64,000 nucleotides of DNA from Emiliania huxleyi CCMP1516 (lineage: Eukaryota). Made by a program: the position numbers and the translations under genes. Shown here piece by piece: positions 1-64,000 of the stretch (position 1 is the first letter of the stretch; every line of letters begins with the position of its first letter). The stretch covers positions 29,683 to 93,682 of the forward strand of contig NW_005201851.1 of the NCBI RefSeq assembly GCF_000372725.1, in the 5' to 3' direction. Under the pieces are notes generated by a model. It made no database searches. It was given only the letters and a program-made list of their open reading frames with translations, and was not told where the DNA came from.

Positions 1-380
1 CTGGATCTGTAAAAGGCCACCGCCTGCGCCGACCCGGGTGGCGGGGCATGGACGTGTCATGGACGTGTTCACGAGTCGGCGCGCTGGTCTGTAGTGTTGT
101 GAGGAGAGAGAGGAGGAGGGGGAGACGGGGGCAAGGGCACGGGGGAGGGGAACGGGGGGGCGGGAGGGAGGCATGTGGAGTTGCGCATGCGGCATGGTGC
201 GGGAGCCCACGCCACGCGAGTGCGCCAGCAGCCGCGCGCGGGCGGCGCGCGCCTCTCCGTCCCTTCTCGCAGTGAGGGGGGCGCGACGGGGTCGATATTA
301 AGAGACACAGCACGCACACAGATTGAACGCCTTCTCAGATCAACACCAAAGCAGACGCCCGTCACACGCCCACGGCCGAG

Positions 381-1575
381 CGTTTTTGATCTCTGGGTCA
401 GTGGGCGCCCGCCCGCCGCCTCTGAGGGGGTCGGGCCCCCTAGACTGAAAACAAAAACAAAATGCAGAAACAGTCAAAAACAGCCTGCGAGAGCGGCGCT
501 GCGCGCCGCCTACCTCGTGCGGGTGTGAGTGACCCCAAACGGTCGTCTGCATCCAAAAAACATGTAATTGGGCGAGCAAAAGCGGCGATGGTCACGCACC
601 CGCGCAGCGCCGGCTTTGAGCCACGCGCCTCGACCTTCAGAGGCGCGTGCCCCTTCCGGCATGGCGCCGAAGGTGCCCGTCGTCGTTCGCGTCGAGCTTG
701 GCAAGAAGCATCACCAATCGGGCCGCATGCACGAGGCGGAGGTGGCTCTCTCCCTTGTCGTCAGCGACGCACTCGAGAGAGCCGAGCTGGAGATTGCTGC
801 TGGCAAGCTCACGGCCAGCACTGTCAAGTGCTTTCGGACGACGGAGTTTTCGGGCACCGGCACCGTCCTCGACAACGAGGATCTGGGCGAGACGACAGTC
901 GGCATTCTGCGAGACATGTTTGGCTGCAACATCAAAGTGCTGGCGACCGCCGAGGATTCCCCTGCGACTCATGCAAACCCAGGCCGAGACGCCGAGGGCG
1001 CTGCCGCCTGCGCCCGACGGCGACCGCTACGATTACCGCCTCTTTCGCGCGCTGCTGTCGAACTTGCAGCGAGACGGCTTGAGCTTTCCAGTCCTCGATG
1101 CGAATGCCTCGGGCCAGCGCATTCTCTCTGCAATCGCGGCTCTGCAATACGTGCTTCCGTTTGACGACTCCGATCCGAGCCCGCTGCGACTGGCCGGCCG
1201 CGTCCACCTCGTCGTGCCACGCCGCTTCAAGACGGAGGCGCTCAACAATGAGACTCCTTCGGAGGACCACCACGGCGCAAAGCCATTGCGGCATGGCATT
1301 GGACTCGCGCCTCTCGGCCAAGAAGCTGCGCTCGTACGGCGAGGCCATTGCGGGCTTCATTGGCTGCGCAACGGCTCCCCCCCCCCCCCCTTCTCCGCTG
1401 AACTGCTTGCTGCTGCTGCTCGCTTTGACCTTTGTCCCAGGAGCCTGGTGCTTGTGTCTAATCGTAGTGGGGGCCCTGGCCCCCCTCTGTTTTCTGTTTT
1501 CTGTTTTTCAAAACGCCCGCCCGCCCGCCACCCCGAGGTGGCTCGGCCCCCCACTGACCCAGAGATAAAAAAACG
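381..1575. mobile_element. Putative non-autonomous DNA element bounded by imperfect inverted repeats, carrying a frameshifted ORF of unknown function (about 661-1380, +)
   Basis: CGTTTTTGATCTCTGGGTCAGTGGG (381-405) nearly matches the reverse complement of CCCACTGACCCAGAGATAAAAAAACG (about 1550-1575). An A-rich tract (about 447-473) mirrors a T-rich tract (about 1487-1509). Internal protein-like sequence (MAPKVPVVVRVELG...; ...YDYRLFRALLSNLQ...) is split across frames. Confidence 0.4.
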
Positions 1576-1669
1576 TCGGCCCACGCACCAACACACAGGC
1601 GCAAGCACGCCCCAAAATTTGCGGCCAAAAAAGAACGGTTCGCTCACTCGCGACGCATCCGACCATCTG

Positions 1670-1835
1670 CTGCTGGGGAAGTGCAGGGCGCGACCGGGCG
1701 TGCGGCAAAGGACGCAGGTGGCATCGCCGCGATTGCGGTTTCCGTTCTTGTTGCAAGCGCCGCAGAGTGCAAGGTGTCCGCAGGGCTCCATCATTGTGTC
1801 GCCATGCTCTCGGAACATACGACACACGAAAGCGC
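1670..1835 (-). pseudogene. Degenerate C3HC4-type RING finger fragment
   Basis: CRMF...MMEPCGHLALCGAC...CVLCR; the second Zn ligand is F instead of C, and no clear upstream exon is visible. Confidence 0.5.
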
Positions 1836-3461
1836 TGTCGAGGTTCGCCGAGCGCGGCGCAGGTTGAGGGAAGCCGCCACCGACGAGCGCGTTGGACTTT
1901 TCACTCCGGACAAAGACGGGCACACAGCGGACGGTGCGGGGCGTGTGCCCGTCATAGCGGCGAGGCGCGGGACCGTCTGTGGCGAAGTGGGTCGCGTCCC
2001 TCGATTTTGTTCAACGCAGCATCCACACCCTTTCTATAGAGCAGAGGCGGGTGTCCCCCTCTAACTGCACGAGAAAAAACAGCACGTCTGTATTATCTTC
2101 TCTTTGCGAGGGCGATGGGATCGCCACACACACCGCTGATCTGCAGAGCGGCCGGACGGGTGAGAAAAGAGATGGAGAGGGACGAGAGGTCGCCGTAAAC
2201 CCCGGTCCCGGTGTAGTGGCGTGCCAGGACGGTAAGAGAGGCGTCATGCGAGGGGCCCGGTCCCCCGGCCCGGTGGCGACAGCGGCGCCACGGCCTCGGC
2301 GCGGTGTCGGCCGGAGCCGCCGGGGGATGGGCGCAGGAGAGGGGAGCAGGGGCCAGGGAGAGCCCCAAACGAAGCTGAAAAAGCGCGCACACACACACGC
2401 AAACGCTTCAACGCGGACCCGCAGACCACTCCAAGACGATGCCCCAACGCCTCGCTGGACGCCCCCCGATGCGCCCGCGTCCACAGCATGCCGTACCCGA
2501 ACTGCGCCTTCGGGCCGGCGACGGAAGCGCTGCTCGAGCTCGACCCAGGCGCCAAATGCGCGAACGGCTCTGGCTGCCTCTACGTGCACGACGGCTCGGG
2601 AGTGGCGCCTGCGTCGCCTCCGAAGAGCAACCTCGCCCAGCGCATGGCTGCGGCGCGCGCGGCACGCGCCGAGCGCGCGGCTCGAGGCGTACCATCGTCG
2701 GACCTCGAGGCGCCATCGACTCCGGTCCCGAGCAAGGGCCCTGCTTCAGCAGCAAAGCGGGCCGCCGGCGGCACGCCCGGCTCAGCAGAGGCCGCCAAAA
2801 GCAAATGGCACCGCCACGATGGCGCAAGCGACGAGGAATGAGGTCCCACCGACCCCACTCACACAGACACCCGACCTTCCCACCACAAGGCGAGCCACGA
2901 CAAGCACACGCCACCACACCCCGCTAGTCTGGACAGGCCTGCTCTCGGAGAGGGGGGCTAGGGGGCCTAATCCACGGCCACAACCCCCTAGAGGCAATGG
3001 AGCTGAGAGAAGGCGCTCGGCTGCAAGGGTAGCAGAGCACCACTCCTACGCCCACGCCCCCTCAAAGACGGCAGAAACAGTCACACGCAATTAGTACATG
3101 GCCCAGCTCGCGCCATCGCCCACACTCGAGCTTTGCAGCGCGCGGGCTCACACTCTACTATAGGCCCCCTCGACGCCCACTTCGAGTTCTACTCAGCTAA
3201 GGGCCGCACTTGACGCTGTAAGCAGCGCGCGGCGGAGCAGTTTGGCGCTTGTGGTGAAATGTGGGAATCTAGCCCAAGGTCGGAGAGTTGTGTCATAGGA
3301 GAGGAGAGAGTGTGGAGATGTTTTGTGCGGGATCAGGCCCGAGTCCCTAGTGTCGCCGGAGCGGGTAGCTCCCTTTTTCGTAACAGGAACTATTTTTTTT
3401 TACCACTCCAAGACGTCCCAAGAGAATACTGTGTAGGTACTGTCTACTGTGTTCCCCTACT

Positions 3462-4116
3462 CTAACAAAGCATGCGCGACGCCGACTTCGACACGAAGCC
3501 TCGGCAGCCAGGGCAAGCCGTGTTGATCGGCTCCATGCCTCGACTCGTCTCGACCTCGCTGTCGTCGCTGAGCCAAGTGTGCAGGCAGCGGTAGTGGAAG
3601 AGGCTCTTGCAGCAGCGCGTGGCGCCCCAGCCATTAGGGTCGCGAGGCTGCAGGCGCGCCTCGGCGTGTGCGCTGAGGTCGTCCAAGCAAATGACGCACT
3701 CGAGCGCCTCCTCCTCTGCTGCTGTAGCTGCGGACACGCCTGCAACTGCGGCAGCCGCTTCCACCTCCATCTCCGACTCCTCCTCGCTATCGCTCTCCTG
3801 CTCCGCCTCCACCTCCACCTCGTCGTCCCATCACCTCGGCGCCAGCGGCAGTGGGAGCAGCGCGAGGCTGCAGCAGCTTGGCGGCGTCGGCGCGGCCGTA
3901 CTCCGAGAGAGCGTAGGCGATGGCCGCCCCTTCGGCGGTGGCGAAGTATCCGAGGTGGACATGCTTGCCGCCATCCCACACCTGTGCCACAAACTTCTTT
4001 CTGCTGCGGTCGTAGGTCACGCCCTTGTAGCCAGTCGTGCTGTTCTTGTTGATGGCTGGGATCAACACGATGTTCTCGGCCGCTGTGGTCCGCAGCGATG
4101 TGTGTGTGGGCGCCAT
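3462..4116 (-). pseudogene. AP2 DNA-binding domain plus acidic linker plus RING-H2 protein, frameshifted near 3830
   Basis: ORF 3787-4116 has NSTTGYKGVTYDRSRKKFVAQV...HLGYFATAEGAAIAYA (AP2). ORF 3462-3818 has CVICLDD...CCKSLFHYRCLHTWL...CPGCR (RING). The frames join with a 1-nt shift at GATGGGACGAC. Confidence 0.75.
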
Positions 4117-4225
4117 CGAGCGGAACGCGGCCTTCGTAGCTTTCCCCCGCCAGGGGACGGGTACAGGTCAGGAAGGTGCCCGCCGCCGCACCCCGATCGA
4201 CCTCTCCCACACGTCCAAAGAATTT

Positions 4226-4610
4226 AAACAAAAGAACTAAACAATGCCCTGTTCACGCGCGCGCGAGACGTGCAGACAGGGTTGCCAGGTGAGAGCGAAT
4301 GGCGCGGTTCACGCCTCGCACAACAGAGAGAGAGATGCGCTCTGCATGGTGGGACATAAAAGAAAGCGAGTACTTGGGCGAGTAGGCCGTGCGGTCGACG
4401 CTGCCGCGCCCGACTTTGCGCGCGAGGTGGCGCAGCTTGAGAACGGCGGTGGGCGAGAAGCCGCCGCCGAAAACGTCTCGTGGAGCAGCAGGTTGAAGCT
4501 GTTGCGCTTGACAAAGATCGCGTCGTGGTAGAAACCGCGATGCGCCTTGACGTAGCCGTGGCCGTTCTTGTGGTCGAAGGGTTGGCCGGTTTGTCTGACC
4601 CTTATGAGCC
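4226..4610 (-). mobile_element. 3' fragment of a CRE-like, RLE-type non-LTR retrotransposon
   Basis: GFYHDAIFVKRNSFNLLLHETF/GGGFSPTAVLKLRHLARK...FMSHHAERISLSVVRGVNRAI resembles the RLE C-terminus (..L..E..GG ... R.S....RG). It is frameshifted and has a short T-rich 3' tail. Confidence 0.6.
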
Positions 4611-4950
4611 AAGACAAGCAACAAAACGCGCGCCTCGTCGCCAGAGAGCTTCTTGGCGTCAAGATGCTCGCTCTGGAGCTGCCTTGAAGCCTCGCCATGA
4701 GTCTTCTCGACCCCGCGTTCCGCCCCGGGCGTCGCGCCGCGGCGGCGCCAGCAGGTGGGCTCCGGCGCCGCCCCGCGCGCGCGCACGCGCGGCGGCGACG
4801 GTGCTGCCGCCCGGCGCACGGGGCGATGGACTTCTTTTTTATCAGCAGCGCGGCCGCCATGCGGTGCGACGTCGTGCCCGCCGCTTTTCGGCGTTCGGAT
4901 TTCTTTTTTTCTCAGCCCCTTGAAGCGGCCCCCCTGGCCGTGTGGCCGTC

Positions 4951-6078
4951 ATGACCCGCGCCCCACTCGGTGCCGTCTCGTCCAACGGTGCGCACCAGCG
5001 CGCCGTGAGCGTCCCGTCGCGCTACGCCGCCCAGCCCAAGCCGACCGGCATGCCGACGCTGCGCTCTCAGCTCGAGACGGCGAGGAGCGAGTTGGAGTCA
5101 GTGCGGCGCGAGCTGGAGCGGTGCCGGGCACAGGAGAAGGCGGCGAGAGCCGATGCGGCGGTGGCGGAGACGGCAGCGGCGGCCCGCGCCGCAGAGGCGG
5201 CCGAGGCGGCGCGGGCAGAGGCGGAGGCGGCGGAGAGAGCAGACCGGGCGGTGGCGGAGCGGCGGCCGCTGCAGGCCGCGGTTGCGGAGGGGGAGGAGGC
5301 CGCCGCGGAGGGTCGCGTTGCGAGGGCGGCACTGGCGTCGGAGCTCGAGCTCGCCGACTCGCATCTTGAAGAGGCGCACCGGGCGGCGCAGGCGTGGTGC
5401 TCGCAGGCCTGCTCCCTCGGAGCGCAGCTGGGACCGCTGCCCGGCAAGCTGTCCGCACTCGAGGCGGCGCTCGCAGCAGAGCAGCGGCGGAGTGCGCAGC
5501 TCTCTTCCTCCCTCGACACGGCGCGAGACTCGATCGCGCAGCTGCGCGACGTGTCCTTACCCGCGCTGGCGCGAGATGTCGAGGCGCAGCGCGCGCGCGC
5601 CGACGCCGCCGATCGGCGGGCTGGGCTCGTGCGGCGGCGGCTCGCCGCGCGGGACGAGGCGTTGGGTGCGCAGGCGGCCGCGCTGGACCGGCTGGCGGCG
5701 GCGCTCGGGGAGGCGGAGGGGGAGGAGGGCCTCGCCGGGCTCGCGCGGCGTGCGCTCGGCTCGCTGAGCGGTTATGCCGTCGAGTCTGCTGCGGCGGCGG
5801 GCAGCCCGCGGCTGGATGCGGCGCAAGGCTGCCTCGTGCGGCTGTGTCGCGCGGCCGACTCGATGGCAGAATGGTTGCCTGCGTGCGCTGCGGCGCGTGG
5901 CCGAGAGGCGAGGCAGCTGGCCGAGCTGGCGCAGGCGGAGGCGGAGGAGGAGGAGCGCGCGGCAGGCGGCGCAGGCGAGTCGGCCTCGGGTGGGGGCGGG
6001 GGCGGCCTCTCGCCCGGCGCGTGGAGCGCGCGCAAGCCTCCTCGCCGCGCCGCGGGGGCGTCGCCCCTCCTGTTTTGA
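4951..6078 (+). CDS. Ala/Glu/Arg-rich coiled-coil hypothetical protein
   Basis: Intact ORF of about 375 codons from ATG 4951 with heptad-like periodicity, preceded by a TTTCTTTTTT motif. Confidence 0.55.
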   Translation: MTRAPLGAVSSNGAHQRAVSVPSRYAAQPKPTGMPTLRSQLETARSELESVRRELERCRAQEKAARADAAVAETAAAARAAEAAEAARAEAEAAERADRAVAERRPLQAAVAEGEEAAAEGRVARAALASELELADSHLEEAHRAAQAWCSQACSLGAQLGPLPGKLSALEAALAAEQRRSAQLSSSLDTARDSIAQLRDVSLPALARDVEAQRARADAADRRAGLVRRRLAARDEALGAQAAALDRLAAALGEAEGEEGLAGLARRALGSLSGYAVESAAAAGSPRLDAAQGCLVRLCRAADSMAEWLPACAAARGREARQLAELAQAEAEEEERAAGGAGESASGGGGGGLSPGAWSARKPPRRAAGASPLLF

Positions 6079-6989
6079 AGCAAGGGGCGAGGGGGGGGGG
6101 GGGGGACATAGCTGCCCTGACCTTATCAAGGTTGGGGCGGCGATTGCCGAATGCGTGCGGACTGGCGTATGTGAGAGAGAGATTTTAGAAAGCCAACAAG
6201 AAATCACGACCCTCACAGTGATTTGGGCTCGGCAGCTTGTCAGCCCTCAGCCGAAGGCGAAGCGGGGGCCGGTCCCGTGTAGCAGCCTTCTCGTATGTGC
6301 ATAAAAGTTTGTTTGTTTTGAAAGCAGCAAGCATGTTGAAAAAAAAATTGCTAACGCGAAAAACCGGCACACCAATCTCCCTTCCTCTCCCTATCCTTTC
6401 TTGGAGCTCTAGAGTCCACACCCCCCTGCCCCGGGATCGCGTACAAGCTGAGGCTACCGTAGGCCACACTAGCGTCGCTGGGGGTTCCCTGCCCTAGATG
6501 GGAAGCTGGCCGCTGATCCGAAGACCGACTGCACCAGGGCGCCTAGATATACTCAAGGTGAGCGAGGGTGAAGTTACGCCTTAAATGCCTGTCTCTCTAC
6601 TGTGGACCTTACTCCGAGCTCGACGGCTCCTCCTATTCCCCCACCCCCCCTCCCCCCCCACTCTCTCCGAGTAAGGGCGTGCGCTACGTCCCCAAGGGGG
6701 GGGGGACGTGGGGGGGAGGTGTGACTTTTGGGTTGTGGCGTTTGGGTTTTTGTGGGGCACCCAAACGGTTTCGGTTTTCCTCCTTGGTGCCCCGAGTAGA
6801 GCGCGATCTCCCCTGGAGTCTGTCGCGCCCGTTCTGTCTAAGCTCGAGGTTCAACCTTCCAGTTGATCCTTATCGGACTGGTGAGGTCTGCCTAGCCGTC
6901 GTAGTGTAGTGCCTGGGGTGCGTCTGCGTCGGTGCTACACACACTCGGCAGGACGCTGCTGTAAATCGTTGCTGCTGGTCGTCGCTGTT

Positions 6990-8865
6990 TGTTAAACGAA
7001 TTTCGCCATGGTGTTTTTTCTTTTTATGCTTATGGCAGTAAAAAGAAACGGAAACGTGTGCGGCAGGCGCGGGCTCGGTCGATATCCCATACTTCGACTC
7101 ACATCTTCACTGCTGCGGTGTGTGCCCGGGGAGGCGCGGCGGCGGGGTGGATTGAGAAGGTCTCAGAATGCAGAGAAGCTGCAGGCGTGCAGAGGCGCGC
7201 GCTGCAGTTTCTCTGATCGGGCTGCTGGCGGTGTGCGCGAGACGGCGTGGTGAGGCGTGAGGCAGGCTATTGTAGTGGGGTGCGGGCTGCGTCTAAGCGT
7301 ATGCGTGCACATGGTGCTGTATGCTGTGTGTGCAGGCAGGCTGACAGGCTGTGCACAGCAGACTGGGCGGATGAGCGAGCGCGCGTGCGGGCGTGCGTGC
7401 GCGCCTGGGCCTGCGCGGTGCCGTCGCACTCGGACTCGCGGCGCGTCCTAGTACAGCCGCTTGTGGGATGCCAGAAGCAGTCTGCAGAGCCTGCACAGGG
7501 CGCAAAAAGGCGCAGGTGTGCTGGTGAGGTGTGCTGCGGCGCGCGCGTCGCGGCGTGAGTGGATGTGCGGCTTGCTCTGGTGGTGCGAGGGGCGCGCAGC
7601 TGGTGCGGGCGGCGCGGGACGGCCATGGGGCGCCAGCACAGGGCAGACGCACATGGCACAGCTCTGAAATGGCGCTGCGCGTGTTTGCGTGCGCGCGGGG
7701 ACGTACGCGCAGTTTTCACGCGGTGTGCGTGGAGAAGGGCATGAGAGGCGCCGGCCGCGCGTGTGTTGTCGTGTGGGAGTTCGGAGTATGCCCGGAGGGC
7801 GTGCCCGTAGGCGACTAGACTTCGCACTGGCGCCGGAGGCCCCAGATATGAAGAAAAGTTTCAGCAAGCATGTTGCCGGCGCTGGTAGATGATCTCTCGG
7901 AGAAGAGCCGGAGGGACCTTGGCGCCGGGGTCACGAGGAACTTGCAAGTCGTGGCCGAGGCGGCGACGGGAGCGGTGCAGAGGTGGATCCAGCTCAATGA
8001 TGAGGCTACGGCGCGCATAATGAAGAGAGAGGAACACATCGAGTGGCTGAGGAAGCTCTTCACTGGGTGGAAGGAGGCTCGGCCGGCCTTGAGGGAGTCG
8101 CGGAGGAGGAGGGATAACGGAGGTAACGTGCAGACAGGCCAGCAGCCAGTGGGACGAACGAGGGCCGCGACGGCGGCTCAAGCGGGAGGGAGCGGAGACA
8201 GTGGGCAGCGAGCGAAGTGGGTGAGACTGATGATGCTCCTTCGACTTAGGGAACGGTTCAGCTGCTGGGCGGGCTTCAGGCTGGTGCTCACGCGAAAAGG
8301 AATCGACGCGATGTACAAAGCATACAAGAAGAGGAGAAAGAAGAGGACGGACATCAGAGAGAGATTTTTAGCAATACCAAACAAATCTAACACTCACACT
8401 TGTTGTTTTGTTGTTTTTGACATCAGTGATGACGAAACAGAAGCTAGCGCAGACGAGGGCAGGGCAGACCCGGGGACGGCGGAGCCGGAGCAGACGGCAT
8501 CGGCCGCCGAGGGAACGTTGGGAAGAGGCACGAGGAGGGCGGCGACCTCGACCGACTATGGAGGACCCGTCGCCAGACGACGCAGGGCAGAAGACGGTGA
8601 GGCGGAGCAGACGCGCAGGGCGAGACGAGGGAGGGAGCAGGACTTTGCGGAGATCAGCAGGAGGATGTACGACGAGATTAGGAGCAGCAGGGACCCGAGG
8701 GACCATGTGGAAGACGGCTAGTGCTAGTCCCCCATCGGGAGGACGACCCCGGCTAGTCGCCGACCACACCCACAAAGAACCCTGCACAAAGACCGCAGGG
8801 CGGGGACCTGTTCCTTTTTACCCATCTCCTAGTAGAGGTGTCCGTTTTATTTATTTATTTATTAG
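6990..8865 (+). mobile_element. Probable decayed 3' portion of a non-LTR retroelement
   Basis: Broken ORFs, CAG/CTG/TG-rich decay, a charged C-terminal ORF (7870-8721), and a (TTTA)n tail at about 8845-8862. No RT motifs are visible. Confidence 0.35.
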
Positions 8866-9030
8866 CAAGCAAGGCGCCGATATTTCTTATTCTTTTTCGC
8901 GCGATGTGCCGGCACATTTCTTTTGTTGGGGTAAATTCTTTTTCTCGCGAGGTTGGCAACCCGTGAGAACAAAACGGAAACAGATCTGTTTCGAAACACC
9001 GCTAGAAGCATGAAAATTCTTTTTCTCGCG

Positions 9031-10449
9031 ATGTCCACCCCGCCGCGCCGCCGCTCGCGCCGCCTCGCCTCCGCCGGCGCCACCGCCTCGCCTCACACAC
9101 CGCCGCCCGCCCGTCTCCTCGACCTGCCCTCGGAGCTCCTCGAGCGCGTCCTCTCTCGCTGCGACAGCCCCCTCGACATCGCCCGTGTCGCAGCCGTCTC
9201 GCTGCTCTTCCACGCCTCGCTTGCGGTGGAGGGCATCCGCTTGTGGGCGCAAGAGCGCGGCTTCGAGCTGCCGGCGCAGCCAGAGGGTGAGAGCTGCGCC
9301 GTGCGGTGGGTGTGCTTTGCGGCGTTTCGCGAGTCCAACGCGCCGGCGAGAGCGGCGGCAAGCCATTGGCACAGCGTTTTCATTGACGGCGAGGGGCGGC
9401 TCTCGTCGTGCGGCTCCGCGCCGACCTTCGACCCATCGGTACTCGGGCACGGTGAGGGCGTGCTGCGGCTCAACACGCCGACCCGCCTCCCGTCGATGCT
9501 GGGTGAGCGCGCCGTGAGCGTGTCGGCTAGAGACACCCACAGCCTCGCCCTCTCCGCCGACAGCACTGTCTGGAGCTGGGGCATTGGAGGCTACGGCCAG
9601 TTGGGCCACGGCAACCAGCAGAACCAGCTGCAGCCCAAGAAGATCGAGGCCTTGGCTGACCAGCGCGTCATCGCTGTGTCGGCTGGACGCGACCATAGCC
9701 TCGCACTCACCGCCGACGGAGCCGTCTGGAGCTGGGGCCATGGAGCCTATGGCCGGCTGGGCCACGGCGACCAGCAGGCCCAGTGGCAGCCAAAAAAGGT
9801 TGAGGCCTTTGCTGGCCAGCGCGTCATTGCTTTGTCGGCGGGATACTTCCACAGCCTGGCCCTCACCGCCAACGGCAGCGTCTGGAGCTGGGGCTGGGGA
9901 GCCTTTGGCAAGCTGGGCCACGGCGACCAGCAGAACCAGCTGCTGCCCAAAAAGATCGAGGCCTTTGCCGGCCAGCGCGCCGTCGCCGTGTCGGCGGGAG
10001 GCAACCACAGCCTCGTCATCACCGCCGACGGCGCCGTCTGGAGCTGGGGCTGGGGAGGCTTTGGCAAGCTGGGCCACGGCGACTTTCAGCAGCAGCTGCA
10101 GCCAAAGAAGATCGAGGCGTTGTCTGGCCAGCGCGTCGTCGCTGTGTCGGCTGGAGGCAACCGCAGCCTCGCAATCACCGCCGACGGCGCCGTCTGGAGC
10201 TGGGGCTTGGGAGCGTATGGCCAGCTGGGCCATGGCGACGAGGAGGACCAGTGGCAGCCAAAGAAGATCGAGGCCTTGGCTGGCCAGCGCGTCGTCTCCG
10301 TGTCGGCCGGAACATGGCACAGCATCGCCCGCACCACGGATGGCGCTGTCTTTGCCTGGGGCAAGGGCGAGCACGGCTGCCTAGGCTACGGAGAGGACCT
10401 GTCAAACCAGCTGCTGCCCAAAAAGATCGAGGCGTGGGCGCAGGAATGA
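9031..10449 (+). CDS. F-box-like plus RCC1-repeat protein (copy 1), intronless
   Basis: N-terminal LLDLPSELLERVLSRC...DIARVAAVS (F-box-like), followed by about 7 RCC1 repeats of the form HSLALTADGAVWSWG.G..GQLGHG. Confidence 0.9.
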   Translation: MSTPPRRRSRRLASAGATASPHTPPPARLLDLPSELLERVLSRCDSPLDIARVAAVSLLFHASLAVEGIRLWAQERGFELPAQPEGESCAVRWVCFAAFRESNAPARAAASHWHSVFIDGEGRLSSCGSAPTFDPSVLGHGEGVLRLNTPTRLPSMLGERAVSVSARDTHSLALSADSTVWSWGIGGYGQLGHGNQQNQLQPKKIEALADQRVIAVSAGRDHSLALTADGAVWSWGHGAYGRLGHGDQQAQWQPKKVEAFAGQRVIALSAGYFHSLALTANGSVWSWGWGAFGKLGHGDQQNQLLPKKIEAFAGQRAVAVSAGGNHSLVITADGAVWSWGWGGFGKLGHGDFQQQLQPKKIEALSGQRVVAVSAGGNRSLAITADGAVWSWGLGAYGQLGHGDEEDQWQPKKIEALAGQRVVSVSAGTWHSIARTTDGAVFAWGKGEHGCLGYGEDLSNQLLPKKIEAWAQE

Positions 10450-10570
10450 GGTCACGGTTGTGCCTGTGGCACGAGGGTTGAGTTTCCGTTGCAGAGTCAC
10501 CGGCGGGCAGCACAGTTTTTTTTGTAAGCTGTCACACTCTAGCACTAAAACTTAGATCCTCGTCTCCTCC

Positions 10571-13240
10571 TCAGTCATTGCCCAACGACAGCACGTTCGA
10601 CTCCTGCTGCTCCGCCGCCGCCATGTCGGCCGCCTCGGCGCGCGCCGCCTTTTGCAGGTCCACCTTGCAGCGCAGCAGCTTGTTCAGGTCCCGGAAGAGC
10701 TGCATCTGCTCCTTGTTGGGTACGTGGTTTTCCTTGAGCGCCTATATCACAGAGGCCCGCGCCATGAAGAGACGCCACGCACGCCGCGGCTCCGTCCCCA
10801 TCCCGCACCTTTTGCCGCTCGCGCAGCTCCCGCTGCTGCGCCTCCTGCTCCTTGATCCGCCGCTCGTACAGCTCGCGGTACGTCGTGACGACGGCGCCGT
10901 CGGGCATCGCGCGCCGGAGGGCGCGGCCCTCCTTCTCGTCCGCTATCCGCTGCAGCTTCACTCGCTCCATCGCCTACCCGCAAAGGATCGGGTGTCGAAC
11001 ACAAAACCTGCATTACCAGCGATTTTCTGCGCGGCACGCAATCCCGCCGAGAGGGTGTCGTAGTAGTGGCAGGACGACTCCTCCTGCTGCGCCTCCTTCT
11101 CAGCCGAGTCGAGGTCCGCCTGTTTACAGATGATTTGGTGAGGGGACGCTCCGCATCCCTCCTCCCCGCCCGAAGCCCGCCTGCAGCTTGGTGAGCTCGC
11201 TATCGAAGCCCGCCTATCCCCATCCTCACAGGTGAAAGGGCGCTTCGCCACTCTGGGGGGGTTGTCCAAGCTCGCCTTGATGTTGTCGTACACGCCCTTC
11301 TTCTCGAGATACTCCGCCTAGCCAGGGCTGGGACGTGGGGACCGCTGCCTTCAAACAACTCCCCTCGGGGCGTTCTCGCGCCTCGATCTCGCCGTGCTGT
11401 GCGCGCAGCGTGCGCAACGACTTGATCTGCGGCGCGAGACGCGTCTTGTTGTCCTTGATCTGCCTGTTGATCTCCTCAACCACCTGCGAGATCTCCTCGA
11501 GCGTCTTGCCCTTGGCGCTGTCAACCTCCGCCTTGAGCTGCTCCGCCTGCCGCAGTTGCTCCTCCGTCTGCGCAAAGCCCGCCACGCCACGTTTGGCCTC
11601 CACCGCAGACAGCTGCGAGGTGACCGAGCTGTCCTGCCCTGCGAGCAAGCTCACGGTGCGCGACAGCGTCCCCCACTCGGCGCGCAGCCCTCCGAGCTCC
11701 GCCTTCATCCGCTTGTACTGCGCCGTCTTGCCGCGCAGCTCCGCCGCGTACCTGCCCACACGCAGAGGCGTAAGGCGCGCCGTTGAAGGCCGCGCTAGAA
11801 GAGTGCACCACCGCGCACTTGCGAAACTCCTCGCCCCGCAGCACGGGCTGGTCGGGCAGCTGCGACACCTCTGCCGCCTTTGGGCGCGGGGGGCGAGAGT
11901 TGAGGCAGCCGAGCAGTCGAACGCGTCCCGGTTGGAGACTCTTAGCAAAGGGAGTGTCGAGGGCGCCGCGCGCCTTGCTTGCGAGCTCGGCGTCGACGTT
12001 CGCCTTGTCGCGCCGCACCGCCTCGAGCCGTTGCCGCACCTGCTCGCGCTTCTTGGCAACCAGGGACGCTTGCTGCCGGAACATTGCTAGCCGGTCGTCT
12101 GGGTCGGAGGCCGTCGCCCGCTTTCGCTCCTGCCCGAGGGAGGACGGGAGAAGCGCCGTCAGAAGGTGAGAACGCGGGGACGAGTCATACTCTTTCAAAC
12201 CTCGAGCTCGCGGATGGCGCGCTGCAGCCCCTGCCGGTGCTGCAGCATCTCGCGCGTGTCCGACTCGCTTCCAGCGGGAAGCGAGAGCACCTGCTGCAGC
12301 TCGTCGTGCCGCTGCTGCCTGCTCACAGCTTGCCACGGTAAAGGGCCGCCGCTCTCAGATATTCCTGCTGCAGCCGTCGCATCGCTGCCTTTGCGCGATC
12401 GCGCGCGGCAGCTCCTCGTGCGCCCGCCGGCTCATCGCCGCGACCTCGGCCTCGAGCTTCTGCAGCAGACGGCCCAAGTCGCTCACGCCCGCCTCGGCCT
12501 TCTTGCCAGCCAGTGCGCGGGAGAGCTGCTCGAGCCGCTGCTCGGCCTGGTAGGCGTGCGAGCGCTGCTCCTTCATCCGCTCCGCAAGCTTGAGCTGCTC
12601 ATCCTGCTCCACACGCAACGCGCCAACCTCGCGCAACATCGGCTCGAAACCGTCGCTGCCGTGCAGCTTGGTGTGCAGCGCCTCGACCTTTGGGGCCGAG
12701 GGGGGCGGGAGGGCGGGGCTGGGAGAGCAGCTGCGAGGGGTGCAGGGTGGAGGAAGCGGGCGGCACACAGTTGAGTGGGTGGCTGCCGTGAGGTGCAAGG
12801 AGGTGGGAAGCAACAGCGAAGCGGGAGGCGGTGAGCGGGGCAACAGCCAAAGCGCGGCCTCGACCTTGCGTTCGAGCTGCTCCTTGTCCTCCTCCATCTG
12901 GACAATGGCCTTCTTGATCTCGGCCGGCGAGATTAGCTGCGACCTCGACTGCTCCGACGCCTTGTGCGCCTCTTTGAACTGCTCCTGCAGATCCTTGTGT
13001 TGCTGCAGGACGAGGCGTGGTGGGGAGAGGTGAATATCAGGAGGCGACTCTCGAGCAATCATCGTTGCACTACCCCCTTCCGAGCCGGGTAGACGCCCAA
13101 CAGCCCACGCTCTGTGATGGAAGCAGCCGCAAGCAGTGTGAGTGCGGGGAAGGGGCGAGACTCGGACCTGGTACAACTCCAGGATCTCATCGTCGCCGAA
13201 CATGTGCTCTGGAATCTCCACGTTGAGGAGAAAGCGTGCT
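10571..13240 (-). pseudogene. IFT81: Intraflagellar transport protein 81, multi-exon, lacking its N-terminal CH domain in this window
   Basis: Exons encode ARFLLNVEIPEHMFGDD, IKKAIVQMEEDKEQL, DDRLAMFRQQASLVAKK, VLRGEEFRKYAAELRGKTAQYK, KGKTLEEISQVV, RLAPQIKSLRTLR and QMQLFRDLNKLLRCK. The first visible exon follows a CAG acceptor at about 13241, and no upstream exons were found. Confidence 0.85.
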
Positions 13241-13519
13241 GAGGGCGGGGAGGGCGGTCTGGGCTCTGAGCACCCAGAAGCCTCGACCTGGAAATTCTTT
13301 TTCTCGCGATGTGGAAACCCTCCGGTGTGTGCCCCACCGAGTTTTTGGGTGAGACAAGGCCCGACATTGAAGAAAGGCGCGAAATGTCCCCAAATTCTTT
13401 GTCGCGAGATAACATATGTCCCCCCCCCCCCCCCCCCCGGGGAAGGGGGGGCTCCCCGCCCCTGCCCCGCGCCGCCGTCTCGCGCCGCCTGGCGACTGCC
13501 TCGCGTTTCACAGGCTCCT

Positions 13520-14941
13520 ATGTCTGCCCTGCCGCGCCGCCGCTCGCGCCGCCTCGCCACCGCCTCCACCGCTGCCCCCTCTCCAGACACGCCGCCGCCC
13601 ACCCGCCTCCTCGACCTCCCCACGGAGCTCCTCGTGCGCGCCCTCTCCCGCTGCGACCCCGCCGACATCGCTCGCGTCGCGGCCGTCTCGCTGCTCTTCC
13701 ACGCCTCGCTTGCGGTGGAGGCCATCCGCTTGTGGGCGCAAGAGCGCGGCTACGAGCTGCCGGCGCTGCCAGAGGGCGAGGGCTGCGCCGTGCGGTGGCT
13801 GTGCTATTCGGCGCTGCTGTGCGAGTCCAACCCGCCGGTGAGGGCGGCGGCAGGCAGGCAAACTCACAGCCTCTTCATCGACGGCGAGGGGCGGCTCTCG
13901 TCGTGCGGCAAGGCTGCGAGCTGGCAGCCGGGACTACTCGGGCACGGCGAGGGTGTGACGCGGCTCAACACGCCGACCCGCCTCCCTTCGACGCTGGGCG
14001 TTGAGCGCGCTGTGAGTGTGTCGGCTGGAACATGGCACAGCCTCGCCCTCACTGCCGACGGCGCTGTCTGGAGCTGGGGCGAGGGAGGCCAGTTGGGCCA
14101 CGGCGACGCGCTGACCGAGTGGCTGCCCAAGAAGATCGAGGCCTTGGCTGGCCAGCGCGTCTTCGCTGTGTCGGCTGGAGGCAGCCACAGCCTCGCCCTC
14201 ACCGCCGCTGGCGCTGTCTGGAGCTGGGGCGACGGAGACGAAGGCCAGTTGGGCCACGGCGACCAGTACAGCCAGCTGCTGCCCAAGGAGGTCGAGGCCT
14301 TGGCTGGCAGGCGCGTCGTCGCTGTGTCGGCAGGAGACAACCACAGCCTCGCCCTCACCGTCGCTGGCGCTGTCTGGAGCTGGGGCGACGGAGACGAAGG
14401 CCAGTTGGGCCACGGCGACCAGTACAGCCAGCTGCTGCCCAAGGAGGTCGAGGCCTTGGCTGGCAGGCGCGTCGTCGCTGTGTCGGCAGGAGCATCCCAC
14501 AGCGTCGCCGTCACCGCCGACGGTGCCGTTTGGAGCTGGGGCAATGGAGGCCAAAGCCGGTTAGGCCACGGCGACGAGCAAAACCAGCTGCTGCCGAAGA
14601 AGATCGAGGCCTTGGCGGGGCGGCGCGTGATCGCTGTGTCGGCTGGGTGGCAGCACAGTCTGGCAATCACCGCTGACGGAGCCATCTGGAGCTGGGGCGG
14701 GGGAGGTTTCGCCCAGTTGGGCCACGGCAACGAGCAGCGCCAGCTGCTGCCAAAGAAGATCGAGGCCTTGGCTGGCCAGCGCGTCAACTCCGTGTCGGCT
14801 GGAACATGGCACAGCCTCGCCCGCACCACGGATGGCGCTGTCTTTGCCTGGGGCAAGGGCGAGCACGGCTGCCTAGGCCACGGAGAGGACCTGTCGAACC
14901 AGCTACTGCCCAAGAAGATCGAGGCGTGGTCGCGGGATTGA
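13520..14941 (+). CDS. F-box-like plus RCC1-repeat protein (copy 2), intronless
   Basis: Same architecture as copy 1. One RCC1 repeat is tandemly duplicated almost exactly (GDGDEGQLGHGDQYSQLLPKEVEALAGRR twice). Confidence 0.9.
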   Translation: MSALPRRRSRRLATASTAAPSPDTPPPTRLLDLPTELLVRALSRCDPADIARVAAVSLLFHASLAVEAIRLWAQERGYELPALPEGEGCAVRWLCYSALLCESNPPVRAAAGRQTHSLFIDGEGRLSSCGKAASWQPGLLGHGEGVTRLNTPTRLPSTLGVERAVSVSAGTWHSLALTADGAVWSWGEGGQLGHGDALTEWLPKKIEALAGQRVFAVSAGGSHSLALTAAGAVWSWGDGDEGQLGHGDQYSQLLPKEVEALAGRRVVAVSAGDNHSLALTVAGAVWSWGDGDEGQLGHGDQYSQLLPKEVEALAGRRVVAVSAGASHSVAVTADGAVWSWGNGGQSRLGHGDEQNQLLPKKIEALAGRRVIAVSAGWQHSLAITADGAIWSWGGGGFAQLGHGNEQRQLLPKKIEALAGQRVNSVSAGTWHSLARTTDGAVFAWGKGEHGCLGHGEDLSNQLLPKKIEAWSRD

Positions 14942-15999
14942 GGTCACGGTTGTGCCAGGGCGCGACTTGCGGTTGTGTTGAGTTATCGCGGGATTGCGAT
15001 TGTGTAGCCCAACCGTGGGCTCCCGACTCACGTCCAGGCGCGCCGTCTCTTCAGAGTGCGCGGGTTGCCAGGGTGAGCGCCTTGCGCGCGTCTCTAGAAC
15101 CTAGGGGGGATCTACGGCTCTAATCTCAGAAGGTCGAACGATGCCATTTTCTTTTTTTCTAAAATTCTTTGTTCTCTACCTTTAGAGGCCACCACGGCGT
15201 GTCCACGCCTTCCGATTTCGACGAGCCGCGATGAGCGTGTTGAGCCGCTATAAAACCCTGCTGTGAACATTCCCAGGGCCTCCAGGGCTCGCACCTCAAC
15301 TCTGGGCCGGCGCGGGGCCCCCAGAGGGTGTCCATGCGGGGGGGAGATGGGTTCCCACGGCCCGCCGCAGGCGCCGATTTTTTCGGGATTTTTTTCTTTT
15401 TTTCGCGATTTTTACTTGTTTTCATGGGAATTCTGCGTACTTGCGGCCATGCTATCACGCCTTGCGACAGCCTGTCGGCGCTGCTGACCGTGCCATGATG
15501 CACAATTGATCACCTGCATAGCTCGCGGCCTTAGTATCAAGCATTCAGTGACGACCTGATTCTACGACCAGTAGGAAGGTGTCCTTCCATCGTGTGCACG
15601 CTTCTGGCGCAATGCGCGTCGCCTCGGATTGGCTGCTGGCACTCTCGAGGCTATGCCTACACAGCCTCGCGCGCATGGGCAGTCAGGAGGGACCACGCAC
15701 CTTCACAGGACAGCGCCGGTGCCTCTCTCTTGGACTGGCAAACTTGGTGGTCTCGTGTCACCAATGTGGGACCAGTGCGGCATCGCGCCATCGACAGCTC
15801 TGAACTGCGCCTCACCACTGACCGGGAAGGCCGCCAAGTGGGCCAGCACAGGTCGCACATTGTGGCAGCAGTCAGCCGTGCATGTCTGATAGCTAGAGCA
15901 GCAGCGTCAGGGTCGCAGGGTCGGATCGTGTCAAGCCTCTCGCCCGGCCGGCCGCGTGGAGGGGGCCGAAGCCCTTGGCGCCACCCGAGCGCATCACAT

Positions 16000-16224
16000 G
16001 GCCACAGGCGGCGTTTGGAATCTACTCCAGGTGCTTTTTGCACTGTTTTGCCCATGGCCACAGCCGGCGTAAGCCGTCTGCTCCAGGTGCTTTTTGCACT
16101 GTTTTGCCCATGTCCACAGGCGGCGTAAGCCATCTGCTCCAGGTGCTTTTTGCACTGTTTTGCCCATGTCCACAGGCGGCGTAAGCCATCTGCTCCAGGT
16201 GCTTTTTGCACTGTTTTGCTCATG
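16000..16224. repeat. Tandem repeat, 4 x 56 bp
   Basis: Unit approximately GTCCACAGGCGGCGTAAGCCATCTGCTCCAGGTGCTTTTTGCACTGTTTTGCCCAT, head to tail, with no unique spacers. Confidence 0.9.
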
Positions 16225-16522
16225 GAGCAAGTGGCTAAAGCCACCTGCATTTTTGTGCAAAAGGCTCTAAAATGGCCGAAATCCCTGTTGGCGCACGTGG
16301 CGATTGCCACGTGTGCCTCGGCTAAGAGGCCTCTCCAGGCGAGAGTCAGGTGGCACGACGCGAGTCAGGTGGCGTGGAGCCTCCTACCTGGGCCCATCTC
16401 TCGCTCAAGTGCTCAAGAGCGCTGCTCAAGGCTGTGAACGAACCTCAAAAACAGAGTTAGCCGCCGCCACGGCGCGTCCACAGCCGACCGCCGCTAGCTC
16501 TTCCCGTCCCCAGCCTCCCCCA

Positions 16523-19500
16523 ATGGCAGCTCCCGCCGCCGCCGACGGCGACGTGGCCGCTCCCGGCGCCCGCGTCTGGGTGCCAATCAGCGAGACGCCC
16601 GCCGGAGCGCCGCCAGAGGACGACGACGAGGCGCTTCCTTTCACGCTCGGAGTCGTGCAGCGCCGCCGGCCAGAGGACGCCGCTCCTCCGTCGCCGGACA
16701 TGGTGCTGGTCAGCCTGGTGGAGGGCGGCGACGTGAGCGCCAAGCCTGTCTGGGTCAAGCCCGCCGCCCTCGTGCCGGCCAACCCCGAGACGCTCGACGG
16801 CGTGGATGACGTCGGCGCGCTGTCTCACCTCAACGAGCCTTCGCTGCTGCGGGTGGTGATGGCGCGGTACGCGGCGCGCTCGATCTACACGCGCGCCGGG
16901 CCCGTCCTCGTCGCGATCAACCCCTTCACCAAGGTCGCTGGCCTCTATGACGCCGCGACGATGCGCTCGTACCAGTCCGCCGCCGCCGCGGCCGCCGCTG
17001 CCGCAGAGCGGGACGGGCCTGCTCTGCCGCCGCACCTGTACCAGGTGGCGGGCGCGGCGTACTACGACATGGCGGCGCGCGGCCGCTCCCAGTCGGTCGT
17101 GATCAACGGCGAGTCTGGCGCTGGGAAGACGGAGAGCGCAAAGATCATCCTGTCCTTCTTCATCTCTGCCGCGTCCGCGGCGGGCAAGGGTGGCGGAGGA
17201 GGCACGACCAAGGTGGGCGAGGTGCTGCAGGCGGAGCTCGACGCGTCCAACGTGCTGCTCGAGGCGTTCGGGAACGCAAAGACCACGCGCAACCACAACT
17301 CGTCCCGCTTCGGCAAGCTGCTGCAGCTTCGCTTCTCTCCGACGGGCGCCCTGACCGGCGGGTCGATCTCTCGCTTCCTTCTCGAAAAGTCGCGCGTCGT
17401 CTCGCCCGAGGCGGACGAGCGGTCGTACCACGCGCCGTACCAGCTCGCGTCCTGCTGCCGCGCAAGGGCAGGCACGCCCGCCGCAGACCTCGCCGTGCGG
17501 CTGGGGCTGCGCGGCGCGGGCACGTACCGCTATCTGAGTGCCGGAGGCTGCCTCCTCGTCGACGGCGTGGACGATGCGGCGGAGTTCGAGGCGACCAACG
17601 CCGCGCTGACCGCCATTTACGACGGCGGCGGCGGCGACGCGGCCGCGGGCTCCGCCGAGGCGGTGTGGGCGGTGGTGGCTGCGGTGCTCACTCTTGGCGA
17701 CATTGAGTTCCGCGAGCCGGCGGAGGAGGAGGTGTGAACGGCGTCTCTTCACACCTGCTGCCGTGCACAGGCGACATCGAGTTCCGCGAGCCCGCGGAGG
17801 AGGAGGGCAAGGGCGGAGGCGTGGCGGGAGGCCGCGCCGCCGCCGCTCCGCCGCTCGCCGGCGCCCCCGCAGGGCCGCCTGGCTCGCTTGAGCTCGACGG
17901 GGAGGGGGCGGTGGCGGCGCTACGGCTTGCGGCGAGGCTGCTGGGCTGCGGCGACGCGGAGCTGCTGACGGCGCTCAACTCGAGGACCATTTCGGCCGGC
18001 GGCGAGGAGATGGTCATCTGCAAGAAGCTGCCCGAAGCGCGCGCCTCGCGCGACGCTCTCGCCAAGGCGCTGTACGAGCGCCTCTTCGACCACATCATCT
18101 TTGCCCTCAACCGCTCTCTCGCCGCCGTCGGGCAGGGAAGTGGCCGCGGGGCGGCGGCGGCCTCCTCGGCAGGGATCGGCATCCTCGATATCTTTGGCTC
18201 GGAGATCTTCGCCACCAACGGCTTCGAGCAACTGCTGATCAACTACGCGAACGAGAAGCTGCAGGCGCACTTCACTGCGGCGGCCATCACGCTGCTGCAG
18301 GCAGAGTACTTGCGCGAGGGGATCGCGGTGGACCGGGTCGAGTACACCGACAACGCGGCCACCATCGCGCTGCTCGAAGGCAAGCCCCTTTCCGTGCTCG
18401 CCGTCCTCGATGACCAGTGTCTGCAGGCGGGCGCGACCGACGCGTCGCTGACGGCCGCGCTGCACTCTTCCTTCGACGGCCATGCGTCATACGGCACGCC
18501 CCGCATCGCCTCCTCGGAACCTTCTCGGAACCCTCTCGGACTGGTCTCTGAACCGTCTCGGGCCCCTTTCGCAGGCACGCCCCGCATCGGCGCCGACCGC
18601 GCCTTCACGATATGCCACTTCGGAGGCCGCGTCACGTACTCGGTGGCCGGCTTCCTCTCCAAGAACAAGGACGCACTCTTCGCGGAGCTACCGTCGACCA
18701 TGCGCGCCTCGGCCTCGCCCTTTGTAGCGGAGCTCTTCTCCGAGGCGGCGGAGCAGCGGCGGCAGCAGGCCCCATCGGGCGACGGCGGCGCGGCGGCGGC
18801 CGGCAAGCCCACCGCCACGAACGTGAACGAGGGGCCCGCACGCAGAGTGAGCCACTCGCGCCGCGCCGGCGGCGGGGGCGGCGGTAGCGGTGGCGGCGGC
18901 AAGAAGCGGGCGACGCAGTTCGTGTCGGTGGGGTCTCAGTTCCGCGGGTCCATTGCCTCGCTCGTCGGCACGCTCGGCGCCACGCAGAGCCACTTTGTGA
19001 GGTGCATCAAGCCAAACGAAGTGCGGGGCCCGTTCGTGCTCTGGCCCGCGGTGGCGCTAGCGCAGCTCCGCTGCTGTGCGGTGCTCGAGGCGGTGCGGGT
19101 CTCGCAGGCCGGCTTCCCCACCCGCATCCCCTTCGACGAGCTCCTCTCGAGGTACGCGATGCTGCGGCCGAGGCTGCCCGCCGCCGCAGGGGCAAGCGGA
19201 GGCGGCGGAGGAGGGGGAGGGGCGGGCAAGCTGCGCCGCAGGGGCACCGGCGAGCGCGCGTCGGCGTGGGTGGGCGGCGGCGGCGGCGGGGAGGAGGGTG
19301 GGCACAGCGGCCAGGGCTCGACGGCGCGCGAGGAGGCGGCAGAGCTGCTGCAGCTGCTGCAGCTGGCGCCGGACGATTATATGCTCGGCAAGACGGTGGT
19401 GTTCTTGCGCTCGGGCGTGCTTGCGCGCTGCGAGGCTGCGCGTGCGAGGCACCTCTCCAAGTGCTTCGCCACCGTGCAGGCGCGCACGCGCGGCCGCTCC

Positions 19501-20302
19501 GCACGCCGCAACTTCCACTCGGTCCGCTCGTCTGCGGTGCTGCTGCAGCAGACGCTGCGGCGGCGGGTCAAGCGGCGCGAGGCGGCGAGGCTGGCGGCGG
19601 AGGCGGCGGCGGCCGCCGCCGCCGCCGCAGAGGTGCCCGAGGATGCGGAGCTGGCGGGGCAGGCTGCGCGGCTGCGCGCCGAGGTGGACGCGTTGCAGGC
19701 GGAGGCGGAGCCGGACTGGCTGTCGCAGGCGGCGATCGACGTGGCGAGCGTGGCGGGCAGCGTGGCGGGCAGCGCGCGCGCGCTGTCTGACGACGACTCG
19801 TCGGTCGGCGACGAGGAGCAGCTGGAGGAGATGCGGGCGGAGCTGAACGAGGCGATCCAGGACCGGGACGATTTCGAGGAGGAGAACTACGAGCTCCAGG
19901 AGAAGTGCGGCAAGTACGAGGAGGAGCTCGACTTGCTCGAGGAGGAGAACGCCGAGCTGCGCGACGCGCTCGCCGTCTGCCAGCGCGACCTCTCGCAGGC
20001 CAAGGAGGAGCAGCTCGCGCTCTTCCTCGAGGTGACATATTTGTGCCCTCCTCCCTGCCCACTGCAGCTACCGAGCCCGGACTCACAAGTAGCCCCCCCC
20101 CCCCCCCCCCTTCCGCCTCGAGGTCAACGAGCTGCGCGCGCGCGTCGCCGAGCGGGACCGCGAGATGAACCAGCTGCTGATCGTCAACTCGGACATGATG
20201 ATGAAGCTGGCCGACGAGGGCTTCGCCTCGCCGCGCGACAGCAAGCCGTCGCTCAAGCCCGCCGCCGTGGTGCGAGGCGCCGGCTCGACCTTTGGCCAGT
20301 GA
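16523..20302 (+). CDS. Myosin heavy chain (motor domain, IQ-like neck, coiled-coil tail), at least 3 introns
   Basis: P-loop GESGAGKT, LEAFGNAKT, switch I NHNSSRFGK, switch II-like DIFGSE, NEKLQ, HFVRCIKPN, GFPTR, GKTVVFLR and IQ-like VQARTRGRSAR. Introns at about 17696-17770, 18494-18574 and 20032-20122. Confidence 0.92.
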
Positions 20303-20599
20303 CAGAGGCTGGCCGCCGGGCGGAGTCCCGAGGGGGGGCACGAAGGAACGGCTGGGCGCCCGTGTACGCTGGGAGGTTTCTCCCCTGGCGCCCTGCCCGT
20401 TGTCTTGACACATTTGGCGTCGTGCTTCGTTTCGAGTCGCGGTCTCGTGTCGGTGTCCCGCATGGACCACGGTGGTTGGTGAGAGCTTTTGGCGATGCCG
20501 CCGACCACCCAATCGAGACGGCAGCCGCGCTCAAAGGCGAGCGCGCGATCTCCCTCATACAATACGACAAGGTCGGTTGATCTTTTTTGGCACGTCGCC

Positions 20600-21950
<1,351 letters not shown>

Positions 21951-22209
21951 TCGCTGCAAGGCGCGCCCGACGCAGCCCGTGAATTGCGCCATACGGCTCT
22001 AGGAGCGACCTCCATGGGGGCCCAATTGTGAACTGACATTTGATACGCAAATTTGATACTCGTCGGACATTTGATTTTTCGGTTTGCGCCCCCTCGAGCC
22101 GGGTTTGAGCTTGGGGTTCACACCCGGCCACAACAAAGGAGTAGGCATATCGTCTGGCAAGCGCGCAGTAGGGCGTGTGACTGTGTAGAGAGAGCAGCAA
22201 GTGGCGAGA

Positions 22210-23220
22210 GCTGGCTCCGTCAGCGGTGATTGCCAGACTGTGCTGCCACCCAGCCGACACAGCGATCACGCGCCGCCCCGCCAAGGCCTCGATCTTCTTC
22301 GGCAGCAGCTGGTTTTGCTCGTCGCCGTGGCCTAACCGGCCTTGGCCTCCATTGCCCCAGCTCCAAACGGCACCGTCGGCGGTGACGGCGACGCTGTGGG
22401 ATGCTCCTGCCGACACAGCGACGACGCGTCTGCCAGCCAAGGCCTCGACCTCCTTGGGCAGCAGCTGGCTGTACTGGTCGCCGTGGCCCAACTGGCCTTC
22501 GTCTCCGTCGCCCCAGCTCCAGACAGCGCCAGCGGCGGTGAGGGCGAGGCTGTGGCTGCCTCCAGCCGACATAGCGAAGACGCGCTGGCCAGCCAAGGCC
22601 TCGATCTTCTTGGGCAGCCACTCGGTCAGCGCGTCGCCGTGGCCCAACTGGCCTCCCTCGCCCCAGCTCCAGACAGTGCCGCTGCCGGTGAGGGCGAGGT
22701 TGTGCCATGTTCCAGCCGACACACTCACAGCGCGCTCAACGCCCAGCGTCGAAGGGAGGCGGGTCGGCGTGTTGAGCCGCGTCACACCCTCGCCGTGCCC
22801 GAGTAGTCCCGGCTGCCAGCTCGCAGCCTTGCCGCACGACGAGAGCCGCCCCTCGCCGTCGATGAAGAGGCTGTGAGTTTGTCGGCCTGCCGCCGCCCTC
22901 ACCGGCGGGTTGGACTCGCGCAGCAGCGCCGAATAGCACAGCCACCGCACGGCGCAGCCCTCGCCCTCTGGCAGCGCCGGCAGCTCGAAGCCGCGCTCTT
23001 GCGCCCACAAGCGGATGCCCTCCACCGCAAGCGAGGCGTGAAAGAGGAGAGAGACGGCCGCGACGCGAGTGATGTCGGCGGGGTCGCAGTGAGAGACGAC
23101 GCGCACGAGGAGCTCCGTGGGGAGGTCGAGGAGGCGGGCGGGCGGCGGCGTGTCTGGAGAGGGGGCAGCGGTGGAGGCGGTGGCGAGGCGGCGCGAGCGG
23201 CGGCGCGGCGGGGCAGACAT
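22210..23220 (-). pseudogene. F-box-like plus RCC1-repeat protein (copy 3), 3'-truncated
   Basis: Nearly identical to copy 2 but without the duplicated repeat. Homology stops at HSLAITADGA and the ORF reads into unrelated sequence to 21937. Confidence 0.85.
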
Positions 23221-23333
23221 CGCGAGGAAAAGAATTTTTTCGTGTTTGCTTGGAAAGAAAGAACAGCGGGGCGCCTCTCTCCCCTCGACCCTGCACCCAC
23301 TGGCCTCTCGCTCGCTGCAACATTGCCACCGCC

Positions 23334-25088
23334 ATGGCCCTCGTGGCCGCTGCCCTCGCTCGCCTGCCCGCCTCCGCCGCAGCGCTCTCGCTTCCGGCGG
23401 CGTCCGCGGCGCGCGCACCCGTCGCGTACCGCTGCCCATCGTGCGGCGACCCGCTCCTGCCGACCTCCTCCGGCTCCCTCCGCTGCCGCAATGGGCACTC
23501 GGTCGACGCGGCGCGCGAGGGCCACCACCACCTTCTTCGGCGGCCGCTCTCTGCAAAGGTGGCCGAGGAGGCGGACCAGGTCGCGCGAGCCGCCAGAGCT
23601 TTCCACGACGGCGGCAGCTTTGACGCGGCCGCCGACGCAATCGCGGCCGAGGTGGTGCGAGCGCTCCTCGACGGCCCGCAGCCCGCCGCGGGGCGGGGCG
23701 CGCGGCGCGAACTGCTCGCCGCTGGCTGCGGCGACGGCCTCATCCTCCGCCGCATCGAGAGAGCGTTGCGGCAGAGAGGGAGCGATTTGGGCGGCGGTGG
23801 CGGCGGCGGTGGCGACGGCAGCAGCAGCTGCGGCGGCGGCGGCGGCGGCGGCGGCGACGGCGTGTGCAGCCCGGCGGTTGGGTTGTGGGGCGTGGACACC
23901 GCCAAGCGGGCGGTCAAGGCCGCGGCGAAGCGGCAGCCCTCCGCGCGCTTCGCCGTCGCGTCGCCGCACGCGCTTCCCTTCTCCGATGGCTGCTTCGACC
24001 TGGCGGCTGCCCTCGGCCTGCGCCGGCGGAGCCTGCGGGCGTGAACGGCGCCTCTCCACCCGGATGGCTGCGAACAGGTGCTGTCTGCCTTTGCGCCGGC
24101 GCGGATGGGAGAGGCGTCGCTCACCGGTTCATGACTTGGCTCGCTGAGGGCGGAGGAGTGTCGAGATGAGTAGGCGCCGCGGGACGAGATGTGCCGCTCG
24201 CTCGAGCTGCGCGAGACGGTACGCGAGATCGGTCGAGATTAGGCGCCGTGGGACGAGATGTGCCGTGTGCTGCGGCCGGGCGGCGCCGTCGTCGTCGCCC
24301 GCGGAGGCGCCGCGCCATCAGAGGGAGCTGCGCCAGCTCCGTTAATCAATGTGGATGCCGAGATGGTGCCTGCGGATCAGGTGCCGCGCCATCGGAGCTG
24401 CGCCTACGTCCGTTGAGGAAGGACTGACGGCCAGGTGGTGGACGGGTCAGGTCCGCGCCATCTGCGAGAGCTGCGTGCGCTGGCGGGCGCACCGGTCTAC
24501 TCGGAGCCCAAGCAGGTGAAAGCCAGTCTTAAACCCACGCACGCACGCACGCACGCACACGCGTGCGCGCGCGCACACACACACGCACACACACGCACAC
24601 ATGCACACAACACCGCTCTCCCACGCACTGGGCCTCGCACTTTCAATGCGCGGCTCCTGTCTTCAGACGACGGGGGGGGGGGGGGGGGTTGCCACCCGCT
24701 GGTGCCCCGCCGCCTCGTGCGCGTGCGGAGACGGTGCGGCCAACGCCCCCTCCCCTCAGGTCTCCGCCCAAAGTCCCCTTCCCCTCAGGGCTCCGCCGGC
24801 CAGGGCGAAAAGTACACCCGCCTCGAGCTGCAGAGGAGGTACCGCGGAGACGCGCTCGAGGCGCTCTGCGGGATGACGCCATTCTGCCGCAAGGCGCCGC
24901 GCGAGGGCAAGGCCGCGCTGCGCCGCGCCGCCGCCGCCGACGCCGCCGCCGATGCCGCCGGTGGCGGCGCCGGTGGCGGCGCCGATGGCGGCGGCGGGCT
25001 GGACGTCACTTTGGACGTGATCACATCGACGCATCGGGTGTGGCTGGGCACGGGGGGCTTTGCGGAGTGTCCGGAGGCGCTGTACTGA
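23334..25088 (+). CDS. RlmA-like (23S rRNA m1G745) SAM methyltransferase, probably organelle-targeted, multi-exon
   Basis: N-terminal Zn motif YRCPSCG...LRCRNGHSVDAAREGHHHLL, SAM motif GCGDG, GVDTAKRAV..AAKR, LPFSDGCFD, GPRHLRELR and MTPF, behind an Ala-rich leader. Confidence 0.8.
24535..24735 (+). repeat. (CA/CG)n plus conserved-tail element inside an intron
   Basis: CCCACGCACTGGGCCTCGCACTTTCAATGCG is homologous to the 21811-21850 tail. Confidence 0.7.
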
Positions 25089-25308
25089 GCACATGCCTGT
25101 TGCGCTAGCTACTAAATGTATGATCTCATCACATAAGACGGGCGCCCAGGGCGAAAAAAAAGGTGGCAGAACGAACGAGAAGACCCATTCTGACCCAATA
25201 CCCGGCTAGTTCGAGGCGGCGCGATACGAGGGCGCAATACGAGTATACAGAGAGCGGCAAAGCGGACAAGCGAGTTTCTGAGCCACCCGCCTGTTCGCCT
25301 TCGACGCC

Positions 25309-25599
25309 TCACGTGTTGAGGTTGCTAAACACAGACGGCGGCGGTGGCGGGCCACTGGCGGCGCCGGCAAAGAAGTAGTAGTAGATGAGCGGGCCCACGG
25401 CAACCAGCATGAGCATGATCCCTCCCGCCACATCAGTCGCCTCGCGCTCCTCTGGCGTCGCCTCGCGTGCCTTGGCCTTGCTGTACCGAAGATACGTGTC
25501 TGCCGTGTCGACCAGACCACCAAGGCCCTTTCTCGGCGGCGCCGGCTTTGCGGTGGCCCTCTCCCTTCCGTCGCGCTCGCGCGAGGACTTCTTCGCCAT
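25309..25599 (-). CDS. Small single-pass membrane protein (96 aa)
   Basis: ATG in GCC-like context, basic N-terminus, and one hydrophobic segment IMLMLVAVGPLIYYYFF. Confidence 0.45.
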   Translation of the reverse strand: MAKKSSRERDGRERATAKPAPPRKGLGGLVDTADTYLRYSKAKAREATPEEREATDVAGGIMLMLVAVGPLIYYYFFAGAASGPPPPPSVFSNLNT

Positions 25600-25773
25600 G
25601 ATATGTGTCGCGCGTCCGACTCGACTGGGCTGCTTGCCGATCGTGGAGGGCGAACGACGGCAAATTAGGCGCGGGGCGTGCGGCTAGTTGGGCTTGAAAA
25701 GAGGAATAAAACGGGGAAATTCGCCCACCGTAGTAGGTCTCATCTTTAAAATGAACTCTAGGCGCCGGTCTCC

Positions 25774-27360
25774 TCAGGACAACGAGAGGAGCTTCTCCTC
25801 CAGCTTCTCCTGCGTCTCCTCTGGCGATCCCCCGTCGGGCGCGACGCTGTTGTCCACAAACGTGCACGCAGTGGCGGCCACGATGATGCCAGCACCAACC
25901 AAGCTCTGCATCGTTGCGTCCTCGCCGGCGGCCTACGGCACGGCACGGCCGAAGAGGAGTCTATACAAGTTTGTGGGGCACCGGGCGCGCGCGGTAGTGT
26001 GCTGGCCTGGATCGTGAGGTATGCGATTCGCAGCATGAGCATCCACGCCGCCGCGAAGAAGGCCGTGCGCAGAAGCGGCGGGTTGCACCACACCACAAAG
26101 TAGTGAGCTGCGCGAAAGCCCAAGATGTACGGCAGGTGGAGGTCCTCCTGCACGCGGAGCGAGTCCGCAGCCAGGACTAGGCCTATTCAAGCCCAAGGAT
26201 GTCAAGAGCTAGAGTGGGCACGACACCGGCGATAGCGGCAAGGCGAGGTCCGATGAGGCTGGGAAGGCACTCGCCAGCCATGTGGAGATGCGCGGCCTTG
26301 GCGCGCTGAATCCAGCCCGACTCGACCATCTCCTTGTTGTAGTACGTCAGCTTGAGAATCCCGTTCGCTGGGATCCGCCCGAGGTCATACGGAATAAACA
26401 GCAGCAGCGTGAAGACACTGATCGCGCTGAGCATCTCGAGGTTGAGCCAGCCGGCATCGAGGTTGTCCATGTTCAGGAGCTCGAGCGCGACGAGATACGC
26501 GCAACACATGCACACGGCCCAGCCGGCGACAAAGCCGACGGTCCGCGCGAAGGGAATGTTGACGTACGCAGCGAGGTAGTGGAAGCAGCGCGCCGCGAGG
26601 AAGTAGAGCGCGAGCTGAGGCGCACCTTGCACGGCCAACTCATCGAAACTTTGCAGGCGCGCGGCCACCAGGAAGATGCCCACAAAGGGAGGCAGGTTCT
26701 CCTTGGCCATGTTGAGGTGAGCCGCCTTGCCGCGCACAAGCCAGTCACTCTCAACGATGTCGTTGTAGTACGTCAGCTTGAGGATGCCGTTGGCAGGGAT
26801 GCGACCAAGGTCATAAGGGACAAAGAGCAGCAACGTGAAGACGCAGGTGGCCGTGATAAGAGCAAAGGTCTTCTCCCCTTCGCTCGGCGCCTCGAGTGCC
26901 GAGTAGGCCCCGTAGACGAGGTACGCTACGTACATGGACGCGGCCCAGCCGGCGACGAAGCCCAGGGTTCGGGCAAAGGGCGGGTTGAGGATTGCCCCAA
27001 AGAAATGCACCAGGCGCCCGCAGCAGAACACCGCCGCTGGCCCTGCGAGACCCACCACGCCGAGCCCGTGCGCGGAGAGAGCGATTCCTGCGGCAGCCAT
27101 GGCAGCGGCGGCAGTGAGAGTGGCGACAGCCGCATGTAGTGTCATCAGCAGCGGGGCTGACCGATGAACGGTGTGAGATTTTCAGCCGTGAGGTTCTTGT
27201 GTGCGGCGCGGACACGGTTTGAGACATTGAGCTCCCTGGTGCCAGTGACATATTTCGTCAACGGCAAGAGGCCATTGACGAGGGCCCTCCGCGCGGTGGC
27301 GGGAACGAACGCCACCAATCCAAGCACGCACGCGTACACCAGCAGTAAGAGTTCGTCCAT
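25774..27360 (-). CDS. MAPEG-family membrane protein with three tandem MAPEG domains, multi-exon
   Basis: Three R..AH.N..E-like motifs (RAAHKNLTAENLTPF, KAAHLNMAKENLPPF, KAAHLHMAGECLPSL), each followed by R..H and N.P..RT..F...W motifs. Confidence 0.8.
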
Positions 27361-27440
27361 CGTTGCTCGGAGCTCGGCGAAGCATTACCGAGTGTTGACT
27401 GCGGCCGTCCCCTGATCTTTCTTGAGCACTTGAGCACTAG

Positions 27441-27573
27441 TGGCGTGCGGCGGGGGAGGCGGAGGAGAGCGAGAGCGAGGAGCTGCAGCTGGGCGAGGAC
27501 TGGACCAAGCACACGACAGCGGATGGCGTTGCCTACTACTTCAACAAGAACACCGGCGAGACGACGTGGACGC

Positions 27574-27659
<86 letters not shown>

Positions 27660-27660
27660 G
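27441..27660 (+). pseudogene. WW domain plus poly-proline exon fragment with no upstream start
   Basis: LGEDWTKHTTADGVAYYFNKNTGETTWTPPPP..., followed by (CCG)n. It begins at a TAG acceptor only 80 bp from the MAPEG start codon. Confidence 0.6.
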
Positions 27661-28676
27661 GTGGTGCGCCGGTCCGCAGGAGGGCCAAGCCGAGACCGGA
27701 GGCGCTAATCCCTCTCACTCGCGGTGGAGAGCCGTTTCCCCCTGTGGTTGCACCGTCGAGCGGGGGCATGTTCCCCCCGCCGTCCTTCGCGCAGGGGCCC
27801 GGCATGACGAGCTCGCCGTGGCTGGCTGCTGCGCCGGGCCCACGCGAGTGTGCGGAGCAGCTTGCGGTGCTCCGTGCCCAGGACAGGGCTTCCAAAGAGC
27901 AGGAGCAGATGCGGCGCACGGAGGAGATCGCACGCATGCAGGCGCGGATCGACGCGACTGGGTGCCGCCACTCAGCACATGTACATGTAGCGCGCAGGGG
28001 GGGGGGGGGGGGGCGCTGGAAGAGCGGGGGATTAGGGTTTTGGTCCCGGAGACTTGGGGGGGGGGGGGTCCCGACCCCCCCAGCAGCAGAGCGCTGCTGC
28101 TGGGGGGGGGGGGTCGGCCATGGCTTTAGATGTGCAGGGGGGGTACCGAGCAGGCTCCAGCGCACACGGTGTGCCACTCGCTCTCGCTCACACCGCGCTG
28201 TACCAGCGACTCGGGCATCGTACGCTGCAAGTTCTGAAGCGCCGCCCGGCTATCGAGGTGGAGACATACAGTGAAGTTGACGGCGCCGATGGGCGCGGTG
28301 GCAATGGCTCCATCAACGACGGGGGTGGCAACGACGGGCGGGTTGCGGGCCGGATGCTCCCTTGGCCGTGGTCGCCATCTCATCGAGGGGCCTTGGCCCG
28401 AGCCCGTCGATGGGTGAGGCCACAATCTAAACAGTAAAAAGTTGTGCTTTTTCTGAGCCCAACGATTAAGGAACGCTCGCCGCCGCCAGTCAGTAGCGAG
28501 CGGCTGCAGCATCACCACCTCCACCGACCGCCGCTCTCGCTCGGCGAGGCAGCGCCCGGCGGCGGCCTCTGCTTGCTCCATTCACCGTTCATTCCTGCGC
28601 CGTGTCTCCGCCTCGCCCCATCAAAACTCTATGGAAAGCCCCCAAAAGAAAACAATGTTTGACAGCGCCGACATTC

Positions 28677-30614
28677 ATGCCGTTGGCACAGAGGCAGGGT
28701 TGGCTACTGCTGCTCTTCGTCGCCGACACCAACGCGTTCTCGACGCTACCACCGCCGACGAGCAAGATCCCGAACCCTTGCTACCCGCCCGGCGCGCCGG
28801 TCGACCCGAGCCCGGACTGCAAGGCACGTCGTCCCGACTCCCGAGCATGAGAGTCGGACGCCGGCCAAGTCATTCGGCAAACTCCCCGTAGGTTGGAAAC
28901 CAGATTTACAAAGGCTACACGTCCGCAAACTGCGAATATGACAACGGCTCGCCGAAAAATCTCCCATTCGACGAGGTCGCAACCGGCAACTTCAGCCAGT
29001 GCCTGATGCTCGCCAAACAGGCGTGGCTTCTGTCTTTATTACCCAAAAGCTAGGCCCACAGCGCCCTCTATGTTGGGTCAAGGCGGGCGCCTAGAAGAAG
29101 GCGCCGCCCCCCGAGGAGGAATCCCTGTCTCTCTCACGTGTCTCTCTCACGGAGCCGTCTGACCTGCCTCACATGACGCACGCCGTGTCAGGTTGTCGAC
29201 CTGAGCTTCGTTTGTTTGCAGCAGTCCTGTGAGGTGGGCATCTCGGGAGGCTACCACGCCGCCCGTCCAAGCGCCTTCTACACCGGCTCCCTGAAGTATC
29301 TTGAGCCATTCTACTCCGCCACCAAGCATGGAGGATGGACCGGAACAGTGAAGGATGCGAAGGAGGAGCTCGAGAAGACAGGCCATCAGGAATGCTCCAA
29401 GACCAGCCACCGCAGGCTCGACTCCTCAGTCTTCGAGGAACTTGCTGAGCTCGACGACTTCAAGGCGATGCAGTCTGGAGCGGCCGGTACTGACCCCGTC
29501 CCTCCCTCCCCCGGCTACGCGTTTCTGAACTGCTGGGCAACTGCCTACTTCACCGTTCTCCTCGATACGTGGCTCGGCGACGAAACAACGATCGTCGTCT
29601 TCGATGACTACGTCAAAAACACAAGCGTCGAATGGCGGGACGCAGCAATGGCTGGGCGCGTCGACAACGGCGCCGCTGGCAGCCCGGCCGTCGTGGTTGA
29701 CTGTGGCAGCAGCGGCTCGCGTCCAACCATCTTCAACACGACAGCGGGCGCCTGGCCGATCGCCATCGATGTCGACGATGCCATCTTGTCGAAGAAGACG
29801 CCGGGCATCTCCACGCAGGCCACGACCTGCAACAGGACGCTCAAGGCTTGCTATGAGGACTACTTCAAAGACATGATCCCCCAGCTCAAATCCGAGCTCC
29901 CGAAGTTGTTCCCCGGATCTGACGTTTACGACGTCCCCATCTACCTGCTCGCAACGGCCACTGGCGTTGTGATCCCTCTCCACGTACCCACCCCCCCAAC
30001 ACTTTAGCGCGCCACGTTTTTGCCGAGTAGGCCGGCATGCGCCTCAAGAATGACACCGAGGACGAGCAAATCTGGGACGCGGTGAAAGCGGTTTGGGCCG
30101 ACAATGGCATGCGGCTCAAGGAAGCAATGACGATTCCTGGCGATACTGAGGGCATCTACGGTCAGTTAACCTTGTAATGGACCTCACACCACACGCCTCC
30201 CACCGCCCTTCCCACACATCTCTCCTCGTCCGTTCCGTTCTCCTCGCAGGCTGGCAGGCGTTGAATTACGCTCTTTCCTCGGGCGCGAACGACACGGCAG
30301 GCTGGATCGACATCGGAGGGGCGAGCACCCAGATCACGTATGTTGCAACACATCCGCGCGTGCTTGAGCACGGCTACCCCAATACCCCTCTGAACCCAAG
30401 CGCCATCCCCGCAAAGCCAATGAAGCAGCTCTTCTCGCGGTCGTACATGCGCCACGGGCAGGACCAGGCGCGATGGATGATGCACTTGATGCTGAAGGCG
30501 GCCGACCCTTTTGGTGCTGGGCAGAGCGGGGGTGTCACAGGTGGATCGGATCGTGGGGTGGCGCGCAAGAACCCCCATATCCATATCGTCGGCGGGGTGG
30601 CGCTGCCCCCATAG
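28677..30614 (+). CDS. GDA1/CD39-family NTPDase (apyrase) with signal peptide and permuted motif order, multi-exon; 3' end uncertain
   Basis: ACR1 VVVDCGSSGSR, ACR2 LLATA/GMR, ACR3 EGIYGW, ACR4 DIGGASTQI and LFSRSYMRHG. The normally C-terminal NPC, TGNFSQC, C..AY...LL and VEW motifs lie upstream of ACR1. Confidence 0.8.
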
Positions 30615-30794
30615 CGTGGGTGGTCCATATCGTCGGCGGGGGTGGCGCTGCCATATCCATAGCGCGCAAGAACGAGGTCCCCCTCGTCCGAAGAGATGTG
30701 CAGGTTGATGCTTGGAGAATCCTCCCATCTCTCCCATCTCTCCCATCTCCACATCATTCTTCTCAGGTCATACTGACTGGGTTTCTCGCATGAA

Positions 30795-30877
30795 GTGTAC
30801 CTGTGTTAGTGCCAGTGCGCGCCAGTCCGTGCCCGTGTCGTGCGAGGGAGCTTTGTTCTTTATGTTGTAAAATTCTT
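30795..30877 (+). mobile_element. Short 3'-terminal copy of the retroelement at 43351-44010
   Basis: GTGTACCTGTGTTAGTGCCAGTGCGCGCCAGTCC is identical to the reverse complement of the repeat unit in 43351-43665, and ends in TAAAATTCTT. Confidence 0.7.
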
Positions 30878-31390
30878 CTGACTTCTCGCAATCGTGTCAC
30901 TGATCAAACGGTCTGCCTGGTCGAAATAGGGGCACACACAAGTCACAACAGTCTCTCTCACAACACACAAGCAAGTAAGTTCTAAGTAAGCAAGTGCCAC
31001 AAATACGTCAATAAAAAGAATTTTAAAACCGACGGCTCGCGCTTAATCACCACTGACAGGTTAGGCCTAGCGGGCCCTTGATTTTACACCTCAGTGCGCA
31101 GCATTTTTCGAGCAAATTCCTCCTTTGGTTGGAGCTACTTGAGCCTTGAGACTGGTCAGATTCTCCAAGACATTGGACTTTCAGCCACGATGTTACCTTT
31201 CAAAATCGGCTCTCTGGCGGCTACTTCTAGCCCACGAACTGCTGGGTGGTGCCCACCACATGCTGGGGGGCTGGGGGGGGGCTCCCTGGAAGCGATGTCC
31301 CTGGATGCTCGTAGGAACCGTTCGTCCTTTGTCCGAGCAAACGCGCGCCCGATCACCCCGTTGAGCACGTGTGCAGGGTATCCGAGCGCA

Positions 31391-32761
31391 ATGCAGCTGG
31401 CGAGATTGGCTGCCGTTCTCTTGAGCGCCCTCTTCATGCTCTGCTCGGCCGACAAGCACAAACCTGCGTCTGACGAGAAGCCCCATGTTCCCCACCGCAA
31501 GCCCCAAACCTACGGATTTTGGCGCCAGAACACCGGCTCCGTCCAGTACCGTGCGACACAAACGAGGGACGTTGACTACGACCCTGGTGACGACGTGATC
31601 CCACTCCTGACGGCGCTACGCGCGGCCCATGAGCGACGAAGAGAACCACCCATCATCGACCGACGCGACGAGGTTTTGGGAGCGCACGACCGGCAAGCCC
31701 GTTACAATGGGAGCGTAGCAGCTCAGCTCCGCACAAACCACAATCTGTGGGATGTGCAGTGGCACAAGGTGATTCCCTACCCGCCCGCGAGATACACGCC
31801 CTTTGAGAGGCTGGATAAGAGCCGCATCGCAGTGGCGACCATCTTGCACCTGCCATCGGGCTCCGCGGGCAAGAACGAGCGCTTTGCCTCAAAGCCTCTC
31901 GAGACGCTGCTGTGTGTGCTCCTCATCCTGAAGGCCGAGCTCGTGAGCACGGGGCGCCTCGACGGCGTCGACTTCGTCGTGCTGCACGACAACGTGCCCG
32001 ACGTGTGGCTCAGCGACCTGAACGCAAGCGGCGTGAAGACCGTGCGGATGCCCTTGCCCAAGTTGAGTTTGTACCCGACGGAGTTCTGCGCGGCGAATCT
32101 GCTCAAGGCGCACCTGCTCTCGCTGACGCAGTACGAGCGCGTGCTGTACACGGACGCGGACATGCTGCCCACCGGCTCGTGGCGCGACATCTTCGAGTAT
32201 GAGTACCCCGAGGGCCTCGTCGGAGAGATGATGGGCGTCGGCTTCTGGGGCAACATGTTCCTTATCCGGCCAAACGCCACACAGCACCAGGCGCTCTGGC
32301 CGTCCGCGCACCACCGGCGCTTCTCGCTCTCGCGAGGGTGGGAGAACCGCGGGCTGCATGTCTGGCCCACGCCGGGCGCCGCGCCGCTCTGCACCACTTT
32401 CGTTGACTTCTTCGATCACGCCTCCGCGCTGTGGATGTACCGGTGCGAAAAGTTTCACATTGTGTCGTGGCTGTGGTCGTCTGCGGCATGCGACCAAGGC
32501 TGGCTCTTCTGGGCATTCAACCTGACCGGGCACTCCACCTTTCGCGACCTGCGCGGCTACGGAGCCGATGAGCAGAGGTGCATGCACAGTGCCGACCGAT
32601 ACGTGCACTACGCGGGAATCAACAAGCCGTGGCTGCTAAACCCGAACGCTCGAAAGGGCAACATCGACACGAAGTCTTGGTGGGTGCTCCTCGAGTCGCT
32701 GGCCAAGCGCGAGGGGAAGCACCTCATCGACCAGAAGTGCCCTGGGCTGTCGGGGCATTGA
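31391..32761 (+). CDS. GT8 / glycogenin-like glycosyltransferase with signal peptide or anchor
   Basis: KAHLLSLTQYERVLYTDADML (DxD motif), CDQGWL and VHYAGINKPW, with a hydrophobic N-terminus MQLARLAAVLLSALFMLCSA. Confidence 0.85.
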   Translation: MQLARLAAVLLSALFMLCSADKHKPASDEKPHVPHRKPQTYGFWRQNTGSVQYRATQTRDVDYDPGDDVIPLLTALRAAHERRREPPIIDRRDEVLGAHDRQARYNGSVAAQLRTNHNLWDVQWHKVIPYPPARYTPFERLDKSRIAVATILHLPSGSAGKNERFASKPLETLLCVLLILKAELVSTGRLDGVDFVVLHDNVPDVWLSDLNASGVKTVRMPLPKLSLYPTEFCAANLLKAHLLSLTQYERVLYTDADMLPTGSWRDIFEYEYPEGLVGEMMGVGFWGNMFLIRPNATQHQALWPSAHHRRFSLSRGWENRGLHVWPTPGAAPLCTTFVDFFDHASALWMYRCEKFHIVSWLWSSAACDQGWLFWAFNLTGHSTFRDLRGYGADEQRCMHSADRYVHYAGINKPWLLNPNARKGNIDTKSWWVLLESLAKREGKHLIDQKCPGLSGH

Positions 32762-32777
32762 ATCTGCGAGTGGACTT

Positions 32778-32969
32778 ATGGTGTACTTCATGTATTCCGG
32801 TCAACCGACTCTTTGACCTTTGTCGAATTTTCCCCAAAGTTTAAAAGTAAGGCCAAAAAAGAATTAGCCTCAAACGCTCAAGTACACCATCCGGATAGTG
32901 TACTTTGGGGAAAATTCGACAAAGGTCAAAGAGTCGGTTGACCGGCGGAATACAATTTAAGTACACCAT
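32778..32969. mobile_element. MITE-like foldback element with inverted arms of about 60 bp
   Basis: ATGGTGTACTT...CCGGTCAACCGACTCTTTGACCTTTGTCGAATTTTCCCCAAAGT pairs with ACTTTGGGGAAAATTCGACAAAGGTCAAAGAGTCGGTTGACCGG...AAGTACACCAT. Confidence 0.8.
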
Positions 32970-33457
32970 CCCCCTGAGATCGCGATCTCGTCCCGATCTC
33001 CGGACCCTCCCTACCGACCTCCTCCGACCGCCGACCGCTCGTACCGCCCCCCGACCTCTCGTGGTCTCGTGCCGCTCCTCCCTAACGCGCGACCGTTCCC
33101 CTCCCGCCCCCCTCGCTCGCACCCGCACGGTTCCCACCAGTCGCTCAGTCACGCGTGCCGACCTCGCCCCTTCGCACCGAACGGGCCAAACTGGCCAAAC
33201 TGCCCCTCCGCCCGCCTCTACCCCGCTTTGTCTGGGGAGGGGCTTTCTCCTGCGGAGTCGTGCGTGCGCAGGGCTCCTCTTTGCTTTCTTCTACTCCCCC
33301 CTACTCTATCACATCTCGTTCCCGTCCTACCAGAGAAGTGTGTCTGTCTGTGTGTGTTGAGTCCGTCCGTGGCTCGGAGGGAGGCTTCAAGAGGGAAGGA
33401 GCGGGGCAACTGGGAATGTCAGAGCCCCTGAGTTGTGAAGAGAGGGGAGGATTTTGC

Positions 33458-33531
33458 GCTGTCAGAACGCTGTCAGAACGCTGTCAGAACGCTGTCAGAA
33501 CGCTGTCAGAACGGCGAGGTCTCTGTCAGAA
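33458..33531. repeat. 11-bp tandem repeat (GCTGTCAGAAC) x about 5
   Basis: Directly visible in the sequence. Confidence 0.85.
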
Positions 33532-34916
33532 CAGGTGCGGGAGCTCCACATCTGTCTAGATTCATCGCAGGCGAGCCGCGTGGAGTAGCCCCGCCGCGCC
33601 ACGTTCTGCCGCGCCACGTTCTGCCCGAAGCTGCTGCGCGAAGCTGCATGGGCCGCGAGGAAGGACGCGAAGAAGGGGAGGACGATGTGCAGCAGGTGAA
33701 AGTTGGGCGCGCGCTCGTCGCCCGTGCGGACACGAAGGATCACGTTCACGCATGCCGACGCGCAAGCGCAGTATCCCACTGCGAGTAGCTTGCGGGTCGG
33801 AGGGAGGGCAGAGGGTGGCAGAGCTCCGAAAGCGGCGCCGGTCGCTGTAGCCATCGTGATTACGCAACGCCCAATGCCTGCGAGCTTGTCGAGGTCACGG
33901 GCCATCGCTTCCGGCGAGCGGACAAGGACTCTGACAAGACGCAGAGTCGGGGCGCACACGAGAACCAGGGTCATCGCGCGCGCAAGAAAGCGAGGCGAGG
34001 CATGTGCCAGGTTGGCGAGGGCCAGCAATCCAAAGCCCGCGGCAGCGAGCAGGCCGGAGGGGTTGGTGGTGTCGAGCTCGGCGAGACGAGCGGCGAACAT
34101 CACCGCGAGGGCGAGCGACAGCTGGACCGGCTTGTACTGTGCCACGTCCAGACGCAGTGGGATGCGCATGGCCGGCGGCGAAGGCGGCATGGAGGGCGGC
34201 GGCACGCTTGCCCCCGGAGTCGGGCGCTTCTGCAGCAGCGGCGGTGTCGCGGAGCCAGAGAGAAGCAAATCGTCGAAGGGGCTGCCGCAGTGGGGCGTCG
34301 CCCCTTCTGGGGGTGGCGGCGCCGGGGCGGGAGCGAGCGGCGCCGGCGTGGGAGCGAGTGCGCGCCGCATCTCGTCGATGACCACCTTCATCGGCCACGA
34401 CAGCGCCGCATGCCCTCCCGCCACCGCTCCATCCCCTCCTTCCGCCGCACAGTCACTCGGCAGACGCGGCGGTGCGAGAGGACGCGCCGGCACACCAATC
34501 GCTCTCGCCGCCCACGGGTGCGCGCTCCCCAGCAGCTCCCCGCGCGCGCTCGTGAGCTCCCGGAGGATGGCCACTTTGTGCGCGAGGAGCGCATCCTCTG
34601 CCGCGAGCGGCGGGAGGACGCACTGCGTCAGAGGGTAGCCTGTAGGGAGGCCTGCGAGGAGCGGCTGCGCGGGAAAGGGCTCGCTCGGGCCGCCGCGCTC
34701 AAGGTCCAAGAGCGGCGGCGCTGAGTTGGCCGGCTGGACGGACATGTTCATGCACTTGCGCGAGCGGCAAATCTTCTTTCGGAGGCCCTTCCCACCAAAC
34801 TCGACCTTTTCGAGGCACTCCCTGCAATGGCCACAGTTCTGCTTGAGCAAGCAGGCCGCGCACGCGCGACAGCGCGCCCTGCGATTACTGGTAGTCGAGG
34901 CTGAGCGCTTGACCAT
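33495..34916 (-). CDS. CXXC zinc-finger protein with a C-terminal multi-pass hydrophobic domain
   Basis: RCRACAACLLKQNCGHCRECLEKVEFGGKGLRKKICRSRKC fits the zf-CXXC spacing. A Pro-rich linker leads to about 5-6 hydrophobic segments. The start may be upstream at 35102. Confidence 0.8.
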   Translation of the reverse strand: MVKRSASTTSNRRARCRACAACLLKQNCGHCRECLEKVEFGGKGLRKKICRSRKCMNMSVQPANSAPPLLDLERGGPSEPFPAQPLLAGLPTGYPLTQCVLPPLAAEDALLAHKVAILRELTSARGELLGSAHPWAARAIGVPARPLAPPRLPSDCAAEGGDGAVAGGHAALSWPMKVVIDEMRRALAPTPAPLAPAPAPPPPEGATPHCGSPFDDLLLSGSATPPLLQKRPTPGASVPPPSMPPSPPAMRIPLRLDVAQYKPVQLSLALAVMFAARLAELDTTNPSGLLAAAGFGLLALANLAHASPRFLARAMTLVLVCAPTLRLVRVLVRSPEAMARDLDKLAGIGRCVITMATATGAAFGALPPSALPPTRKLLAVGYCACASACVNVILRVRTGDERAPNFHLLHIVLPFFASFLAAHAASRSSFGQNVARQNVARRGYSTRLACDESRQMWSSRTCSDRDLAVLTAF

Positions 34917-35456
34917 CTCGCCGGCTTCGCCTTCGTGCAGCAAGCGTGCAGTCGGACCCCCGGGGGTACAACTGTATTGAGCGGTTCGTCCGCGTCGCGC
35001 ACTCGTCCTAGACTCGTCCCTGCCTGCGGCGAGGAAATGACTCACACCTAGTGGATCCATCCATGGTGAAATACCACCATTTTCGTACCTCAGATAATTC
35101 ATACTCTCAGCGGCAGAGAGTCTGCTGTGGACAGCTGACAGGGGTCAGGGCGCCTTAGAATTGTTTCGTTGAGAAGACGGTCATCATTTTTTGAAGACGC
35201 TGTGTTGCACTGAGTTGCACTGGGACAGGGTCGATCCGCTTGGTTCGGGGCTTCGGGCCCCCTCGATTGTCCCGCCCTCCCTCGCTGAGGTGTCAGTGTA
35301 CTTCTACTTGGGCCGCCCGCTCACAATTGTGGTTTACATTGTTCATGGACGGTCACTTTGCGCGTCACTGGCGGGGGCGGTGCGTCCCGAGCTGGGCAGC
35401 TAGGTGGACGATCGGTTGCGTCATAACCCACTCCACGGGCACGCTGTCGGCCGGCC

Positions 35457-38400
35457 TCACCCCGTGAACACGTAGCCTCCCGTTTCTGCTGCGTACCACT
35501 CAATGGGCGTCTTGCTCGCCAGCCCGTCCCACGCCGGCCAGCCGCCCCGCCTGTCCAGCGCGCACGCCTCGCAGGCGCAGCCCGCCTCGTGCACGCGCTT
35601 AATCTTGCCCGCGAAGCGAGGCATCCCGCAGTTGTTGAGGCCGGGGTACTCGTAGGTCAGGATGGTGCCTAGAAGAGAAAGCTGCGCATGCGAACAAGAG
35701 GCAACAGTGTGACGGGGTACTCGTAGTCAGGATGGTGCCGGTCGGCAGCCTGCGGCTGTGGGCCGAGATGTCGAAGAGCGAGCCTGTTCGCAGCTGGACG
35801 TGTGTGAAGAGACGCTGTTCACAGCAGCCCCTGGGTTAGCGGCGTCGAAGAGCGAGCCGTATTCGACGGTCGAGACGACGACGCTGTCCTTGCCCGGCAC
35901 CTGGGCTCACCGACAGCAATAACTAAGGTCCCATAGATGTCGCGCACCATGCCTCAGGCATCTGCCCTCGCGCCTGTCCGATCACCTTGCACACGCCCGA
36001 GTAGAACCGCTTCACCTTGAGCAGCCCCTCCTGCCTGCCGGGCCGGAAGCTCGGCCTAAACAAAGAAACACGCGCAGTAAAACAAAACGCCCGCAAGCAG
36101 CAATGGGCCGGCAATCCCAGCCTCGAGTCCCGCAGGATTAGGCCCTCGCCGCCGAGAGCCTCTGCGCGCGTCAGCAGCCTCCCCACCGCCGCCGCGTCCT
36201 CGCACGGCACCGCCGAGACCACCTACACGCGCGCCGCCGCCGGAAAAATCTCGGGCAATCTCCGGCCGACCTCGGGCGATCTCCGAACGATCTCGACCTC
36301 GGGTGATCGGGCGATGTTCGGCTGGTCTCCGGGTGCATCTCCGGGCAATCTCCGACAATCTCGGGGCGATCTCGAGGCGATCTCCAAGGCCCCCGCCTGC
36401 ACGCGCGCCGTCGGGAAGCCGGCAAGCGCGCGCCGCGCCGCATCGAGCCGCTCCAGCAGCCCGCCGGCGGCAGAGGGCGCGTCGAAGACCTTGAAGGCGA
36501 TGCTCTCCCAGTGGCCCCGCATGAAGGCGCCGCACTCGTCCCACCTGTTCACAGCGGAAGGTGTGAAGAGACGCCGTTCACACCATCGGCACGGGTGCCC
36601 ACCCCCCTCGTCTCACCGCCCTCGCCCCGCCCACAGCTCGCCGTCGAGCCGCAAGCCGCACCTGTTCACAGCTGCAGGTGTGAAGAGACGCCGTTCACAG
36701 CTCGCCGTCGAGCCGCAAGCCGCACCCGAGCAGCGCGTCTCGCATCTCCGCGTTGCTGCACTTCCACGTGCGCACGCCGCCCTTGGTGCGGAAGCCGCAC
36801 TCGCCGCCGATGTCTGGCTCCCACATGGCGCGGATGCCGTCGTACTTTTCCATCGCGACGTACCCCTGCAGGTCGATATCCCGCCGCTCCGGCTTCCAGT
36901 ACCCCCTCCACGCATCCTTGGCCGCCTCGGCAAAGACGTCTCCGCCGCCGCGCTCCTGCGGGCCCGCGTTCTTCCACGAGCTCTCCTAGCGACCTCGAGC
37001 AATCTCGAGTAATCTCGGGGGTTCTCGAGTCATCTCGGGCGATCTCGGGTACTCTCGGGTACTCTCGGGTACTCTGGGGTACTCTGGGGTACTCTGGGGG
37101 GACTCTCAGTGAGCACACCTTCGCGTCGGGCACGCGGCGAGGGATGGGGCGCGAGGCTGCGGGCTCGAGCGATGCGGCTGCGACGACGACGCACGAGCCG
37201 CTGTCGAGACGCACCTGTTCACAGCTGCAGGTGTGAAGAGACGCCTTCACACTCACAGAGCCGCTGCCGGCCTCCGCAGCGCCTTGAAGCTGCCGTCGGC
37301 CGCGCCGTCCTCGGCGGCCACGCCCAGCGCGCCCCCCCAGACCGGGTGCGCGTCTGTGGCGACGCGCACGCGCATTCCGCCGAGGAGGGCGTCGCCACCC
37401 ACCACGTCGGCGGCAAAGGGCTGGCAGACGCCCCAGCGAGGAGGACCGGAGGACGTCGCGCCATCCCCGGCGGCGGCGGCGGGTGGGGCAGCCGCAGCTG
37501 CGGCCGACGAGCCTCCTCCTCCTCCACCACCTCCTCCTCCGCCCCCGCCCCCCCTCCTGCCGCCGATGCCGCCGCCGCCGCCGCCGATGCCGCCGCCGCC
37601 CCTCCCTCCTGGCTGGGGCTGGGACCCGCCGGCCGAAGAGGCGGGGGAGTCGGGCTCGCGGGCTAGCGCCATGGCGTCAGGGTGCTGGTGCCTAGGGAAC
37701 AAAGAAAGGCGGTCCGGCACGGCTTCCTTTCAGGCGCCGCCACGCGAGTCGGTGTGGTGGTGCTTGCGCAGCACGTCCGTCCTCGCCCCGTCGGCAGAGA
37801 GGATCTTGGAGCACTGCCCGGCCCACTCCTGCGCGACGAGATGTGGGGAGATGTGGGGAGGTGTGGGGAGATGTGGGGAGATGTGGGGAGATACGGGGAG
37901 ATATGGGACCCCCTCCTGCGTGACGAGCCGCGGCCACTTGTCCTTCGGCAGGGTGGCCAGGAAGACTAGATCCTTAGCGCGGCGGGTCGACTCGAGGGAA
38001 ACGTGCGTCGCCTAATCAGTTGATTATCCCATCTCCAGCTACTTCGGTCAACGGCGGCGGGTCGACTCGAGTGCAGCGTGCGATCGCCTCGTGCACTCCG
38101 CCCACCACCGCCCCGCCGCCGCGCCGCACCACCTCCTCCTGCACCTGCTTGCGCAGCCGCGTCGCCACGAGGAGCCGCACGCCGCGGAAGATGGTCTGCC
38201 TCGTGCGCGGCTCCTCAGAGCACCACTCCGCCTCCTCCGCCTCCGCCTCCGCCTCCGCCTCCGCCTCCGCCTCCGCCCCCCCCACCCCCGCCTCCGCCCC
38301 CGCCCCCGTCCGCTCCCCCGCCCGCGGCTGCGCCCGCCTCTCCGCCCGCCCCGCTGCCGCGGCTGAGTGCGCGGCGGGCGGAGGCGCGGCGATGGCGCAG

Positions 38401-41400
38401 AGCCCTCCCTGCCCCGGCCCACACGCGCGCTCAAAGGCGGCCACATTGCCCGCATCCGACCCCTTCGGCTCGAGGATGGCAAAGGCAACCTGCGCGAACG
38501 CGCCGCGGAACTCGCCCGAGGCGAGCGCCGCGGCGAAGAGGGGCGCCACCTTGTTCACGGCTGGAGGTGAAAAGAGAGATCGCTCACACACCGCGCACCG
38601 CGGCGAAGGGGGGGAGGGGGCGAGGTGTCAGGGAGAGAGTCTAAGGGGTGGCCTACCCGATGGCGGTCCGCCCTCCACCCACCTCCCCGCGCGGAGCCGC
38701 TCCGGGGCGACCCGAGCGCCCTGCGACCAACCCGCGTCCCTACGATCTTTCAACAGCAGAGAGCAGGGCGGCGCCACCTTGTCGGGCGGGTTGCCAAACG
38801 CGCCGCAACCAAAGGCGCCGAGCACGAGGCCATCGCACCTACGTTAGTTGATTACAATCTGAATTGAGACTGCCCCTCAGTTCCTCTCCGAGCTCGAGGC
38901 CGTCCGCTCCTCTGCTCTCTCGCCGCGTGCAGCACGGCCCGCAGCCGCGCGCGCACCGTCGCCTCCCACGCCTCCGAGCCCGCGACCAGACTCGAGCGGC
39001 CTCGCCCGCCGCGGAGGTTTGGCATCGCCGCAGAGACGACGTCGACGAGGAGGGGCGGGTGCCTGCGCGGGAGAGATGGGGAGAGATGGGGAGAGGTGGG
39101 GAGAGGTGGGGAGAGATGGGGAGAGGTGGGGAGATGTGGGGAGGGAGGGGTGGGGGCCGCCTGCGCGGTGCATACGCCGGCATCGGGGCGGGAGGACGGT
39201 CTTGTGCAGAGTCTCCCCAGCACCGCGCGAGTACGAGGGCTGCAAATACAGTGAATACCGCTGAGAGGTGGGGAGCGGGCACAGCAGAGGGCGTGTCCTC
39301 AAGAGCGCGGGCTGGACTACACTGCTTGCTTCTAGATCGGGTGCTCGAGCGCGTACGATCCGGCAGAGCGGCAGAGCAGCGTCTGCGTGTAGAAGGCGAC
39401 ACGCTCCCCCATCGGGTACCGCAGCCGCAGCAGCGACGGGTGCAGCCGCGGCATCAGCCGGCACAAGTCCTCCTCCTACGAACTAGCGGTGAACGAACGG
39501 ATCAACAATGAACCAAGTAGGTTCGGTACCGGCACACGTCCTCCTCCTGCGCGCGCGCGCCCGTCAGGTAGCCTCCGCCGGCGTGGTGCGCCTATGAGAC
39601 CGCGCGACTCGCCACTCCCACTCTCTCTCTCACGAGCCAGCCAGCCTCCGCCCCTCTGTGCGTTCGCAAAGTGCATCTCCGGGCAATCTCCGGCAATCTC
39701 GGGGCGATCTCGAGGCGATCTCGCGTTCGCAAAGTTGAGCGCGGCGACGCGCCCCGAGCCGACCCGCGCAGTCATCAGCCGCAGCGCCGTCGCCGTGTCC
39801 ACGCGAGCCACGCACACTCTCGTCGAGCCGTGCCGCGGCGGGAGCGGCCGCCTGTTCACAGCTCGAGGTGTGAACAGCGCCTCCTCACGGGCCGTCGCAT
39901 CATGCGGCGGCGGCAAGTCCGCCCTGCGCTTGCGGGCGCGGCGATCGCGCGGTTGACGGCGCCTCGCGGCAGCGCCAAGCTGTGCTCCTGGCCGGCGGCG
40001 TCGGTGTACCGCCCCGCCTCGACGAGCCGGCCTGTTCACAGCCTTCTTTTCCTCGGGGGGGGCGTCGCGTGTTTTTTTCCCCAACCGCCTCGACGAGCCG
40101 GCCGTTCTCGGCGGCGATTCGAGCGAGCTGCGCCTTGTCCCGCAACCGTCAACAGACAAGTAACTATTGGCTAAATGCCCTGTTAACCCTCCATGAGGAA
40201 CCCTCCTCAACACTCGTAGCTGCGTCAGCTACTCAGCCACTCACTCTCGCTGCGCCTTGTCCCGCACAGCAGCGCCGCGGACTGCCGCCTCCTCCAGCTC
40301 GCGCCGCAGCACGCCGTCCCACACGAAAGCATGCGCCGCCCTCGCCGACGAAGCCTCGCCCCCGCCACAACCCCCGCCGCAGCCCCCGCCGCAGCCCCCG
40401 CCGCAGCCCCCGCCGCCACCGCCGCCGTCACCCCTGCCGCCACCGCCACCACCGCCGCCGTCGTTAGAGGAGGAGGCGCCGGCGCCGCCGAGGTAGCAGG
40501 CCACCAAAGCGCCGCCGCTGCGGCTCTGAGACGGCGGGGAAACGAGGCCCTAAGAAAACGAAACACAAGAGACTGCTGTGAAGAGGGTCTCCGTGGTGCG
40601 CTGGGGAGCAGGCGCCGTGTCGCGCCTATGAATGAGAAAAGAAACATGCGTGCCAAAGAGTCAAAGTGGTGCGCTGGGGAGCAGGCGCCGTGTCGCGCCT
40701 CCGGGCCGCCGCCGCCGCCGCCGGCCGTAAGGCACGCGACTAAGGCCCTGGCCGCCGCCGACGGTGCCTCCGAGGCAACAGCCGCCGCGGCAGCACCCTC
40801 CGCCTCCGCCGCTTCCCCTGCCGCTTCCTCCGCCGCAGCCGCCAAACGGCTGCCTCCTCCGCTGCTGCCACCTAGCTGCGGCTGTTGCTGTTGCGGCTGC
40901 TGCTGCTGCTGCTGCTGCTGCTGCAACGGCTGCTGCTGCAGTGGTTGCTGCGGCGGCGGCGGCTGCTGCTGCTCTGCCCCGGCCGCCGGCTCGAACCGGT
41001 ACACGAGCAGCCCGCAAGAATGCTCCCGGCCTCTGCTCTCCGCCTACGCACTCGCTCGATCAATGAGAGCGATGGACCGAGCAGCGAGATGCACCCCGCC
41101 CGCTCCTCACCGCCGCCGCCGCCCCCTCCTCCATCCGCCACCACTCGCCTCCTCCTTCCTCGGCGTCCGCGTCCGCGGCGGCGCGCCCCTGCTGCAGCAG
41201 CCGGCGGGCGAGCAGCTTGACGAACCGACTTTTAGGCGGGTGGATGCCTGATGAAATGTTTAATGGTCATTAGACTGTCAACGGCGGCGGGTTGGCTTGG
41301 GCGGGTGGATGCCTGATGAAGTGTTTGATTACTCCTTCATTACGTCAGTCAACGGCGGCGGGTTGGCTTGGGCGGGTGGATGCCTGATGAAGTGTGTAAT

Positions 41401-42527
41401 GGTCCTTAGACTGTCAACGGCGGCGGGTTGGCGTGGGCGGGCGGATGTCTGATGAAGTGTGTAATGGTCAGCAGACTGTCAACGGCGGCGGGTTGGCTTG
41501 GGCGGGCGGATGCCTGATGAAGTGTGTAATGGTCAGCAGACTGTCAACGGCGGCGGGTTGGCTTGGGCGGGCGGACGCCGATGCGGGGCCTGGCGCCACC
41601 GGAGCACCGCTGCACCGCGTCGCCCTTCCGCCACGGAGGCGCCACCGCCCTCGCCGCCGGCCACCTGGTTCATAGATGCGAACGCCTCGGTCCGTCGAGT
41701 TCACCTCACTCGGGGCCACAGCCCTCGCCGCCGCCCCACCACTCCATCAGGTCGACCTCCTGCGGCTCGCCTGTTCACACCCCAGAGCTGTGAAGAGAGG
41801 CTCCCGCTCACCACTCGATCACGCCCACCCGGCACACCCGGCCGCGTGCGCGCTAAAGAGCGTCCTCCGCCGCTCGCCTCGGCGAGCCCCTCCCATGCCT
41901 CCGCCGCGAAGGCGCGAAGTGTCTTTGCGCCGCTGCTGTTGCACATGCCGACGCCCAAGTCCACACACCCCTCCAGCGAGGCGGGCGGCACGCACAGGCC
42001 CGTCTCCTAAGACACGAAACACTCGGACGCGTGCAAGAAGGCGCGGATCTCAGGGCACGGCACACCGACTCCCCGTCTCCTCGGCAAACTCGCGTACAGC
42101 CGCCGCCAGCTCGCTGCCGTCGCTCGCCTGCTGGCCGAGATTGGCCGAGATCAGCGCCCAGATTGGCCGAGATTGGCCAGCTCGCCGCGCCCCCCCTCGC
42201 ATGGATGTGCCCTTCGGCAAATCTCGGCAACTCTCGGCAACTCTCGGCTGCCTCTCGGCGCATCTCGGCGCCTCTCGGCGCATCTCGGCTCATCTCGGCC
42301 TCCTCTCGGCTCATCTCGGCGCAACTCGGCGCATCTCGGCGCATCTCGGCGCAACTCGGCGCATCTCGGCGCATCTCGGCGCATCTCGGCCTCCTCTCGG
42401 CGCCTCTCGGCTCCTCTCGCCTCGAGGTGTCCCTTGGGGAAGCCCCAGAGCCCGCTCTGTGCACCGTACCAGTCGGCATCTCCCCTCCCCGCCGGCACCG
42501 CTGTGCGCACCACGAGCACTTGCAGCC

Positions 42528-42559
<32 letters not shown>

Positions 42560-43292
42560 TGCGTCTGCAGTGGCGGCGGCTGCCGCTGCGGCGGCGGCGG
42601 CGGCTGCGGTGGCGGCGGCTGTGCTGGCGGCGGCGCACGGCTGGCAAGCTGCTGTTTGGGCTCGGCCTCCGCCTCTGCGCCTCCCGCCGGCTCGGCAGCG
42701 GCCGCAGCGCGACCGCCGTCGGCGGGGAGAGGCACCAGCCACGCCTATGAATCATTAAGTGCCGTTTAAAATGAAGACGCCGCCGTCGGTTGTGGAAGAG
42801 AGGTCGTCATGCCATCTTCTTGGCGGCGGCGGCGGCGGAGCCGCCTCCGTGCGTTTCTTGGCCGCTGTCGTCGAAGCGGAGGGTCCAACCGCACCACCCG
42901 CGGACGTGCTCGTCCGCCAGCGCCGCGCGCGCCTCCTCCGCGTTCCGCCAGGACGCAAACAGCAGCGGCGCGTCCGCCGCCTCACCGGGAAGAGAAAACG
43001 GGGCGTTGCCCTGGTCTGGCTCGACACGGACCGCAACGTCGCGCGCTAGTTGGCGGCCGTTGAGGTAGGTCCGATTCGTCGCCGAGAGGTGCGTGGCGTA
43101 GACGGCGCCGGCCGCGTCTCGCTCGAGCCGGATGTGCTGCCTCGAGAGATGCGGATTGCACGGCGCAGTGACATCACCCTCGCGGCCGATGACGACCGTC
43201 GGACTGCAGAGCGGGACGGGAGCTCCGCACAGCGGGTTGTGAGGCACGAGAACACCCCACGGATCGTCCTGCTCGCGATCGCGCTTCGGCAT
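35457..43292 (-). CDS. Multidomain DNA-repair protein: FHA - NUDIX - polyQ - microbial-type PARG (TIGR02452/DUF2263-like macrodomain) - BRCT - ATP-dependent DNA ligase plus OB fold; many introns
   Basis: FHA: VIGRE, LSRQH, SATNRTYLNG. NUDIX: WGFPKGHLE/DGSELAAAVREFAEETG. PARG: ALNFANA..GGGYLTGARAQEEDLCR, VDVVSAAMPNL, LGAFGCGAFGNPP. BRCT: IFRGVRLLV..GGAV..ATHV..LVTQEW. Ligase: MEKYDGIRAMW, LDGELW, FKVFDAP, GEGLILRD, LLKVK, TYEYPGLNNCGMPRF. Confidence 0.8.
41236..41572. repeat. Intronic tandem repeat of about 65 bp, 5 units (2 units in the paralogous copy at 52236-52372)
   Basis: Unit GGATGCCTGATGAAGTGTGTAATGGTCAGCAGACTGTCAACGGCGGCGGGTTGGCTTGGGCGGGC. Confidence 0.9.
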
Positions 43293-43350
43293 TGAGTGCA
43301 CCGGCGCGAGAGCAAAGCGATCACAACCAGCAGCCCAGAAAAAGAATTTT

Positions 43351-44010
43351 AGAAACCCACACTGGGCACGGGACTGGCGCGCACTGGCACTAACACAGGT
43401 ACACCACGGGAGCCGCCTAAGCGACTCCCGCGAGGAAAAAGAATTTTAGAATGACAAACTCCGTCGCACAACACTGTGGGCACGGGACTGGCGCGCACTG
43501 GCACTAACACAGGTACACCACGGGAGCCGCCTAAGCGACTCCCGCGAGGAAAAAGAATTTTAGAATGACAAACTCCGTCGCACAACACTGTGGGCACGGG
43601 ACTGGCGCGCACTGGCACTAACACAGGTACACCACTGGAGCCGCCTAAGCGACTCCTGCGAGAGTGGCGAGGCACTTAGCTCCGTGCACCCGCCCACCCC
43701 CGCCACAGGCAAGCTCATTCACAGCCTGCTCTGCGATTGCCGTGTGAAGAACGACTGAGATACGCTGCTTCTGCAGCCCCAGCCAATTCTTTGTGGTGTC
43801 CAAGTCACCTCATCGAGGTACTGGGCCCGCGTCAGCTTGTTCTGCAGCACGTTCGCCGCCTTCCGGAGGATCTCACGGACCCCCTTTCCGAACCCGCCGA
43901 ACGATTCGAACAGCAACAGCTGCACTTCAACGCCCTTGTCTTCCCTGGCGTAGCGATAGTCCCCGCCGTAGGACGGTATGCGGCGGTCGCCGCCCACCAC
44001 AGGGAGTGCC
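43351..44010 (-). mobile_element. 3' fragment of a CRE-like, RLE-type non-LTR retrotransposon with a triplicated 3' end of about 114 bp
   Basis: GDYRYAREDKGVEVQLLLFESFGGFGKGVREILRKAA...(frameshift) KNWLGLQKQRISVVLHTAIA. The 3' unit is repeated 3 times and each unit ends in TAAAATTCTTTTT. Confidence 0.65.
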
Positions 44011-44016
44011 CCGACT

Positions 44017-44140
44017 AGCAGTGACGGGCGCGGACGAGCGAATGAGAGGTCGCTATCGGAGATGCGTTATTAGAGACTAGGGCTGCCTATCTCGCACTGA
44101 AAGGGACCTCTCATTCGCTCGTCCGCACCCGTCACCGCTC
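44017..44140. mobile_element. Small MITE-like inverted-repeat element
   Basis: GTGACGGGCGCGGACGAGCGAATGAGAGGTC pairs with GACCTCTCATTCGCTCGTCCGCACCCGTCAC. Confidence 0.7.
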
Positions 44141-44663
44141 ACGGAGTGCTCCGCGTGCCGCACGCCACCGGCCGCCGACGGCCGCCGGCCGCTCACGGTA
44201 ACGGAACAGTCTTACTACTCCGCAACGTTGAGCTGGATCATACTGAATATTGCTCCTGAAAGCCCTTTCTCTGGACTCTGCCACACAGTAGTAGCTCACG
44301 ACTAGCAGCTGCTGTGGCTGTATTTGTAGCCATTTTTAGGCTTCAACTGGTCCCAAAATAGTAGCAACTCACCTAATGAAAATCAGTCAAAAATGCCCCC
44401 CAAAATCGGCGCCTGCGACCGTCCCTCGGCGTCGGCCCAAGAAAAGCAATCCACGGCATCCTGCTCCTTTCCCGAGGTTCTCGAGGTGGATATCCTTTGG
44501 CCGCGTTGGGTAGCGAGGATTGGGCCGGGAGCCGGCCGCCGGAGGGAGCCGCACGCAGCCGGGGTGGGGCGCGGCGGCAGCGGTCCGATTTCGCACGTGG
44601 AAGTGGAGAGCGAGAGAGACGCTGTACCCGCCACAAGTCGGCTGGGGACGGCGGCCCACCGAA

Positions 44664-45452
44664 GATTCTGAAAACCAATGGTTTTGCGAATCTATTTTGG
44701 CGCGAAACCGAAAAAGAAAAGACTGATAGCGAAAAGAGAGAAGAGCGAAAAAAGAAAACGTACTGCCAGTCGAAGGCGAGCCGAACAGGCGTGTCCCGTG
44801 TCCGAACCCAAACAAAACAAATCCCACGAAAAACAAATTTCTTTGTTTTTTGTCCGTTTGGGAGTTTTGTCCGTTTGGTGTGCACCAGATCCCCGTTTTT
44901 GTGATTTGGTAATGCTTTGTTCTTCCCGCCCTGCTGCAACCGTCTATTTCTTTTTCGAAAAGAAAAGTCCCGACGGAGGTCCCTCGCCCGATTCTGGGCG
45001 TATAGGGCACGCTCAACCCCACGCGCCATCACCCTCTCCCCGCCCCCCTCGTCTTTCAATTTTTCAACCCCCCCCCCCCCCCCCCCTCCCCTCACCCCAC
45101 GGCGTTTTATTTTTCGCTTCATCCCCCCCGGTTTGGGTCGGTTTGGGGTCATCATGCCGAAATCGGGGGGTGGCAAAACCACTCCCCGATTTGGGGCGAA
45201 TGAAATTGCCCGCCGGCGCCGCCTTTCAGAGCCGCCGTACCCTGGAAGCCCGGCGAAGCCCTGCTGGGGAAGACAAAAGAATTTGCTGATTTACGGTCGG
45301 TTGGAATCAGTCCAGCCCGTTTTATTTATTTATTTATTCAGTCCAGAGAATCTCTTTTTCTCAGTCGCTCTCTCCACTTCCGCCGTCTTTTTCATTTTTC
45401 TTTTCGTTTTCGCGCCAAAATAGATTCTGTTTACCAATTGGTAAACAGAATC
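44664..45452. mobile_element. AT-rich non-coding element bounded by inverted repeats with terminal palindromes
   Basis: Perfect 30-bp palindrome GATTCTGTTTACCAATTGGTAAACAGAATC (45423-45452) and an imperfect counterpart at 44664-44692. The adjacent GAATCTATTTTGGCGCGAAA is inverted at both ends. Confidence 0.55.
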
Positions 45453-46925
45453 GGAAAACAAGAAATTCGACGCCGGGAGTCGGCTGCGGTCGAGTCAGAG
45501 AGAGGCCGAGAGCCAAGTGGGAGAGCTGGCTCACGGCGAAGTGTCTGCAGCGGCCCACGTAGCATCCTCGAGGCTCCGTCTCTGGGCGCCAGCGAACGCG
45601 AGCAGTTGCAGCCGCCGCTGCGACCGGCGTGTGCTGGCCCTGACGAGCGGTCTTCGCCGCGGCTCAGTGTCGACCCACACACTCTCTGGCACGGCGAGGC
45701 GCACAGCGGACTGCTCGCCGCCGCACTCAGGCGGCCGACGGCCCTCCACCCCCCTCTCGCCCGACCCTCACACCGTCCGACGCCCGCCACAGGCGCCACT
45801 GCTCAATAAGCCGCCGCCGCTCTCCCCGTCGCGCTCGCCTTCAGGGAGGAGATTCGACGCCAAGCTCGAGGCACTGCGGCGGGGCGTGCTGCTCTCCGCG
45901 CTCGCGCTTTGACTACGGCGCGGAGCGACCGGTTTCGCCGACGAATGCGTCACACACACATACACATGGACGATCACCCGTCTGTCGGTGCTAGTCTCTG
46001 TCGGTGTCGCGTTTCGTAAAATGAGCCGGGAAGAGCTTTTGACGACGGAGTCTGTGAGCTCTGTGTAGTCCGGCCCAATCGTCTTGTCTTGCGAGCGAGC
46101 GGACCCACACAGAGACATGAATGGCAATCACACGGAATCTCACACACGTGTGGCTGTCAGCTGTCACGTGTCACGAGCCCGAACTCGCTCTGCCTCTGTG
46201 TGTCCTCTCGAGCGCACATCAACGTGTGCGGACGGGCAGCCCCGGCTTTTGCAGTCCCGAGTCAGCACACTCAGGCAGAGCGACTGTGTACGACGGGGGC
46301 GCAGCACAGCGGCGGCCGCCCCACTCGAGAGAGGCACGACCGCCGCTGTGCTGCCCGGCGCGTGCCAACGGAGTGGGCGGCGGGCGGCGGCGCGGCACGC
46401 AGGGGCAGCTCATGTGTGTGTGGGTGTGTGGGTGGTGCGTGTGGGTCTAACCTCGGGTGATCTCGCGCAGGACTCGTCCCGAGCTTCGCGCGCCTCATCT
46501 CGGTGATCTCGGCTGATCTCGGCTGATCTCGCGCATGGGGACTGATCTCGGGTAATCTCGGGTAATCTCGGCTCATCGAGCTCGGGTAATCTCGGCTATC
46601 ACGATCTCGGGTAATCTCAGCTCATCACAGTCTCGGGTAATCTCGCGTCATCTCGGCTCATCGCGATCTCGGGGATCTCGGCAGATCTCGGCGCGTACAA
46701 GACACTGACCGCACTGCTCGCGCCGTCTCTCGGCGCCATCTCTCACCCCGCTCGCGGACACGCCGTTGGCTGTTGATCTCGATGCATCAAGACGATCTCG
46801 AGCAATCTCGGCGAACCTCGGCGAACATCGACAGGTCTCGGCTAATCTCGCTCCACGGACGAGGCGACTACTGATTAATTAACTAATTCGAGGGGCTATC
46901 AGCCAATCGATGAATCCATATCTCT

Positions 46926-47470
46926 GTGAGCGGGAGAGAGGGGAGGGGAGAGGAGAGAGGGGAGGAGGAGGAGAGGCGAGGAGAAGCGAGGCGAGGCGAG
47001 GAGAGGCGAGGAGAGGAGAAGAGAGGCGAGGCGAGGAGAGGAGAAGCGAGGAGAGGAGAGGCGAGGAGAGGAGAAGAGAGGAGAGGCGAGGCGAGGAGAG
47101 GAGAGGCGAGGAGGAGGAGAGGAGAGGAGAGGCGAGGCGAGGAGAGGAGAGGAGAAGAGAGGCGAGGCGAGGAGAGGAGAGGCGAGGCGAGGCGAGGAGA
47201 GGAGAGGAGAAGAGAGGCGAGGCGAGGAGAGGAGAAGAGAGGCGAGGCGAGGAGAGGAGAGGCGAGGCGAGGAGAGGAGAGGCGAGGAGAGGCGAGGCGA
47301 GGAGAAGCGAGGAGAGGCGAGGAGAGGAGAGGAGAGGCGAGGCGAGGAGAGGAGAAGCGAGGCGAGGAGAGGCGAGGAGAGGAGAGGAGAGGAGAGGCGA
47401 GGAGAGGCGAGGAGAGGAGAAGAGAGGCGAGGCGAGGAGAGGAGAAGAGAGGCGAGGCGAGGAGAGGAGA
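46926..47470. repeat. Purine-rich pentamer satellite (GAGAG/GCGAG/AGAAG)n
   Basis: Directly visible; preceded by degenerate ATCTCGG repeats at 46450-46850. Confidence 0.95.
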
Positions 47471-47473
47471 ATC

Positions 47474-50400
47474 CTAGCGACCTCGAGCAATCTCGAGTAA
47501 TCTCGGGGGTTCTCGAGTCATCTCGGGCGATCTCGGGTACTCTCGGGTACTCTGGGGTACTCTGGGGTACTCTGGGGGGACTCTCAGTGAGCACACCTTC
47601 GCGTCGGGCACGCGGCGAGGGATGGGGCGCGAGGCTGCGGGCTCGAGCGATGCGGCTGCGACGACGACGCACGAGCCGCTGTCGAGATGCACCTGTTCAC
47701 AGCTGCAGGTGTGAAGAGACGCCGTTCACACTCACAGAGCCGCTGCCGGCCTCCGCAACGCCTTGAAGCTGCCGTCGGCCGCGCCGTCCTCAGCGGCCAC
47801 GCCCAGCGCGCCCCCCCAGACCGGGTGCGCGTCTGTGGCGACGCGCACGCGCATTCCGCCGAGGAGGGCGTCGCCACCCACCACGTCGGCGGCAAAGGGC
47901 TGGCAGACGCCCCAGCGAGGAGGACCGGAGGAGGTCGCGCCATCCCCGGCGGCGGCGGCGGGTGGGGCAGCCGCCGCTGCGGCCGACGAGCCTCCTCCTC
48001 CTCCACCACCTCCTCCTCCGCCCCCGCCCCCCCTCCTGCCGCCGATGCCGCCGCCGCCGCCGCCGATGCCGCCGCCGCCCCTCCCTCCTGGCTGGGGCTG
48101 GGACCCGCCGGCCGAAGAGGCGGGGGAGTCGGGCTCGCGGGCTAGCGCCAGGGCGTCGGGGTGCTGGTGCCTAGGGAACAAAGAAAGGCGGTCCGGCACG
48201 GCTTCCTTTTAGGCGCCGCCACGCGAGTCGGGGTGGTGGTGCTTGCGCAGCACGTCCGTCCTCGCCCCGTCGGCAGAGAGGATCTTGGAGCACTGCCCGA
48301 CCCACTCCTGCGCGACGAGATGTGGGGAGATGTGGGGAGGTGTGGGGAGATGTGGGGAGATATGGGGAGATACGGGGAGATATGGGACCCCTCCTGCGCG
48401 ACGAGATATGGGGAGATGTGGGGAGATGTGGGGAGATAGGGGGAGATGTGGGGAGATATGGGGAGATGTGGGGAGGTGTGGGGAGATATGGGGAGATGTG
48501 GGGAGATATGGGGAGATATGGGGAGATGTGGGAAGGTGTGGGGAGATGTGGGGAAATATGGGGAGATGTGGGGAGGTGTGGGGAGATATGGGGAGATGTG
48601 GGGAGTCTGCTGCGGAGATATGGGGAGATGTGGGGAGGTGTGGGGAGATGTGGGGAGGTGTGGGGAGAGATGGGGAGATGTGGGGAGTCTGCTGCGGAGA
48701 TATGGGACCCCGCTCCTGCGTGACGAGCCGCGGCCACTTGTCCTTCGGCAGGGTGGCCAGGAAGACCAGATCCTTAGCGCGGCGGGGCGACTCGAGTGAA
48801 ACGTGCGTCGCCTAATCAGTTGATTAACCCATCTCCAGGTACTCGGTCAACGGCGGCGGGTCGACTCGAGTGCAGCGTGCGATCGCCTCGTGCACTCCGC
48901 CCACCACCGCCCCGCCGCCGCGCCGCACCACCTCCTCCTGCACCTGCTTGCGCAGCCGCGTCGCCACGAGGAGCCGCACGCCGCGGAAGATGGTCTGCCT
49001 CGTGCGCGGCTCCTCAGAGCACCACTCCGCCTCCTCCGCCTCCGCCTCCGCCTCCGCCTCCGCCCCCCCCACCCCCGCCTCCGCCCCCCCCACCCCCGCC
49101 TCCGCCCCCGCCCCCGTCCGCTCCCCCGCCCGCGGCTGCGCCCGCCTCTCCGCCCGCCCCGCTGCCGCGGCCGAGTGCGCGGCGGGCGGAGGCGCGGCGA
49201 TGGCGCAGAGCCCTCCCTGCCCCGGCCCACACGCGCGCTCAAAGGCGGCCACATTGCCCGCATCCGACCCCTTCGGCTCGAGGATGGCAAAGGCAACCTG
49301 CGCGAACGCGCCGCGGAACTCGCCCGAGGCGAGCGCCGCGGCGAAGAGGGGCGCCACCTTGTGTCACGGCTGGAGGTGAAAAGAGAGATCGCTCACACAC
49401 CGCGCACCGCGGCGAAGGGGGGGAGGGGGCGAGGTGTCAGGGAGAGAGTCTAAGGGGTGGCCTACCCGATGGCGGTCCGCCCTCCACCCACCTCCCCGCG
49501 CGGAGCCGCTCCGGGGCGACCCGAGCGCCCTGCGACCAACCCGCGTCCCTACGATCTTTCAACAGCAGAGAGCAGGGCGGCGCCACCTTGTCGGGCGGGT
49601 TGCCAAACGCGCCGCAACCAAAGGCGCCGAGCACGAGGCCATCGCACCTACGTTAGTTGATTACAATCTGAATTGAGACTGCCCCTCAGTTCCTCTCCGA
49701 GCTCGAGGCCGTCGCACCTATTAATGAATCACAATGTTGATTAATCCTGTCCATCAGTTCATCTCCGAGCTCGAGGCCGTCCGCTCCTCTGCTCTCTCGC
49801 CGCGTGCAGCACGGCCCGCAGCCGCGCGCGCACCGTCGCCTCCCACGCCTCCGAGCCCGCGACCAGACTCGAGCGGCCTCGCCCGCCGCGGAGGTTTGGC
49901 ATCGCCGCAGAGACGACGTCGACGAGGAGGGGCGGGTGCCTGCGCGGGAGAGGTGGGGAGGGGTGGGGAGGGGTGGGGAGGGGTGGGGAGGGGTGGGGAG
50001 GGGTGGGGAGGTGTGGGGAGGTGTGGGGAGGTGTGGGGAGGTGTGGGGAGGTGTGGGGAGAGGTGGGGAGAGGTGGGGAGAGGTGGGGAGAGGTGGGGAG
50101 AGGTAGGCAGAGGTGGGGAGAGGTGGGGAGAGATGGGGAGAGATGGGGAGAGATGGGGAGAGGGGGGGAGAGATGGGGTGATGTGGGGAGATGTGGGGAG
50201 GGAGGGGTGGGGGCCGCCTGCGCGGTGCATACGCCGGCATCGGGGCGGGAGGACGGTCTTGTGCAGAGTCTCCACAGTACCGCGTGAGCACGAGGGCTGC
50301 AAATACAGTGAATACCGCTGAGAGGTGGGGAGCGGGCACAGCAGAGGGCGTGTCCTCAAGAGCGCGGGCTGGACTACAAGACTACGTACACTGCTTGCTT

Positions 50401-53400
50401 CTAGATCGGGTGCTCGAGAGCGTACGATCCGGCAGAGCGGCAGAGCAACGTCTGCGTGTAGAAGGCGACACGCTCCCCCATCGGGTAGCGCAGCCGCAGC
50501 AGCGACGGGTGCAGCCGCGGCATCAGCCGGCACAAGTCCTCCTCCTACGAACTAGCGGTGAACGAACGGATCAACAATGAACAAGTAGGTTCGGTACCGG
50601 CACAGGTCCTCCTCCTGCGCGCGCGCGCCCGTCAGGTAGCCTCCGCCGGCGTGGTGCGCCTATGAGACCGCGCGACTCGCCACTCCCACTCCCTCTCTCA
50701 CGAGCCAGCCTCCCTCCGCCCCTTTGTGCACGTTCGCAAAGTTGAGCGCGGCGACGCGCCCCGAGCCGACCCGCGCAGTCATCAGCCGCAGCGCCGTCGC
50801 CGTGTCCACGCGAGCCACGCACACTCTCGTCGAGCCGTGCCGCGGCGGGAGCGGCCGCCTGTTCACAGCTCGAGGTGTGAACAGCGCCTCCTCACGGGCC
50901 GTCGCATCATGCGGCGGCGGCAAGTCCGCCCTGCGCTTGCGGGCGCGGCGATCGCGCGGTTGACGGCGCCTCGCGGCAGCGCCAAGCTGTGCTCCTGGCC
51001 GGCGGCGTCGGTGTACCGCCCCGCCTCGACGAGCCGGCCTGTTCACAGCCTTCTTTTCCTCGGGGGGGGCGTCGCGTGTTTTTTTCCCCAACCGCCTCGA
51101 CGAGCCGGCCGTTCTCGGCGGCGATTCGAGCGAGCTGCGCCTTGTCCCGCAACCGTCAACAGACAAGTAACTATTGGCTAAATGCCCTGTTAACCCTCCA
51201 TGAGGAACCCTCCTCAACACTCGTAGCTGCGTCAGCTACTCAGCCACTAACTCTCGCTGCGCCTTGTCCCGCACAGAAGCGCCGCGGACTGCCGCCTCCT
51301 CCAGCTCGCGCCGCAGCACGCCGTCCCACACGAAAGCATGCGCCGCCCTCGCCGACGAAGCCTCGCCCCCGCCACAACCCCCGCCGCAGCCCCCGCCGCA
51401 GCCCCCGCCGCCGCCCCCGCCGTCACCCCTGCCGCCACCGCCACCACCGCCGCCGTCGTTAGAGGAGGAGGCGCCGGCGCCGCCGAGGTAGCAGGCCACC
51501 AAAGCACCGCCGCTGCGGCTCTGAGACGGCGGGGAAGCGAAGCCCTAAGAAAACGAAACACAAGAGACTGCTGTGAAGAGGGTCTCCGTGGTGCGCTGGG
51601 GAGCAGGCGCCGTGTCGCGCCTATGAATGAGAAAAGAAACATGCCTGCCAAAGAGTCAAAATGGTGCGCTGGGGAGCAGGCGCCGTGTCGCGCCTCCGGG
51701 CCGCCGCCGCCGCCGCCGGCCGTAAGGCACGCGACTAAGGCCCTGGCCGCCGCCGACGGTGCCTCCGAGGCAACAGCCGCCGCGGCAGCACCCTCCGCCT
51801 CCGCCGCTTCCTCCGCCGCTTCCTTCGCCGCAGCCGCCAAACGGCTGCCTCCTCCGCTGCTGCCACCTAGCTGCGGCTGCGGCTGTTGCGGCTGCTGCTG
51901 CTGCTGCTGCTGCTGCTGCAGCGGCTGCTGCTGCAGTGGTTGCTGCGGCGGCGGCGGCGGCGGCTGCTGCTGCTCTGCCCCGGCCGCCGGCTCGAACCGG
52001 TACACGAGCAGCCCGCAAGAGTGCTCCCGGCCTCTGCTCTCCGCCTACGCACTCGCTCGATCAATGAGAGCGATGGACCGAGCAGCGAGATGCACCCCGC
52101 CCGCTCCTCACCGCCGCCGCCCCCCCCTCCTCCAACCGCCACCACTCGCCTCCTCCTTCCTCGGCGTCCGCGTCCGCGGCGGCGCGCCCCTGCTGCAGCA
52201 GCCGGCGGGCGAGCAGCTTGACGAACCGACTTTTGGGCGGATGGATGCCTGATGAAGTGTGTAATGGTCAGCAGACTGTCAACGGCGGCGGGTTGGCTTG
52301 GGCGGGCGGATGCCTGATGAAGTGTGTAATGGTCCTTAGACTGTCAACGGCGGCGGGTTGGCTTGGGCGGGCGGACGCCGATGCGGGGCCTGGCGCCACC
52401 GGAGCACCGCTGCACCGCGTCGCCCTTCCGCCACGGAGGCGCCACCGCCCTCGCCGCCGGCCACCTGGTTCATAGATGCGAACGCTTCAGTCCGTCGAGT
52501 TCACCTCACTCGGGGCCACAGCCCTCGCCGCCGCCCCACCACTCCATCAGGTCGACCTCCTGCGGCTCGCCTGTTCACACCCCAGAGCTGTGAAGAGAGG
52601 CTCCCGCTCACCACTCGATCACGCCCACCCGGCACACCCGGCCGCGTGCGCGCTAAAGAGCGTCCTCCGCCGCTCGCCTCGGCGAGCCCCTCCCATGCCT
52701 CCGCCGCGAAGGCGCGAAGTGTCTTTGCGCCGCTGCTGTTGCACATGCCGACGCCCAAGTCCACACACCCCTCCAGCGAGGCGGGCGGCACGCACAGGCC
52801 CGTCTCCTAAGACACGAAACACTCGGACGCGTGCAAGAAGGCGCGGATCTCAGGGTACGGCACACCGACTCCCCGTCTCCTCGGCAAACTCGCGTACAGC
52901 CGCCGCCAGCTCGCTGCCGTCGCTCGCCTGCTGGCCGAGATTGGCCGAGATCAGCGCCCAGATTGGCCGAGATTGGCCAGCTCGCCGCGCCCCCCTCGCA
53001 TGGATGTGCCCTTCGGCAAATCTCGGCAACTCTCGGCAACTCTCGGCTGCCTCTCGGCGCATCTCGGCGCCTCTCGGCGCCTCTCGGCTCATCTCGGCCT
53101 CCTCTCGGCTCATCTCGGCGCAACTCGGCGCATCTCGGCGCATCTCGGCGCAACTCGGCGCATCTCGGCGCATCTCGGCGCATCTCGGCCTCCTCTCGGC
53201 GCCTCTCGGCTCCTCTCGCCTCGAGGTGTCCCTTGGGGAAGCCCCAGAGCCCGCTCTGTGCACCGTACCAGTCGGCATCTCCCCTCCCCGCCGGCACCGC
53301 TGTGCGCACCACGAGCACTTGCAGCCGCGACAGCGGCGGCGGCAGCCGCTGCGGCGGCGGCGGCGGCTGCGGTGGCGGCGGCTGCAGTGGTGGCGGCGCA

Positions 53401-54053
53401 CGGCTGGCAATCTGCTGTTTGGGCTCGGCCTCCGCCTCTGCGCCTCCCGCCGGCTCGGCAGCGGCCGCAGCGCGACCGCCGTCGGCGGGGAGAGGCACCA
53501 GCCACGCCTATGAATTATTAAGCAAGCCCTTTAAAATGAAGACGCCGCCGTCGGTTGTGGAAGAGGGTCGTCATGCCATCTTCTTGGCGGCGGCGGCGGC
53601 AGAGCCACCTCCGCGCGTCTCCTGGCCGCTGTCGTCGAAGCGGAGAGTCCAACCGCACCACCCGCGGACGTGCTCGTCCGCCAGCGCCGCGCGCGCCTCC
53701 TCCGCGTTCCGCCAGGACGCAAACAGCAGCGGCGCGTCCGCCGCCTCACCGGGAAGAGAAAACGGTGCGTTGCCCTGGTCTGGCTCGACACGGACCGCAA
53801 CGTCGCGCGCTAGTTGGCGGCCGTTGAGGTAGGTCCGATTCGTCGCCGAGAGGTGCGTGACGTAGACGGCGCCGGCCGCGTCTCGCTCGAGCCGGATGTG
53901 CTTCCTCGAGAGATGCGGATTGCACGGCGCAGTGACGTCACCCTCGCGGCCGATGACGACCGTCGGACTGCAGAGCGGGACGGGAGCTCCGCACAGCGGG
54001 TTGTGAGGCACGAGAACTCCCCACCGATCGTGCTCGCGATCGCGCTTCGGCAT
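47474..54053 (-). pseudogene. Second copy of the FHA-NUDIX-PARG-BRCT gene, lacking all ligase exons
   Basis: Near-identical to 36985-43292. Homology ends exactly at the TAG acceptor before the first ligase exon, where the satellite begins. Confidence 0.8.
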
Positions 54054-54769
54054 GAGGTGCACCGGCGAGAGAGGCAAAGCGATCAACCCGCCAAGAAAAA
54101 GAATTGCTCCACGCCGGGCCACGAGGAGAAGAAGGTGGTTCCGGGCCAGCGAGATTGCTAGAGGTGGAGCAAGGCTGCTCTAGCCTCGCATCTTACTTCC
54201 TGCCCAGTCACTCTGTTGTTTGTTGTGCCTTTGTTTGTTTCTCTTGCGGACTCGGGCCCGGTGCTTCGACGCAGCACAGTGAGGGCCCAACTTCAGAATC
54301 GTGCTTTTTTGGGTTAGGGACGAGCGCGAAGGACCGATTGCGGTGAAGGACCGCAGGTTAGGGACCGATCGCCGCCGCTCACGCCATGCCGGTCGAAACA
54401 TCTTGCTTTTTCAATTCTAAGAAAGAAAACACACAACCCAAGGGAGGGATGGGAGAACGGCACGCCGCCACCACACAGGGATTTTAAGGAGAGGAGTGTG
54501 ATGCGCTAGCCGTCGCCCACCCTGGGGAGTCTGCCTCTTCGTATCTCTTTTCGCAGTCTCTCGCCGCTTCTCGCTGCAACCTTCATGCCACCTCGCGGCC
54601 GTCCCACTCTCGTCGGTCTCTCCCTTGTCACTTCCTCCTCTGTCGCGTCGTTCTCTTCTGCCTCGTCCTGCGACGCCGCCGCCTGCCGGTCCCTTGTTCT
54701 CGCGGCTTCTTTTTCACTTCTCTTTTGGAAAGGAGTGAATGTCGAATTCTTTTTTTTGCGCGGCCCGCC

Positions 54770-55572
54770 ATGCCGCCGCGCAAGAGCGGTAACAAGTCCC
54801 CCGCGTCCTCTTCGGGCGTCACCACCCGGCGTCGCAGCAAAGCGGCGGCGGACGCAGCGGCTGCGGCTGCCGCCGGTCCCAAGTCGGCACCCGCAGCGCC
54901 TCGTGTCCGCACCAGGGCAGGCCGACAGCCGGCGTCTCCGCCGCCACCGGAAGTCCGCGCTGCTGCCGACGCGCCTGCCGCGGCGGAGGTGCCGGAGGCG
55001 ACGCAGGCGGCCGCTCCGCCGCCCGCCGGCGCGTCCGCCTCCACCGCCGTCAAGCGGCCGTGCCTCCGCCGCTCGCTGCTCGCCCTCCTCGCTGGAGCGC
55101 TGATTTGCGGCTGCCTCGTCGGGTGTGCTGCGGCCGCCGACGGCGGCGCGTCGGCGGCGGTCTCGCCGGGCGCAGCACAGCAGGCGCTGCCGCAGCTGCG
55201 CAGCGCTGCCGCTGCCGTCGCCGTAGCCCTTCGCCGGACGGCCGCCGGTGCACTACCGTTGGATAAAGCAGCGAGGCGAGACGAGAGGCGGGCAGTCTTT
55301 TCACAGCATCGGGGTGTGAAGCAGGCGTGGCGCAGCTGGCGGCGAGGCTGGCCGCGCAGCTCGTCCCGCTCGCCCCCGCCATCGCGCTGGGAGCGGCGGC
55401 GGTAGCCGCGAGAGGCCTTGAGCGGGCGGGCATAGCGGCCAAACCTCGAGGCCAGCCGAGATTTGGCGAGATCAGGCGAGATTGGCCGCGAGAGTAGGCG
55501 GGGTCGCCGCCACAGCTGACATGGACTGCCGGCCTGGCCCTGCTGGCCCTCGCCATGGCCCTGGCCCATCGG

Positions 55573-55619
<47 letters not shown>

Positions 55620-57826
55620 AGGAGTTTTAGAGATGCGGCAATCCTTGCAGTGCCGACTACTCAACAGCATTCCGCTGTCTTCCGTGTTCGCTGTGCTCGG
55701 CGGCCTGACTACGCGGCACTATCTCCCCACATCTCCCACAGATCTCCCCATATCTCCCCATATCTCGTGCTCTGCCGCCTCCGTACCCCCACACCCCGAC
55801 GCTGGTGTAATCACACCGCAGGGCCAGGAGGGGCGGCGGTGGTGCCTCCTCTCGACGGCGCGTTGGTTGGCAGACTACTTGGAGAAGGGTCGGCGTCGGC
55901 GGCCGCCGTCAGAAGCCTAGAAGCGAAACACGCGTTCTTGTCTTCCAGCCAGCGCTCGAGAAGACACGCACTCCGCTGCGTTCAGCTGTATGCACCGTAT
56001 TCGTATGCACTGTATCCGCTGTACTTCGCTGTACTCCGCTGTATCTGCAGCCCTCGTGTCCACGCGGTGCCCTGAGAGCTCTGCGCGAGACCGTGTTCAC
56101 ACCCCAAATGAATTCAGCACGTGCGCATCCACGCGTAGGTGCGGGACTGGGCGGATGCCTGGCGCGCTGGCGCCGCCGACCCTCGCAGCTTCGCGGCCTC
56201 CAGGCTGATTCTGCTCTCCGACCCGCTACTGCGGACTCGGTGAACGGCGTCTCTTCACACCTCTCTGCTGTGAATAGACTGGTTCTGCTCTCCGACCCGC
56301 AAGGCGGCGGTGCGGCTGTGCGGCTGCTGCCATGTCCAGGACACGCCCATGACATGTCCGAGACATGTCCTGCAGGCGGCGCGGCGGCGCAGCTCCTTCG
56401 CTCCCTCCGGAGCCTCGCCTCGAGAGGAAGTGCGCGCGAGGCCACGGCGAGATATGGGGAGATATCGGGAGATATGGGGAGATATGGGAGATATGGGAGA
56501 TATGGGAGGTGTGCGCGAGGCCACGGCGAGATATGGGGAGATATGGGGAGATATGGGAGGTGCGCGCGAGGCCACGGCGAGTGCGCCGAAGGGAAGAAGT
56601 GCGGGCGGCACCGCGATTTCTTTTTGTAGGCGTGCTCGAGATGACCGTCGAGGATTGCACCGCCGCCGCCGCCGCCGCCGACGCCGCCGCCGGCGACGGT
56701 GGCCCTTGCCAGCAGAGGCTGGAGAGGCACTTGGCGGCGGCGACGGCGGCCCGCGCTCCCTCGCTGGTGTTGCTGCGCGGTGCGGAGCGGTGCGACAGTG
56801 ACAGTTGCTTCGACGCGGCGCTGGGGATACTGGAGAGGCGCGAGAATGCGCGAGACTGCCCGAGATTGCCCGAGATCGTTTGGGATACTGGAGACCGAAG
56901 CAAGCGGGTAAGGCCCCGGATCGCTACTGACTGACTCCTTGAATAAAACCAAACCACCAGGTTCGTCGCCCGAGCGAGCGAACACTTAGCCGTTGGTTTG
57001 ACGACATAATCGATGCGGAGAACCAACCACCAGGTTCGTCGACCCGAACGAGCGGCAGCCTGTGCTGACCAAGGAAGGCGCTGTCCGCGCGGCGCTGGCG
57101 GCGATCGTGGTCGAGAGTATTCGAGATTGCCCGAGATTACCCGAGAGTGCCCGAGAGTGCCCGAGAGTGCCCGAGATTACCAGAGAGTGCCCGAGAGTGC
57201 CCGAGAGAGCCCGAGAGAGTGCCCGAGATGGCCGCGGCCCTTTCCTCTCGCCAGCGGAGGTGGCCGCTCCTCCTCTTCACAGTCAACCGCTGTGAACAGG
57301 TCGTCGCGGCGCCGCTCTCCGCCGAACGCTGCGCGTCGCTGCGCCTGATGGCGTCAAGAGAGCTGCGGCTGCAGGCGAGATCGAGAGGCAGCCGAGAGGC
57401 AGCCGAGAAGCAGCCGAGAGGCAGCCGAGAGGCAGCCGAGAGGCAGCCGAGAGGCAGCCGAGCTGGGGTCGAGCTACAGCCGAGATGCAGCAGCCGTCAT
57501 TTGACCGAGGTTTCGCCGAGATGAGGCCGAGCCTCCAGGGCACTCCACCTCCATTCACAGCCATCCATCCACAGATTTGCCCGACGCCCGCACGCTGCCG
57601 CACTTTCTTCCCACAAGAGGGGCCCGATGCACAGGCGGCGGCCGAGCTGGAGGCGATGTGGCCGTCGTCTCGCTTCTCGTACGGCGCGACTCCTCTCTCC
57701 GCCGCGCGAGCAGGACGCTCGGCGCCTTCCACGAACCCTCCCGGAACTTTCCCCACAGGAGTGCGCGTGGCGAAGCGGGCGCTCATCAACAGGTTGGGAG
57801 GCAGCGCGGCGGTGGCGTGCGGGTGA
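54770..57826 (+). CDS. Hypothetical membrane-anchored protein (basic disordered N-terminus, one TM segment, alpha/beta C-terminal domain), multi-exon
   Basis: ATG follows an AATTCTTTTTTTT motif; MPPRKSGNKSP..., TM segment LLALLAGALICGCLVG. Protein-like exons are separated by repeat-filled introns and end at RALINRLGGSAAVACG. Exon chaining is uncertain. Confidence 0.45.
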
Positions 57827-58423
57827 GGGGCTTCCGCGATGTGGGGCCGAGTTCGGAGTTGTTTGGAGGCAGTGCATTGAGTGATCATGATGATCTTCGC
57901 CTGTGTCTATCAAGATCAAACATTGTATTGGGGGGGGGAGGGGGGGGGGGGGGGGTCGTCACCTGACACGCAAAACGAACGATGCCGTAAGGAAAAGAGG
58001 TTGAATACTTGAAAAAGCCTTCGCGCTTCGGCCCGCACGACGATCGCACCTCTGACCTCACTGACCGGCCGACGGCGACGACGCGTGTATAAAGTTGAAA
58101 TTTTCATCGCGATCCGAGATCCCTGTCGCCGTCGGCGGCCGCCGACGGCCTCTGGCTCCCTCTCAGCATGTGCATGTGCATGTGCCGCTTGAGGAGCTTG
58201 TAGTTGTACTTGAAAGCCCGGCGCTCTCGCCGCGCGATGACTGCATTGCCATTGGCGACCGTTCCCCCATATCCCGCATCCGCCCTGGCAGCGCGGCCAG
58301 CGCCCCAACACCGCCCGCAACAGAATTATAAAATATCTTGGTCATAGGGTGGGCAGCAGGGCACTAGCGGCGCACGTCGCACGTCGCGCTGGCACACATA
58401 CGGCGTGACTAACACCCGTCACT

Positions 58424-59198
58424 TCAGGCTTCCCCAAAGCCGTACTTGCCCCACCGGCCCGCGTGCCCGGGCTTCATACCCGTCTCCGTTGCCACCTCGG
58501 CCCGCTCGGCGGCGTCTAGCCCCTCGAGGTACTCGATGTCATTATAGCCCTCGGCATCAAAGGCGGCGGCGTAGGCCTGCAGTCCGATCCGCGCCCGGCC
58601 TTCCGTCCACCCGGTGCTTCGCCTCGAAGCGGCCAGTGGAGGGGTGCTCGCACACGCCCATGTAGCCGGTGCTGCTGCTGCTGGAGAGGTGCAAGCGCAA
58701 GCCCTGCTTTTCTGCCACCAGAGGTGCCAGTGCGGGCTCCTCTGCCTTAGCTCTTTCTGCGACTGCCCCGGTGTCCACCTCAGCCGCCTGCGTGGCTGTC
58801 GCCGTCTGTGGCAAAGGCGGCCCTCCCGGCGTGACAGTGTTTGCCGGGTCGATCGCCTGTGTGGCGGCGATGCCGGCAGACGGGGAAGGCGCCTCGAGCT
58901 GCTCGAGTTGGAGAGCGCACTTGTGCCGCCTCTCATTCCAGACCAGCAAGAGGCCGGTCCGGGTGGAGCCGCCATCTGCCGACATATCTTGCGCGATGAT
59001 GCAGCCGTTGCAGCCGCCCGTACGAGTGCACGGCATGCGGATGCGGAGCGTGTAGGCTGCTTGCTGCGCAACTAGATGCTTGACACGCACCTTTCGCAGG
59101 TGGGGCGCGGCAGGATCCTCCCTGTCTTGGGCTCGCGAGAGGCGACCGCTCCGAACGAGGTCTTGCCAGGAGAGGATCTCCTTTGCTGGAGGTGCCAT
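58424..59198 (-). pseudogene. Cys/His-rich N-terminus plus truncated AP2 domain plus SAM domain, out of frame near 58595
   Basis: EKQGLRLHLSSSSSTGYMGVCEHPSTGRFEAK (first half of AP2), then in another frame IGLQAYAAAFDAEGYNDIEYL...GMKPGH (SAM). Confidence 0.65.
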
Positions 59199-60086
59199 TG
59201 GACGCAAAAGCGAGGCGATGGGCGGCCTGCTGCCTAGTCCGCTGCGGCCGGCCGCCCGCTCGGGGAGCCAGGGGATGACGCGGAATGAATCCGATCCCAA
59301 AGTCGTCGAAAGGGACGGCGAAACATAATTTTCGACCAAAGGCGGTGCGCACGATTCACACGCAGACAAGGCGCAGACGACGGCTTCCTGAAGCCGTCGT
59401 CCTCGCTACAAAAGCCGCCGTCCAAATTCCCCTCCTCCGACCACAGAACTTCACAACAAACTCAATGTCAACATGTCAAACAAAGATTACATGCAAGGGA
59501 CATTCTTAGGAGAATTCTTTTGGGGGCCGCTAGCTTGTCCAGGGCGTCGCACGCTGCAGCCGTCTCCGTGCGCGTCCCTGGGATCGCCGCTCGCAGCCGT
59601 TGCAGCAGCGAGGACGCGGGATCTGCAACTTAGGCTCGTGAAGCAGCCGACGCAGGTGCGGCTCGCGCCGGCGCGGGACAAGAAGCTGCTCGTAGTAGAC
59701 GCGATGGTACGGCACACCCGCGATCCTCTGCCTCCATCGCGCGAGCGTGGACTGAAGATCCAGAAAAACAAAGATGCATCCAGAGGCGACGCTCAGAATC
59801 TTGGCGCCTCGCTCCAAAGAAAAGAAAGAAAACAGCCAAACCCAGACGAGGGATGGGGGAGGAGGACAGGGTCCCCACCTGCACGAGCAGGTAGGAGGTA
59901 GTAAGGTGCAGGATTCTGGATTTCTTTTTCGGCAGCTGCCCGCCACCTCGGAGCTGCTCAGCCTGCTCCCAGGCCAGAGTGAGCGCCGCGGGGTGAACGG
60001 CAGTCAACCCGGAGCGCGTCCTCTTGAGTGTGCGCGCGCGTGCGCGCGCGCGCACGCCGGCCTTCTTATTTCCGTCGCGCGAAGAA

Positions 60087-60839
60087 ATGAGGCTCCTCCG
60101 CACCGGCGAGGCGTTTCAGACCCACGGCATGTACTCGCTCTCCGCTGACTCCTCCGACTCGATTGAGATTGACTGCGACGGCGGCCGCGGCCTCGCAGGG
60201 CACGTCTGGGGCGCGGGCGCCGCGCTGGCCGCCCTGCTCCTCTCGCCCGAAGGCCGACGCCGCTTCCTCGCCGACCGCCCTGACGTCGTGGAGCTCGGAT
60301 CGGGCACGGGCGTCGCCGGTCTTGCCGCGGCAGCCGCTGGCGCTTCGTCAGTCCTCCTGACCGACCTCCCGCCGGCGGTGCCCGCGCTCGCCGCCACCGC
60401 CGCGCGCAACGCGCACGTGCTCGAGGGCTGCCACGTCGCGGCGGCGCCGCTGGCGTGGGCGGACGCCTCCGAGGTGGCGCACGCCCTCGCCCCGTCGGGG
60501 TGCGACTTGATTCTCGCGGCGGACGTGCTGTACTCGCCCGACGCGGCGGAGCAGGAGGCGCTGCGCGGTGCGATGCTCGCGCTGGCGGCGCCGCGTGGCG
60601 CGCTGGTGCTGCACGCGTACGAGGAGCGGTGGGACTACGTGCACGAGCCGTGGCGGCGCTCGCTGGCCGGCAGCGGGCTGCGGCTGCAGAGCGAGGAGGA
60701 GCTGCAGGTGCCGACGACCGGCGCCGACGGAGCGCCGACGCTGTTCAGCGCGCCGTCCGAGCTCGGATCGGTTGAGCGGCGGAGGCTCGTGCTGGAGCTC
60801 CTGCGCGTGGACGACGGCGAGGAGGCGCCGGGTGGGTGA
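60087..60839 (+). CDS. METTL21 / family-16 protein-lysine methyltransferase
   Basis: GHVWGAGAALA, VVELGSGTGVAGL, VLLTD, LAW and DLILAADVLY. Confidence 0.88.
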   Translation: MRLLRTGEAFQTHGMYSLSADSSDSIEIDCDGGRGLAGHVWGAGAALAALLLSPEGRRRFLADRPDVVELGSGTGVAGLAAAAAGASSVLLTDLPPAVPALAATAARNAHVLEGCHVAAAPLAWADASEVAHALAPSGCDLILAADVLYSPDAAEQEALRGAMLALAAPRGALVLHAYEERWDYVHEPWRRSLAGSGLRLQSEEELQVPTTGADGAPTLFSAPSELGSVERRRLVLELLRVDDGEEAPGG

Positions 60840-61111
60840 GTGTATACATGTGGTTGTGCAGAAGATCTCGAGCAAGAACTTATTTCATCTTGTTTTGGCG
60901 AGTATGGTGTATGCTCCGGTCGTGTCACGATTTTCGGTCACCGAAAGGAAGGGGGGAAAAGACGTGAAGAAGAATGCAACTTTTTGCAACGAAGAGGTAG
61001 CCTGTTCACATAGCCTGTTCACACCTCAAGCCGACAGTGCCCGGTGGGTGTCTCAAAATCAAGAGGCACCACTTGCCCCCTGGCCTCGCGCGCATTCTCG
61101 GCTCACCAACG

Positions 61112-62958
<1,847 letters not shown>

Positions 62959-64000
62959 AGAGTGGCGGCTGGCGCAGCTAGAGCAACAGCAGGGAGAGGC
63001 CCAGTGTGGGCAGAGGGGGGTCTGCGGCGTTGCACGCTCCAAACCCCGCCCAGATACTGCAACAGGAGTGCAAAAGTGGTTGTGGCGTCGTGGAGCGTTA
63101 AAATTTGTAAGTGAGCGCAAGTAAGCGGTCTCCACACTCTAATTCTAGATACTAAAGTACAGGGGGCTGCGCGAGTGGGGCTAATATTGGGGGATGGGGC
63201 TCGCGTCAGCTTGCTGTTTTCGCCGCCTTCTAGAGGATCTCTCTGACCCCCCTGATCGCGAGTGGCGAGATGTGTGTGTGTCTCGCGCCTTGCGGGGGGG
63301 GAGCGGAAAGGAGGAACCTCTTCCCAAGAGCACCACTCTTGGAGCGCCGCCACTACCACCCAGAGCGCTGCAAGCAGCGCCGGGCAATGACTGACGGCTT
63401 GCCGCCCACCCAGCCCCCCCTCCCTCGGCACACCCCGGCAGCCAATGTGTGACGGCTCGAACCCGCTAAGCCATCCCGCAAGCGGGATGGCCCGCCACTC
63501 GAACCCGCAAGCGGGCGTACGAACCGCGAGCGAGATGTGTTTTCATTTCACTTCGAATTTACAACTTTTACGACATTCCGGCGCTTGCATTTCGGCGCGT
63601 TTGTGACCCTGCGCCATTGATGCCGGGCTGCGCCACCTTTTGTGCCTTGAAGACGCAGCAGTGGGCGGTGCGGTGTGGCTGGAACGGCTGCGGTAGCTGT
63701 GCAGAATGCTTCGTCCCGCCGCCACCCGCTCCGCAGGCAGGTGCGTGCCCAAGATTCTGTAACGTCAACTCCAAAGCGTGGGCGCAAAAATGTGGCTGGA
63801 ACGGCTGCGGGGACTGTGACCGTTGCCTGGCCACTCACCATTGCGGCGAGTGCGCGGGCTTCTGCCCTGGCAAGACGCAGACGTGGGATGGGGGAGGCAA
63901 GTGCACTTGGAATGGCTGCGGCGGCTGCGCACCGTGCTGGCCAGGCCGACGGTGCCGCCCACCGCCACCCACCTCATATCGCCGTGGCTCTCGCCCGAGA

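What the first reader, a model, noticed from the sequence alone, without database searches (positions are those of the whole stretch)
35457..43292. Candidate single-chain enzyme that removes ADP-ribose and ligates: FHA-NUDIX-PARG-BRCT-DNA ligase
Seen: signature motifs of five domains lie in order on one strand. I could chain exons in frame from BRCT into the ligase (VLRK|HQHPD...VRLDSG...PDAK|ESSWKN...EKYDG). Known: TIGR02452-type macrodomains hydrolyse poly(ADP-ribose), some NUDIX enzymes cleave ADP-ribose, FHA and BRCT recruit repair factors to breaks, and the ligase is of the minimal bacterial/viral ATP-dependent type. Inference: one protein that clears ADP-ribose from proteins or DNA ends, disposes of free ADP-ribose and seals the nick. 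I know of no described protein with this architecture.
Basis: partly seen in the sequence, partly recalled or inferred. Interest (0 to 1): 0.92.

Follow-up and report, generated by a model that had tools for sequence, protein, structure and literature searches.

The report
Algal ADP-ribose eraser fused to ligase
An expressed gene of the bloom alga Emiliania huxleyi carries an ADP-ribose-removing enzyme domain, a Nudix hydrolase domain and a DNA ligase domain in a row, likely as one protein that would strip ADP-ribose from broken DNA and then seal the break, a pairing known in bacteria only as separate neighbouring genes.

Summary
The minus strand 43292-35457 is an expressed Emiliania huxleyi gene.

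Of 28 introns, 12 are seen in RNA contigs from 3-4 studies. Four more, predicted beforehand, are read across by a database protein. The spliced PARG matches a bacterial profile end to end (168 bits) with its catalytic motif intact.

No contig spans the gene. The FHA-Nudix and Nudix-PARG joins rest on splice signals, frame conservation and paralogues. Public models start a ligase-only protein at Met1171. One chain: about 80%.

Most likely job (inferred): remove ADP-ribose from DNA ends or nearby poly(ADP-ribose), then ligate. The closest precedent is the Deinococcus ligB-PARG-kinase operon, which is three separate genes. I found no PARG-ligase fusion among 69 long relatives or in my paper searches. 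The Nudix first strand lies downstream of its core, a possible circular permutation. A tandem copy lacks the ligase. No activity was tested.

The parts
35457..43292 (-). Whole gene, 29-exon model, 1544 aa, ATG 43292, stop 35457-35459; intron donors GC 17, GT 7, GA 4, all acceptors AG
   Evidence: Model built by coordinates; 12 of 28 introns in RNA contigs, 4 more read across by P0061; donor mix close to the published E. huxleyi 56/40/4% (PMC4028052 passage)
42858..43265 (-). FHA domain with a conserved C-terminal extension (aa 10-145); Gly-Arg36-37, Ser50, His53 and Asn73 present (phosphothreonine-binding positions recalled, not from a call)
   Evidence: Pfam FHA E 2.7e-7; 54-66% identical to the 9 hits; motif positions
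41631..42531 (-). Nudix hydrolase core (aa 232-362, exons 2-6), box split by introns 2 and 3; RE..EE intact, Asp for the first box Glu and one extra residue
   Evidence: Pfam NUDIX E 0.005 on exon 3; local profiles of 66 and 44 bacterial Nudix proteins score 31.6 and 41.3 bits
40993..41022 (-). Displaced Nudix first-strand-like segment (aa 433-442), downstream of the core: possible circular permutation or relic of a duplication
   Evidence: Best match in the whole model to the family's first-strand profile, 22.8 against 13.9 for the next; 1 of 1000 shuffles reaches it; same ORF as the core in P0061; no amino-acid change in three other copies, not significant alone
38424..40282 (-). Microbial-type PARG macrodomain (aa 630-899, exons 9-17) with GGG-X7-QEE (aa 732-744) and the GAFGCGAF loop (aa 844-851)
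   Evidence: 168 bits over positions 12-288 of 292 of a 30-sequence bacterial profile; Pfam and TIGR02452 pieces; PDB hits are only D. radiodurans and T. curvata PARG entries
37676..38225 (-). BRCT-like module (aa 966-1070), shared with paralogues at 65-82% identity
   Evidence: BLAST to paralogues; Atlas feature search of the paralogue module 0.90 to a BRCT cluster, 8 of 10 best named hits agree; no Pfam hit, weak local profile and hhalign scores, failed fold
37143..37411 (-).
   Evidence: Conserved before the ligase in 5 relatives and in P0011-P0016; in the model of relative P0063 it has pLDDT about 96 and matches DSIF KOW6-7 at Z 10.2, rmsd 1.4, 60 aligned, and NdhS at Z 9.0
35592..36901 (-). 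ATP-dependent DNA ligase, nucleotidyltransferase plus OB-2 (aa 1262-1500), Lig E type; KYDG at aa 1280, with LDGELW, FKVFD, EGLILR, LLKVK and PRF motifs
   Evidence: PRK09125 E 2.7e-26 on P0075; profile hits Lig E structures E 4e-35 to 8e-32, Chlorella virus ligase 5e-6; Foldseek 6gdr TMt 0.83, rmsd 2.7; P0209 99.7% identical without gaps to aa 1171-1544
35562..35591 (-). His-x4-Cys-x-Cys-x2-Cys tail motif (aa 1501-1510), predicted zinc site
   Evidence: 23 of the 33 sequences of the ligase's clade carry it, none outside among 155; metal binding is inference
47472..54053 (-). Tandem second copy (exons 1-21, 95-97% identical) ending 2 nt past the acceptor of the first ligase exon in a (GGAGA)n microsatellite: lacks the ligase
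   Evidence: Self-BLAST, projection without frameshift or stop, repeat array 46933-47470

Best explanation
This expressed E. huxleyi gene likely makes one 1544-residue chain in which an intact-looking microbial PARG would remove ADP-ribose from DNA break ends or nearby poly(ADP-ribose), a Lig E-type ligase would then seal the freed nick, and FHA and BRCT-like modules would dock it at damage sites. Shown: the domains, their order, the catalytic motifs, expression and 16 of 28 splice junctions. Inferred: the remaining joins, every activity, and the coupling. The Nudix domain most likely hydrolyses the released ADP-ribose or decaps a blocked 5' end (weakest step). The gene looks like an FHA-BRCT-like scaffold, found without these enzymes in paralogues, that gained Nudix and PARG internally and a KOW-ligase cassette at its end.
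For: RNA joints for introns 15, 17, 19-28 in 3-4 of 4 runs from 4 studies; one 1500-nt contig runs from 37499 through the ligase. P0061 reads across introns 4-7 exactly as modelled before it was fetched (then 42, 45). The spliced PARG is in register across 8 introns. Exon indels in three other copies are 9 of 9 multiples of three against 3 of 22 in introns. Folded domains show 22 silent and 10 replacement codons against 35 and 44 in linkers (copies share changes). Paralogues hold FHA, BRCT-like module and ligase in one ORF (P0003, P0006, and P0021 on a 2463-nt contig). Nudix and PARG have no Met upstream of their domains except in exon 1 and Met418. 31 of 69 long ligase relatives carry PBZ, BRCT, WGR or WWE. 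Bacterial-type PARGs remove ADP-ribose from 5'-phosphate ends, and D. radiodurans PARG shares a damage-induced operon with a ligase (PMC11833690 Discussion; PMC6300522 passage).
Against: No contig spans the stretch; all break in the Gly-rich (37500-37610) and Ala/Glu-rich (38221-38337) repeats. RNA was laid only on 35200-39075, so introns 1-13 have no RNA joint from me. Introns 1 and 8, which join FHA to Nudix and Nudix to PARG, rest on splice signals and comparison only. Intron 16, inside the PARG, is retained in contigs of 2 of 4 runs, which would truncate the protein. Database models start a ligase-only protein at Met1171 (P0010, P0037, P0209) and relatives exist as free KOW-ligase proteins (P0014, P0063). 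No protein with this FHA exon and more than 280 residues was returned. No PARG-ligase fusion outside this alga was found. BRCT identity is weak. Exon indels fall mostly in codon repeats, where multiples of three are expected anyway.
Confidence: 0.55

Rival explanations
1. One chain, but a young product of domain shuffling whose enzymes work independently (or some not at all); the fusion says little about a coupled pathway.
For: The same FHA-BRCT-like scaffold occurs with a different ligase (P0003, 33% identical core) or with none (P0001, P0004); a 55-57% identical FHA sits in LINE-type polyproteins (P0029, P0033); the closest ligase is fused to Pol X instead (P0011); a tandem copy has lost the ligase; the Nudix is rearranged; no orthologue outside this lineage among 69 long relatives.
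Against: All catalytic motifs are intact, replacements are depleted in the domains, the layout is kept in a relative 80-86% identical over exons 7-10 (L002), and every domain belongs to one theme, DNA-break signalling and repair.
Confidence: 0.18
2. Two products: an FHA-Nudix-PARG-BRCT protein (from the ligase-less copy or by early termination) and a separate KOW-ligase protein started inside exon 20 at Met1072 or Met1171.
For: Ligase-only models and transcript-derived proteins begin at Met1171; ligase contigs stop at 37434-37499; copy 2 supplies the upstream half alone; free KOW-ligase relatives exist.
Against: Exon 20 is one open frame whose 5' end is spliced to the BRCT-like exon in 3 of 4 runs; the break coincides with a repeat the tool reports as cut; homology to relatives extends upstream of Met1171 to aa 1150-1160; Met1072 is Leu in copy 2.
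Confidence: 0.14
3. One chain used in conflict rather than routine repair: it reverses ADP-ribosylation placed on nucleic acids by viral or bacterial transferases and reseals the strand.
For: Bacterial-type PARGs reverse toxin-made RNA ADP-ribosylation and protect cells (PMC11833690 passages); the gene family is duplicated and reshuffled, as defence genes often are (inference).
Against: FHA and BRCT-like modules point to host damage signalling; neighbours are ordinary nuclear genes; no viral sequence falls in the ligase clade, and 0 of 80 viral ligase loci hold a PARG.
Confidence: 0.07
4. A self-fuelling ligase: PARG releases ADP-ribose, the Nudix domain joins it with the pyrophosphate left by ligase adenylation to make ATP, and the ligase uses that ATP.
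For: The three catalytic domains are the three steps of the ATP-from-PAR model: PARG, then NUDIX5 plus PPi to ATP, first proposed for DNA repair ligation (PMC7354705 passage and reference list; primary papers not read).
Against: This Nudix resembles unnamed bacterial proteins; kinship to NUDT5 was not tested; NUDT5 works as a regulated homodimer; hydrolysis is the default Nudix reaction.
Confidence: 0.06

Closest known systems
Deinococcus radiodurans ligB operon (DR_B0100 ligase, DR_B0099 PARG, DR_B0098 kinase/phosphatase)
   Same: Microbial-type PARG placed with an ATP-dependent ligase for end repair; the PARG motif piece hits DrPARG structures best; PARG proposed as an aprataxin-like cleaner of ADP-ribose-blocked ends (PMC11833690)
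   Different: Three separate bacterial genes; a kinase/phosphatase instead of Nudix; no FHA, BRCT-like or KOW domain reported; here one spliced eukaryotic gene with a Lig E-type core
Lig E / NT-OB-2 (PF14743) minimal ATP-dependent DNA ligases, including WGR-bearing bacterial and long fungal forms
   Same: Core fold and motifs; WGR fusions are in print (PMC7470946 passages); PBZ, BRCT, WWE and Pol X fusions seen among relatives
   Different: Internal domain of a long protein rather than a periplasmic enzyme; own clade with KOW barrel and His/Cys3 tail; carries a predicted ADP-ribose eraser, where relatives carry only readers
Microbial PARG (DUF2263 / TIGR02452; T. curvata, D. radiodurans)
   Same: Whole domain and GGG-X6-8-QEE signature conserved
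   Different: Described as mostly single-domain; the extra domains listed for PARGs in PMC4245714 are PBZ, Nab2 zinc finger, G8, transmembrane and L32e, not ligase or Nudix; 0 of the bacterial PARG loci fetched held a Nudix or ligase by my profiles
Aprataxin / PNKP-type FHA end-processing factors (FHA architecture recalled; aprataxin role)
   Same: FHA plus an enzyme that unblocks a DNA end before ligation
   Different: Different catalytic folds; the ligase is a separate protein there
E. huxleyi FHA-BRCT-like-ligase paralogues (EMIHUDRAFT_109212, _220211) and KOW-ligase-Pol X protein P0011
   Same: Share the FHA and BRCT-like scaffold (62-68%), or the KOW-ligase cassette (54%)
   Different: Uncharacterised; lack Nudix and PARG

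Membership tests
Microbial PARG (TIGR02452/DUF2263) | Macrodomain with N-terminal helical extension over the full family length | tested here: met
   aa 630-899 match positions 12-288 of 292 of a 30-sequence profile, 168 bits
Microbial PARG (TIGR02452/DUF2263) | GGG-X6-8-QEE signature and G[AV][FY] loop | tested here: met
   GGG-X7-QEE at aa 732-744, GAF loop at aa 844-851 (motif definitions)
Microbial PARG (TIGR02452/DUF2263) | Hydrolysis of PAR or ADP-ribosylated phosphate ends | not testable with these tools
   Needs an assay
Lig E-type (NT-OB-2) ATP-dependent DNA ligase | Nucleotidyltransferase motifs with adenylated Lys and an OB-2 domain | tested here: met
   KYDG and later motifs; PRK09125 and PF14743 hits below curated cut-offs; best PDB matches are Lig E (fold from relative P0063)
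Lig E sensu stricto (bacterial periplasmic) | Stand-alone minimal enzyme with an N-terminal periplasmic signal | tested here: not met
   The ligase is preceded in frame by a KOW barrel and further exons
Nudix hydrolase | Nudix box with RE..EE metal ligands (consensus recalled) | tested here: met
   aa 265-287; one Glu-to-Asp change and one inserted residue against the bacterial profile; Pfam E 0.005
Nudix hydrolase | Complete fold in normal order, including the first strand | tested here: inconclusive
   The first-strand-like segment lies downstream at aa 433-442; aa 161-166 might serve instead; the spliced domain could not be folded
ADP-ribose pyrophosphatase (NUDT5/NUDT9/NudF-like) | Subfamily kinship and ADP-ribose specificity | not tested
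   Only unnamed bacterial Nudix proteins chosen by one box motif were compared
FHA domain | Profile match and phosphothreonine-binding residues | tested here: met
   Pfam 31.3 bits against cut-off 20.7; Arg37, Ser50, His53, Asn73 present (roles recalled)
BRCT domain | Profile or fold match | tested here: inconclusive
   No Pfam hit; local HMM 1.1 bits, hhalign probability 3%; fold failed, pLDDT 43; Atlas 0.90 to BRCT clusters for the paralogue
Deinococcus ligB end-repair system | Three-gene operon with HD-phosphatase/polynucleotide kinase | tested here: not met
   One spliced gene; no kinase or HD hit among 24 exon pieces

The most novel reading that the evidence does not exclude
The first single-chain ADP-ribose eraser-ligase, which also fuels itself: PARG frees ADP-ribose at the break, a circularly permuted Nudix turns it plus pyrophosphate into ATP (or decaps the blocked end directly), and the fused ligase seals the nick, making the debated ATP-from-poly(ADP-ribose) model testable in one purified protein.
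Probability: 0.08. Interest if true: 0.95.

Novelty: new variant of a known kind. Interest (0 to 1): 0.72.

Why it matters
ADP-ribosylation of DNA ends is well shown in vitro, but whether it is a lesion, a protective cap or a ligation intermediate in cells is open (PMC8385414 passages). A natural fusion of a PARG with a ligase would be genetic evidence that erasing and sealing are coupled, and one recombinant protein could test the order of steps, including the ATP-from-PAR idea. It also shows that public E. huxleyi models miss long GC/GA-donor genes (this one appears only as a 372-aa ligase), and it exposes an unstudied algal clade of Lig E-type ligases that swap repair modules.

Tried and rejected
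1. In-frame exon chaining as evidence: rejected; the antisense strand and 4 of 5 shuffles chain as well.
2. Whole own genome: none held, so no genome-wide search for PARPs or further copies.
3. RNA on the 5' half: not obtained; only 35200-39075 was laid. The one metagenome scan gave 2 contigs, both with introns, useful only for comparison.
4. BRCT proof: Pfam, a 12-sequence local profile, hhalign and AlphaFold (pLDDT 43, not searched further) all failed or were weak; the PDB profile search gave only weak FHA hits.
5. Similarity of the paralogue's post-FHA linker to aa 532-568: not significant, 174 and 268 of 500 shuffles reach it; dropped.
6. An extra 35-nt exon at 40624-40590: dropped; L002 has a plain 73-nt intron there.
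7. Bacterial PARG-Nudix or PARG-ligase precedent: none in loci L123-L165 from 5 + 201 + 201 genomes searched (1.5-kb flanks, rough profiles, a small sample).
8. Viral origin: none of the sampled viral ligases (every fourth motif-bearing ORF of 80 loci) falls in the clade; neighbours are ordinary nuclear genes.
9. Atlas search of the KOW barrel gave no usable hit.
10. RNA variants could not tell copy 2 from allelic variation: 2 of 10 match copy 2, one of them in a ligase-linked contig. Contig depth was not used to rank parts.
11. Earlier scan findings: nothing in 3 look-ups.
12. No complex prediction was run.
Full report
Verdict. The five-domain array is real, expressed and most likely one protein (about 80%). 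It has two more parts than reported. Its function is inferred, not shown.

Organism and context. The ligase exon is 92% identical to EMIHUDRAFT_195959 of Emiliania huxleyi, a 372-aa ligase-only model. Flanking genes are ordinary nuclear ones: myosin, F-box-RCC1, MAPEG, CXXC finger. A second copy, 95-97% identical, lies at 47472-54053 and stops 2 nt past the acceptor of the first ligase exon, in a microsatellite.

Gene model. I built 29 exons by coordinates: 1544 aa, no internal stop, donors GC 17, GT 7, GA 4, all acceptors AG. The published donor mix for this alga is 56/40/4%, with frequent intron retention (PMC4028052 passages). An open chain alone proves nothing: the same rules chain the antisense strand and 4 of 5 shuffles.

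RNA evidence, 3' half. Contigs of 4 runs from 4 studies (one on record as RNA, three guessed) were laid on 35200-39075 only. Ten joints match introns 15, 17, 19-21 and 24-28. An eleventh, with 14 letters between, equals introns 22 plus 23. Each is seen in 3 or 4 runs. These joints were in view when I set the 3' boundaries, so the match is not a blind test. P0209, a UniRef E. huxleyi protein, equals aa 1171-1544 at 99.7% without gaps. One 1500-nt contig runs from 37499 through the stop. No contig spans the stretch; they break in two low-complexity repeats inside exons 17 and 20. Introns 14, 16 and 18 have only indirect support (pieces end at their boundaries), and intron 16 is also retained in 2 of 4 runs.

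Evidence, 5' half. P0061, a 223-aa protein called on a 995-nt contig, reads across introns 4-7 as I had modelled them before fetching it. The spliced PARG (aa 630-899) aligns in register across 8 introns to a profile of 30 bacterial PARGs, 168 bits. The Nudix box is continuous across introns 2 and 3. Two genomic metagenome contigs (95% and 80-86% identical) and copy 2 keep the frame: 9 of 9 exon indels are multiples of three against 3 of 22 in introns, though most exon indels lie in codon repeats. Domains show 22 silent and 10 replacement codons, linkers 35 and 44 (the copies share changes). Introns 1 (68 nt) and 8 (149 nt; 73 nt in L002) carry the FHA-Nudix and Nudix-PARG joins and have no transcript support from my calls. 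They leave little room for a gene boundary (inference). Paralogues hold FHA, the BRCT-like module and a ligase in one ORF, which fits Nudix and PARG being insertions into one gene.

The weakest join is before the ligase. Public models start at Met1171, and free KOW-ligase relatives exist. Against a separate gene: exon 20 is one open frame, its 5' end is spliced to the BRCT-like exon in 3 of 4 runs, and homology runs upstream of Met1171.

Domains. FHA passes the Pfam cut-off. The PARG keeps GGG-X7-QEE and its second loop; both pieces hit only T. curvata and D. radiodurans PARG structures. The ligase keeps its motifs and is closest to Lig E by sequence and by the fold of relative P0063 (pLDDT 83). 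Before it sits a KOW/SH3-like barrel (Z 10.2, rmsd 1.4, 60 residues to DSIF KOW6-7). After it sits a His/Cys3 motif found in 23 of 33 members of a clade with support 1.0 and nowhere else among 155 rows. The named members of that clade are E. huxleyi and Prymnesium polylepis. The BRCT-like module is unproven but favoured by the Atlas at 0.90. The Nudix resembles bacterial proteins picked by one box motif. The segment matching their first strand lies about 70 residues after the core (1 of 1000 shuffles), and exons 2 and 8 resemble each other in their repeat-rich DNA (no control). Duplication with complementary loss would explain this; whether the domain folds as a permutation is untested.

Relatives. 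A profile search of 1.84 billion representatives listed the best 150 hits. I scanned the 69 new ones of 400-1199 aa and left out the 73 shorter and 4 of the longer repeat proteins. PBZ occurs in 13, BRCT in 12, WGR in 10, WWE in 1 (31 of 69 with any; three hits below cut-off), Pol X in 1; PARG, Nudix and FHA in 0. Those reader fusions lie outside the gene's own clade. So this ligase type is often tied to poly(ADP-ribose) signalling, but an eraser fusion was seen only here.

Mechanism. Shown in print for other proteins: PARPs modify DNA end phosphates and PARG reverses this (PMC8385414 passages); ADP-ribosylated gapped DNA can be ligated (PMC5843604 abstract); bacterial-type PARGs clean 5'-phosphate ends and one sits in a damage-induced operon with a ligase (PMC11833690 passages and Discussion; PMC6300522 passages). 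Inferred here: FHA and the BRCT-like module recruit the chain, the PARG restores a free 5'-phosphate or trims polymer, the Nudix removes the product, and the ligase seals. I put this at 0.55, uncoupled shuffling at 0.18, two products at 0.14, conflict defence at 0.07, and ATP generation from ADP-ribose (PMC7354705 passage) at 0.06.

Novelty. Searches (0 papers with all six terms; 1 paper, passages unrelated) found no description of a PARG-ligase protein. The library lacks most subscription papers and I read no supplements. PARG fusions listed in PMC4245714 (passages) do not include ligase or Nudix. PMC7470946 (passages and half of section 7) notes WGR fusions and long unstudied fungal ligases of this core. 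Passages of PMC7050489, PMC8120803, PMC9503650 and PMC4669402 gave motif definitions and a viral Pol X-ligase fusion only. All parts are known kinds and the pairing has an operon precedent, so I file it as a new variant. Interest 0.72.

Noticed in passing
window 35457-43292, introns: The first 12 bases of each intron resemble the first 12 of the next exon far more than chance (217 of 336 identical against a mean of 133; 0 of 10000 shuffles), and several introns end in the same short element. This suggests intron gain by local duplication or an introner-like insert.
   Followed up: partly
window 47472-54053: Tandem ligase-less copy with intact frame; if spliced as copy 1 it would end in a 196-aa microsatellite-encoded tail (ORF 46883-47473). 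Real duplicate, misplaced allele or assembly join is undecided.
   Followed up: partly
window about 43345 and 54105; L001 about 2390: Copy 1, copy 2 and the wild contig L001 all diverge at the same short A-rich word about 50 bases upstream of the ATG; in copy 1 a 114-bp tandem repeat follows (43363-43662), with a partial match near 30800.
   Followed up: no
proteins P0025, P0029, P0033 (cluster of P0007): An FHA domain 55-57% identical to this one sits in LINE-type polyproteins with endonuclease and reverse transcriptase domains; a possible carrier or captor of the module.
   Followed up: partly
proteins P0011/P0040 and P0148: Lig E-type ligase fused to a Pol X polymerase in one ORF; P0011 is the closest relative of this ligase (54%).
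   Followed up: partly
proteins P0098-P0206: Lig E-type ligases carrying PBZ, WWE, BRCT or WGR modules (31 of 69), including Mastigamoeba and Cymbomonas proteins; the PBZ and WWE fusions did not appear in the passages I read.
   Followed up: partly
proteins P0068, P0070, P0017: Other members of the His/Cys3 ligase clade carry a SAP-like helical domain in place of the KOW barrel (weak Pfam hits).
   Followed up: no
window 43719-44066 (-): A 115-aa frame that looks like the C-terminal end of a retroelement protein (recalled resemblance; no Pfam hit).
   Followed up: partly
window 13142-14941 (+) and 21937-23739 (-); 33495-35144 (-): Two F-box-RCC1 genes face each other around a myosin gene; a long single-frame CXXC zinc-finger gene lies just downstream of the ligase gene.
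   Followed up: no
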